Virus record (IMG/VR): IMGVR_UViG_2630968800_000004
Length of the DNA: 44,113 bases
DNA from: a virus
Taxonomy: Duplodnaviria > Heunggongvirae > Uroviricota > Caudoviricetes
Direction: 5' to 3' (one strand)
How positions within the stretch are numbered: position 1 is the stretch's first letter; the number at the start of each line of letters is the position of its first letter. Positions 1-44,113 of this stretch are shown piece after piece. Under the pieces are notes generated by a model that made no database searches, had not been told where the DNA came from, and worked only from the letters and a program-made list of their open reading frames with translations. The translations under genes were made by a program, and so were the position numbers.

Positions 1-436
1 ATGAAGCGTGAAGAAATCGCTGATCTGATGGCGTTTGTCGTCGTTGCAGAGGAGCGTAGCTTCACTCGCGCAGCAGCCCGCCTGAGCATGGTGCAGTCAG
101 CTTTAAGCCAGATAGTGCGCCGTATAGAAGAACGATTGGGATTGCGGCTTCTGACGCGAACCACGCGCAGCGTTGTACCCACTGAAGCGGGCGAGCATCT
201 TTTGTCTGTTCTTGGCCCTATATTGCATGACATAGATTCTGCCCTGACATCCCTGAGCGATCTGCAGAACCGCCCATCCGGGACAATACGTATTACTACT
301 GTAGAACATGCAGCAAAAACGATATTGTTACCAGCCATGCGCACATTCCTGAAATCGCATCCTGAAATTGATATTCAGCTTACCATTGATTATGGTTTGA
401 CCGATGTCGTTTCTGAACGTTTTGATGCAGGCGTCC
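1..436 (+). pseudogene. LysR-family transcriptional regulator, N-terminal HTH and part of effector domain; 3' end replaced by IS600
   Basis: ORF 1..483 has a LysR-type HTH (SFTRAAARLSMVQSALSQIVRRIEERLGLRLL); the reading frame runs into the IS600 terminus at 437. Confidence 0.7.
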
Positions 437-479
437 TGAGGTGTACTGGCAATAGCGGATACTACCATTTGTTCTTTTT

Positions 480-1298
480 TTAAGCAGCCATCTGATGATA
501 TTTTTCCCTGAAGGCTGCCGGGGAGATATTCCCCAGACGAGAGTGACGACGCTGACGATTGTAGAAAATCTCAATGTATTCCCGTATTACTGAGATGGCT
601 TCATCCCGGTTATTAAAACGATAGTGGCTCAGGCTCTCATTTTTCAGCGTTCCCCAGAAGCTTTCCATCGGAGCGTTGTCGTAACAGTTACCTTTACGCG
701 ACATTGATGTTTTCAGACCAGACTGCTCCTGTATGACCCGGTAATCGTATGCGCAGTACTGTGAACCTCGATCAGAGTGGTGGATTAGCCCGGCAGGTGG
801 GCGCTGGCTCCTGAGCGCCATAAACAGGGCTTTACCTGTCAGCTCTTTTGTCATGCGCTCTCCCATGGCGTAGCCGACAATTTCGCACGTATAAACATCT
901 TTGATGCCAGCGAGGTACAACCATCCCTCCTGTGTGGCAACATACGTCAGGTCCGCCACCCAGACCTGATTTGGTGCTGTAGGAGCGAACGTCTGGTTCA
1001 GCAGATTTGGCGCAACTGGCAGATTGTGGTTCGGGTTCGTAGTCGCTCTGAACTTGCGTTTCTGCTTACAGCGTAGCCTCAGCTCCTTACGAAGACGTGC
1101 CAGTCGGTCACGACCAACGATGATGCCATTCTCTGCCAGCTCCGTCTGGAGCCGCCGGGTTCCATATGTTTCGCGAGTGCGGATATGTGCCACCTTAATC
1201 TCCAGTTTTAGCCGCTCATCACTTTGTTTTCTGTCTGAGGGTTCATGCTGTACCCAGTTGTAATAACCGCTCCTGGATACACCAAATACCTGACACAT
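480..1298 (-). CDS. IS600 OrfB, DDE transposase catalytic subunit
   Basis: 272-aa ORF with rve-type integrase core; repeated 5 times in the window. Confidence 0.85.
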   Translation of the reverse strand: MCQVFGVSRSGYYNWVQHEPSDRKQSDERLKLEIKVAHIRTRETYGTRRLQTELAENGIIVGRDRLARLRKELRLRCKQKRKFRATTNPNHNLPVAPNLLNQTFAPTAPNQVWVADLTYVATQEGWLYLAGIKDVYTCEIVGYAMGERMTKELTGKALFMALRSQRPPAGLIHHSDRGSQYCAYDYRVIQEQSGLKTSMSRKGNCYDNAPMESFWGTLKNESLSHYRFNNRDEAISVIREYIEIFYNRQRRHSRLGNISPAAFREKYHQMAA

Positions 1299-1333
1299 CG
1301 CTTCAATGGGAAATTGTTGTCGCCATTGTTCGA

Positions 1334-1636
1334 TTAACGCGTATTTTTCAGCGACTCCTGTGCAAAATACGCTGTTGCTTTTTTTAATATATCTCGCTCA
1401 AGGCGAGCTTCATTTAACGCCTTACGCAGTTGCAGAATTTCAGATTCCAGTTCAGCCAGCGTGCGGGAACCAGGAGTACCGAGCCCTTTTCTGGCGGCGG
1501 TAACCCATTGTCCTAAAGTGCCTTCAGGAAGGGATAATCGGGAAGCGCCTTCACTGATTGAAAGTTGATTTTCAAGAACCGTTCTGACAGCTTCGGCTTT
1601 GAACTCTTTAGAGTAACGTTGGGTTTTTCTGCTCAT
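1334..1636 (-). CDS. IS600 OrfA, transposase HTH subunit
   Basis: 100-aa [21 protein letters not shown]..., IS3-family orfA signature. Confidence 0.85.
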   Translation of the reverse strand: MSRKTQRYSKEFKAEAVRTVLENQLSISEGASRLSLPEGTLGQWVTAARKGLGTPGSRTLAELESEILQLRKALNEARLERDILKKATAYFAQESLKNTR

Positions 1637-2163
1637 TATTAGCTCCTTCTGATGCCATTCTATTTCAGGAAGGAGTGTCCGTTAAACTCAGGCTACCTCA
1701 CTTATTCTAAGCAACCGGGTAGCATCATACGGGGCAATTATGGCCGCATTACCATACATGCAACTGTACATAGCTGATTACCTGGCTGACACCATGCATT
1801 TGTCAGCAGAGGAGCACGGCGCGTATTTGTTGCTGATGTTCAATTACTGGCAAACAGGAAAGCCAATACCCAAAAACAGGTTGGCAAAAATTGCCCGTCT
1901 GACTAACGAGCGATGGGTTGATGTTGAACCATCCTTGCGGGAGTTTTTTTGTGATAACGGCGACGAATGGATGCATCTTCGGATTGAGGAAGATCTGGCA
2001 TCTGTCAGAGAAAAATTAACCAAAAAATCAGCCGCAGGAAAAGCATCTGTTCAGGCCAGAAGAAGCAGAAAGGAAGCAGATGTTCAAACAAAACAAGAGA
2101 GAAATTTAACAGGTGTTCAAACAGATGTTGGAGTGGTGTTCGAACATGATGCTGGATTTGCCC

Positions 2164-3069
2164 TTATATTTCCAGACATCTGTTATCACTTAACCCATTA
2201 CAAGCCCGCTGCCGCAGATATTCCCGTGGCGAGCGATAACCCAGCGCACTATGCGGATGCCATTCGTTATAATGCTCGAACGCCTCTGCAAGGTTCTTTG
2301 CTGCCGTTAACCCGTCTGGTTTGGGCATGATACTGATGTAGTCACGCTTTATCGTTTTCACGAAGCTCTCTGCTATTCCGTTACTCTCCGGACTCCGCAC
2401 CGCCGTGTTCTTCGGTTCAAGTCCCAACATCCGGGCGAACTGGCGTGTTTCATTAGCCCGGTAGCATGAACCATTATCCGTCAGCCACTCCACTGGAGAC
2501 GACGGAAGATCGTTGCCGAAGCGGCGTTCCACCGCTCCCAGCATGACGTCCTGTACTGTTTCACTGTTGAAGCCGCCGGTAGTCCCCGCCCAGTGCAGTG
2601 CCTCACGATCACAGCAGTCCAGCGCGAACGTGACACGCAGTCTCTCTCCGTTATCACAGCAGAACTCGAACCCGTCAGAGCACCATCGCTGATTGCTTTC
2701 TTTCACGGCCACTCTGCCTGTATGTGCCCGTTTCGATGGCGGTACAGCAGGTTTTCGCTCAAGCAACAGCGCATTCTGGCGCATGAGCCGGTAAACACGT
2801 TTGGCATTGATCGCAGGCATACCATCAAGTTCTGCCTGTCTGCGAAGCAGCGCCCATACCCGACGATAACCATACGTGGGCAGCTCTCCGATAACATGGT
2901 GTATACGGAGAAGCACATCCGTATCATCAGTGTGACGACTGCGGCGGCCATCCATCCAGTCATCGGTTCGTCTGAGAATGACGTGCAACTGCGCACGCGA
3001 CACCCGGAGACAACGGCTGACTAAGCTTACTCCCCATCCCCGGGCAATAAGGGCGCGTGCGCTATCCAC
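2164..3069 (-). CDS. insD: IS2 InsD (orfB) transposase
   Basis: 301-aa [35 protein letters not shown]... Confidence 0.85.
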
Positions 3070-3392
3070 TTTTTTGCCCGTCCATATTCAACGGCTTCTT
3101 TGAGGAGTTCATTTTCCATCGTTTTCTTGCCGAGCAGGCGCTGGAGTTCTTTAATCTGCTTCATGGCGGCAGCAAGTTCAGAGGCAGGAACAACCTGTTC
3201 TCCGGCGGCCACAGCAGTAAGACTTCCTTCCTGGTATTGCTTACGCCAGAGAAATAACTGGCTGGCTGCTACACCATGTTGCCGGGCAACGAGGGAGACC
3301 GTCATCCCCGGTTCAAAGCTCTGCTGAACAATTGCGATCTTTTCCTGTGTGGTACGCCGTCTGCGTTTCTCCGGCCCTAAGACATCAATAAT
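3027..3392 (-). CDS. insC: IS2 InsC (orfA); canonical ATG is ATT in this copy (EQIIDVLG versus EQMIDVLG in copy 2)
   Basis: ORF 3027..3437 contains the InsC sequence [25 protein letters not shown]... Confidence 0.65.
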
Positions 3393-4230
3393 CTGTTCTC
3401 CAATGACAAGTCTAAAAACTGGTATTAAGACTATCACTTAAATAAGTGATACTGGTTGTCTGGAGATTCAGGGGGCCAGTCTAGATGCCAACACAAAGGC
3501 AACTAATAAAGATACAGATAAAGATCTAAAAACAGATCTAACCCATCCCAAACCCTTCCCTTCCGGAAGGGAGTTTCGGGATTTTGTGGCTGGAGTGCTT
3601 GAGGGGAGATTATCTGGCGGTACTGCAGCGGAATTTTGTAATTCTGCGGTGGTTGCGTTGCAGGCTGCTGGCCTGGATGTCTGTCGTGAGTATCCGGTGC
3701 CAGAGCGTGGTGACGGTTGCGGAGGGCGGATTGATATCGTCGTGACTGACAGGAACGGTGTCCGGTGTGGGATCGAGCTTGACCGAAATTCTCCGCGACA
3801 GAAATCACTGCTCAAAATCGGTGCTGTTGAAACCGGGATATGTGTCTTGCGGCGCAGTGATATCGCAAGGCACACCGAGCAGGGAATTCTGGTTATCGGT
3901 GGGGCTGTTCGCCAGAAAAAATTTGACCCGTTGTCAGTTGATCTGCCCGACTGGTTGTCAGAAACACTCTGGCATGAGTGGGTCCAGTTCAGGCAGGCAT
4001 TGCGAAAACCGATTCGAACGGAGCTGGGCGCTAACGGGGCGATACGGGAACTGGAAAAATTCCGTCAGCAGGGTTTTACACCTGAGCAGGTGATTCGACA
4101 CAGCATCGCCAATGAATACCAGGGTCTGTTCGCGCCGAAAGGTGTTCGGCCTGAGACGTTGCTCCGACAGGTTAACACCGTCTCGTTGCCGGACAGTGCG
4201 ATCCCGCCAGGCTTCAGGGGGTAACAGACC

Positions 4231-4977
4231 ATGAAAAATATTGCGACAGGAGGCGTTCTGGAGCGTATCCGCAGACTGACCCCACCACATGTAACCGCCC
4301 CATTCAGAACGGTTGCGGAGTGGCGCGAGTGGCAACTTGCTGAAGGCCAGAAACGTTGCGAGGAGATCAACCGCCTGAATCGTCAGTTGCGGGTGGAAAA
4401 AATCCTGAACCGCTCCGGCATCCAGCCGTTGCACCGGAAGTGTTCGCTTGCGAATTACCGGGCGCAGAACGACGGTCAGCGACATGCACTGAGTCAGGCG
4501 AAATCCATAGCTGACGAACTGATGACAGGCTGTACGAATTTTGTGTTCAGCGGTAAGCCCGGCACCGGAAAAAATCATCTTGCAGCCGCGATTGGCAACC
4601 GGCTGATGGCGAAGGGGCGTAGCGTGATTATCGTCACCGTGTCCGATGTCATGAGCGTGTTGCATGAGAGCTACGACAACGGCAAATCCGGTGAAAAATT
4701 TTTACAGGAGCTTTGTGGTGTTGACCTGCTGGTCCTGGATGAAATTGGCATGCAGCGGGATACGAAAAACGAGCAGGTGGTACTGAACCAGATTGTTGAT
4801 CGCCGGACGGCATCGTTACGCGGTGTGGGGATGCTGACAAATATTAACCATGCAGCGATGAATACACTTCTCGGCGAGCGGGTGATGGATCGCATGGTCA
4901 TGAACGGCGGGCGCTGGGTGAATTTTAACTGGGAGAGCTGGCGTCCGAATGTTAGCCATTCGAGGGTTGTTAAGTAG
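4231..4977 (+). CDS. DnaC/IstB-like AAA+ helicase loader (phage replication protein)
   Basis: Walker A GKPGTGKNHLAAAIG, Walker B LLVLDEIG; GGGGG RBS upstream; follows the replication-initiator-like gene. Confidence 0.8.
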   Translation: MKNIATGGVLERIRRLTPPHVTAPFRTVAEWREWQLAEGQKRCEEINRLNRQLRVEKILNRSGIQPLHRKCSLANYRAQNDGQRHALSQAKSIADELMTGCTNFVFSGKPGTGKNHLAAAIGNRLMAKGRSVIIVTVSDVMSVLHESYDNGKSGEKFLQELCGVDLLVLDEIGMQRDTKNEQVVLNQIVDRRTASLRGVGMLTNINHAAMNTLLGERVMDRMVMNGGRWVNFNWESWRPNVSHSRVVK

Positions 4978-4991
4978 TTTCAGGAGGATTT

Positions 4992-5414
4992 ATGGCGAAA
5001 CCTTTTACTCCCGAACAGCGGGAAGAACTGAAGACGCGAATTGTGGAACTCGTGCATCAGGACGGTCGGGTCACGATTCGGCAGTTGTCCGATGAAACAG
5101 GTATCAGTCGTGCGTCTGTCGGTCGCTTATGCATAGAACTGGTCGCAAGTGGTGATGTATATAATTCTGGCTACGGCTTATTCCCGTCTGAACAGGCTCG
5201 CAAGGACTGGCAAAGCGCCCGCAAAAAACTCTCGAGAGTAAAGGTGAGGAAACCGGTTGTTGTTGATCCGGACCTTATCTGGTCATTACCTGACGGAGAA
5301 ATACGCCGCTACGACAGGCGCCTGAATATAATCTGTCGCGAGTGCCGGAAGAGCGAAGCTATGCAGCGTGTACTGGCTTTCTATCAGGGTAATTTTCAGG
5401 AGGCGATACTGTGA
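4992..5414 (+). CDS. Hypothetical phage protein, possible HTH
   Basis: 140-aa ORF with AGGAGG RBS, tightly packed in the same operon. Confidence 0.45.
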   Translation: MAKPFTPEQREELKTRIVELVHQDGRVTIRQLSDETGISRASVGRLCIELVASGDVYNSGYGLFPSEQARKDWQSARKKLSRVKVRKPVVVDPDLIWSLPDGEIRRYDRRLNIICRECRKSEAMQRVLAFYQGNFQEAIL

Positions 5415-5471
5415 ATGAAATTAGCTATCAGGCTTCAATTACCGCTGGCATTCGCATCAAAGGAGAGGAGC

Positions 5472-5828
5472 ATGGAAATAAAACCAGAAGATGAGTTAAG
5501 CAATATCGTTTTATTTCCGATAAAAGAGGATGACCCTCGTAATCAGGTTAATTTTCTTTATAAGCCATCGGAAAGACCATATTGCCATCACGCCTCTGTA
5601 CGGGTTGACGAAAAAGAGCGTCAGGTCCGCTGTAAAATCTGCGGTGCGGTTGTGGAGCCGTTTGACTGGATGCTCTCTGTGGCAAAAAGAGAAACCAGAC
5701 TGGCAGATGATGTAAGGCTATTGCGCCAGGAGGAACAGGAAAGGCGGAGAAATATAGAAAAGCTGATACAGATTGAGCGTAACGCGAAAGCGCGGATACG
5801 CAGGGCGACAAAATCCAGAACTGAATAA
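5472..5828 (+). CDS. Hypothetical phage protein with CxxC-type zinc-ribbon-like motif
   Basis: ORF 5415..5828; internal ATG at 5472 has a GGAGAGGAG RBS; CHHASVRVDEKERQVRCKIC motif. Confidence 0.4.
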   Translation: MEIKPEDELSNIVLFPIKEDDPRNQVNFLYKPSERPYCHHASVRVDEKERQVRCKICGAVVEPFDWMLSVAKRETRLADDVRLLRQEEQERRRNIEKLIQIERNAKARIRRATKSRTE

Positions 5829-6140
5829 TTAAATTTAGCACTGTTAAAAATTTAATCCTTAACCGGAGGGATTTCTGCACCCTCAAATCATCAGGAGACC
5901 GCCCGAAAGGGCGGTAATGAATGGTTACATTATTTAGAAAAAAATATCCGCGAAAGAGTAGAACAACAGAATTCCTGTTTCTCATTCTGTTTATCGTGTT
6001 GATGACACCGATATCCCCGCAAATTTTTGTCTGGATAATCGGAAAAATAATTGAGCCAGTTATTGAATTGTATAACGACGTGGTATGGGCGTCATTCAAC
6101 ACACTGCACAATAAAATTAATCCGTATAAGGAAAGCTGAT

Positions 6141-6506
6141 ATGGCACTGACGAAAAAACAACGTGCAGAACTGCGCATGAAGTTCGGTGGTCGCTGCGCT
6201 TATTGCGGCTGCGAACTTGGCGAAAAGTGGCATGCAGACCATGTAAAACCGGTCATTCGTTTTGATGGAAATATGCTTCACCAGGAACGTGACGATATAT
6301 CCAACATGGTACCAGAATGCCACCCATGCAATCTGCACAAGCATTGCAGTAGCCTGGAAGATTATCGACGAATTATCAGTGATGGTCGTCGTGAATTCCT
6401 TGCGTCCGGGAAAGGCAAAGCGCTGGTTCGTATGGGATTGGTTGAAATGAAATCTGACCCGGTTGTGTTCTGGTTTGAAAAATATCAAGAAGGGGCTACG
6501 GCATGA
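6141..6506 (+). CDS. HNH endonuclease
   Basis: CAYCGC...HADHVKP...N...CHPCNLHK motif; ATG at 6141 with AAGGAAAG RBS. Confidence 0.7.
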   Translation: MALTKKQRAELRMKFGGRCAYCGCELGEKWHADHVKPVIRFDGNMLHQERDDISNMVPECHPCNLHKHCSSLEDYRRIISDGRREFLASGKGKALVRMGLVEMKSDPVVFWFEKYQEGATA

Positions 6507-7168
6507 CTACTATTACCAAAGAGCGACTGCAATGGCTGGCTAACATTTCTGGCCGCGATGATATTGACGATATAGACGGCGGTGAAATTCGTGAACTGGC
6601 GCTTATCGCTCTGGCATCACTGGAAGCAGAGCCTGTAGCGGAATGCATTGTTGAAGATGGGGGCATGTGTATTGATGGGTTCGGTGAGTATGTGGGTCAC
6701 TCGCTGCCTGATGGAATGCATGAGCTTTATGCTGCCCCGCGAATGCGACAACCTGATGGATGGAAAGCCGTAGCTGTAGCGTGGAAGGTGACGTTTACTC
6801 AAGTTGACCAGGAATCTAATACGTTCACTGCTATATATTTTTACAAAGCGGAAGTTGAGCGTTGGGTACGACTGCATAAAGCATGTGATTTTCGGGCAGA
6901 TATAACACCGCTTTACGCAGCGCCGGCAGTGCCGGTTGCAGTAAACGACGACATGGCTTACGCATTCCATCACGCACTGTCAGATTCATCGCTTGGCTCT
7001 GATGAAATCGAAGAAATTAAAACCGGTTTGCGTGCTGCCTTTGCCAACGTCACTATCCAACCAGAGCCGATAGTGCCGGATGAAATCGGGCCAAACGATA
7101 GTAATACGTTTGATTATGTTGATGGCTGGAACGCCTGCCGCGCTGCCATGCTTAAGGGAGATAAATAA
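6503..7168 (+). CDS. Hypothetical phage protein
   Basis: 221-aa ORF whose start overlaps the upstream stop (ATGA), operon-like packing. Confidence 0.45.
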   Translation: MTTITKERLQWLANISGRDDIDDIDGGEIRELALIALASLEAEPVAECIVEDGGMCIDGFGEYVGHSLPDGMHELYAAPRMRQPDGWKAVAVAWKVTFTQVDQESNTFTAIYFYKAEVERWVRLHKACDFRADITPLYAAPAVPVAVNDDMAYAFHHALSDSSLGSDEIEEIKTGLRAAFANVTIQPEPIVPDEIGPNDSNTFDYVDGWNACRAAMLKGDK

Positions 7169-7533
7169 TGATTAATCGAACCAAACTGGAGCACATTCTC
7201 GAATATGCCAGGCAGCAGAAATGTATTGGGCAACTTTGTAAAATTCCACCAGGAGATATGGTTGAAATCGTGGAAATGGCCATGCGTAAGGCTGGCAACT
7301 CTCCGGTAACTCTGGCTGGCTGGATAAGCTGTAGTGATGCAGTTCCTGCTGAATATTGCGATGTGATTCTTCTCGATGATCTCGGGAATGTATTCCCCGG
7401 TTCCTGGGATAAGGTTTTTTGCCCCACTCGTGGCGGGAATAAGATGGCTTTTGTGGACAAAGACGGCGTTGAAGTAGAGAGCTCAACTCACTGGATGCCG
7501 CTACCGGAACCACCGCAGGAGGTGAATCAATGA
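7168..7533 (+). CDS. Hypothetical phage protein (nin-region type)
   Basis: 121-aa ORF, overlapping start/stop with neighbours. Confidence 0.45.
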   Translation: MINRTKLEHILEYARQQKCIGQLCKIPPGDMVEIVEMAMRKAGNSPVTLAGWISCSDAVPAEYCDVILLDDLGNVFPGSWDKVFCPTRGGNKMAFVDKDGVEVESSTHWMPLPEPPQEVNQ

Positions 7534-7613
7534 CCTGGCCTGAGGCATTCACCACGGTAGGAATTGCGATGGCGGTGGCGCTGGTGGTGTATTCGATTTG
7601 CCGTTGGGGTTAA
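7530..7613 (+). CDS. Small hydrophobic peptide (27 aa)
   Basis: AGGAGG RBS 8 nt upstream of ATG; single predicted transmembrane stretch; followed by a terminator. Confidence 0.3.
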   Translation: MTWPEAFTTVGIAMAVALVVYSICRWG

Positions 7614-7623
7614 CAAACAAAAA

Positions 7624-7650
7624 CCCCGGATTGATGGTCCGGGGTTTTTG
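7624..7650 (+). terminator. Rho-independent terminator
   Basis: CCCCGGA-ttgatgg-TCCGGGG stem followed by TTTTT. Confidence 0.5.
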
Positions 7651-7987
7651 AAGGAAACAAAACAGAAACAGCAATTGCCGTTACCTGTTGTTACCATGGC
7701 AAGTAAACGTATCTCAGGCGAGCGCATTGCGCCGTTCTGACGCAGATAAATTAGCCTGGATAGAAGGTGCTGGCAATAAAAAATAGCGTTTTCTTATCGG
7801 TATCGGTAAGATTGCTGCGGGTGCTTGAGGCTGTCTGCCTCGGGCATGCCACTGTAAGGCAGACAGAGAAAAGCCCCAGTTAACATTACGCGTCCTGCAA
7901 GACGCTTAACATTAATCTGAGGCCCAATCTATGTCTCACAAATGTAGGTTAGCCTCTTACGTGCCGAAAGGCAAGGAGAAGCAGGCT

Positions 7988-8143
7988 ATGAAGCAGCAAA
8001 AGGCGATGTTAATCGCCCTGATCGTCATCTGTTTAACCGTCATAGTGACGGCACTGGTAACGAGGAAAGACCTCTGCGAGGTACGAATCCGAACCGGCCA
8101 GACGGAGGTCGCTGTCTTCACAGCTTACGAACCTGAGGAGTAA
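7988..8143 (+). CDS. hok: Hok/Gef-family type I toxin (HokD/RelF-like, 51 aa); overlapping mok-like frame starts at 7931
   Basis: MKQQKAMLIALIVICLTVIVTALVTRKDLCEVRIRTGQTEVAVFTAYEPEE; AGGAG RBS; structured leader upstream. Confidence 0.8.
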   Translation: MKQQKAMLIALIVICLTVIVTALVTRKDLCEVRIRTGQTEVAVFTAYEPEE

Positions 8144-8212
8144 GAGACCAGGCGGGGGAGAAATCCCTCGCCACCTCTCATGTGTCAGGCATCCTCAACG
8201 CACCCGCACTAA

Positions 8213-8234
8213 ACCCGCTTCGGCGGGTTTTTTG
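8213..8234 (+). terminator. Rho-independent terminator after hok
   Basis: CCCGC-ttcg-GCGGG followed by TTTTTTT. Confidence 0.5.
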
Positions 8235-8379
8235 TTGCGTGCTGAATACGCAGGGTGAAAAATAACCATATATTTGATTATATACACAACAAAAAATAAA
8301 AGTCATTGTACTTGCACATTAAACAATCAAATATACGGCGTGAAATAAATATTTATCAGATTAATATTTTTGTCTCTAT

Positions 8380-8631
8380 GTGGATATAACCGTTTGTACT
8401 TATAAACCTGGGGGCATCGTGGAAAAAATAAAGAAACTATTTAGTAGCAAATACGCAGTCATACGTCGTGATGACCTGTCAGTTATAGTCGAAATGGATT
8501 ACTTCCCTGAAACCCCAAAATCAATAATGTATCGTAATGGTCGAAAGGCAATTTTTTTACCGATGAGGGTAAGTGACATTATGGGAAATGATAAACTGCT
8601 GGATGAATTGCGAGTCAGAGCATCCTGTTAG
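8380..8631 (+). CDS. Hypothetical small protein (possible start at GTG 8419)
   Basis: ORF preceded by AT-rich promoter-like DNA; its TAG stop lies inside the IS1 target duplication. Confidence 0.3.
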   Translation: MDITVCTYKPGGIVEKIKKLFSSKYAVIRRDDLSVIVEMDYFPETPKSIMYRNGRKAIFLPMRVSDIMGNDKLLDELRVRASC

Positions 8632-8648
8632 TAGGTAATGACTCCAAC

Positions 8649-9139
8649 TTACTGATAGTGTTTTATGTTCAGATAATGCCCGATGACCTTGTCATGCAGC
8701 TCCACCGATTTTGAGAACGACAGTGACTTCCGTCCCAGCCTTGCCAGATGTTGTCTCAGCTTCAGATTATGTCGCTCAATGCGCTGAGTGTAACGCTTGC
8801 TGATAACGTGCAGCTTTCCCTTCAGGCGTGATTCATACAGCGGCCAGCCATCCGTCATCCATACCACGACCTCAAACTCAGAAGACGCTCCAGTGTGGCC
8901 AGAGTGCGTTCACCGAAGACGTGCGCCACAACCGTCCTCCGTATCCTGTCATACGCGTAAAACAGCCAGCGCTGACGTGATTTAGCACCGACGTAGCCCC
9001 AATGTTCGTCCATTTCAGCGCAGACAATCACATCACTGCCCGGTTGTATGCGCGAGGTTACCGACTGCGGCCTGAGTTTTTTAAGTGACGTAAAACCGTG
9101 TTGAGGCCAACGCCCATAATGCGTGCACTGGCGCGACAT
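8649..9139 (-). pseudogene. insB: IS1 insB disrupted by the 13-bp deletion
   Basis: InsB sequence split into two ORFs (94 aa and 72 aa). Confidence 0.7.
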
Positions 9140-9333
9140 CCGACGCCATTCATGGCCATATCAATGATTTTCTGGTGCGTACCGGGCTGAGAGGCGGTGT
9201 AAGTGAACTGTAGTTGCCATGTTTTACGGCAATGAGAGCAGAGATAGCGCTGATGTCCGGCAGTGCTTTTGCCGTTACGCACCACGCCTTCAGTAGCGGA
9301 GCAGGAAGGACATCTGATGGAAATGGAAGCCAC
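9058..9333 (-). CDS. insA: IS1 InsA
   Basis: 91-aa [35 protein letters not shown]... Confidence 0.85.
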
Positions 9334-9466
9334 GCAAGCACCTTAAAATCACCATCATACACTAAATCAGTAAGTTGGCAGCATTACCCTGTTAGTATTG
9401 GCATTAATTCTGGTATACTACATAACGGGCTGAACACCCATTCTACTGCGCCAGCGGAGAACTACG

Positions 9467-10066
9467 ATGGCGCATATACAACTGGTCAAACAAACCTCTT
9501 CCGGATTACTTCTCCCGGCGACGCCGGAGAGTTGCGATTTTTTGCATCAAATCAAAATAGGTGAGTGGATACACGCAGACTTTAAGCGTGTGCGTAACTA
9601 CGCATTCCACAAGCGTTTTTTCAAACTCCTGCAACTGGGATTTGATTACTGGACTCCGGTCGGTGGGGCGATCACGCCTCGCGAACGAAAACTGGTATCA
9701 GGCTTCGTTGATTACCTGTGCGAATCAGTAGGTCGGGAACACACTCCAGCCCTGAGTGATGCCGCAGAGCAATACCTTAATACAGTTGCGACATGCAGAA
9801 CCCGGGATACGGCATTGCTAAAGTCGTTTGACGCTTTCCGCGAGTGGGTAACCATTCAGGCCGGATTTTACACCGAGCATATTTATCCTGATGGTAGTCG
9901 TGGGCGCAGGGCAAAATCTATCGCATTTGCGAACATGGACGAAACCGAGTTTCAGCAGGTTTATAAATCTGTACTGAATGTGCTGTGGAACTGGATCCTG
10001 TTCCGTAAATTTTCCTCTCCGGAGGAAGTCGAAAATGTGGCCGCGCAGTTACTGGAGTTTGCGTAA
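9467..10066 (+). CDS. Lambdoid nin-region protein, uncharacterised
   Basis: 199-aa ORF upstream of YbcO-like and Q-like genes. Confidence 0.45.
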   Translation: MAHIQLVKQTSSGLLLPATPESCDFLHQIKIGEWIHADFKRVRNYAFHKRFFKLLQLGFDYWTPVGGAITPRERKLVSGFVDYLCESVGREHTPALSDAAEQYLNTVATCRTRDTALLKSFDAFREWVTIQAGFYTEHIYPDGSRGRRAKSIAFANMDETEFQQVYKSVLNVLWNWILFRKFSSPEEVENVAAQLLEFA

Positions 10067-10356
10067 TGGTGGATTTACGTAAAGCGGCGCGGGGGCAGAT
10101 GTGCACCGTCAGAATTCCTGGCTACTGCAATCACAATCCCGAAACTTCTGTGCTGGCGCATTACAGGCTGGCGGGGACGTGCGGAACAGCGACAAAACCA
10201 CACGATATGCAGGCAGCGATTGCCTGTAGCTCATGCCACGATTTAATCGACGGGCGGGTAAAAACCAGCGATTACACCAAAGAAGAATTACGCCTGATGC
10301 ATGCAGAAGGTGTTTTTCGCACACAAGAAATCTGGAGAAAGGAAGGTTATTTATGA
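10066..10356 (+). CDS. YbcO-like small nin-region protein (putative nuclease family)
   Basis: 96-aa cysteine-rich ORF (CTVRIPGYCNHNPETSVLAHY...CSSCHDLIDGR); overlaps neighbours. Confidence 0.45.
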   Translation: MVDLRKAARGQMCTVRIPGYCNHNPETSVLAHYRLAGTCGTATKPHDMQAAIACSSCHDLIDGRVKTSDYTKEELRLMHAEGVFRTQEIWRKEGYL

Positions 10357-10907
10357 TTTACCCAACAAATACAGGCAAAAGCGGGGAACACCTTCGTCTC
10401 ACCACGCTGGAAAGTGTCTGGATTCAGGGAAAACTGCGCATGTGGGGGCGCTGGTCGTATATTGGCGGCGGTAAGACGGGAAATATGTTTAACCAGTTGC
10501 TGGCATCCAAAAAATTGACGAAAACAGCCGTCAATGAAGCCCTGCGCAGGATGAAAAAAGCGGGAATAGAGAAACCTGAGCTGGAAGCGTTTTTGCGAGA
10601 GATGATCAATGGCAAGCAAAAGACCTGGCTGGCGCATTGTACTGATGCAGAGGCGTTATGTATTGATAGAGTCATAAGTGAGGTGCTGGCAGAGCATCCT
10701 GGATTGATTAGTGTCCTCCGGCAACGGTATGAAGGGCGGGGGATGACTAAGCGTAAAATGGCTGAATTGCTGAATGACGCACACCCTGAGTGGTGTTTCC
10801 GGACGTGCTGCAGTCGGGTAGATGTATGGCTAAATCTTGCTGAATATATGCTCTATCTACCGATGCGTGATGCATTCTCTTCCGGGGATCTAAAAACCGT
10901 TTGTTGA
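10353..10907 (+). CDS. Putative late-gene antiterminator Q-like protein (uncertain)
   Basis: 184-aa ORF with AGGAAGG RBS, immediately followed by a late-promoter-like element and terminator. Confidence 0.4.
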   Translation: MIYPTNTGKSGEHLRLTTLESVWIQGKLRMWGRWSYIGGGKTGNMFNQLLASKKLTKTAVNEALRRMKKAGIEKPELEAFLREMINGKQKTWLAHCTDAEALCIDRVISEVLAEHPGLISVLRQRYEGRGMTKRKMAELLNDAHPEWCFRTCCSRVDVWLNLAEYMLYLPMRDAFSSGDLKTVC

Positions 10908-10933
10908 CTCAATCTGTTATCCGGGGCTATATT
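10904..10933 (+). promoter_or_regulatory. PR'-like sigma70 promoter (TTGACT-18-TATATT) overlapping the Q-like stop codon
   Basis: -35 and -10 hexamers read directly from sequence; position typical of lambdoid late promoters. Confidence 0.35.
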
Positions 10934-10996
10934 CCTCACGCGCCAGCAAAATCTGGCGTCGGGATTGGCGTCCCGGATGTTTACGGAGCGATATGA

Positions 10997-11016
10997 GACG
11001 CGCCCGCGTCTTTTTT
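10997..11016 (+). terminator. Intrinsic terminator (tR'-like)
   Basis: GACGCG-ccc-GCGTC stem followed by TTTTTT. Confidence 0.4.
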
Positions 11017-11294
11017 CATATCGTTTGCACAGTCACATTCGCGATTTATGGCGGGCTGTGTGGGGGAGCCGAAAGGCTCGCCGGTTTCCGTACCCGGTTA
11101 CGCCAACCCTGCACAGTTCGCCACCAGTTCGATTGGCGTCGTCGGTGGCGATAATTTCCAAATGTACGGAGTTATCGTTATGACCACTCAAATCTCTGTT
11201 GAAACTCTCTCCCCGATCACCCATAACCAGTGAGGTAGCCTGAGTTTAACGGACACTCCTTCCTGAAATAGAATGGCATCAGAAGGAGCTAATA

Positions 11295-11597
11295 ATGAGC
11301 AGAAAAACCCAACGTTACTCTAAAGAGTTCAAAGCCGAAGCTGTCAGAACGGTTCTTGAAAATCAACTTTCGATCAGTGAAGGCGCTTCCCGATTATCCC
11401 TTCCTGAAGGCACTTTAGGACAATGGGTTACCGCCGCCAGAAAAGGGCTCGGTACTCCTGGTTCCCGCACGGTGGCTGAACTGGAATCTGAAATTCTGCA
11501 ACTGCGTAAGGCGTTAAATGAAGCTCGCCTTGAGCGAGATATATTAAAAAAAGCAACAGCGTATTTTGCACAGGAGTCGCTGAAAAATACGCGTTAA
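11295..11597 (+). CDS. IS600 OrfA
   Basis: 100-aa ORF identical in family to other copies. Confidence 0.85.
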   Translation: MSRKTQRYSKEFKAEAVRTVLENQLSISEGASRLSLPEGTLGQWVTAARKGLGTPGSRTVAELESEILQLRKALNEARLERDILKKATAYFAQESLKNTR

Positions 11598-11632
11598 TCG
11601 AACAATGGCGACAACAATTTCCCATTGAAGCG

Positions 11633-12451
11633 ATGTGTCAGGTATTTGGTGTATCCAGGAGCGGTTATTACAACTGGGTACAGCATGAACCCTCAGACAG
11701 AAAACAAAGTGATGAGCGGCTAAAACTGGAGATTAAGGTGGCACATATCCGCACTCGCGAAACATATGGAACCCGGCGGCTCCAGACGGAGCTGGCAGAG
11801 AATGGCATCATCGTTGGTCGTGACCGACTGGCACGTCTTCGTAAGGAGCTGAGGCTACGCTGTAAGCAGAAACGCAAGTTCAGAGCGACTACGAACCCGA
11901 ACCACAATCTGCCAGTTGCGCCAAATCTGCTGAACCAGACGTTCGCTCCTACAGCACCAAATCAGGTCTGGGTGGCGGACCTGACGTATGTTGCCACACA
12001 GGAGGGATGGTTGTACCTCGCTGGCATCAAAGATGTTTATACGTGTGAAATTGTCGGCTACGCCATGGGAGAGCGCATGACAAAAGAGCTGACAGGTAAA
12101 GCCCTGTTTATGGCGCTCAGGAGCCAGCGCCCACCTGCCGGGCTAATCCACCACTCTGATCGAGGTTCACAGTACTGCGCATACGATTACCGGGTCATAC
12201 AGGAGCAGTCTGGTCTGAAAACATCAATGTCGCGTAAAGGTAACTGTTACGACAACGCTCCGATGGAAAGCTTCTGGGGAACGCTGAAAAATGAGAGCCT
12301 GAGCCACTATCGTTTTAATAACCGGGATGAAGCCATCTCAGTAATACGGGAATACATTGAGATTTTCTACAATCGTCAGCGTCGTCACTCTCGTCTGGGG
12401 AATATCTCCCCGGCAGCCTTCAGGGAAAAATATCATCAGATGGCTGCTTAA
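11633..12451 (+). CDS. IS600 OrfB
   Basis: 272-aa ORF. Confidence 0.85.
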   Translation: MCQVFGVSRSGYYNWVQHEPSDRKQSDERLKLEIKVAHIRTRETYGTRRLQTELAENGIIVGRDRLARLRKELRLRCKQKRKFRATTNPNHNLPVAPNLLNQTFAPTAPNQVWVADLTYVATQEGWLYLAGIKDVYTCEIVGYAMGERMTKELTGKALFMALRSQRPPAGLIHHSDRGSQYCAYDYRVIQEQSGLKTSMSRKGNCYDNAPMESFWGTLKNESLSHYRFNNRDEAISVIREYIEIFYNRQRRHSRLGNISPAAFREKYHQMAA

Positions 12452-13098
12452 AAAAAGAACAAATGGTAGTGTCCGCTATTGCCAGTACACCTCACAGATT
12501 CCTGTTATTACCACCGAACTTTTGGCGCAGCTTTACGGCACTGAGCCGGTGCGTATTCGCCAGAATCATCATGAGAACAAAGTACGCTTCGTTGAAGGGA
12601 AACACTTTTTCAAAGTTGTTGGTAATGACCTTAAAGAATTGCGGGTCGCTTTAAACTACTCACAAAATCCAGTTTCACCCAAAGCCCGCTCCCTCATCCT
12701 CTGGACAGAACGAGGCGCAGCACGCCACGGCAAAATGCTCGAAACCGATCAGGCGTGGGATGTGTTCGAAAAACTGGAAGACTGCTATTTCAGTCAAAGG
12801 GATCCGTCAACGCCAGTTTCATGCCAGAAAAGTTACGACACGCGAGTTCTCTGTTATCAGAGAGGCGGTGTCACTGTTTCCACAATTCAGTTACGGGATG
12901 ATGATATTGTTATTTCCCTTGAGTCATGGCTGGAACTGGCGAGAGCCAATGGTTGGTTTGTTGTTCGCAGAGATAAACTGGTGGAAAGGTTGATGCAGCT
13001 TTAAAAAAGTTCTTGCATTTTTGCACATAAACTGCTTCAATTACGGTAAGCTTCGCAAAGCTGTATCGCGAGGCGAATAGCAGACATGGACACTTGAA

Positions 13099-13124
13099 AG
13101 AACCCGCTTTATGCGGGTTTTTTT
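13099..13124 (+). terminator. Rho-independent terminator after the antirepressor-like gene
   Basis: AACCCGC-tttat-GCGGGTT followed by TTTTTTT. Confidence 0.5.
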
Positions 13125-13174
13125 GTGCCTGAAAAATGGCACAGGGCGTTAAACGCGCTGGTGGTCAGATGAGT

Positions 13175-13203
13175 TTGCAGATGTGATGACATATGGTTAT
13201 TAT
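13175..13203 (+). promoter_or_regulatory. Candidate sigma70 promoter for the tRNA array (TTGCAG-17-TATTAT)
   Basis: Hexamers located about 9 bp upstream of the first tRNA 5' end. Confidence 0.35.
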
Positions 13204-13212
13204 TCTGCCTCC

Positions 13213-13289
13213 GGCCCTTTAGCTCAGTTGGTCAGAGCGAGCGACTCATAATCGCCAGGTCGCTGGTTCAAGTCCAGCAAGGGCCACCA
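13213..13289 (+). tRNA. tRNA with CAU anticodon, Ile2 (lysidine-type, ileX/ileZ-like) or Met
   Basis: Manual cloverleaf: acceptor GGCCCTT/AAGGGCC, anticodon loop CTCATAA, T-loop GGTTCAAGTCC, 3' CCA. Confidence 0.7.
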
Positions 13290-13290
13290 A

Positions 13291-13367
13291 CCACCACTAG
13301 CTCATCCGGATAGAGCATCAACCTTCTAAGTTGACGGTGCGAGGTTCGAGTCCTCGGTGGTGGGCCA
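13291..13367 (+). tRNA. tRNA-Arg (UCU)
   Basis: Acceptor CCACCAC/GTGGTGG, anticodon loop CTTCTAA, T-loop GGTTCGAGTCC, 3' GCCA. Confidence 0.7.
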
Positions 13368-13369
13368 GC

Positions 13370-13445
<76 letters not shown>

Positions 13446-13448
13446 TAT

Positions 13449-13523
<75 letters not shown>

Positions 13524-13637
13524 TGACCTTTCTTAAAGTACTCCAACCTACTGAATCCTAAGGGATACGGCTTTAAGCCTCCTTGCAGAGTTACTTACTG
13601 TAACCCACTGTGTAACCCTCTCAGGGCATGCAGACAT

Positions 13638-15242
13638 ATGATTCAGCTATCCAGTAGTCACAAACTTCCAGCAGTCTACTATCTCTACCAGCGTAACGGC
13701 GTCTACTACTTCCGTCTTAGGGTCAGACAATCAAACAATGATAGAATGACCTCAATATCATTACGGACCAAGGATAGACGCACCGCTATGGCTTACTCAA
13801 GGCACATAAAGGCAGCACTCAAGGCAATACACGCAGACAGACCCAACGCTACCTATGAGGAAATGAGGGAACACCTTAAGGACATCGCTGAGTGTGAACT
13901 GTCTATGGGCCGTTCAGATCTCTTTGAGCCTGACATGAGGGATATCTACCGGGACCAATACGGAGAACTTGGTGAGAGCCTTACCGATGCTCTGGCTAGT
14001 GAGCCGCTAAGCATTGACCAGCATCGTTACATCAATGAGGCCCTGAAGGTGCTAAAAGCCTGTATGAGGCGTATCGAAGCGGGAGACAGTCAGCTTCTGA
14101 TAGATTACGTCGATCTTTTTAATGATATTGATAGGCAAGATAACCAAGCAGACTCTGTGTCCCTATCTGTTAATGCTCCAGAAGTAAAACCAGAAGTTAC
14201 GCCTAGCATTACCATAGCGAGCCTCTTTGAGCAATACGAAGCGGAGAACTATCAGAACTGGAAGCCTGCAACCTTAAGGGAAAACAAGGCGTCACACGCT
14301 GCGTTAATCGAAATATTCGACCATCTGGGTCTCAATGCAGACGCTAACAGGGCTGACATGCTTAGGGTCCGTGATGTGCTCCAGCAGTTACCTAGGAACC
14401 GTAAGCAGCGCTTCAAGGATGTCCCACTTGCTGACCTGTTGAGCCGTGAAGATAAGACAGATTGTCTGGATGTCGTTACCATCAACAACAAGTATCTTAT
14501 TAAGATGGCTGCTGTCTTTAGGTGGGCTGTGCGCAATGACTTGATTAAAAAGAACATGACTGAGGGTCTGGAGCTTAAAGTCCCTCAGCGTAAAGCCTCA
14601 GGGGCCCGTAACGCCTTCTCTACGGAGCAGGTGGGGCAACTACTGGTCGCAGCTAAGGCATACTCTCAGAAGACCTCTGGTAAGCCGTATCATTATTATG
14701 TTACCGCCTTGGCTGCTATCACTGGGGCGAGACTCAATGAAATAGCCCAACTACAGGTCAAAGACGTCAGGACCACTGAGGCGGGAACCGTTTATATTCA
14801 TATCAATGAAGACGATAGTAGTCTACCCGGTAAGAGCATCAAGAACGCTCATAGTGACCGCTGTGTGCCTCTGGTCGATGGGGCCTATGGTTTTATATTG
14901 GCTGACTTTATGGCGCTTGTAGAGACCCGTAGAGGCGCTGACGGTGATGACGCTATGGTGTTCGATGGTCTGCGTCTCATGAAGAACGGTTACGGTGAGC
15001 AGGTGAGTAAATGGTTTAATCGGACGTTGTTGCCTAAAGTCCTCGTAGACCGTAGCGGCTTAGCGTTTCACTCGTTTAGACATACAGTTGCGGCCCAGTT
15101 AAAACAACATGGGGTCGAGTTGGCGTATGCACAGGCGATCATGGGGCATAGTTCAGGGTCTATTACGTACGACCGTTATGCTAAAGAGGTCGAGGTTGAT
15201 AGGCTGGTCAATGTGATGGCTGATGTTTATAAGGAGACCTAG
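13638..15242 (+). CDS. Tyrosine site-specific integrase (534 aa) immediately downstream of tRNA-Gly
   Basis: C-terminal catalytic signature LAFHSFRHTVAAQL...IMGHSSGSITYDRY; N-terminal YYFR-type motif; same orientation as the tRNA array. Confidence 0.85.
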   Translation: MIQLSSSHKLPAVYYLYQRNGVYYFRLRVRQSNNDRMTSISLRTKDRRTAMAYSRHIKAALKAIHADRPNATYEEMREHLKDIAECELSMGRSDLFEPDMRDIYRDQYGELGESLTDALASEPLSIDQHRYINEALKVLKACMRRIEAGDSQLLIDYVDLFNDIDRQDNQADSVSLSVNAPEVKPEVTPSITIASLFEQYEAENYQNWKPATLRENKASHAALIEIFDHLGLNADANRADMLRVRDVLQQLPRNRKQRFKDVPLADLLSREDKTDCLDVVTINNKYLIKMAAVFRWAVRNDLIKKNMTEGLELKVPQRKASGARNAFSTEQVGQLLVAAKAYSQKTSGKPYHYYVTALAAITGARLNEIAQLQVKDVRTTEAGTVYIHINEDDSSLPGKSIKNAHSDRCVPLVDGAYGFILADFMALVETRRGADGDDAMVFDGLRLMKNGYGEQVSKWFNRTLLPKVLVDRSGLAFHSFRHTVAAQLKQHGVELAYAQAIMGHSSGSITYDRYAKEVEVDRLVNVMADVYKET

Positions 15243-15330
15243 AGGAGACCATAGTCTAGGATGACACTTACTACAGACCTGTGTGGTCATGTTTTTGACT
15301 CATAGTTTTCTCTACTTGTCAAGGGATAAT

Positions 15331-15353
15331 TAATACGACTCACTATAGGGAGA
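15331..15353 (+). promoter_or_regulatory. Exact phage T7 RNA polymerase promoter consensus (TAATACGACTCACTATAGGGAGA), copy 1
   Basis: 23/23 match to the T7 class III promoter -17 to +6; predicted +1 G at 15348. Confidence 0.85.
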
Positions 15354-15450
15354 AGGACACAAAAAGTTTTCTCTTCTAGGATGACACTTACTACAGACCT
15401 GTGCGGTCATGTTTTTGACTCATAGTTTTCTCTGCTTGTCAAGGGGTAAT

Positions 15451-15473
15451 TAATACGACTCACTATAGGGAGA
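15451..15473 (+). promoter_or_regulatory. Exact phage T7 RNA polymerase promoter consensus, copy 2
   Basis: 23/23 match; predicted +1 at 15468. Confidence 0.85.
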
Positions 15474-15570
15474 AGGGACACAAAAAGTTTTCTCTTCTAG
15501 GATGACACTTACTACAGACCTGTGTGGTCATGTTTTTGACTCATGGTTTTCTCTACTTGTCAAGGATAAT

Positions 15571-15593
15571 TAATACGACTCACTATAGGGAGA
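15571..15593 (+). promoter_or_regulatory. Exact phage T7 RNA polymerase promoter consensus, copy 3
   Basis: 23/23 match; predicted +1 at 15588. Confidence 0.85.
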
Positions 15594-15779
15594 AGGGACA
15601 CAAAAAGTTTTCTCTTCTAGGACAACTAACCGTAACTTATCGCATCCTTTCAGGGGCGGGATGACCAATTACAGACACCAAGCGTTCTACTTAAAGTGAA
15701 TGCTTCCTGTGTGCTCTGGGTCAGTCGATAAGTGAATAGCAATAAGACACAATCATCTTAATTATGGTCTCTAGTCCCT

Positions 15780-15960
15780 ACAGGGGCTTAACTTAAAGTT
15801 AACTTAAAGACACAATTAAAGATTAACTTATAGTATTACTTAAAGTTAACTTAAAGACACAATTAGAGATTAACTTTAAGTATTAAATAAAAGATTTAAT
15901 TAAAGACCAATTAAAGATTAACTCTAAGGGAATACCTTAAGGGGTGATGATATTTATAAT
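15780..15960 (+). repeat. AT-rich iteron block with two ~50-bp direct repeats built on TTAAAG cores
   Basis: AACTTAAAGTTAACTTAAAGACACAATTAAAGATTAACTT occurs twice (about 15796 and 15846) plus further TTAAAG motifs. Confidence 0.6.
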
Positions 15961-16062
15961 AATCAATCACCAAACCTATAGGTCTTCTCTTGAAGTGGCA
16001 CACTGAATTTGGCCACCTGAACAGAGGTGATATGCTCACCTCAGAACAACACAGGTGCTCCA

Positions 16063-17231
<1,169 letters not shown>

Positions 17232-17239
17232 CCACTTCA

Positions 17240-17320
17240 GTTGAAATTGCTGAGCTGACAGGCAAGGAGCACCGAAATGTCCTTCGTGATATTCGTAAGA
17301 TGCTCGAAGAACTTAACGCG
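17240..17320 (+). other. 81-bp fragment encoding a Rha-like phage regulatory protein N-terminus, trapped between IS911 and IS1
   Basis: Translates to VEIAELTGKEHRNVLRDIRKMLEELNA, similar to the Rha-like gene at 35521-35856. Confidence 0.35.
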
Positions 17321-17375
17321 GGTAATGCTGCCAACTTACTGATTTAGTGTATGATGGTGATTTTAAGGTGCTTGC

Positions 17376-17651
17376 GTGGCTTCCATTTCCATCAGATGTC
17401 CTTCCTGCTCCGCTACTGAAGGCGTGGTGCGTAACGGCAAAAGCACTGCCGGACATCAGCGCTATCTCTGCTCTCATTGCCGTAAAACATGGCAACTACA
17501 GTTCACTTACACCGCCTCTCAGCCCGGTACGCACCAGAAAATCATTGATATGGCCATGAATGGCGTCGGATGTCGTGCCAGTGCACGCATTATGGGCGTT
17601 GGCCTCAACACGGTTTTACGTCACTTAAAAAACTCAGGCCGCAGTCGGTAA
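17376..17651 (+). CDS. insA: IS1 InsA
   Basis: 91-aa ORF. Confidence 0.85.
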
Positions 17652-18073
17652 CCTCGCGCATACAACCGGGCAGTGATGTGATTGTCTGCGCTGAAATGGA
17701 CGAACATTGGGGCTACGTCGGTGCTAAATCACGTCAGCGCTGGCTGTTTTACGCGTATGACAGGATACGGAGGACGGTTGTGGCGCACGTCTTCGGTGAA
17801 CGCACTCTGGCCACACTGGAGCGTCTTCTGAGCCTGCTGTCGGCCTTTGAGGTCGTGGTATGGATGACGGATGGCTGTCCGCTGTATGAATCACGCCTGA
17901 AGGGAAAGCTGCACGTTATCAGCAAGCGTTACACTCAGCGCATTGAGCGACATAATCTGAATCTGAGACAACATCTGGCAAGGCTGGTACGGAAGTCACT
18001 GTCGTTCTCAAAATCGGTGGAGCTGCATGACAAGGTCATCGGGCATTATCTGAACATAAAACACTATCAGTAA
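17570..18073 (+). CDS. insB: IS1 InsB frame
   Basis: 167-aa ORF. Confidence 0.8.
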
Positions 18074-18088
18074 GTTGGAGTCATTACC

Positions 18089-19037
18089 AAAAAAAGCAAC
18101 AGCGTATTTTGCACAGGAGTCGCTGAAAAATACGCGTTAATCGAACAATGGCGACAACAATTTCCCATTGAAGCGATGTGTCAGGTATTTGGTGTATCCA
18201 GGAGCGGTTATTACAACTGGGTACAGCATGAACCCTCAGACAGAAAACAAAGTGATGAGCGGCTAAAACCGGAGATTAAGGTGGCACATATCCGCACTCG
18301 CGAAACATATGGAACCCGGCGGCTCCAGACGGAGCTGGCAGAGAATGGCATCATCGTTGGTCGTGACCGACTGGCACGTCTTCGTAAGGAGCTGAGGCTG
18401 CGCTGTAAGCAGAAACGCAAGTTCAGAGCGACTACGAACCCGAACCACAATCTGCCAGTTGCGCCAAATCTGCTGAACCAGACGTTCGCTCCTACAGCAC
18501 CAAATCAGGTCTGGGTGGCGGACCTGACGTATGTTGCCACACAGGAGGGATGGTTGTACCTCGCTGGCATCAAAGATGTTTATACGTGTGAAATTGTCGG
18601 CTACGCCATGGGAGAGCGCATGACAAAAGAGCTGACAGGTAAAGCCCTGTTTATGGCGCTCAGGAGCCAGCGCCCACCTGCCGGGCTAATCCACCACTCT
18701 GATCGAGGTTCACAGTACTGCGCATACGATTACCGGGTCATACAGGAGCAGTCTGGTCTGAAAACATCAATGTCGCGTAAAGGTAACTGTTACGACAACG
18801 CTCCGATGGAAAGCTTCTGGGGAACGCTGAAAAATGAGAGCCTGAGCCACTATCGTTTTAATAACCGGGATGAAGCCATCTCAGTAATACGGGAATACAT
18901 TGAGATTTTCTACAATCGTCAGCGTCGTCACTCTCGTCTGGGGAATATCTCCCCGGCAGCCTTCAGGGAAAAATATCATCAGATGACTGCTTAAAAAAAG
19001 AACAAATGGTAGTGTCCGCTATTGCCAGTACACCTCA
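18089..19037 (+). mobile_element. IS600, 5'-truncated (3' 949 bp only; first ~315 bp missing at the IS1 junction)
   Basis: Sequence begins inside the orfA 3' end (A-run) and runs to the normal right terminus ...CCAGTACACCTCA. Confidence 0.85.
18176..18994 (+). CDS. IS600 OrfB
   Basis: 272-aa ORF. Confidence 0.8.
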   Translation: MCQVFGVSRSGYYNWVQHEPSDRKQSDERLKPEIKVAHIRTRETYGTRRLQTELAENGIIVGRDRLARLRKELRLRCKQKRKFRATTNPNHNLPVAPNLLNQTFAPTAPNQVWVADLTYVATQEGWLYLAGIKDVYTCEIVGYAMGERMTKELTGKALFMALRSQRPPAGLIHHSDRGSQYCAYDYRVIQEQSGLKTSMSRKGNCYDNAPMESFWGTLKNESLSHYRFNNRDEAISVIREYIEIFYNRQRRHSRLGNISPAAFREKYHQMTA

Positions 19038-19411
19038 GTAATCCATCCAGGCCTGTTGTTGCAGAGCTTGGCGATGATTCAGGCTGGCATTTTTTCAGCC
19101 AGAGAAACCCGGATAACAGCATAGTGTTCACTGTTAACGGACAGGTAATTCCGTTAAATTACGGAAACTTCGATGCCCGCTATAAATATCGAACAGAGGG
19201 GGTACAGGATGTACGGTATGGCCATGAAATGTATTACAGCCCCGGCAGTAACACCGTTTCGTGGAGATTTTGCGCACCTTCGGGACACGGGCTGTCAGGG
19301 ATGGCGATATCGGATACCGGCCGTAACTCAGCGGATAACGTTGACGGTGTGTATTACCGACCACTGCAAAAACTGATTAATGGCACCTGGTATAACGTAG
19401 CGAGTATTTAA
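19038..19411 (+). pseudogene. Side tail-fibre C-terminal fragment (5' part removed at the IS600 junction)
   Basis: ...VAELGDDSGWHFFSQRNPDNSIVFTVNGQ...[21 protein letters not shown], typical tail-fibre C-terminus. Confidence 0.55.
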
Positions 19412-19413
19412 CA

Positions 19414-19958
19414 ATGTTGCATTTAAAAAATATTACTACGGGTAATCCGAAAACAGCAGAACAATATCAGATGACAAAACGATATTCGGTCACCTGGCTT
19501 TTTTCAGAAGACGGAAAAAACTGGTATGAAGAGCTGAAGAATTTCGCCAGGACACAATTAAAATAACTTACACCGGAGACGGTCGCGTGGTGTGGGTCGG
19601 TAAGGATGTGACAGGCATCGAGCCACGCAATGCCAGCGTTATCGAAGTTCCGGATATTACCGCTAACCGCCGCATTACCGCGCCGGGTTACTGGTTTTAC
19701 CGCAATGATGAATTTGTCTTTGACTACAGACTCAAAGCGGAAGATGAGCGTGATGCCCTTCTGGCTCAGGTCAGTGCCCGGACAGGGGAATGGGAAGAAG
19801 ACCTGCTGCTGGGGTTAATCAGCGACGAAGATAAAGAAAAGCTGAAAGCCTGTCGTATTTACGCGAAATCGCTGCAGGCGATGGATTTCAGCACCATCAC
19901 TGATAAATCCTCATACAACGCCATTGAATGGCCCGCCTCTCCGGAAGGTTCTTCCTGA
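19414..19958 (+). pseudogene. Tail-fibre assembly protein (Tfa-like), interrupted by stop/frameshift
   Basis: [40 protein letters not shown]... ends at TAA 19564; the remainder (19587-19958) is in another frame. Confidence 0.55.
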
Positions 19959-19981
19959 TTTAATTTATCGCGAGAAAAACA

Positions 19982-21271
19982 ATGTCTGTAGTGATATCAG
20001 GTGCGCTGACTGATGGCGCAGGTATCCCCATGTCCGGATACCATATTATTCTGAAATCCCGGGTAAACCCCCCGGAAGTGGTGATGAACACTGTTGCTGA
20101 TGTGATGACAGGAAACGATGGTGAATACTGTTTCCATGCGCGGACTGGAAAATATGGTGTGTATCTGAAACAGGACTGGCGCAACGAGTACAACGTTGGC
20201 GACATTGCTGTATATGAGGACTCAAAGCCCGGCACGCTGAATGACTTTCTGATTGCTCCTGATGAGGGCGACCTGAAACCGGATGTCGTCAAACGCTTTG
20301 AGGAAATGGTGGCGCAGGCGCAGCAGAGCGCCGGGGCCGCAGCCGGAAACGCACAGCAGACGGCGCAGGATGTGGCGGCAGCCGCAGGTTATGCCCGCGC
20401 AGCAGAGCAGGCCAAAAATGACATTGATGCTGCGCTGACCGGCACTCTGAAAACGGCTAACCATCTGTCTGAAATCGCAGCAGCAGGCGAAAAGGCACAA
20501 CAGAAGTCCCGGGATAATCTGGGGCTGAAAAGTGCGGCCACGATGGAAGCACAGAGCGACATTTACGACCGGACAAAAGGCCGTCTGGCGATACCCGGCG
20601 CATTCGGCTTTGGGTGTGCTTTTCTGCCTGAAGATGTTATCCGTTTTGACACTAAGAGTGATTTCCTGGCCTGGGTAAGGAATGCGCTGCCAGGTGAATA
20701 TTCCGTTGCTGGCCCCTACGGCATCATCATACCCGACACACGGTTTGAAGGGGTGCTCAGCATCCGGTGGACTGATGCACGCCCTGAGACAACAGAACCG
20801 CGGTACAGAGCCAAATCCCTTACTTTTTACGGCATTAACGGCCCCATTTATCACACCCGCTACTGCTACTGGCCCATATCCAGACTGACTGGCTGGGTGA
20901 AAATAAATATAACCACAGAAGATATTATTTACAGAATCGTGGCGAGCTCTGTCCGCAACAGATGGGGAGACCCTGACATTGGCGGGCTGATTATTGCTGC
21001 GTACCAGGGAGAAGCTGACGGTGATAAAGTCATCAGACTTGTCAGGGGGCAGTCATACAGAGGCTCACGACTGGGACCGGTGGGGATTTCAGTGCCCAGT
21101 ACTCCCACCGGAACGTATATAGTATCCCCACAATTTTTCATTACGGGATGTTCAGAGCATTCATTACCGGGGTCATATTGCGCCCTGTCCGGGGTGCCGG
21201 ATGCACATGTCTCTGGCGCAATGCCCGGGCTTTTTATTCGCACATCGAGAGGAATGCACCGTGGAAATTAA
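19982..21271 (+). CDS. Phage tail-fibre protein (429 aa)
   Basis: Ala/Gln-rich central segment, conserved C-terminal region duplicated at 37759-37947, followed by an assembly-like gene. Confidence 0.55.
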   Translation: MSVVISGALTDGAGIPMSGYHIILKSRVNPPEVVMNTVADVMTGNDGEYCFHARTGKYGVYLKQDWRNEYNVGDIAVYEDSKPGTLNDFLIAPDEGDLKPDVVKRFEEMVAQAQQSAGAAAGNAQQTAQDVAAAAGYARAAEQAKNDIDAALTGTLKTANHLSEIAAAGEKAQQKSRDNLGLKSAATMEAQSDIYDRTKGRLAIPGAFGFGCAFLPEDVIRFDTKSDFLAWVRNALPGEYSVAGPYGIIIPDTRFEGVLSIRWTDARPETTEPRYRAKSLTFYGINGPIYHTRYCYWPISRLTGWVKINITTEDIIYRIVASSVRNRWGDPDIGGLIIAAYQGEADGDKVIRLVRGQSYRGSRLGPVGISVPSTPTGTYIVSPQFFITGCSEHSLPGSYCALSGVPDAHVSGAMPGLFIRTSRGMHRGN

Positions 21272-21825
21272 AAAAATCATTAATCCCCGTTATACCGAAA
21301 GTGGCGCAGTAGACTGTGACGTTTTTTTTTGACGACAGGGACCAGGCAGTCCCCTACACAGCCACCGCTGATGATGTCGCACCGACGGGTCAGCAAATCT
21401 GGCAGGAACTGCAAAGTGGCAAATGGGGTGAGATAGCCCCATTCACTGTGACACCAGAAATGCTGGAAGCGGCCAGAGAGGCCAGACGTCAGGAAATTGA
21501 AGCATGGCGCGCAGAACAGGAGGCGAAGCTGTTCACGTTTGAATGGAACGGTCGTATCTGGAATGCTGGTCCCGACTCACTGGGCCGCCTGTCCCCGGTA
21601 GTCATGCTGGCAAAATCTGTCACAGCACAAACACATATGGCGTGGAGCGATGCCGATAATCAGCAGGTGAAACTGTCGATGCCGGAACTGGAAGAACTGG
21701 CGGCAGCAATGGTGCAGGCGCAGGTCGATCGCAACGATGAGATTTATCGCCGTCAGCGGGAGCTGAAGGAAGAGCTGAATAGTCTGAAGGATTTGAATTC
21801 GGTTAGGAATTTTATCGTGGAATAA
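21261..21825 (+). pseudogene. Tail-fibre assembly/chaperone-like gene, copy 1, frameshifted in a T9 homopolymer
   Basis: GTG 21261 frame hits TGA right after T9 (21322-21330); paralog at 37937-38500 has T8 and an uninterrupted frame. Confidence 0.45.
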
Positions 21826-21833
21826 CAGAAGCT

Positions 21834-21903
21834 GCGGCACGTCGTATGCAGGAACGTGCCGCGGTTGGCTGGTAAACTTTCGATAGTGCGAGTATTGAAT
21901 GAT
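21834..21903. repeat. ~70-bp conserved element with hairpin, copy 1 (second copy at 40677-40745)
   Basis: GCGGCACGTCGTATGCAGGAACGTGCCGC... shared between the two tail-fibre module ends. Confidence 0.4.
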
Positions 21904-22025
21904 TTCTAGGCGTTATCGATTTTACGTATTTTTTGCATGATAGAATTCGTACCTCCTCCCAACGACCTTCCATGGCTTTCCGGACTTCTGTAGGCTGGCG
22001 GACGATGCTGTCCTCGGATGTTGTG

Positions 22026-22883
22026 CTAATTGGGTGATAACAGATCCTGTGTATGGGCGTTTCCCTTTGTGCGTGCGTTGATGCTGGTAACGGTAAACGT
22101 CATGATGAACACGACCGCGAATAAGACGACAATCGTCGGAGCTGGTGCGCTGTCGATAAAAAAGGACAGCCAGACACCAGTCATTGACACTATTACCGAT
22201 ATGCCAGTCGCCAGTAGGAGCGCAATATGAAAGCGTTGTGTCAGGAGTACTGCAATGGCGCCAGGCGCAATGAGCAGAGAAATAGAGAGAATGATACCTA
22301 CTGCTTTCAGCGTCGCCACAATGGTCAGGGAAACCATGCACAGCAGCCCATAATGCAGCCATCTCGTATGCAAACCGCTTACCTGCGCCTGTTGATAATC
22401 AAAGCTGAACAGCAAAAAATCCCGCCATTTTACGCTAATAACAAGTGTAACCAGCCCGGCAATAATCACCGTCTGGATTATGTCGCCGATGGTTATCCCG
22501 AGCATGTCGCCGAAAAGAATATGGTCAAGATGTACGTCTGGTTTAATTGCAATATACAAGATCAGACCTGCGGCAAACATGCCAGAAAAAACAATCCCCA
22601 TAACTGTATCTTGCTTGATTCGGCTGTTGTCTTTCAGGTATCCCGTCGCCACCGCGCAGAATACTCCGGCGACGAATGCCCCTGTAGCCAGAGGTAACCC
22701 CAGAATCCAGGTAAGCACGATGCCAGGAAAAACCGCATGACTCATCGCGTCACCCATCAGTGCCCAACCTTTCAGGACCAGAAAGACCGACAGCAGCGCA
22801 CAGGGTATGGAAACTACCAGTGAAATCAGCAGTGCGTGACTCATAAAGGTGAACTGCAGTGGCTCCAGTAATAATGCCATCAT
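22026..22883 (-). CDS. sitD: SitD, iron/manganese ABC transporter permease
   Basis: 285-aa polytopic membrane ORF, last gene of a four-gene ABC operon. Confidence 0.8.
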   Translation of the reverse strand: MMALLLEPLQFTFMSHALLISLVVSIPCALLSVFLVLKGWALMGDAMSHAVFPGIVLTWILGLPLATGAFVAGVFCAVATGYLKDNSRIKQDTVMGIVFSGMFAAGLILYIAIKPDVHLDHILFGDMLGITIGDIIQTVIIAGLVTLVISVKWRDFLLFSFDYQQAQVSGLHTRWLHYGLLCMVSLTIVATLKAVGIILSISLLIAPGAIAVLLTQRFHIALLLATGISVIVSMTGVWLSFFIDSAPAPTIVVLFAVVFIMTFTVTSINARTKGNAHTQDLLSPN

Positions 22884-23737
22884 GAGCGATCCTCCAGCGC
22901 TTTATGCGCACGCCGACGATTTGCCAAAAGTCCATGGGTGGGCGCAAATACAAATGCTAAAAGAAACAGCAGTGTCTGCGCCACCACGATGATTCCACCT
23001 GTCGCGCCGTCCAGAAAGTAACTGACCCACGCGCCGAGGAAACTGGTTACACTGCCAATAGTTACAGCAATTATGAGCAGGCGGGGAAAACGATCGGTTA
23101 ACAACCATGCTGTTGCACCGGGAGTCACCACCAGACAGATCACCAGAAAGGCACCAACCGTTTGCAGCGCCGCAACGGTCGAAACCGACAGCAGGGTGAA
23201 GAAGAGGATTTTTAATCTGCCCGGATGTAATCCAATAGCACGGGCGTGATTCTCGTCGAAAAAGGTCACCATAAGATCTTTCCATTTGAAAAAAAGCACG
23301 ATGATCGAGAGAATGCCAATGATAGTGAGTTGCAGGATATCCGCCGGATCGATTGCCAGAATATTGCCCAGGACGATGGTCTGAATGTTCACGGATGTCG
23401 GGTTCAATGACACCATAAACAGCCCCAGGCCAAAAAAGGACGAGAAGATCAGGCCGATGATGGCATCTTCTTTTAAGCGGGTGCGTTGGTTAAGAAACAG
23501 CATGCTGCCCGCTGCCAGTCCGCCGGAAAAGAAGGCTCCCAGAGAAAACGGAAGCCCCAGCATATATGCCCCCGCAACACCCGGGACAATAGAGTGCGAC
23601 AGCGCATCGCCAATCAGCGACCAGCCTTTTAGCATCAGATAGCATGACAGGAAAGCGCAGAGACCGCCGACCATTGCCGAGACCCACATCGCATTGAGCA
23701 TATATTCATAGCTGAAGGGTTCCAGTAGCACGTTCAT
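22880..23737 (-). CDS. sitC: SitC, iron/manganese ABC transporter permease
   Basis: 285-aa membrane ORF with overlapping start/stop. Confidence 0.8.
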
Positions 23738-24561
23738 CTTGCTTCCCTCTGCACCGCTGACGGTCGATGTGCCACAAAAGGGCGTTCATCGTCAGTAATA
23801 ATGCTTTCTTCCGAGCCGTTAAGTGTGACATGGCGCAGTACGCCGCTAAAAGCCAGCTCCAGGTTCTCGGCTGTAAAAGTGGTGTCTGTCGGCCCGCTTG
23901 CCAGGACGGTGCCTTTGACCATGACCGTATAATCGCAAAATGTCGTGACTGAGCCGAGATTGTGCGTTGAGACAAGCATCGTTTTGCCTTCCGCGCGTAA
24001 CTCCCTCAACAGGCTGATGATTTTCGCTTCGGTTTTCACATCAACGCCGGTAAAAGGTTCATCCAGCAGGATCACATCACCCTGCTGTGCAATTGCTCTC
24101 GCCAGAAAGACGCGTTTCTTTTGTCCACCGGAAAGCTCGCCGATTTGACGATGGCGAAAATCCACCATATCGACACGTTCCAGCGCATCGGTGACAATCT
24201 GACGATCCCTCTTTTTGGCTATACGCAACATACCCATATGCCCATAGCGGCCCATCATCACCACATCTTCCACCAGTACAGGAAATGACCAGTCAACCTC
24301 TTCTGACTGAGGGACGTAGGCAACCAGGTTTTTCTGTAGCGCCTGTCGCGTGGGAATACCCAGAACAGATATCTTTCCGCTGGTCAGACGCACAAATCCC
24401 ATAATCGCTTTAAACAACGTCGATTTTCCGGAACCGTTTACCCCAACCAGAGCGGCAATAGATCCACTTGGTACTGTGAAGGATGCATCGCGCAGTGCTG
24501 TGTGCCCGTTACGCCAGGTGACAGTAACATCATTAACGACAATGCCTGCAGATTGCATCAT
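23734..24561 (-). CDS. sitB: SitB, ABC transporter ATP-binding protein
   Basis: Walker [13 protein letters not shown] signature LSGGQKKR, Walker B ILLDEP. Confidence 0.85.
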
Positions 24562-25475
24562 TATTTCTCCCTTTTCCCGGCTTTAATTCCCTGTACCAGC
24601 GTACTGGTAGTAACCTTAAGAAGGTCGATATACGTAGGTACCGGGCCGTTTTCTGTGCTCAGGGAATCGACATAGAGCACACCGCCGTAGTGTGCGCCGG
24701 TTTCACGCGCAACCTGACGCGCTGGTTTATCGGAAATCGTACTCTCGCTAAAGACTGCCGGGATATGATTTTTCTTAACTATATCAACAACCTTACGTAC
24801 CTGCTGCGGTGTTCCTTGTTGATCGGCATTAATCGGCCACAGATAAAGCTCTTTTAGCCCCAAATCGCGTGCGAGATAAGAAAAAGCCCCTTCACTGGTG
24901 ACCATCCATCGCTGATTCTCAGGGAGTTCCGTAATCTGCTTACGCAGGGGGGCAAGGGTTTGGGTAATCTTGGCTTTATAAGTATCGGCATTACGTTGGT
25001 AGGTTTGTGCATTTGCCGGATCGTATTTTATCAACGCATCACGAATATTATCGACGTAAATCAGAGCATTATCTGGCGACATCCATGCATGGGGATTAGG
25101 TTTGCCCTCATAGGGTCCTTCGGTGATCCCTACTGGCGTCACACCCGAAGAGACAATTACTTCTGGAACCCCATTGAGATGCTGGTAAAAGCGTTGGAAC
25201 CACAATTCCAGATTCATACCATTGGCGAGAATCAGTTGTGCCCCCTGCGCACGTTTAATATCGCCAGGGGTAGGCTGATACTCATGAATTTCTGCACCAG
25301 GCTTGGTTATGGATGAGACTTCTGCAGCATCTCCAGCCACGTTTTTGGCCATATCCGCGATGATGGTAAATGTTGTAATGACCTTGAATTTTTCAGTTGC
25401 ACTTGCCTGAAATGCGATCGAGCAGGTGAGGGCGAGGCACCCCAAGAGCATGGTTACTTTTTTTATTGAGTGCAT
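24561..25475 (-). CDS. sitA: SitA, periplasmic metal-binding protein
   Basis: Signal peptide plus TroA/ZnuA-like solute-binding ORF (304 aa). Confidence 0.8.
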
Positions 25476-25507
25476 AATTTAGTACCTATAGTGAGCAAAA
25501 TTAGAAC

Positions 25508-25529
25508 AAACATAGCAACGGCTATGTTT
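25508..25529 (-). promoter_or_regulatory. MntR operator-like palindrome (AAACATAGCaacgGCTATGTTT) in the sitA promoter region
   Basis: Perfect inverted repeat 33-54 bp upstream of the sitA start. Confidence 0.55.
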
Positions 25530-25542
25530 TATAGCATAACCT

Positions 25543-25560
25543 ATACAAAATGAAAATAAT
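25543..25560 (-). promoter_or_regulatory. Fur-box-like sequence (AAAATAATTATCATTAAC)
   Basis: Matches the GATAATGATAATCATTATC-type consensus at most positions. Confidence 0.5.
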
Positions 25561-25906
25561 TATCATTAACAGCTTTGAGGCCTAAAACAGGGATTAGGTT
25601 GTTTCCTGCTGGCGACATGATATTGAGGAAAAAAGTAGAGCAGCTATTAGGCTTTGAAATGACTTTATGAGGAAAATTGTTGATGGCAAAAATGGGGCAA
25701 AAAAGAGTGGGTTATCGTAGCTTATTGTTGTCGCTGATAATGTTTAACATATTGAAAAATAAATAAAATACTTATGAGTCAGATAGTTGTGATTTTTGCC
25801 CTTACTTGTTCAGGTTGTATTGTTCTTTCTTTGTAATTTGTTGATTTTCTTGCATTATTTCAGTTCTCTGGTACTAAATGGGGCAAATTGGGGGCAAACT
25901 TTGCAA

Positions 25907-26546
25907 CTACGATAACCGCGCATTCAACATGGCTATCTGTTCGTCGTTCATGTCATCAATCCACATACCGTAAATTTCATACACCATTTGCGCAGTTTCA
26001 TGCCCCATCTGGCTGGCTATAAATGCCGGGTTCGCTCCTGCCGTCAACAGCCAGCAGGCAAAAGTATGTCGCGTATGGTACGGATTACGGCGGCGAATAC
26101 CAGCACGTTTTACTGCTGCATTCCATCTTGTACCCAAACTGCTTACCGAGTAATAAGGTTTCTGTTTTTCGTTACACACCCTGGGCATGAAAACAAAATG
26201 CAGTTTTTGTTTTTCAGTTCTGCCGTACTCCCGATGATAAAAAGTGATTTCGCTTTTGCGATGATGCCCGGTCAGTTTGTATTGCTCCTTCAGTGCTTCA
26301 AGAGCCGGCTGCAGTAATGTTACCGTCCGGATCCCGGCATTTGTTTTTGGGGGACCGAACATATCAAGTATCGTCAGGTTTCTTCTGACATTCACAATTC
26401 CCTTCTCGAAATCCACATCCTCCCACGCCAGAGCTGCCAGTTCCCCGTGACGAAGCCCGGAGTAAACGGCAAATTTCCACAAGTTTTGGCTCTGTCCTTT
26501 TTCACTTTCCATTAATGCATTGAATTCTGTTTTAGATAACGGGTCA
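25907..26546 (-). pseudogene. Tyrosine integrase, C-terminal catalytic portion (N-terminal part removed at IS1)
   Basis: ...NPYHTRHTFACWLLTAGANPAFIASQMGHETAQMVYEIY catalytic motifs. Confidence 0.7.
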
Positions 26547-26601
26547 GGTAATGCTGCCAACTTACTGATTTAGTGTATGATGGTGATTTTAAGGTGCTTG
26601 C

Positions 26602-26877
26602 GTGGCTTCCATTTCCATCAGATGTCCTTCCTGCTCCGCTACTGAAGGCGTGGTGCGTAACGGCAAAAGCACTGCCGGACATCAGCGCTATCTCTGCTCT
26701 CATTGCCGTAAAACATGGCAACTACAGTTCACTTACACCGCCTCTCAGCCCGGTACGCACCAGAAAATCATTGATATGGCCATGAATGGCGTCGGATGTC
26801 GCGCCAGTGCACGCATTATGGGCGTTGGCCTCAACACGGTTTTACGTCACTTAAAAAACTCAGGCCGCAGTCGGTAA
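26602..26877 (+). CDS. insA: IS1 InsA
   Basis: 91-aa ORF. Confidence 0.85.
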
Positions 26878-27299
26878 CCTCGCGCATACAACCGGGCAGT
26901 GATGTGATTGTCTGCGCTGAAATGGACGAACATTGGGGCTACGTCGGTGCTAAATCACGTCAGCGCTGGCTGTTTTACGCGTATGACAGGATACGGAGGA
27001 CGGTTGTGGCGCACGTCTTCGGTGAACGCACTCTGGCCACACTGGAGCGTCTTCTGAGCCTGCTGTCGGCCTTTGAGGTCGTGGTATGGATGACGGATGG
27101 CTGTCCGCTGTATGAATCACGCCTGAAGGGAAAGCTGCACGTTATCAGCAAGCGTTACACTCAGCGCATTGAGCGACATAATCTGAATCTGAGACAACAT
27201 CTGGCAAGGCTGGTACGGAAGTCACTGTCGTTCTCAAAATCGGTGGAGCTGCATGACAAGGTCATCGGGCATTATCTGAACATAAAACACTATCAGTAA
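26796..27299 (+). CDS. insB: IS1 InsB frame
   Basis: 167-aa ORF. Confidence 0.8.
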
Positions 27300-27314
27300 G
27301 TTGGAGTCATTACC

Positions 27315-27486
27315 CACCGGAACTGATTTGATGAACTATCAACGCTCTTAAATTCCCGGCCTTTTTAATGTTACTGTTAGTAATCTCCCAGCCTTTCAAT
27401 GTTTCCCGACATCGTTTTCCTCGAAACATGAACCAGATGCGAATGTATTTACCTCGAATCTCGACACCTGTTGGTAATTTAGACAT
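27315..27486 (-). pseudogene. Integrase N-terminal fragment (arm-binding region)
   Basis: Minus-strand translation MSKLPTGVEIRGKYIRIWFMFRGKRCRETLKGW... ends at the IS1 boundary. Confidence 0.5.
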
Positions 27487-27702
27487 ATCATGAGTCTTTG
27501 ATAAACTGATTTATCTTCGGATAGTTGTACCAGATAATCCCTCGCTTACTGTCTGGCTTCCCTAAAGGAGATACTCGTTTGAAGTGGAAGCCTTCCACCC
27601 AACAGTTCTGGCGGTATGCTTCAATTTGTCTGGCACCCAGACCAGTGCGAAGCATCAGGCTGAACCGCCCCGGGTTTCCTGGAGAGTGTTTTATCTGTGA
27701 AC

Positions 27703-28585
<883 letters not shown>

Positions 28586-28589
<4 letters not shown>

Positions 28590-28912
28590 TTTTTCCAGAG
28601 GCGGTCGAACTCCGCCTTCGCAAAATAAGCGGAAGCCTGGCGAAGGATATCGTTACTGCGGCGCAGTTCACGATTTTCACGCTCCAGCTCTTTCAGACGC
28701 TGACGTTCAGCGGTGGTGAGCCCTCCATCACCGCCCCCGGTATCCCGCTCATGCTGGCGAACCCAGACACGCAGAGTCTCCGGCGTACAGCCAATCTTTG
28801 GGGCAATGGAACAAATTGTCGCCCATTGTGAGTCATATTCGCCCTGACTTTCCAGAACCATACGGACTGCCCGTTGACGGACTTCGGGGGAAAAACGAGT
28901 ATTTTTAGTCAT
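28586..28912 (-). CDS. IS629 OrfA
   Basis: [41 protein letters not shown]... Confidence 0.85.
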
Positions 28913-28986
28913 CCTGTTTACCTCTTTCTCAGGAAGTTTAGTCTCCAGGATTCCCGGGGCGGTTCATTCCCAAAATGCACTTGGTT

Positions 28987-30084
28987 TTACACCGGAATAT
29001 TCTCATCGTATCCTGCTTGTTGCGTTTCGTTTTGTGTTTGTGGATCCGGGAATGCATATTCAACGCCTTCCAGTTCAATCCATAGTGCATTACGACCAGC
29101 TTTGATTGTCGGCCAGTCCATACCTTTGATTCTTTCCCATGAGCGGGAGGTGAATGTTTTTTCCAGCAAATCAGCTTTTGCGCGTTTGGCGTCGTTACTG
29201 GTGCCCCCATGGTGCTTGTTGAGCAACTCGATAATTTCATCAAGTGCGATTTCTTTTGCACGCTTTTCTTTTAGCCATGTCGGTGTACCGTCGTTGGCAA
29301 ATAATTCACTGTTATCCCGTGAGGTATCGATGCCGGGGTGTTCACCTCCCAGGTTAAGAGACTCGATATGAGGAAGAAAGTTTTTAAATGTTGGGTTTGA
29401 AAATACCTGTCCATCAATACGGGTGGAGCGATCTTTTAGTATTCTGGCGGTGCGCCACACCTGACCGGTTTCTATGTTCATTTGCTTCTCCATCTGGATC
29501 CGGATGGAGGGTTCATAACCGGTTTCTGTTTCTGCTTTCATTTTTATACCGGTTTTTGCCAACTGGCGTTTGCCATCATCACCTTCGAAAAAGTCATACT
29601 CATATCCTGCACGCCCGCACATAATAATGTGCGCCTGACTGTTAACAAATCGATCGGTAAAGCGTCGCCACTCCTGTTTGAGCCACGCCCAGTCTGAAAA
29701 TTCCAGTCCTCGTTTACGGTTTCGGCGTCTGGCATACTCGTCGCATAATCCGGTCCAGAAGTGACTGATGGAGTCGATGATCATTACGGAACCGCTGCTT
29801 TCCGCTTCATTAATGGCTTCAAGCAGATCAACAAACGAGCGGGTTTTTGCCGTAAATAATTCGATATTTTCCGCATCAAAGCGGGGTTTAACCCAGTCAG
29901 AGCCTGTTTCTGTGTCCAGAAACATTACCGGGCGGTTACCAGCTTCAATTCCCCGTTGCCGCATAAGCATTACCAGACCAATAGCCAGTTCGCTTGCTGT
30001 GTAGGTTTTGCCGTCGCCAGCAAACCCCATAATTCCTGCTTTTAGATAGGCCTGTGTGTTTATTGCTCGTTGAAAAAGCGCCAT
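28987..30084 (-). CDS. P-loop NTPase (RecA-fold/AAA-like), phage-associated, function unknown
   Basis: Walker A GFAGDGKTYTA, Walker-B-like VMIIDSISHFW; 365 aa. Confidence 0.55.
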   Translation of the reverse strand: MALFQRAINTQAYLKAGIMGFAGDGKTYTASELAIGLVMLMRQRGIEAGNRPVMFLDTETGSDWVKPRFDAENIELFTAKTRSFVDLLEAINEAESSGSVMIIDSISHFWTGLCDEYARRRNRKRGLEFSDWAWLKQEWRRFTDRFVNSQAHIIMCGRAGYEYDFFEGDDGKRQLAKTGIKMKAETETGYEPSIRIQMEKQMNIETGQVWRTARILKDRSTRIDGQVFSNPTFKNFLPHIESLNLGGEHPGIDTSRDNSELFANDGTPTWLKEKRAKEIALDEIIELLNKHHGGTSNDAKRAKADLLEKTFTSRSWERIKGMDWPTIKAGRNALWIELEGVEYAFPDPQTQNETQQAGYDENIPV

Positions 30085-30089
30085 AGATT

Positions 30090-30384
30090 TTAGTCCTCCA
30101 AATCAATATCAACCTGGTGGTGGGCAATGGTTTCAGCCATGTACCGGATGTGTTCTGCCATGCGCTCCTGAAACTCAACATCATCATCAAATGCGTGGCT
30201 GATTGCCTGTTTATTGGCACCGTGGCGTTGCAAATGGTCGATGCAGAGCGATTCAAACAGGTGCTGAGGCAGACCTTTTTCCAGGTCGTCCGCCAGTTCC
30301 GTTTCTTTTTCTTCACGAACGATCTGCTGGTAGTGACGAGCCCATGCCATTTCTTCAATACGATCAAAAATCGGATAAGCGCTC
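30090..30384 (-). pseudogene. Hypothetical gene, 5' end removed at IS600 junction
   Basis: ORF reads through into the IS600 terminus (first residues encoded by IS sequence). Confidence 0.4.
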
Positions 30385-30448
30385 TGAGGTAGCCTGAGTT
30401 TAACGGACACTCCTTCCTGAAATAGAATGGCATCAGAAGGAGCTAATA

Positions 30449-30751
30449 ATGAGCAGAAAAACCCAACGTTACTCTAAATAGTTCAAAGCCGAAGCTGTCA
30501 GAACGGTTCTTGAAAATCAACTTTCGATCAGTGAAGGCGCTTCCCGATTATCTCTTCCTGAAGGCACTTTAGGACAATGGGTTACCGCCGCCAGAAAAGG
30601 GCTCGGTACTCCTGGTTCCCGCACGGTGGCTGAACTGGAATCTGAAATTCTGCAACTGCGTAAGGCGTTAAATGAAGCTCGCCTTGAGCGCGATATATTA
30701 AAAAAAGCAACAGCGTATTTTGCACAGGAGTCGCTGAAAAATACGCGTTAA
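30449..30751 (+). pseudogene. IS600 orfA with nonsense mutation (codon 10 GAG to TAG)
   Basis: ACTCTAAATAGTTC versus ACTCTAAAGAGTTC in the other copies. Confidence 0.8.
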
Positions 30752-30786
30752 TCGAACAATGGCGACAACAATTTCCCATTGAAGCG

Positions 30787-31605
30787 ATGTGTCAGGTATT
30801 TGGTGTATCCAGGAGCGGTTATTACAACTGGGTACAGCATGAACCCTCAGACAGAAAACAAAGTGATGAGCGGCTAAAACTGGAGATTAAGGTGGCACAT
30901 ATCCGCACTCGCGAAACATATGGAACCCGGCGGCTCCAGACGGAGCTGGCAGAGAATGGCATCATCGTTGGTCGTGACCGACTGGCACGTCTTCGTAAGG
31001 AGCTGAGGCTACGCTGTAAGCAGAAACGCAAGTTCAGAGCGACTACGAACCCGAACCACAATCTGCCAGTTGCGCCAAATCTGCTGAACCAGACGTTCGC
31101 TCCTACAGCACCAAATCAGGTCTGGGTGGCGGACCTGACGTATGTTGCCACACAGGAGGGATGGTTGTACCTCGCTGGCATCAAAGATGTTTATACGTGC
31201 GAAATTGTCGGCTACGCCATGGGAGAGCGCATGACAAAAGAGCTGACAGGTAAAGCCCTGTTTATGGCGCTCAGGAGCCAGCGCCCACCTGCCGGGCTAA
31301 TCCACTACTCTGATCGAGGTTCACAGTACTGCGCATACGATTACCGGGTCATACAGGAGCAGTCTGGTCTGAAAACATCAATGTCGCGTAAAGGTAACTG
31401 TTACGACAACGCTCCGATGGAAAGCTTCTGGGGAACGCTGAAAAATGAGAGCCTGAGCCACTATCGTTTTAATAACCGGGATGAAGCCATCTCAGTAATA
31501 CGGGAATACATTGAGATTTTCTACAATCGTCAGCGTCGTCACTCTCGTCTGGGGAATATCTCCCCGGCAGCCTTCAGGGAAAAATATCATCAGATGGCTG
31601 CTTAA
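30787..31605 (+). CDS. IS600 OrfB
   Basis: 272-aa ORF. Confidence 0.8.
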   Translation: MCQVFGVSRSGYYNWVQHEPSDRKQSDERLKLEIKVAHIRTRETYGTRRLQTELAENGIIVGRDRLARLRKELRLRCKQKRKFRATTNPNHNLPVAPNLLNQTFAPTAPNQVWVADLTYVATQEGWLYLAGIKDVYTCEIVGYAMGERMTKELTGKALFMALRSQRPPAGLIHYSDRGSQYCAYDYRVIQEQSGLKTSMSRKGNCYDNAPMESFWGTLKNESLSHYRFNNRDEAISVIREYIEIFYNRQRRHSRLGNISPAAFREKYHQMAA

Positions 31606-31652
31606 AAAAAGAACAAATGGTAGTGTCCGCTATTGCCAGTACACCTCACAGG

Positions 31653-44113: not shown

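Follow-up and report, generated by a model that had tools for sequence, protein, structure and literature searches.

We find that the 44,113-nucleotide stretch of DNA analyzed here (the window) contains the left 2.5 kb of an integrated island, made up of attL, an integrase gene, and a control region. The island is inserted in a tRNA-Gly gene that belongs to a decayed lambdoid prophage; the chromosome is of Shigella type. From comparison with its relatives, it is probably a truncated copy of a satellite-type island that integrates at tRNA-Gly and is triggered by a phage RNA polymerase. This reading is supported by the promoter 23-mer, which is conserved better than its flanks, by promoter specificities that differ between islands and in Klebsiella fit Klebsiella phages, by iterons that resemble T7 origin-type DNA, and by T7 concatemer-junction signals in the island family. 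An earlier note, made from the sequence alone, had described the promoter and iteron module, and that description is fully confirmed as real and not an artefact. The present analysis adds a junction 20-mer inside the integrase gene, a terminal-repeat-start mimic near attR, an HK97-fold protein, and the RAZR gene in relatives.

ARAGORN places a tRNA-Gly(tcc) gene at 13449–13523 on the + strand, where it ends a tRNA cluster (Met, Arg, Thr, Gly) carried by a prophage. The attL core is formed by the 3′ end of this gene (13501–13523), and homology to the E. coli FT130 element begins at 13524. The left arm between attL and the integrase gene (13524–13637, +) is conserved with E. coli islands directly after the tRNA. 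The integrase gene itself (13638–15242, +) starts 114 bp past the end of the tRNA gene and is an intact ORF of 534 codons. The earlier note had called its product a tyrosine integrase of 534 aa adjoining a tRNA; Pfam (Phage_integrase, E = 2e-17), PHROG (integrase, E = 2e-44), and ARAGORN all agree. A match to DUF6538 was sub-threshold (25.2 bits; cut-off 27). The window therefore has an integrase gene that lies both upstream of the promoters and beside a tRNA gene.

A tandem repeat on the + strand follows the integrase stop codon after a gap of 13–14 bp, where 14 bp had been noted before. Tandem Repeats Finder places it at 15255–15622, with 3.1 copies of a 120–121 bp unit (period 120, 96% matches, score 694). 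Each full unit carries one copy of the exact 23-nt T7 class III promoter, TAATACGACTCACTATAGGGAGA, with 0 mismatches, and the three copies (15331–15353, 15451–15473, and 15571–15593, all +) fire rightward. The repeat analysis and the mismatch search agree with the array of three tandem 120–121 bp repeats, each with a 23/23 promoter match, that had first been read by eye. No further site was found in the window at three or fewer mismatches, and none was found at that tolerance in 100 dinucleotide-preserving shuffles. The exact promoters are far beyond chance. A T7-core-like 9-mer at 25505 (−) was put down to chance, with about 0.3 such matches expected in the window. Neither sigma70 promoters nor terminators are in excess in the cassette. 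Sister loci have 1, 2, or 3 copies of the unit. Across related islands the 23-mer is variable at 1 of 23 columns versus 48 of 100 flank columns (p about 4e-5), which indicates that the promoter is under stronger constraint than its flanks. These tandem T7-group promoters (at least two) have no cognate RNA polymerase gene nearby. As previously stated, no RNAP, capsid, or other T7-like gene is present; 13 T7 proteins (RNAP, DNAP, primase, portal, capsid, terminase, and others) gave no tblastn match in the window.

Cross-island alignment reveals a near-invariant, promoter-proximal leader block of about 58 nt at 15627–15684 (+; TAACCGTAACTTATCGCATCCTTTCAGGGGCGGGATGACCA...ACAGAC). In 9 islands drawn from at least 7 genera it is identical at nearly every column, including cases whose flanks can no longer be aligned. 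The block matched no phage record, and Rfam gave no credible family, with a sub-threshold miRNA match only. The RNA fold of the leader is not unusual (z = −1.4), and the block shows no sequence variation from which covariation could be read. Further downstream, at 15780–15960 (+), we identified AT-rich TTAACTTAAAG-type iterons, a putative T7-type transcription-activated replication origin. The block has 23.8% GC versus 49.0% for the window, and Tandem Repeats Finder reports arrays with periods of 11, 23, and 47 at 15788–15923, bearing out the view that the promoters fire rightward into AT-rich TTAAAG iterons. Smith-Waterman alignment with three regions of T7 (the phiOL-downstream region, the primary-origin AT-rich region, and the left-end short-repeat array) gave scores of 34–38 against shuffle means of 17–20 (sd about 3). 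By this measure the iterons resemble T7 origin-type AT-rich DNA, and the promoters point into them. T7 primase-type sites in the iteron block are on the − strand. An imperfect palindrome, GGTGATGATATTTATAATAATCAATCACC (15943–15971), read from the sequence, closes the block and is also kept in the Klebsiella and E. coli 52148 islands. The leader and iteron module are kept downstream of the promoters in other genera as well. The primary origin of T7 consists of the tandem phi1.1A and phi1.1B promoters followed by AT-rich DNA. The island shares with it the tandem rightward T7 promoters and AT-rich DNA with similar motifs, but has a conserved spacer of about 190 bp between the two.

The window copy ends abruptly. 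As the earlier note had it, the module is cut off by IS911 (15991–17239, +; 99% identity to annotated IS911), and self-BLAST places an IS1 (17320–18088) and then a partial IS600-type (IS3-family) copy (18089–19039) behind it. Positions 2586–4277 of the intact FT130 island are missing from the window; this segment holds the KilA-N gene, the membrane ORF, the terminal-repeat-start mimic, and attR. There is no second copy of the attL core in the window, because IS911 cuts the island at 15990. The phage-related genes downstream of the promoters are lost from this copy, which is a truncated member of a family of compact islands bounded by attL and attR. With everything to the right of the iterons gone, attR included, what is left can at most be transcribed by T7 RNAP and is immobile, and the window copy is almost certainly dead. 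Further along the window, sitABCD-like ORFs lie at 22026–25475, a setting known from the Shigella/E. coli sit island.

BLASTN, which had been proposed as a check, gave only promoter-sized matches among phages (50,697 records) and located the cassette on 91 of 5,426 complete E. coli chromosomes. The att arms of the island occur in 372 of the same 5,426 chromosomes, and the insertion site in E. coli is glyU. Two cassette places per genome were reported, which most likely reflects the effect of the tandem repeats on hit joining and not a second locus. We did not find the cassette in metagenome contigs, nor the attP junction as an exact 50-mer in metagenome and viral (IMG/VR) contigs. A synthetic attP searched against the 5,426 E. 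coli genomes was likewise negative, and neither a free circle nor a tandem copy came to light in the metagenome contigs, IMG/VR, or these genomes. One island-sized Logan contig (L027, 6,635 bp) was considered as a circle and rejected, as its ends do not overlap and an antitoxin gene of the chromosome adjoins it; it is an integrated fragment. Three IMG/VR matches considered as free elements all proved to be the same integrated Shigella-type locus.

Relatives of the integrase were found at 20 loci in Enterobacterales, in at least 15 genera, with 65–87% protein identity. Eleven of these relatives are intact islands of 4.1–6.4 kb, bounded by 17–23-bp repeats of the tRNA-Gly 3′ end. Each has 1–4 rightward T7-group promoters on the + strand, about 60–1,460 bp (mostly 300–1,260 bp) past the integrase stop. 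The specificity regions of the promoters vary between islands, and some islands have promoters for several polymerases (T7 type, K11 type, and a third type). The Klebsiella island has a K11-type promoter that matches 371 Klebsiella phage records, mostly with 9–10 sites per phage among the records listed. In this one case tested, promoter specificity fits the phages of the host, as judged from sequence matches.

Genes downstream of the promoters in the relatives code for KilA-N, Rha, Bro, DUF6971, and HK97-fold proteins. In the FT130/window subtype the coding content is limited to a KilA-N protein plus one small membrane ORF, with no capsid gene. The 6.4-kb members, and only these, combine a DUF6971 protein with a 375-aa capsid-like protein that has an HK97 fold in its predicted structure and is preceded by a coiled-coil protein. 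The capsid-like model is of moderate confidence (pLDDT 63), with Foldseek TM-scores of 0.22–0.39. Among the cargo clusters we recognized no replication initiator, primase, replicase, terminase, portal, or excisionase. Many members have a DUF4145 gene in overlap with, or directly next to, the integrase gene; it is PD-T7-4/RAZR (E = 8e-99, full length), the system of Vassallo et al. 2022 and Zhang et al. 2026. This arrangement agrees with the statement in PMC9519451 that PD-T7-4 “often overlaps an integrase gene.” PMC13017515 describes RAZR as an RNase that acts by abortive infection and is activated by the portal of T7/T3. Term searches of PMC9519451 and PMC13017515 brought up nothing that connects RAZR with these islands or with native T7 promoters. 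The window and the FT130 subtype differ from such members in that they have no RAZR ZFD-DUF4145 (HEPN) gene, and the promoter repeat directly follows the integrase gene.

A concatemer-junction sequence of T7-like phages lies inside the integrase gene. The 20-mer CTCTGTGTCCCTATCTGTTA at 14153–14172 (+) is identical (20/20) to T7 nt 149–168 and is the exact right boundary of the terminal repeat, that is, the concatemer-junction sequence, of T7-like phages. It contains TATCTGTT on the + strand and includes the T7 RNAP class II pause/termination core T-ATCTGTT, which shares its strand with the promoters; for the definition of this class II signal see bioRxiv 10.1101/2021.01.11.426313 and 10.64898/2026.02.12.705533. 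The window thus has the identical class II pause signal that marks the right boundary of the terminal repeat in T7. The 20-mer occurs in 619 T7-like phage records at 637 places, nearly always once per record; among the matches listed, it is mostly near the left end and, where annotated, under the terminal repeat. Six islands have it exactly at the same integrase position, and nine others have a near-exact version there. Every T7/K11-type island has a single HATCTGTT on its + strand, as does T7 itself, at nt 160; HATCTGTT was absent from islands with other promoter classes. Conserved integrase linker residues (Ser-Leu-Ser-Val) are encoded by this motif, so protein constraint contributes to its conservation. 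In a second island group, the variant motif CCGTCCGTCTCCCTATCTGTAT matched no T7-like or other known phage, which leaves a correspondence between promoter class and junction class unproven.

The second junction signal is a mimic of the start of the T7 terminal repeat, located about 270 bp before attR in relatives (alignment score 44; shuffle 16.3, sd 2.3). At least 80% of the query was covered by 70 phage records, and the matches listed are T7/T3-like phages, several at the right-end repeat. This mimic, the counterpart of the left cut site junction, is not in the window. Across relatives, the geometry of the proposed pseudo-terminal repeat is conserved (916–957 bp). Beyond the two junction signals and the promoters, we found no extended similarity to T7, and no PacB equivalent was identified. 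The earlier note had proposed a T7-RNAP-dependent origin or packaging-type cassette in a candidate satellite or infection-triggered element, inert until a T7-type polymerase is supplied. Comparative evidence now supports that proposal, although the packaging-type signals lie outside the 15256–15960 module to which it had assigned them, one at 14153–14172 in the integrase gene and the other in the right arm that this copy has lost.

From these features we propose how an intact element may behave. It would be silent until infection by a T7-group phage supplies a single-subunit RNA polymerase, which would fire from the tandem promoters rightward through the conserved leader and then the AT-rich iterons. 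This transcription would activate T7-style replication, as at T7’s own origin. The same transcripts would express the KilA-N/Rha/Bro-type DNA-binding protein and the small membrane protein and, in 6.4-kb members, also the DUF6971 protein and the HK97-fold capsid-like protein. On a circular or concatemeric form, transcription would cross the terminal-repeat-start mimic and attP, run ~650 nt into the integrase gene, and then meet the class II pause signal, which marks the end of the terminal repeat in the phage. The two signals would bound a pseudo-terminal repeat of about 0.92 kb that helper terminase could process, giving units of about 5.2–7.3 kb. Such a cycle would involve excision, packaging, and transfer of the element besides its transcription in vivo and its replication. 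Several points count against this satellite reading. Among them, the integrase gene is upstream of the promoters, which leaves the trigger for excision unexplained, and an integrated element must survive the degradation of host DNA by T7. The negative searches for free forms, the lack of initiator, terminase, portal, and recognizable excisionase genes, the absence of HATCTGTT from islands with other promoter classes, the moderate capsid model, and the missing capsid gene of the FT130/window subtype weigh on the same side, as does the protein constraint on the linker motif. T7 does package plasmids that carry ori, pac, and a terminal repeat (Chung & Hinkle 1990, cited by PMC13236587 and PMC9860248). 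The island differs from these phagemids in having no T7 terminal repeat, which the 0.92-kb segment spanning attP would replace.

We considered whether the cassette is cloning-vector contamination or an assembly chimera, since laboratories use this 23-mer as their standard T7 promoter. This is effectively refuted: the cassette shows natural sequence variation at the same chromosomal site in the 91 complete E. coli genomes, which come from many hosts and countries, it recurs at 99.6–99.9% identity in independent Shigella-type assemblies, and neither flank has vector backbone. A vector or assembly artefact, the outcome named earlier as one that would overturn the reading, is ruled against by these chromosomes and assemblies. 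The short T7-identical sequences (promoters, junction 20-mer, origin-like DNA) could also be the remnant of an integrated T7-like prophage or a scar of recombination with a T7-like phage. We regard this as very unlikely, given that complete elements are only 4.1–6.4 kb with intact att repeats, that the 13 T7 proteins have no homologue in the window and no T7-like gene was recognized in the cargo of relatives, and that similarity to phage DNA stops at the short signals. Tandem consensus class III promoters in 1 to 3 copies might instead act as a decoy that titrates T7 RNAP off the phage genome. That idea is highly improbable, because so few chromosomal promoters cannot compete with those on the many phage genomes under replication unless the island itself is amplified, and amplification leads back to the satellite model; the idea also leaves the conserved downstream genes and the junction mimics unexplained.

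A different function would be defense alone, with the phage RNAP promoters serving as a sensor for toxic or anti-phage effectors, no replication by phage enzymes or transfer in phage particles, and spread by other means. Many family members have RAZR/PD-T7-4, a proven abortive-infection system against T7/T3 (PMC13017515), and the KilA-N protein has a weak PADLOC match to PD-T4-2_B (E = 4e-5). The small coding content of the FT130/window subtype and the failure to find a free or packaged form in the contigs and genomes searched also point this way. Yet RAZR lies upstream of the phage promoters and is therefore not driven by them, and such a function does not account for the origin-like iterons, the two concatemer-junction mimics flanking attP, or the HK97-fold protein and the coiled-coil protein before it. 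Defense and satellite lifestyles can also coexist. We consider a purely defensive role unlikely and return to the satellite-type reading below.

Islands of this kind were already described in 2006, and the kind itself is therefore already known. Chen and Schneider reportedly found 12 islands of 4–13 kb in nine enteropathogens and are said to have raised a satellite hypothesis. The window island belongs to their group, matched by the title of the paper on tandem T7-like-promoter islands of enterobacteria (Nucleic Acids Res 2006;34:1133, PMC1380254), which a review cites in connection with the Shigella/E. coli sit island. Like theirs, the islands seen here have tandem T7-group promoters but no RNAP gene to match, encode an Int-family integrase upstream of them, adjoin a tRNA gene, and are small, with short terminal direct repeats; the window copy differs in being truncated. 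Among the citing papers searched we found no follow-up of that study, and we found no T7-dependent satellite in the literature searched.

To our knowledge, none of the P4-like, PICI, cf-PICI, PLE, and PICMI satellites depends on T7, the textbook virulent phage. Compared with these, the trigger of the islands would be a helper RNA polymerase acting on cis promoters and not a protein anti-repressor, and a virulent podovirus of T7 type would serve as the helper. The islands also lack a replicase, primase, and small terminase of their own, and are much smaller than cf-PICIs (about 10–15 kb). It is quite possible, if short of an even prospect, that the family consists of true satellites of virulent T7-group phages, unlike all characterized satellites in combining RNAP sensing, a T7-style origin, a pseudo-terminal repeat of about 0.9 kb around attP, small HK97 capsids of their own in the 6.4-kb members, and RAZR.

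The window copy has low significance of its own, as an IS-truncated fossil in a Shigella-type sit/prophage region that serves as a marker and a pointer to the family. The islands are a frequent native site of RAZR/PD-T7-4, which puts RAZR in the context of a phage parasite, and they appear to copy the DNA-maturation signals of their helper. If the satellite reading is true, E. coli, Shigella, and Klebsiella carry a T7-dependent satellite, and since K. pneumoniae ATCC 13883, the type strain, has the island, a direct test is possible. The trigger, a helper RNA polymerase reading promoters in cis, would be new for satellites.

The island in the window has the layout that the earlier note had read from the sequence alone. 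Three exact T7 promoters (TAATACGACTCACTATAGGGAGA, 0 mismatches) lie on the + strand at 15331, 15451 and 15571, and no further match with up to three mismatches was found elsewhere in the window or in 100 shuffles. They are carried by a tandem repeat at 15255–15622 (120-bp period, 3.1 copies, 96% matches), 3′ of which the AT-rich iterons form arrays of TTAACTTAAAG units (15788–15923); GC content in the iteron block (15780–15960) is 23.8% vs 49% window-wide. Upstream of the promoter repeat is a 534-aa tyrosine integrase ORF (13638–15242), which starts 114 bp past tRNA-Gly(tcc), the final gene of a Met-Arg-Thr-Gly tRNA cluster. The proposed truncation by IS911 (from 15991, 99% identity) and the absence of T7-like genes (none of 13 T7 proteins tested has a homologue encoded in the window) also held. 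Positions 1–2585 of the island, in the numbering of the intact copy of E. coli FT130, survive as window 13524–15989, and the remainder, including attR, is missing from the window. The break is followed by IS911, IS1 and a partial IS600-type (IS3-family) copy. Judged by what is left, the window copy is a non-mobile remnant without the right half and attR.

The surroundings are a decayed lambdoid prophage with DUF1367, DUF1133/Q-like and tail-fibre genes. DUF1367, DUF1364 and DUF1133 (Q-like) genes (9467–10907) precede the prophage tRNA cluster (13213–13523), whose tRNA-Gly(tcc), not chromosomal glyU, is the island target here. E. coli EPSSH018 has a related but different island variant in the equivalent prophage tRNA-Gly. 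Because the window combines sitABCD-like ABC transporter ORFs (22026–25475, − strand), an IpaH-type NEL E3 ligase (38680–40395, − strand), many IS copies and a prophage, the chromosome looks Shigella-type, with a heavily rearranged prophage region. IS1 is present at least four times (one copy is more divergent, at ~98%) and IS600-type (IS3-family) elements five to six times, and 2151–3484 and 33982–35315 are linked by a 1.3-kb duplication.

The same locus is present at 99.6–99.9% identity in independent IMG/VR assemblies, and one sister lineage has a single promoter unit and no IS911. Two sister assemblies (L029, 2538–2975; L031, 4036–4471) hold ~437 bp more island between the IS911 site and IS1; by this comparison, the window lineage has an extra deletion adjoining IS911 (window 17234–17320). 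The search of enteric genomes that the earlier note had proposed showed the cassette of promoter repeats and iterons to be natural and widespread: it is chromosomal in 91/5,426 complete E. coli genomes and on a plasmid in 0, and the island att arms were found in 372/5,426. Origins of the cassette as an artefact or as the remnant of a T7-like prophage are excluded or unlikely.

In E. coli, the island has the glyU tRNA-Gly on one side and the ETT2 region on the other. The intact FT130 island is 4,276 bp and is flanked by a 23-bp repeat of the tRNA 3′ end. From left to right, it has the integrase, arrays of 10–13-bp repeats, two T7 promoters, the leader, the iterons and more arrays, followed by a KilA-N gene and a small membrane ORF; its leader and iterons are the same as those of the window. 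The long short-repeat arrays (L002, the FT130 locus, 19771–20000 and 20600–20760) include ~14 copies of GATGACCATAGGC. FT130-type islands also contain array units CTATGTGGTC, CTGTATGGCC and AATCAATACGA and a degenerate phi1.1A-like sequence, AATCAATACGACTTACTAATAGGAGACA. Window 15243–15260 is the sole vestige of these arrays.

Relatives of the integrase, at 65–87% protein identity, were found at 20 loci in Klebsiella, Pectobacterium, Morganella, Proteus, Citrobacter, Enterobacter, Buttiauxella, Kluyvera, Serratia, Rouxiella, Lonsdalea, Shimwellia, Edaphovirga, E. coli and Shigella. Most are at tRNA-Gly(ccc), and the islands that could be delimited are 4.1–6.4 kb. Most loci have one to four + strand promoters of the form N(8-10)CACTATAGGGAGA with a variable specificity region, ~60–1,460 bp (mostly 300–1,260 bp) past the integrase stop. 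The islands of K. pneumoniae ATCC 13883 and E. coli 52148 each have two K11-type promoters (one exactly AATTAGGGCACACTATAGGGAGA, the other with a single mismatch), one T7-type and one third-type promoter. Such three-specificity arrays are at L006 8429–9006 and L007 9262–9838, the third type being AATTAGGTAGCACTATAGGGAGA, which suggests that a multi-specificity island is responsive to several kinds of phage polymerase. Among Klebsiella phages with ~40 kb genomes, 371 records contain the K11-type sequence, mostly at 9–10 sites each in those listed. An alignment of ten T7-type units taken from five loci shows variation at 1/23 columns of the 23-mer and at 48/100 of the flanks, with a p of ~4e-5 that is only indicative, as the units are non-independent and the 5′ edge is poorly aligned.

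The T7 primary origin consists of tandem phi1.1A and phi1.1B promoters, then AT-rich DNA. The window iterons align to the AT-rich region of this origin, to the AT-rich stretch that follows phiOL and to the left-end short-repeat array, with scores of 34–38 against shuffle means of 17–20 (sd ~3). Islands of at least seven genera share this module (promoters, leader, iterons and palindrome). Within the promoter-proximal leader, a ~58-nt block (window 15627–15684) is nearly invariant in nine islands that represent at least seven genera; it matches neither a phage sequence nor an Rfam family, and its predicted RNA fold is not unusual. Host-type promoters or terminators are not in excess in the cassette.

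The earlier note had also allowed for a packaging-type cassette. A packaging-type signal is present in the island, but it lies outside the promoter and iteron block, inside the integrase gene: the 20-mer CTCTGTGTCCCTATCTGTTA at 14153–14172, on the + (promoter) strand, agrees at every position with T7 nt 149–168, which straddle the right edge of the 160-bp terminal repeat. This junction 20-mer occurs in 619 T7-like phage records, nearly always once per genome (362 from Klebsiella, 134 from Escherichia, then Salmonella, Yersinia, Dickeya and others); among the records listed, it is mostly near the left end, and under the terminal repeat where annotated. A comparably long control query, taken from a second island group, gave only seven unrelated noise-level matches in the phage database. 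Six islands, among them those of Klebsiella, Pectobacterium and RIT691, have an exact 20-mer at the same integrase position, in an otherwise indel-rich linker, and nine others have a near-exact one there. T7 concatemer processing requires recognition of a class II pause signal. The core of the 20-mer, T-ATCTGTT (TATCTGTT), is this T7 RNAP pause/termination signal, and HATCTGTT occurs on the + strand once per T7/K11-type island and once in T7, at nt 160. The one natural example of the class II signal lies at the T7 concatemer junction, and its recognition depends strictly on sequence (bioRxiv 10.1101/2021.01.11.426313, 10.64898/2026.02.12.705533).

The other edge of the terminal repeat also has a counterpart. 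In FT130-type islands, ~270 bp before attR, 69 nt (L002 21985–22053) align to T7 39743–39810, where right-end unique DNA meets the terminal-repeat start, with a score of 44 (shuffle mean 16.3, sd 2.3, max 27). Six other islands have the core of this stretch, AAAAATCTGAG, at the corresponding position, unchanged or nearly so. The mimic was seen at that position in loci L001, L006, L007, L010, L015, L016 and L024. Of the phage records searched, 70 align over at least 80% of the query; those listed are T7/T3-like, several matching at the right-end repeat. This mimic is absent from the window, where only the pause-site mimic is retained. If the island were circular or concatemeric, attP would lie between the two mimics, in a segment of 916–957 bp (~0.92 kb) that would amount to a pseudo-terminal repeat downstream of the rightward promoters. 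Plasmids with a T7 ori, pac and terminal repeat are known to be replicated, packaged and transduced by T7 (PMC13236587, PMC9860248).

In the second island group (L003, the EPSSH018 locus, and L014–L021), CCGTCCGTCTCCCTATCTGTAT replaces the junction 20-mer at an integrase offset of ~500 nt. This motif has ATCTGTA, not ATCTGTT, and had no match in the phage database. These islands carry other promoter classes, e.g., CTATCACTATAGGGAGA.

Many relatives have a DUF4145 gene abutting or overlapping the integrase, identified by PADLOC as PD-T7-4 (E 8e-99; L006 7790–8422, L003 15896–16549, and also L007, L012, L014–L016 and the Logan contig L027). PD-T7-4, since renamed RAZR, is an abortive-infection HEPN RNase activated by T7/T3 portal-protein rings (PMC13017515), and an earlier paper notes that it "often overlap[s] an integrase gene" (PMC9519451). 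The island family seems to be the native home of PD-T7-4/RAZR. A defence-only role of the island is possible and is compatible with the satellite model; because RAZR lies upstream of the phage promoters, it is not driven by them. On the 3′ side of the promoters, relatives encode a Rha/KilA-N/Bro/Ant-type protein, a small ORF, a coiled-coil DUF6971 protein (L006 10370–10780) and a conserved ~375-aa protein (L006 10875–12002) to which neither Pfam nor PHROG assigns a family. For this last protein, AlphaFold gave a model of moderate confidence (pLDDT 63, pTM 0.65), which has 84 BFVD matches at E ≤ 1e-3; among the best 50, the named ones are almost all capsid or head proteins. On this moderate-confidence model, the protein is predicted to have an HK97 capsid-like fold resembling phage major capsid proteins, and the DUF6971 protein could be its scaffold. 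RAZR and the 375-aa protein are both absent from the window/FT130 subtype.

This kind of island is already known, because a 2006 paper reportedly described 12 islands of 4–13 kb in nine enteropathogens, with an upstream integrase and 17–24-bp terminal repeats, and is said to have advanced a satellite-phage hypothesis. The window locus is probably one of them. A review cites that paper (Chen & Schneider, Nucleic Acids Res 2006, PMC1380254) in discussing the sit island, and no follow-up of its islands was found among the citing literature searched.

The satellite reading has weak points: the integrase is upstream of the promoters, so that the trigger of excision is not accounted for, islands with other promoter classes are without the T7 pause core, and the capsid model is only of moderate quality. 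The islands encode no replicase, terminase or excisionase, and no free, tandem or packaged forms were found in public data. As the earlier note had proposed, a satellite-type island that would be triggered by a phage RNAP is the best-supported reading of the family.

Follow-up and report, generated by a model that had tools for sequence, protein, structure and literature searches.

An AT-rich TAAAG array resembling T7-group origin DNA in a truncated integrative element at tRNA-Gly

A short AT-rich repeat block, located in a 44,113-nucleotide stretch of DNA that is referred to here as the window, stands about an even chance, judged from its sequence, of being the AT-rich half of a T7-type transcription-primed origin in an element that serves as a satellite of T7-group phages or as a defense island resembling one. 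Several origin-type features are present, namely a promoter directed at the block, relatedness to the A/T clusters of T7-group phages and a primase site. A T7-type origin is also the simplest mechanism because the promoters are of the helper type, no replication gene is present and the array is nearest to T7 origin stretches. The anatomy of the block, its similarity to phage DNA, its conservation across a family of elements and its mobile-element context were all observed directly.

Genomic setting of the repeat block

The block is located in a small integrative element that is inserted at a tRNA-Gly gene and truncated, and not in a T7-group phage genome or terminal region (Table 1). The tRNA gene belongs to a four-tRNA cluster among prophage genes, and the element is embedded in an IS-riddled bacterial or prophage region. 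Homology to the glyU-linked loci of E. coli begins within the 3' end of the tRNA, and the integrase is 86-89% identical to the integrases of four of these relatives. The sequence-only reading of this DNA had implied a T7-phage context, which does not hold. A T7-like phage or prophage genome was rejected as the setting since a comparison of the region with 50,697 phage records returned nothing past promoter-sized matches and the IS911 insertion, the region is chromosomal in E. coli and no T7 genes lie nearby. A plasmid origin was likewise rejected, as the plasmid collection contains no match to the region.

The IS911 copy, whose transposase frames are the open reading frames (ORFs) at 16027-16365 and 16392-17231, interrupts the element right after the block, and the genes that the element carries downstream of the block are missing from the window. 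Because of this interruption, the window copy is a dead remnant that is unable to act within a complete element. The 99.6%-identical locus L011 has no IS911 and runs on into the element's leader and first gene.

Table 1. Features of the truncated element and its borders in the window
Feature	Position	Strand	Evidence and remarks
tRNA-Gly(UCC), last of a Met-Arg-Thr-Gly tRNA cluster	13449..13523	+	ARAGORN; 3' end at about 13504-13523, GATTCCCGCTGCCCGCTCCA, is the attL core
Tyrosine site-specific integrase, 534 aa	13638..15242	+	Pfam Phage_integrase 2e-17; PHROG integrase 2e-44
Three tandem 120-bp promoter units	15255..15622	+	Tandem Repeats Finder (TRF) period 120, score 694; all aimed at the block
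Element-specific conserved spacer module	15623..15787	+	Conserved in E. coli, Klebsiella, Rouxiella and Edaphovirga loci
AT-rich TAAAG-unit array (the block)	15788..15941	+	TRF core 15788-15923; last units, 15891-15941, are the part closest to T7-group origin DNA
Hairpin with AT-rich loop, GGTGATGAT...ATCAATCACC, closing the block	15943..15971	+	Same position in relatives
IS911 insertion truncating the element	15991..17240	+	100% match to IS911 from about 15990; IS1 and IS600 next

Anatomy of the array

Tandem Repeats Finder describes the core of the block as an array of period 47 with 2.9 copies, 86% matches and a score of 200, and it also reports sub-periods of 11 and 23. A repeat search resolves two 47-nt copies, at 15791-15837 and 15838-15884, that are 94% identical. 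On direct reading, 13 consecutive units of 11-13 nt make up the block, each terminating in TAAAG, TTAAG or TATAG, with a unit spacing of about 11.7 bp. The hexamer TTAAAG occurs seven times on the plus strand and once as its reverse complement, whereas composition-matched shuffles average 0.15 occurrences and never exceed 3. The sequence-only reading had placed two copies of a core of about 40 bp at about 15796 and 15846; the two copies are present, but they begin at 15790 and 15837, the second with 2 mismatches in 40 positions. Its descriptions of the block as strongly AT-rich and free of ORFs are both borne out. A+T reaches 82% across the 136-nt array, and the G+C fraction falls to 0.255 in 15800-15999 from about 0.40-0.50 in the flanking DNA, which makes the block a local A+T peak. 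No ORF of at least 20 aa is found within 15753-15910 on either strand. A small ORF was accordingly rejected as the role of the block, and a 20-aa frame that runs across the closing hairpin is not conserved in Proteus or Lonsdalea.

Sites of the T7 primase type, (G/T)2GTC, number three on the minus strand of the block and none on the plus strand (P = 0.0012 by mononucleotide shuffling). They consist of two GTGTC and one TGGTC, in the same orientation as the GACCC motif of the T7 origin AT cluster. Locus L011 has one 47-bp copy fewer than the window and a single promoter unit. Both tandem arrays, the promoter units and the 47-bp block, are therefore polymorphic, and among the relatives the number of promoter units ranges from 1 to 3.

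Promoters, spacer and hairpins around the block

T7 promoters upstream of the block had been proposed from the sequence and are confirmed as three exact consensus 23-mers on the plus strand (15331-15353, 15451-15473 and 15571-15593; 0 expected by chance), with start sites at 15348, 15468 and 15588. These promoters are 200-440 bp upstream of the block. The best match of the promoter unit in T7, which reaches beyond the consensus, is to phiOR at 39209-39250. The A/T cluster begins 200 bp past the last start site, not the 190 bp first given for this downstream distance, and lies behind the conserved spacer; the spacing in T7 is about 10-90 bp. This conserved interval of roughly 190-200 bp between promoters and block counts against the origin reading.

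Within the spacer module, a hairpin is formed at 15643-15663 (CATCC-loop-GGATG), and a second, G-rich motif, ACAGGGGC, adjoins the block at 15780-15787. The stems of the spacer hairpin in Proteus and Buttiauxella appear, from a reading by eye without statistics, to have changed in sequence with their complementarity kept. The module has no similarity to T7 or K11 above shuffled controls, and a phage origin of the spacer was rejected on this basis. The hairpin that closes the block has a counterpart in T7 and K11, where GGTGAT...ATCACC or GTGATGAT...ATCACC comes after the AT-rich stretch downstream of phiOR. The similarity of these hairpins is marginally over shuffles, with a score of 18 against a maximum of 16 for T7 and of 14 against 14 for K11.

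Several other candidate functions for the region were considered and rejected. An Rfam search of the region yields no family and a single sub-threshold chance match, and the counts of sigma-70 promoters and intrinsic terminators in the region are not above those of shuffles. Arm sites for the integrase were rejected as the role of the block, which is more than 2 kb from either att site; the CTGTAACC repeats near the att sites are better candidates.

Similarity to T7-group origin DNA

T7 replication starts at phi1.1A/B, and phiOR and phi6.5 can serve as secondary origins; every T7 origin requires a promoter that depends on T7 RNA polymerase (PMC8373140). Part of the primary origin is an A/T-rich cluster that contains a GGGTC primase site (PMC12839067). 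The sequence-only reading had suggested an alignment with known phage origins, and the best T7 and K11 matches of the block do fall in AT-rich DNA downstream of phi1.1A/B, phiOL, phi6.5 and phiOR. The best local matches in the whole T7 genome are at 5935-6005 (the primary-origin A/T region), at 414-477 (right of phiOL) and in the hairpin region after phiOR. The top score is reached by 6 of 300 dinucleotide shuffles over the T7 genome and by 1 of 300 for the origin region.

A windowed Smith-Waterman scan of T7 gives scores of 26 at 5901-6150 (phi1.1B), 23 at 401-650 (phiOL), 21 at 151-400 and 17-18 at phiOR, where the genome-wide maxima of composition-matched shuffled queries average 14.3 and are at most 16. 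The top four windows of K11 are located just downstream of phiOR (24), phi1.05 (20), phiOL (20) and phi6.5 (19), with a shuffle maximum of 15. When the block of the Klebsiella element is used instead, the same four K11 regions are recovered, of which only phiOL (22) and phi1.05 (16) exceed the shuffle maximum of 15. The Pectobacterium block was also compared with its cognate phage and gives a score within shuffles, so that cognate similarity was rejected for this block; the observation counts against the origin reading.

A permissive search of a 2.3-Gb phage collection returns three match groups below E = 0.1, all in phage genomes of 37.5-41 kb. The matches with E = 1e-4 to 2e-3 are to the IME15 group at 6218-6267 (E = 1e-4) and to Ebrios at 6210-6259 (E = 2e-3). 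Ebrios is a Teseptimavirus, and its matched stretch has two tandem promoters on one side, themselves located after the RNA polymerase gene, and gene 1.1 on the other, which is where the primary origin lies; this position was confirmed for Ebrios alone. The Smith-Waterman score of the block is 29 against the Ebrios origin region (1000 shuffles: 10.1 +/- 1.6, maximum 18) and 26 against the T7 origin (shuffles: 10.7 +/- 1.7, maximum 19). The transcription-activated origin that the sequence-only reading had put forward is supported at the sequence level by this relatedness to origin AT clusters. Its term 'iteron', taken to mean binding sites for a Rep protein, is not supported, as searches of the element proteins detected no member of a Rep-type, primase or helicase family, and the block is not an iteron-Rep origin.

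A family of related elements

Of 5,426 complete E. coli genomes, 98 match the region in a near search and 201 in a distant search, and the matches overlap a site-specific integrase gene among the matches listed. At four intact E. coli loci, the integrase follows a tRNA-Gly gene (glyU), and 20-23-bp direct repeats of the tRNA 3' end bound a discrete unit of 4.2-6.4 kb that is located just before the ETT2 secretion island. Across the intact relatives, direct repeats of the tRNA-Gly 3' end of 17-23 bp are found at both ends. The window element is in a different target tRNA (UCC, in the four-tRNA cluster) from the glyU loci, which suggests that the element is truly mobile.

A family scan based on the integrase, with one genome per species, identifies 19 loci in Klebsiella, Lonsdalea, Rouxiella, Pectobacterium, Enterobacter, Citrobacter, Buttiauxella, Shimwellia, Proteus, Serratia, Edaphovirga and Morganella, most of them inserted at tRNA-Gly(CCC). 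Elements for which both att repeats are captured measure 6160, 6288, 6327, 6385, 6403, 6435 and 6447 bp, and one E. coli locus measures 6396 bp. No excised circle or attP junction was found in the viral and metagenome collections, an observation that counts against the origin reading. Logan contigs of 6.5-6.6 kb were considered as circles and rejected, as they turn out to be integrated copies that either break off at the att repeats or are joined to a different island.

Nearly all loci have T7-group-type promoters on the plus strand, often as two clusters, which in many loci are about 0.7 and 1.2 kb past the integrase stop codon. The specificity region of the promoters varies from locus to locus, and in two cases it is matched to phages of the host genus (a K11 type in Klebsiella and a local type in Pectobacterium). 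The element of K. pneumoniae ATCC 13883 and that of an E. coli relative share AATTAGGGCACACTATAGGGAGA, which agrees with a K11 promoter over 21 nt, and also have a T7 consensus promoter. The promoter of the Proteus element is AATTAACCCACACTATAGGGAGAC. That of the Pectobacterium element is TATTAACGACTCACTACTAGAAGAGAC, and Pectobacterium phage P15 has a promoter identical to its 23-nt core, TAACGACTCACTACTAGAAGAGA. Over its first 197 bp, the non-coding region of the Pectobacterium element shares 84% identity (E = 2e-51) with the phiOR intergenic region of local T7-like phages, which is flanked by the terminase gene and gene 19.5.

A promoter-like site precedes the 120 bp richest in A+T (73-85%) in about 14 of 21 loci from several genera, by 150-360 bp in most, and a hairpin with an AT-rich loop comes after this stretch in the same loci; the sequences themselves are diverged. 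The family arrays differ in sequence and in number of units, and the array of Lonsdalea is a run of the 9-bp GACCTTAAG. At least one primase site is present on the minus strand in 9 of 11 family blocks. One subfamily, consisting of Citrobacter, Buttiauxella, Shimwellia and one Enterobacter, has a weak block with an A+T content of 59-68%, which counts against the origin reading.

Gene content of full-length elements

The canonical order of a full-length element is integrase, cargo slot, non-coding region, a DNA-binding protein of the KilA-N, Rha or Bro-N type, a DUF6971 protein, a protein of 330-400 aa and attR. The non-coding region itself is arranged as promoters, conserved spacer, AT-rich block, hairpin and more promoters. 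The cargo gene of one E. coli locus is PD-T7-4 (PADLOC, 8e-99), and full-length copies often encode this anti-T7 defense gene, since renamed RAZR (PMC13017515). The paper that reported the discovery of PD-T7-4 states that the gene 'often overlaps an integrase gene' (PMC9519451). Promoters for phage polymerases or a T7-type origin are not mentioned in either of these two papers.

The last gene of the canonical order is represented by a 375-aa protein that has no match among Pfam and PDB sequences and was identified by fold comparison alone. Its AlphaFold model has modest confidence (pLDDT 60.6, pTM 0.60). Comparison of the modeled fold gives scores of 9.9 and 9.6 for encapsulins, 9.4 for T4 gp24, 8.9 for the HK97 prohead and 8.3 for the head protein of the capsid-forming island EcCI2. 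Foldseek returns 87 matches with E <= 1e-3 in a viral structure library, mostly to capsid or head proteins among the matches listed. As modeled, the protein is HK97-fold and capsid-like. The 4.3-kb versions of the element in E. coli do not carry this gene.

Searches of the element proteins with Pfam, PHROGs and PADLOC detected no replication initiator, Rep, primase, primase-type replication protein, helicase, terminase, portal, protease or AlpA regulator. The general features of a satellite that are present are an integrase, att repeats that bound elements of 4.2-6.4 kb and just one structural-type gene. The promoters that match K11 in Klebsiella and phage P15 in Pectobacterium hint, indirectly, at induction by a helper phage. 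Since no initiator was detected, the gap fits a protein-free, helper-driven origin.

Comparison with known systems

The arrangement in the element resembles the primary origin of T7, in which phi1.1A and phi1.1B precede the A/T cluster, in that tandem T7 promoters lead into ORF-free, A/T-rich units of 9-13 nt ending in TTAAG or TAAAG. The two sequences also align with scores well above those of shuffles, and the primase site is on the same strand (PMC12839067). Unlike the T7 origin, the block is part of a bacterial integrative element, its array is tandemly duplicated and has about three times the length, it lies 200 bp from the promoter behind an element-specific spacer and no gene 1.1 comes after it. 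The block also matches DNA downstream of phiOL, phi6.5 and phiOR in K11 and of phiOL and phiOR in T7, and in this it is like the secondary T7 origins and their K11 counterparts, with the K11 sites taken as origins by inference from T7. The resemblance to secondary origins is one of motifs and short stretches and not of long homology, with the 197-bp phiOR copy in Pectobacterium as the exception.

Phagemids engineered from T7 combine an ori, a pac site and a terminal repeat, a design that reportedly goes back to Chung and Hinkle in 1990, to whom the T7 pac determinants are also said to be due. Plasmids with these sequences are replicated, packaged and transduced by T7 (PMC13236587). The element, like these phagemids, is a small DNA that in the proposed reading would rely wholly on T7 polymerases and would be concatemeric and packageable. 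It differs from them in being natural and chromosomally integrated and in carrying an integrase and a capsid-like gene of its own as well as promoters for several phage polymerases, and neither a terminal repeat nor a pac site was identified in it.

Among known satellites, PICMIs, which depend on virulent Vibrio phages, are nearest overall. PICMIs are integrative elements of 4-6 kb with few genes and defense cargo (PMC10803314), and these properties are shared by the element, for which dependence on a virulent helper is likewise proposed. PICMIs integrate next to fis, encode a core of three proteins that serve excision and replication, are chiefly regulated by AlpA and have no capsid gene (PMC10803314); the fis site, the three-protein core and AlpA were not found in the element. 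The abstract and outline of their description make no mention of phage-polymerase promoters or a T7-type origin. The cf-PICIs share a capsid-like gene with the element, but they exceed 10 kb and carry portal, protease, terminase and connector genes, AlpA and a primase, in contrast to the single structural gene and missing initiator of the element. Because the AlpA and primase core and the structural modules are absent, the element belongs to neither the PICMI nor the cf-PICI family. A further parallel is PLE, which has its own RepA initiator and an iteron origin. The element, like PLE, would exploit the replication machinery of a virulent phage.

Alternative explanations

The phage regions that match the block are also mRNA leaders, and its resemblance to them could therefore reflect an RNA-level or packaging-related function. 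A packaging or concatemer-processing signal, in which the block, the phiOR-like promoters and the GGTGAT hairpin mimic a T7-group junction so that the helper terminase cuts and packages concatemers of the element, is unlikely, and it could be compatible with an origin role in the same block. The T7 terminal repeat and the adjacent short-repeat array share the grammar of 12-13-nt units ending in TAAAG, the T7 window at 151-400 scores above the shuffle maximum of 16, the promoter unit is closest to phiOR, the Pectobacterium element carries the 84%-identical copy of a phage phiOR intergenic region and the order of AT-rich stretch and GGTGAT hairpin is that found downstream of phiOR in T7 and K11. 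The sizes of the elements are uniform, and T7 phagemids require a pac site and a terminal repeat besides an origin (PMC13236587). The strongest matches are nevertheless to the AT cluster of the primary origin rather than to the terminal repeat, no terminal-repeat-like segment of 150-250 bp was recognized in the element, the class II pause signal of the T7 junction, ATCTGTT, is absent from the element's non-coding region and the hairpin similarity is marginal. An RNA-level role is less probable than a packaging signal; here the block would be part of a leader or non-coding RNA made by the phage polymerase, with UUAAAG units and hairpins serving stability, processing, translation enhancement or titration of a factor. 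Transcription from the upstream promoters necessarily runs through the block, the 403-nt transcript folds more favorably than shuffled sequences (z = -5.2), the motif is asymmetric between strands (7 to 1) and the homologous phage stretches are the 5' leaders of genes 1.1, 6.5 and 19.5. No ORF follows the block, however; a second promoter cluster and a leader of roughly 240-520 nt come before the first gene, Rfam gives no match, and the leaders of the most highly expressed genes of T7 (phi10 and phi9) are not among the matches of the block. The number of units also varies freely between near-identical strains, and a DNA function based on composition or on the array therefore fits better than a defined RNA structure.

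Ranked between these two readings, and improbable as well, is a neutral relic, that is, a hypervariable minisatellite derived from captured phage DNA that has no present function. Such a relic would agree with the polymorphic copy number of the block array and of the neighboring tandem repeats, with the position of the window copy in a decayed element and with the weak-block subfamily, which implies that the block is not indispensable. What argues for present function is that an AT-rich TAAAG-type array occupies the same position in E. coli, Klebsiella, Rouxiella, Lonsdalea, Pectobacterium and Proteus even though the arrays are unalignable, and that minus-strand primase sites are kept in most of the blocks (9/11). 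The least probable of the explanations weighed is that the helically phased units of about 12 bp are protein-binding iterons, recognized by an element protein of the KilA-N, Rha or Bro-N type or by H-NS and used for replication control or silencing of the locus. The thirteen phased units at their regular spacing of about 11.7 bp and the DNA-binding domain of the first downstream gene product fit this proposal. It is opposed by the fact that the first gene is non-orthologous across variants (KilA-N, Rha or Bro-N) and the motif is unchanged, by the presence of the same motif in T7 and K11, which do not have such proteins, and by the lack of an encoded Rep-type initiator.

Proposed mechanism and implications

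For the T7-type origin, we infer each functional step as follows. Upon infection by a T7-like phage, the phage RNA polymerase would fire from the outward-facing promoters of the element, through the conserved spacer and into the easily melted TAAAG array. By analogy with phi1.1A/B, phiOR and phi6.5 of T7, the transcript would serve the phage DNA polymerase as a primer, and the helicase-primase would load at the array. The phage replisome could then amplify the element, which would need no initiator of its own. Amplification would raise the dose of the downstream genes, which in full-length copies encode the DNA-binding protein, the DUF6971 protein and the HK97-fold capsid-like protein, and it would generate concatemers that are possibly packaged.

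Extended to the whole family, the proposal is more tentative and falls somewhat short of an even chance. The elements may constitute an undescribed group of Enterobacterales satellites, minimal in size (about 6.3 kb), whose helpers are virulent T7-like phages and which sense the helper with arrays of polymerase promoters, replicate from a protein-free T7-type origin that includes the block, encode their own HK97-fold capsid-like protein and carry anti-T7 cargo such as RAZR. T7 is the textbook virulent phage. In a full-text search of the non-subscription literature, neither phage-polymerase promoters nor a T7-type origin turned up as described for this island, and no report of a natural satellite of T7 was found. 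Interest is high for the element family and lower for the truncated copy in the window.

If the proposal is correct, the chromosomes of E. coli and Klebsiella carry a mobile element that uses phage promoters as an infection sensor and the initiator-free design of a phage origin as its replicon. The element would provide a very small and tractable model of satellite-helper conflict in the best-understood phage system, and it would give a mobile-element context to the anti-T7 gene RAZR (PD-T7-4), which is known beside an integrase. Perfect promoters for T7, K11 and related polymerases in wild bacterial genomes would bear on T7-based expression and on phage therapy, and the element would be a source of natural parts for phage-dependent amplification and delivery of DNA.

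Integration site and element length

The window element is integrated at the last tRNA gene (Gly-TCC) of a compact tRNA cluster rather than at the chromosomal glyU gene. At one related locus, a Logan contig (L034, 1-470), the sequence before the att core is not a tRNA but the right end of another island, an arrangement that suggests tandem occupancy of one attachment site. Elsewhere in the window, repeated ORFs of 272 aa and 167 aa are numerous; they resemble IS transposase frames and are read as IS600-type and IS1-type, and IS911 is the only window IS with database confirmation. Within a long minus-strand ORF (38680-40395) lies a 60-bp tandem repeat at window 39841-40053 (3.5 copies, 75% matches).

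Element length, as delimited by the att repeats of eight related loci (L005, L012, L015, L018-L021 and L026), is near-constant at 6160-6447 bp in six genera. This uniformity may point to a limit on size, with packaging as one candidate: six copies of the element amount to about 37-39 kb, near the size of a T7-like genome. It could equally be caused by conserved gene content.

Non-coding features and phage-like sequence

The coordinates of the main features are collected in the table below. The stem of the spacer hairpin, when read by eye, is changed in Proteus (TTTCC/GGAAA) and Buttiauxella (TCTCC/GGAGA) yet remains complementary. The hairpin has no Rfam match and no similarity to T7 or K11; one possibility is that it stabilises an R-loop or a primer. 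The non-coding DNA of the element also carries short tandem arrays composed of GATGACCATAGGC (about 13 copies), GGTCTCTCTATAG-like repeats and CCCTGTATGGC repeats, all of which differ in copy number from strain to strain. Their style recalls the short repeats of T7 terminal regions.

In the Pectobacterium element, the phiOR intergenic region found in local T7-like phages recurs as a copy, hairpins included: the segment L017 8740-8935 is 84% identical to positions 38865-39058 of phage ON995367. Judged from this sequence match, the copy is direct evidence that the element and a helper-type phage exchanged sequence, or that one mimics the other.

Features of the element family (L numbers denote loci of related elements; L001 is E. 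coli FT130; L011 is 99.6% identical to the window locus and lacks IS911)
Feature	Location	Remarks
tRNA cluster Met-CAT, Arg-TCT, Thr-TGT, Gly-TCC	window 13213-13523	four tRNAs, compact; amid prophage-like genes
Conserved hairpin CATCC-TTTCAGGGGC-GGGATG	window 15643-15663	equivalents in L012, L019, L020, L026
Second copy of the hairpin's G-rich loop motif	window 15776-15787	immediately 5' of the AT-rich block
Other short tandem arrays	L001 15055-15215, 15895-15925; L011 4030-4110, 4130-4165	non-coding DNA of the element
T7-group-type promoters	L005 8793-9365; L012 9263-9836	also L013, L015, L017, L019, L020, L026
PD-T7-4/RAZR	L005 8152-8784	directly after integrase; match 8e-99
Cargo-slot gene	L012 8624-9256	also L014, L019, L034, L036; homologous or DUF4145-type

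Defence cargo and promoter types

RAZR lies directly 3' of the integrase in the E. coli locus L005, and a known anti-T7 defence gene is therefore carried in the cargo slot of the element family. The slot is occupied by a different gene in L015.

T7-group-type promoters are present in relatives from other genera, with a specificity region that varies by locus. K11-type and T7-type promoters occur together in K. pneumoniae and in one E. coli element, the Proteus element has the type AATTAACCCACACTATAGGGAGAC, and the promoter of the Pectobacterium element is that of the local phage. In E. coli FT130, the second of the promoter-like sites (L001 16024-16056), AATCAATACGACTTACTAATAGGAGACACACTC, is closest to T7 phi1.1A; its core is interrupted by an insertion and the site is probably weak or dead, unlike the well-formed second promoter of other element variants. 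A single element often has several promoter types adjoining one another, and the mixed promoter sets of the family look like a multi-phage infection sensor.

Follow-up and report, generated by a model that had tools for sequence, protein, structure and literature searches.

Two nearly identical genes for a tail-fibre assembly-like protein lie in the window, i.e., in the whole 44,113-nt stretch of DNA analysed here, and they differ in the length of a run of T close to the start of the coding sequence. Does this difference reflect a reversible on/off switch, or is one copy simply decaying? An earlier note on this DNA had named both possibilities. Direct reading of the sequence showed nine T after G21321 in copy 1, whereas the run in copy 2 counts eight. 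In copy 1, the frame that starts at GTG 21261, with an SD-like GAGG 8 nt upstream, comprises 23 codons before it ends at TGA 21330-21332. The equivalent GTG 37937 of copy 2 opens a frame of 187 aa that reads through to 38500. Sequence, translation and alignment thus all agree with the description in the earlier note, namely a frame terminated by T9 in copy 1 and an open frame with T8 in copy 2. The elements concerned are as follows.

21261-21332, plus strand: truncated 23-codon frame of the DUF4376 gene, copy 1, from GTG to TGA, by translation

21322-21330, plus strand: T9 homopolymer, by comparison a +1 insertion relative to the ancestral T8 at codons Val21-Phe22-Phe23

21316-21825, plus strand: 169-aa ORF 3' of the frameshift, with a GTG start, no evident SD and the full DUF4376 domain

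37937-38500, plus strand: DUF4376 gene, copy 2, open 187-aa frame, by translation, Pfam match and an exact protein elsewhere

37998-38005, plus strand: T8 tract of copy 2, in frame, read from the sequence

Pairwise alignment joins the two copies from exactly 21083/37759 to about 21780/38455 at roughly 98% identity. Within these approximately 700 aligned bases the extra T is the sole gap, accompanied by about 12 substitutions, and T9 of copy 1 is the only homopolymer of nine or more bases in the entire 44 kb. The additional base also opens a second ORF at GTG 21316, 14 nt before the TGA of the truncated frame. Its 169-aa product contains the entire DUF4376 domain, and exactly this product is annotated on two NCBI contigs.

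The gene product can be assigned from its homologues. The 187-aa protein matches Pfam DUF4376 (PF14301) at residues 70-175 with 58.4 bits against a cut-off of 25 (E = 1.2e-15), and it aligns over its full length, from residue 1, with phrog_1141 of the PHROG tail category (E = 5e-88). In copy 1 of the window, in EIEC prophages, in phiP27 and in Rac-SA53 the gene directly follows a tail-fibre gene. The nearest phage homologues share 74-77% identity with it and come last in the Stx2e phage phiP27 and in Rac-SA53, and the DUF4376 gene is the terminal gene of those phiP27-like prophages that brought sitABCD or ipaH into Shigella and EIEC. DUF4376 proteins of the Alteromonas phages V22 and A5 have been shown by experiment to be tail-fibre chaperones (PMC7289586, PMC10579305). 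From homology and gene order, the window gene would presumably encode the chaperone of the tail fibre just upstream. V22 gp27, A5 gp9 and phiP27 L57 share with it the C-terminal DUF4376, a length of some 190 aa and the position directly after a tail-fibre gene. However, the activity was demonstrated for distant Alteromonas proteins, whereas the subfamily in the window is known by homology and its gene lies orphaned in a remnant. The designation tail-fibre assembly-like, chosen in the earlier note, is hence a fair one given the Pfam domain, the PHROG tail category and the position after the fibre gene.

Homologues also help to define the start codon. Those of phiP27, Rac-SA53 and pPE4 have an ATG precisely at the GTG codon of the window gene, and this, together with the PHROG profile that aligns from residue 1, supports initiation at GTG. 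Given the exact coincidence with the ATG of these homologues, some annotations, with their 207-aa gene model, probably make the gene too long.

Sequence comparison shows that T8 is the ancestral in-frame state and T9 a derived +1 insertion. EIEC prophages that are close to intact carry T8. Each of the best ten E. coli/EIEC matches is one base shorter than the copy 1 query, and the four of them that were read directly have T8 and an intact annotated gene. T8 was likewise found at the sit-linked locus in the complete S. flexneri genomes L017-L019, L024 and L035. Removing one T from copy 1 yields a protein identical, residue for residue, to one that S. flexneri 2457T shares with numerous other isolates. 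Exact protein look-ups assign both copies of the window to Shigella flexneri, and in them the repaired copy 1 protein occurred on 71 contigs as P0001 and on 54 contigs as P0017. T9 is thus the sole lesion inside the DUF4376 ORF of copy 1. Since the repaired ORF equals an intact allele, the event is recent and in principle reversible, a point that counts against decay. The T tract itself is confined to the Shigella/EIEC subfamily, in which the codons for Val-Phe-Phe read GTT TTT TTT and so produce T8. It is missing from the functional phage homologues phiP27, Rac-SA53, pPE4 and SerU-LTIIb, which have GTG CTG/TTG TTT (Val-Leu-Phe) at these codons.

Three public collections, scanned with a gapped pattern, yielded 86 cassette copies, 70 with T8, 11 with T7, three with T9 and one each with T6 and T10. 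Single Shigella genomes carry six or seven such copies. Tract length is therefore polymorphic among isolates, as seen in the comparison across isolates that the earlier note had proposed. Among all fetched loci, ten sequences have T9. They represent no fewer than four sequence backgrounds: the sit-linked copy (window, L015, L016) with a closely related paralog (L006 and contig A of L034), the ipaH-linked copy (L005, L007), a full-length version of the copy-2 type (L042, L104) and an IS-disrupted copy (L067). As T9 recurs in at least four backgrounds, the T run is a genuine site of recurrent mutation and a real hot spot of slippage, in line with the slippage-prone nature attributed to it before. 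Such repeated origin is likewise what a contingency locus would show, and it weighs against decay.

Alternatively, the ninth T might be an artefact, i.e., a homopolymer miscall in the source assembly. Miscalls are indeed present in the public data for this family. All 12 T6/T7 calls came from one batch of older IMG drafts, and in five of the 12 the nearby A7 run was shortened as well; L026, which is likely a long-read assembly, combines T7 with other 1-nt gaps. T7 was therefore rejected as a third biological state, T6 and T7 being treated as probable homopolymer under-calls, and as a practical consequence some of the public T6/T7 calls in this family are probably sequencing errors. T9, however, is not confined to the source assembly. 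Two independent drafts, L015 and L016, have it at the same sit-linked locus, and it turns up in further paralogs and lineages, a complete genome (L042) and a gut metagenome (L005) among them. Moreover, the nearby A7 run is normal in all ten T9 sequences, and within 700 nt no other indel occurs except in the mis-joined scaffold L034. We thus regard a miscall as very improbable.

If the tract were a true phase-variation device, it would act as a contingency locus that switches a chaperone or fibre trait reversibly and at high frequency. Some features agree with this. The T8/T9 repeat lies at codons 21-23, early in the coding sequence, and its length alters the frame, just as in the contingency loci of Neisseria, Haemophilus and Campylobacter, where a homopolymer near the 5' end of the coding sequence shifts the frame by its length. 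Length variants recur in several backgrounds, and T9 is the only lesion in the ORF. Compared with these contingency loci, however, the window tract lacks a selectable output, is not conserved among homologues and has a length that is tied to haplotype. The last point became apparent at site 21123. At the sit-linked locus, the T9 alleles that cover this site carry 21123T (window, L015, L006), and all T8 alleles carry 21123C. This linkage looks more like the inheritance of one event or of one gene-conversion tract than like rapid flipping, with the proviso that it was seen in few sequences and that gene conversion between paralogs could blur it.

Assembly breaks at the tract at first sight also speak for switching. 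In L008-L014, short-read (Logan) contigs end exactly after T8, and these breaks show that two continuations exist in the respective read sets. Yet in a de Bruijn graph the same breaks are accounted for by paralogs of different tract length within one genome, as they are found in the window. The 43-aa product that is listed for L008-L014 was considered as a T9 allele and rejected, because it is labelled so only where a contig stops at an assembly-graph branch. For the same reason, the 104 blocks with a 43-aa product were rejected as a measure of T9 frequency; they are contig ends rather than T9 alleles. Scaffolds L032 and L034 seemed to combine T8 and T9 within one isolate. SNP comparison showed that contigs of two different paralogs had been joined there by a single N, and the apparent T8/T9 pair of L034 is thus a pair of paralogs. 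No mismatch-repair-proficient member of the Enterobacteriaceae is known to use A/T runs of 8-9 nt as a fast switch, and the host, which is mismatch-repair proficient, is not known for contingency-locus switches in general.

A switch furthermore needs something to act on, and hence the surroundings of copy 1 matter. They contain the following genes.

19039-19411, plus strand: what is left of the first tail-fibre gene at its 3' end, interrupted by an IS copy whose last base is 19038

19413-19958, plus strand: frameshifted Caudo_TAP tail-fibre assembly gene with a 1-nt deletion near 19550

19982-21271, plus strand: second tail-fibre gene with PF08400 N-terminal domain, TGA stop changed to AGA at 21248, which adds seven codons

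22026-25475, minus strand: sitDCBA iron/manganese transporter operon, cargo at the prophage end adjoining copy 1

The order at copy 1 is thus Caudo_TAP gene, PF08400 tail-fibre gene and DUF4376 gene. In the Caudo_TAP gene, CAGCGAC has become CAGGAC near 19550, outside any homopolymer, and of the 13 loci compared that extend over position 21248, the window alone has A there. IS copies are numerous throughout the window. The EIEC orthologue of the copy 1 locus is a phiP27-like prophage of about 45 kb at the Rac site, which ends with tail fibre, DUF4376 and sitABCD. Only its terminal part of about 2.9 kb has been kept at the copy 1 locus (19039-22105), and compared with the EIEC prophage a virion module of about 22 kb with head, tail and baseplate genes is absent. 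An exact census of the SitD protein found it in 10 places, a sample that yields configurations rather than frequencies. The promoter scan returned no sigma-70-like promoter in 18900-22100, against 3.1 expected; transcription of the remnant is possible, putatively from outward promoters of IS elements. An intrinsic terminator made up of a weak hairpin at 21305-21318 and the T run was considered and rejected, as the terminator scan gave 5 sites against 3.7 by chance, which is not significant.

Copy 2, with its T8 the copy that would be switched on, is placed no better. Its neighbourhood comprises three elements.

37656-37758, plus strand: IS3-family transposase orfA fragment (HTH_Tnp_1), abutting the truncated fibre gene

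37759-37947, plus strand: tail-fibre gene remnant of copy 2, last ~178 nt; the two copies are similar from exactly 21083/37759 onward

38680-40395, minus strand: ipaH3-type T3SS effector gene with LRR and NEL E3 ligase, cargo after copy 2

Here, the upstream part of the fibre gene has been replaced by the orfA fragment, leaving an open DUF4376 gene without a fibre to serve. The EIEC orthologue is a related prophage with tail fibre, DUF4376 and ipaH3 at its end, and the exact copy 2 protein (P0031) is present in S. flexneri 301 and others. As both copies lie in IS-riddled remnants without a virion module, neither state of the tract has a visible output. With the virion module missing and neighbouring genes damaged, nothing selectable would depend on flipping, and the tract is not even present in functional phage homologues, which disfavours a switch as well. 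We consider phase variation at this tract extremely improbable.

We hence hold it very likely that T9 is a frameshift passed on as a pseudogene lesion within a defunct prophage, i.e., neutral decay, with replication slippage as the presumed mechanism and neutrality itself presumed. According to this scenario, phiP27-like prophages with DUF4376 as their last gene would have carried sitABCD or ipaH into Shigella and EIEC. By chance, Val-Phe-Phe would have been written there as GTT TTT TTT, which created the T8 run. In one S. flexneri sublineage a T would then have been gained, leading to a stop after 23 codons. Selection would not have acted against T9, as the head, tail and baseplate genes had already been lost and the neighbouring fibre genes were damaged. 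Copy 2 would have kept T8 and its open frame merely by not having been hit yet, its partner fibre gene being already destroyed.

Independent lesions in the neighbouring cassette genes argue for decay, and so does the erosion of other family copies by other routes. When the tract was reset to T8, 15 of 93 copies retained frameshifts or premature stops, and the other 78 were otherwise full length. That most cassette copies are still open may point to weak purifying selection or to another use of the orphan genes. Between the two options of the earlier note, the remnant context, the neighbouring lesions and the linkage to 21123 thus favour decay, and the missing output and the lack of tract conservation tell against the switch. 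That note had also named, as a refutation, reads with a fixed T9 and no heterogeneity together with further inactivating lesions in the same copy. Of these two parts, the lesions exist in the same cassette (IS cut, Caudo_TAP deletion, lost stop); inside the same ORF there are none.

A frameshifted gene is not necessarily silent, though. The T9 allele could be a leaky pseudogene in which the additional base lowers chaperone output without abolishing it, an option that we see as a minor but real possibility. RNA polymerase slippage could produce some U8 mRNA and thus full-length protein, ribosomes could slip by +1 at UUU-UGA-C, or translation could restart at GTG 21316. Baranov, Hammer, Zhou, Gesteland and Atkins described in 2005 so-called pseudo pseudogenes, in which a frameshift turns eight A, a length that is not slippery, into nine that are, homologues have a single ORF, and RNA polymerase slippage brings some of the transcripts back into frame (PMC1088944). 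In the same work, nine is given as the usual threshold of transcriptional slippage, and S. flexneri mxiE is cited as an example of slippage at a U run (PMC1088944). The event in the window corresponds to this definition, since it takes an A/T run from 8 to the slippage-prone 9 and intact single-ORF orthologues exist elsewhere (P0001/P0017 in S. flexneri, EIEC annotations, phage homologues). As in mxiE, which belongs to the same organism, the T run is found in overlapping ORFs early in the coding region. The stop comes right after the run, with TTT TGA C at 21327-21333, and the +1 frame remains open to 21825. This motif resembles the shift site of prfB, CUU UGA C. GTG 21316, which opens the downstream frame shortly before the stop, could in addition re-initiate translation.

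Rescue would nevertheless face several obstacles. At the transcript level, a 1-nt deletion or a 2-nt insertion is needed to restore the frame. The sequence upstream, GACTGTGACGTTTTTT, is devoid of an SD-like stimulator and contains no AGGGGG-like element, and an SD is also absent before GTG 21316. For a shift of the prfB type one would look for a conserved shift site, and TTT TGA C is a minority allele instead. The DUF4376 gene is absent from the gene table in the supplement to Baranov et al. 2005 (PMC1088944). Whereas the two-ORF layout of mxiE is a functional arrangement (PMC1088944), T9 in the window is a minority derived allele next to single-ORF T8 as the norm. In contrast to the published pseudo-pseudogenes, rescue is hypothetical here, and with the phage defunct its product would lack any evident role; even if rescue were complete, the chaperone would serve a fibre left without a virion. 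The idea may be taken further, in that T9 cassettes would be pseudo-pseudogenes with a tuned output that perhaps serves other resident phages or tailocin-like particles with related fibres, but this we deem improbable.

Neutral decay, by comparison, makes T9 an ordinary event of a kind already familiar in Shigella genomes. Frameshift pseudogenes in Shigella prophage remnants resemble the window in all the main respects, as they arise by a 1-base indel in a homopolymer, lie in IS-flanked truncated prophages, have neighbours with independent lesions and are polymorphic among isolates. There is no essential difference, apart from the additional feature that several paralogous cassettes have independently suffered a hit in this one tract. 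The biological weight of the finding is hence small; it is another case of prophage-remnant erosion in Shigella in which homopolymer runs break first. Its consequences are rather practical. Differences between paralogs in T8 and T9 break short-read assemblies at this site and can cause mis-joined scaffolds. For annotators the locus provides a clean case in which a frameshifted and an intact allele are separated by one base, in a run long enough for transcriptional slippage.

The tail-fibre assembly gene Caudo_TAP (19413-19958), which lies upstream of the tail-fibre gene (19982-21271), carries a frameshift of its own: relative to the near-intact orthologous prophages of enteroinvasive E. coli (EIEC), a single nucleotide is deleted near window position 19550, changing CAGCGAC to CAGGAC. 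The resulting split into 50-aa and 123-aa frames is also present in S. flexneri genomes that carry the T8 run in the DUF4376 gene (L018), and the Caudo_TAP lesion is hence older than the insertion that produced T9 in copy 1. Next to copy 1, the native TGA stop codon of the tail-fibre gene now reads AGA at position 21248, so that the protein gains seven residues and ends at a TAA (21269-21271). This position is a T in all 13 compared loci that cover the site, and the change falls within the Shine-Dalgarno region of the DUF4376 gene.

The DUF4376 gene has a second homopolymer run.

21270-21276 (copy 1) and 37946-37952 (copy 2): A7 run, codons 4-5 of the DUF4376 gene

In several older drafts this run appears as A6 or A5, often alongside T7 or T6 (loci listed for the A7 run: L056, L072, L079, L083, L103, L108, L112 and L113). 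This pattern points to systematic under-calling of homopolymers in that batch of public genomes.

Single Shigella-type genomes harbor six to seven copies of the DUF4376 gene cassette, as seen in S. flexneri SFBU1023 (L050-L039) and in strain ECMA0423 (L040-L051). In the latter, a 4.44-Mb genome labeled E. coli, T9 occurs in one of the seven copies (L042). In two public scaffolds (L032, GCA_900485795.1; L034, GCA_900486925.1), a single N links two overlapping contigs of different paralogous cassettes; their tandem DUF4376 duplication is false and was made by the contig join.

A 71-nt element with the hairpin GCGGCACGT...ACGTGCCGC occurs twice in the window (21823-21893 and 40666-40736; 79% identity). 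It immediately follows the DUF4376 stop codon in copy 1; in copy 2 the ipaH3 gene sits between the two, as if ipaH3 were cargo inserted between the last phage gene and the 71-nt end element.

Compared with locus L027, window 25476-33600 places prophage integrase, xis and recE-side sequences (26207-33581) immediately past sitA, where the EIEC counterpart continues with uspF and ompN. This difference in gene order indicates a likely IS-mediated rearrangement past sitA, which would also have placed the sit-linked and ipaH3-linked cassettes at most 17 kb apart. Elsewhere, a unit of about 120 nt is repeated three times in tandem at 15255-15597, just 3' of a 534-aa integrase-family ORF (13638-15242), with the later copies 97% and 75% identical to the first.

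Follow-up and report, generated by a model that had tools for sequence, protein, structure and literature searches.

The sitABCD Operon

The stretch of DNA analyzed here (the window; 44,113 nucleotides) contains four intact minus-strand open reading frames at 22026–25475 with ZnuA, ABC_tran, and two ABC-3 domains, in agreement with the original prediction of a four-gene ABC importer:

24561–25475, minus strand: sitA, 304 aa, periplasmic metal-binding protein (Pfam ZnuA, 8.9e-86)
23734–24561, minus strand: sitB, 275 aa, ATPase (Pfam ABC_tran; NCBIfam PRK15056)
22880–23737, minus strand: sitC, 285 aa, permease (Pfam ABC-3, 3.8e-83)
22026–22883, minus strand: sitD, 285 aa, permease (Pfam ABC-3, 9.7e-76; RefSeq name SitD)

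The gene order (binding protein, ATPase, two ABC-3 permeases), in reading frames that overlap or abut, is that of the SitABCD/YfeABCD systems of cluster A-I, and RefSeq-annotated sitABCD genes have equal lengths and 96–99.6% DNA identity. SitA was aligned with Y. pestis YfeA (5uxs) over 274 residues (3.7e-125). SitB scored 593.7 bits against NCBIfam PRK15056 (manganese/iron ABC transporter ATP-binding protein), for which the equivalog cutoff is 393. The alignment placed H64, H129, E195, and D270 of SitA opposite YfeA residues 76, 141, 207, and 282, which we take to be the metal ligands in the YfeA structures, giving a His-His-Glu-Asp site. Yersinia pestis YfeABCD and Salmonella SPI-1 SitABCD share this four-gene architecture, and the metal-ligand positions of YfeA are kept in SitA; those systems occupy chromosomal or SPI-1 loci, whereas sit in the window is phage-borne. 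These features mark sitABCD as a cluster A-I (YfeABCD-type) Mn2+/Fe2+ ABC importer, with SitA as the binding protein, SitB as the ATPase, and SitC and SitD as the permeases. The Mn2+/Fe2+ transport function itself is taken from the literature.

The nearest SitA homologs outside E. coli are from Phytobacter (86%) and Izhakiella (84%). Because SitA of Salmonella arizonae is less similar (76%), the phage-borne cassette does not appear to be a recent Salmonella derivative. The signal peptide of S. flexneri SitA is not MntS-like (MntS/SitA signal-peptide preprint), which has no bearing on the locus analyzed here. No terminator was detected 3′ of sitD, and a scan of the interval between sitD and the tail-fiber assembly gene (tfa) for terminators and promoters returned nothing.

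Predicted MntR and Fur Operators Upstream of sitA

The perfect palindrome claimed upstream of sitA, AAACATAGC-AACG-GCTATGTTT (9-4-9), is present exactly at 25508–25529. The accompanying Fur-box-like sequence, AAAATAATTATCATTAAC, is the complement of GTTAATGATAATTATTTTC and could likewise be placed, with 16 of 19 positions agreeing with the 19-bp consensus used for scoring (GATAATGATAATCATTATC). The promoter region can be described as follows:

25508–25529: predicted MntR operator, −54 to −33 from the sitA ATG
25552–25570, minus strand: predicted Fur box (16/19), −95 to −77 from the sitA ATG
25528–25556, minus strand: putative sigma-70 promoter, −35 TTTTCA (25556–25551), 17-nt spacer, −10 TATAAA (25533–25528)

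The MntR-type palindrome was the single match in the window with up to three mismatches permitted (0.01 expected), and one Fur-type site in the window fell within three mismatches (0.02 expected). The half-sites AAACATAGC-N4-GCTATGTTT recur unchanged in front of E. coli K-12 mntH, where a Fur-type box also lies just upstream, although the K-12 promoter has another 4-nt spacer, another distance to the start codon, and an NRAMP transporter downstream. Both boxes are found at constant positions (−54 and −95) in the Rac-type, lambda-type, plasmid, and S. boydii sit copies examined; the Fur box in other sit copies scores 17/19. Among 20 promoters of Enterobacterales sitA homologs, 11 contain ATAGC-N4-GCTAT with at most three mismatches (chance expectation ~2e-4 per promoter by our own estimate), often with a Fur-like box 20–25 bp further upstream. 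The uniqueness of the sites, the identity with mntH, and the conservation across sit contexts thus support the proposed reading of the two boxes as probable MntR and Fur operators.

The promoter was missed by a consensus scanner because its −10 hexamer lacks the final T, and the hexamers listed above are a tentative assignment read by eye. As placed, the Fur box would overlap the −35 hexamer and the MntR palindrome the −10 hexamer and start site. With this overlap, Fe2+-Fur and Mn2+-MntR would each occlude the promoter and shut the operon off, and expression of sit would be expected once both metals are scarce.

The palindrome at 25508–25529 has features of an RNA hairpin, which could act as an intrinsic terminator or a sib-like retroregulator on transcripts reading from int across attP. 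On the minus strand, it was picked up in a terminator scan as a 9-bp stem with a T-rich tail behind it, the 56-nt region folds with −12.7 kcal/mol (z = −2.4), and its location ~280 bp past the att core is about the place that sib occupies in lambda. However, the stem has only three G-C pairs, and the palindrome is located inside the sit cassette rather than in the phage arm. It accompanies sit on plasmids, in phages with a lambda-type integrase, and at non-phage chromosomal loci of other genera, and mntH, with the same half-sites, is a non-phage gene. The hairpin was rejected as very unlikely since the site is part of the sit cassette and the same as the mntH palindrome, and the palindrome is treated below as a predicted MntR operator.

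Published work is in line with this assignment. In the review PMC3852070, K-12 mntH is under dual repression by MntR and Fur (citing Patzer and Hantke 2001), and sit of S. flexneri and Salmonella is likewise described as repressed by both regulators; for Mn-dependent binding and repression by MntR, the review cites Runyen-Janecky 2006 and Ikeda 2005. The work summarized there contradicts a sitA promoter free of metal regulation. Phage-borne sit with an upstream Fur box has also been described (PMC6969025).

A Complete attP Between sitA and the Integrase

The operon had been described as cargo of a prophage remnant, located between the tail-fiber module and an integrase. This holds for what is a decayed prophage, and the 430-bp interval separating sitA from the integrase remnant (intR′) proved to be a complete Rac attP, with contiguous P arm, 26-bp core, and P′ arm:

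25685–25805: attP P arm; its single GGGGCAAA repeat (25694) is a putative arm-type Int site
25806–25831: Rac att core, 26 bp, TTGTTCAGGTTGTATTGTTCTTTCTT
25832–25906: attP P′ arm; a pair of GGGGCAAA repeats, at 25880 and 25891, lies 11 bp apart

The core has the same sequence as the att feature that the Rac-SA53 record (KU052037.1) carries at its uspF end, and it is invariant across attL, attR, and the tandem junction. The P arm corresponds to the sequence on the attR side in Rac-SA53 and in E. coli sit prophages, and the P′ arm shares 99.7% identity with the ttcA-intR attL in E. coli CFSAN029787; agreement with attR-type sequence extends to 25848, and agreement with attL-type sequence starts at 25806. 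The GGGGCAAA repeats, of which the P arm of the window has one and not three, are candidate arm-type sites, judging from the sequence.

Because a complete attP lies between sitA and the integrase, the layout (tail fiber, sit, attP, int, xis) is that of the vegetative (excised) phage map and not the prophage order; the counterparts in E. coli and S. boydii read sitA-attR-uspF. The integrase is therefore not at a prophage end, and it may belong to a second, tandem prophage and not to the one carrying sit. The sitA-attP-intR arrangement was absent among 5,426 complete E. coli genomes. A whole-window scan assigned no Rfam families to the sit/att region.

Disruption of intR by IS1

The integrase remnant consists of two fragments, found exactly at the coordinates originally predicted, on either side of an IS1 copy:

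25907–26546, minus strand: intR′ C-terminal fragment, residues ~199/200–411, Phage_integrase catalytic domain
26547–27314, plus strand: IS1, 768 bp, no target-site duplication, at a 424-bp intR deletion
27315–27486, minus strand: intR′ N-terminal fragment, residues 1–57 (Pfam Arm-DNA-bind_2, 3.9e-20)

The alignment to an intact integrase that had been proposed as a check was performed, and both pieces are collinear with and 99.7% identical to intR of E. coli CFSAN029787 (positions 5001–5743 and 6166–6511 of that locus, L005). The C-terminal fragment differs from E. coli IntR by a single residue change, A338T. The suspected loss of an internal portion was confirmed: L005 5742–6165 is absent, a deletion of 424 bp (or 422 bp, when intR is taken to include 2 ambiguous bp at the joint) that corresponds to residues ~58–198 of the 411-aa IntR. 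The set of arm-binding, core-binding, and catalytic domains found in the intact protein is incomplete, and intR′ is a pseudogene, a nonfunctional member of its family, because only residues 1–57 and ~200–411 are left with IS1 between them.

The IS1 element is 99.9% identical to another copy in the window, at 17321–18088. Simple insertion of IS1 generates an 8–9-bp target-site duplication. Here, the inverted repeats are present, but the 9-bp flanks differ (AACGGGTCA vs CACCGGAAC), as anticipated, and 424 bp of the target are missing. The joint fits an adjacent deletion or recombination between two IS1 copies. IS1 and the adjacent 424-bp deletion together took out the linker and core-binding part of IntR. 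Both IS1 junctions together occurred in no complete E. coli genome, and the IS1 junction was found in at least 20 draft assemblies.

The missing duplication, and the many rearrangement joints close by, might also be expected if IS1-mediated rearrangement had brought together pieces of two different integrases. This is extremely improbable given that the fragments lie on the same strand in the correct order, that each is 99.7% identical to one intR, and that the neighboring xisR and P′ arm are collinear with the same CFSAN029787 locus. The alignment led to rejection of this reading, and both fragments are assigned to one Rac-type intR.

Flanking Phage Genes and Insertion Sequences

Remnants of phage genes lie on both sides of the sit-attP-intR′ segment:

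19982–21271, plus strand: tail-fiber gene (N-terminal domain type; Pfam phage_tail_N, 1.1e-70), in the late-operon direction
21202–21825, plus strand: tail-fiber assembly gene (tfa; DUF4376; 207 aa in public genome annotations), converging on sitD
27488–27660, minus strand: xisR′ without its first 14 codons (Pfam DUF1233, profile positions 18–67 of 70)
27658–28966, minus strand: IS3-family element (IS629/IS1203-like), at a 364-bp deletion
28970–30384, minus strand: early-left genes (AAA_24 ATPase and gam) from the same Rac-type phage, cut by IS600

From 20377 on, the tail-fiber gene is collinear with stf of the Rac-site prophage of E. coli FDAARGOS_944, and a second copy of tfa, 97% identical, is located at 37759–38470. 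On the integrase side, homology of xisR′ stops at L005 6511, within a full xisR coding sequence at L005 6339–6554, and the 5′ end of the gene was removed by the IS3-family element. That element also contains an Rfam ALIL frameshift pseudoknot (28515–28631). The early-left block is 99.6% identical to L005 6876–8290. Three IS-linked deletions are present in this arm: IS1 in intR, one in xisR, and one in the gam/recE region. The chromosomal flanks are ycjZ′ and pphA′, not the Rac attachment site, and neither ttcA nor uspF is nearby. The element is now fixed in place, having lost its lysis, head, and tail genes.

Boundaries and Distribution of the sit Cassette

Comparison of sit copies delimits a block common to Rac-int prophages, lambda-int phages, and ColV-type plasmids:

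22005–25680, minus strand: sit cassette, 3.7 kb, boundaries approximate to ~20 bp

The left boundary was set by alignment. On the right, lambda-type phages match to 25666 and the plasmid to 25690, and in E. coli Jnd12, with a related prophage that lacks sit, the match to the P arm begins at 25685. The cassette has a GC content of 49%, equal to that of the window, so base composition gives no sign of foreign origin; the att/promoter stretch is AT-rich (33–35% GC). Like a lambdoid b-region moron, the cassette lies between the tail-fiber genes and attP, has its own predicted Fur/MntR promoter, and is dispensable, as the Jnd12 prophage illustrates. It is a b-region moron of a lambdoid phage of the Rac family, placed after the tail-fiber assembly gene in the opposite orientation and abutting the P arm.

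Inducible lambda-like coliphages (e.g., Lambda_2E9, LR595860.1) carry the same 3.7-kb cassette at 98% identity, with the same Fur and MntR boxes; its position, with the tail-fiber genes on one side and attP/int on the other, and its orientation agree as well. They differ in being functional phages with a lambda-type integrase and ~2 kb of extra b-region genes between sitA and int. In infant-gut samples, sitABCD with its Fur box was found on 70% of lambda-like phages (Mathieu et al. 2020, PMC6969025). “Salmonella phage SPF_0923” (ON032529.1), considered as a sit phage with a Rac P arm, was rejected; the record is a prophage prediction that includes host uspF/ompN.

Identity of the Locus

Over 20.5 kb, the window shows 100% identity with CP007037.1, the record of a complete chromosome that we take to be that of S. 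flexneri. This match and the ipaH gene of the window point to Shigella flexneri. The region is very probably the S. flexneri “sit island,” with sitABCD and its Fur/MntR sites as cargo of a decayed Rac-type prophage; the regulatory part of this account is based on reviews and sequence comparison.

The biology is already published: earlier work covers Sit of S. flexneri and how Fur and MntR repress it, “PAI sit,” and the common occurrence of sitABCD as a moron in inducible lambda-like coliphages. Mn2+/Fe2+ uptake by S. flexneri Sit is covered in the reviews PMC3852070 and PMC4746246, and PAI sit is described in PMC7545054; the primary literature cited in these three sources includes Runyen-Janecky 2003 and 2006 and Fisher 2009. 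The locus described there is the same one, with the operon, the surrounding phage genes and IS, and the Fur/MntR regulation, and there is no substantive difference from the window. In published work, Sit contributes to S. flexneri intracellular growth and virulence, and the biological weight of the locus is thus already established. The locus is ordinary except that the operon is joined to an integrase via an intact phage attP site; the literature on S. flexneri Sit, taken here as the works other than Fisher 2009, makes no mention of the sitA-intR junction as an attP. Added here are the exact operator coordinates, the extent and location of the integrase deletion, tight boundaries for the 3.7-kb sit cassette, which moves between Rac-type phages, lambda-type phages, and ColV plasmids, and the complete attP to which the operon is still attached.

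Origin of the attP Junction

Rac-site (ttcA-uspF) sit prophages, such as those of E. coli FDAARGOS_944 (NZ_CP065613.1) and S. boydii Sb227 (CP000036.1), belong to the same phage family and have the intR type found here, an identical SitA protein, and a tail-fiber/tfa-sitDCBA-P arm segment that is 99–99.7% identical. In those prophages, sit ends at attR beside uspF and intR is ~48 kb away, with attL beside ttcA. In the window, by contrast, attP connects sit with intR, the late genes have been lost, and ycjZ′ and pphA′ border the block. Relative to the complete ttcA-uspF prophage in FDAARGOS_944, the window is circularly permuted.

We infer two candidate routes to this junction, one starting from two Rac-site prophages in tandem and the other from an excised phage captured as a circle. 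We tentatively suggest that the junction records noncanonical fixation of a virulence-associated phage, by way of a polylysogen or a captured circle and subsequent stripping by IS, while regarding this as rather uncertain; no description of the sitA-attP-intR arrangement was found in the literature. If true, the metal importer (and perhaps the neighboring ipaH) would be locked permanently in the chromosome, away from the phage attachment site. The operon still attached to a complete attP is a small, clean example of IS-driven decay immobilizing phage cargo and could be used as a marker for the history of sit and ipaH islands.

In the first route, two Rac-family phages would have integrated head to tail at ttcA, leaving attP between them. 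The right end of the left prophage would include sit, and intR′-xisR′-gam-recE′-kilR would belong to the right prophage, with the second tfa copy and ipaH as its own right end; IS-mediated deletions and inversions would then have stripped away the outer portions and brought the block to its present place, with ycjZ′ and pphA′ on either side. We place this route slightly short of an even prospect. The same junction without sit (tail fiber ... P arm-core-P′-intR) is also found in E. coli Jnd12 and in four further genomes, and the window has two related right arms, evident from the two tfa copies (21083–21795 vs 37759–38470, 97%) and a 66-bp segment (21837–21902) repeated at 40680–40744, one arm continuing into sit and the other into ipaH. 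However, the left and right phage segments form an almost whole permutation of a single phage, with only ~8.1/9.4–11.8 kb of the reference phage (L112) missing between them, so a tandem origin requires a coincidence; the absence of ttcA and uspF nearby also argues against it.

In the second route, a single sit-carrying Rac-type phage would have excised, regenerating attP, and the circle would have been fixed in the chromosome, either through cointegration mediated by IS or through homologous recombination in its immunity region. The result would be a circularly permuted prophage, and intR would be the integrase of the sit phage itself. This is possible but somewhat doubtful. The second tfa-ipaH arm would still need a separate prophage, the Rha segment past IS2 is just 83% identical to the reference, and the bordering IS600 and IS2 belong to different families, so the structure is not a simple cointegrate. 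The permutation breakpoints are nevertheless only ~2.3–3.6 kb apart on the reference phage map, at IS600 (437–1700, beside ydaU) and at IS2 (33982–35315) or the Rha region, and a single prophage of E. coli FDAARGOS_944 carries both this intR type (98.8%) and this sit (99%).

Gene content and boundaries of the sit cassette

The original prediction of a four-gene ABC importer was borne out by four intact, close-packed ORFs on the minus strand (22026–25475), encoding proteins of 285, 285, 275, and 304 aa with, in the same order, ABC-3, ABC-3, ABC_tran, and ZnuA domains (Pfam). SitB scores above the NCBIfam equivalog cut-off for a manganese/iron ABC ATPase. Against Yersinia pestis YfeA (5uxs), SitA scores 3.7e-125, and its His64, His129, Glu195, and Asp270 align to the metal-ligand positions of YfeA. 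The DNA is 96–99.6% identical to RefSeq-annotated sitABCD loci. Homology common to Rac-type, lambda-type, and plasmid copies begins ~20 bp past the sitD stop codon (~22005), and the right edge (25666–25690) coincides exactly with the start of the P arm in E. coli Jnd12, at a prophage junction that lacks sit; the cassette is a tight unit. Outside E. coli and Shigella, the closest SitA homologues (loci L032–L051) are from Phytobacter (86%) and Izhakiella (84%), followed by Buttiauxella, Citrobacter, Shimwellia, and Pantoea/Erwinia. As identity drops to only 76% for Salmonella arizonae, descent of the phage-borne cassette from the Salmonella SPI-1 sit locus seems unlikely.

Operators upstream of sitA

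Both the perfect palindrome and the Fur-box-like string predicted upstream of sitA are present, each unique in the window. The palindrome, AAACATAGC-AACG-GCTATGTTT (25508–25529), is the sole match in 44 kb with three mismatches tolerated (0.01 expected). The Fur box, GTTAATGATAATTATTTTC (25552–25570; the complement of the string first noted), agrees with the Fur consensus at 16/19 positions (0.02 expected in the window). Upstream of E. coli K-12 mntH, a Fur-type box precedes AAACATAGC-AAAG-GCTATGTTT, so the half-sites are the same and only the spacer differs. The MntR and Fur boxes lie at −54 and −95 from the ATG, with sequence and position kept in all sit copies examined, which came from Rac-type prophages of E. 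coli, a lambda-type phage, S. boydii Sb227, other Shigella-type genomes, and a plasmid of ColV type whose palindrome has one mismatch. Among sitA promoters from 20 Enterobacterales species (SitA 74–86% identical), 11 contain a palindrome match 40–80 bp before the start codon (≤3 mismatches over 18 specified bases), where by our calculation ~2e-4 of 300-bp promoters would have one by chance. In these promoters the core ATAGC-N4-GCTAT is almost always kept, and a Fur-like box commonly lies 20–25 bp upstream. A plausible sigma-70 promoter on the minus strand would comprise TTTTCA (25556–25551), a 17-nt spacer, and TATAAA (25533–25528), placing the −35 over the Fur box and the −10 and start site over the MntR box; a simple promoter scanner did not call it. 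Reviews describe sit as repressed by Mn-MntR and by Fe-Fur in both S. flexneri and Salmonella (PMC3852070).

An IS1-associated deletion in intR

The neighbouring integrase gene is arranged as follows:

25907–26546, intR C-terminal fragment, Phage_integrase catalytic domain (Pfam)
26547–27314, IS1, 768 bp
27315–27486, intR N-terminal fragment, Arm-DNA-bind_2 domain (Pfam)

The ttcA-intR-xisR locus of E. coli CFSAN029787 (L005) aligns collinearly, at 99.7% identity, with both fragments, the adjacent xisR remnant, and the sequence beyond the 3′ end of int; window 25806–26548 aligns with L005 5001–5743 and 27315–27660 with 6166–6511. The alignment to an intact homologue thus established a single integrase and ruled out an origin of the fragments in different, unrelated ones. 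It also confirmed the predicted loss of an internal portion, as ~424 bp of intR are absent precisely at IS1. Residues 1–57 (two substitutions) and ~200–411 (one substitution) of 411 remain; the linker and core-binding region are lost, and intR is therefore dead. As first noted, IS1 lacks a target-site duplication, its flanks being AACGGGTCA and CACCGGAAC, for which the standard explanations are an IS1-promoted adjacent deletion or recombination between two IS1 copies. The IS1-intR junctions were absent from all complete E. coli genomes searched, and the IS1-flanked 58-aa intR fragment was found again in at least 20 draft assemblies.

Two further IS elements mark deletions in the early-left arm relative to the same reference. 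At an IS629/IS1203-like element (27658–28966), whose own orfB is broken into two ORFs, 364 bp are missing, and with them a DUF1187 gene and the first 14 codons of xisR. At IS600 (30385–31648), 503 bp are missing from the gam/recE region; gam has lost its start codon.

A complete attP between sitA and intR

Lambdoid prophages of E. coli and S. boydii Sb227 encode an identical SitA protein at their right ends, where uspF-ompN-nifJ follows directly. The nearly complete 48-kb sit prophage of E. coli FDAARGOS_944 has the order ttcA, attL, intR, xisR, early genes, Q, lysis, head, tail, J, lom, stf, tfa, sitDCBA, attR, uspF. The window is collinear with it yet circularly permuted, and has none of its lysis, head, or tail genes. 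The matching segments are:

1701–13523, ydaU through Q to the phage tRNA cluster
20228–25848, stf, tfa, sit, P arm
25806–36386, core, P′ arm, intR, xisR, AAA ATPase, gam, recE, ydaE, Rha

Sequence of attR type extends to 25848 and that of attL type begins at 25806. The 26 bp that they share (25806–25831) are the same as the annotated att core of Rac-SA53, and this overlap makes the sitA-intR spacer a complete attP. On the plus strand of the window, GGGGCAAA occurs three times, always in the att arms (25694; 25880 and 25891, 11 bp apart), and these copies are candidate arm-type Int sites. The P arm has one copy (25694–25705) versus three in E. coli sit prophages (~13430–13470 in locus L001) and Rac-SA53; a 31-bp indel flanked by the repeats accounts for the difference, and S. 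boydii Sb227 apparently has the short P arm too. The order tail fibre, sit, attP, int, xis is that of the excised phage, and sequenced inducible lambda-like phages carry the same cassette in the same order. A search of 5,426 complete E. coli genomes found no contiguous sitA-attP-intR; the best query coverage was 80%, in matches without the sit side.

The original prediction had set the operon, as prophage cargo, between the integrase and the tail-fibre module. Cargo placement stands; the geometry is corrected, with an intact attP separating sit from an integrase that may belong to a neighbouring prophage. Otherwise, both observation and interpretation were correct. The operon, its function, dual Fur/MntR control, island residence, and moron status are all published: sit resides in a phage- and IS-rich Shigella island, “PAI sit” (PMC7545054), and sitABCD is a common phage moron, found with a Fur box on 70% of the lambda isolates of Mathieu et al. 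(PMC6969025). Our additions are the corrected geometry and quantitative details of the locus, and only the fixation of phage cargo in attP order in S. flexneri is mildly new.

Origin of the junction

Creation of P-O-P′ requires site-specific recombination. We tentatively favor tandem lysogeny at the Rac site followed by loss of the outer parts through IS activity, given that five E. coli genomes contain an identical tandem junction, there lacking sit. A second tail-fibre-assembly (tfa) copy from 37759 onward (97% identical to 21083–21795) is followed by ipaH (38680–40395, minus strand), and a 66-bp stretch (40680–40744) resembles 21837–21902, between tfa and sitD. These likenesses place ipaH and sit at the same moron position in two right arms and suggest two related prophage remnants, as the tandem route would predict. 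Capture of an excised circle via the immunity region is the slightly less likely possibility; in its favor, the left and right phage segments complement each other almost exactly on the phage map. The Shigella sRNA CssrB (151 bits) maps to 40524–40706.

Chromosomal setting and accessory features

The window is identical to CP007037.1, presumably Shigella flexneri, over 20,476 bp and carries ipaH (NCBIfam IpaH_Shig), which together indicate a Shigella flexneri-type chromosome. The left flank (1–483) is the LysR-family gene ycjZ, cut by IS600; on the right (41911–42363), a truncated pphA (Metallophos) adjoins IS1/IS600, with yebW and yebV beyond it. Since ycjZ and pphA are ~0.5 Mb apart in K-12, the island borders are IS-mediated rearrangement joints, and the sit/ipaH block lies away from the Rac attachment site.

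Homology to the E. coli sit prophage extends as far as the 3′ end of a four-tRNA phage cluster (13213–13523; anticodons CAT, TCT, TGT, TCC) and no further. Immediately after it are a 534-aa tyrosine recombinase (13638–15242; DUF6538 and Phage_integrase) and tandem repeats of ~120 bp (15255–15622). The arrangement (13213–15622) is suggestive of an integrative element whose target was the tRNA-Gly gene of the phage itself. A hok/sok (CssrC) module lies at 7819–8143. The C4-antisense/isrK pair occurs twice, downstream of the Q-like gene (10927–11128, plus strand) and overlapping the 5′ part of an opposite-strand Rha/antirepressor-family ORF (35914–36102, minus strand).
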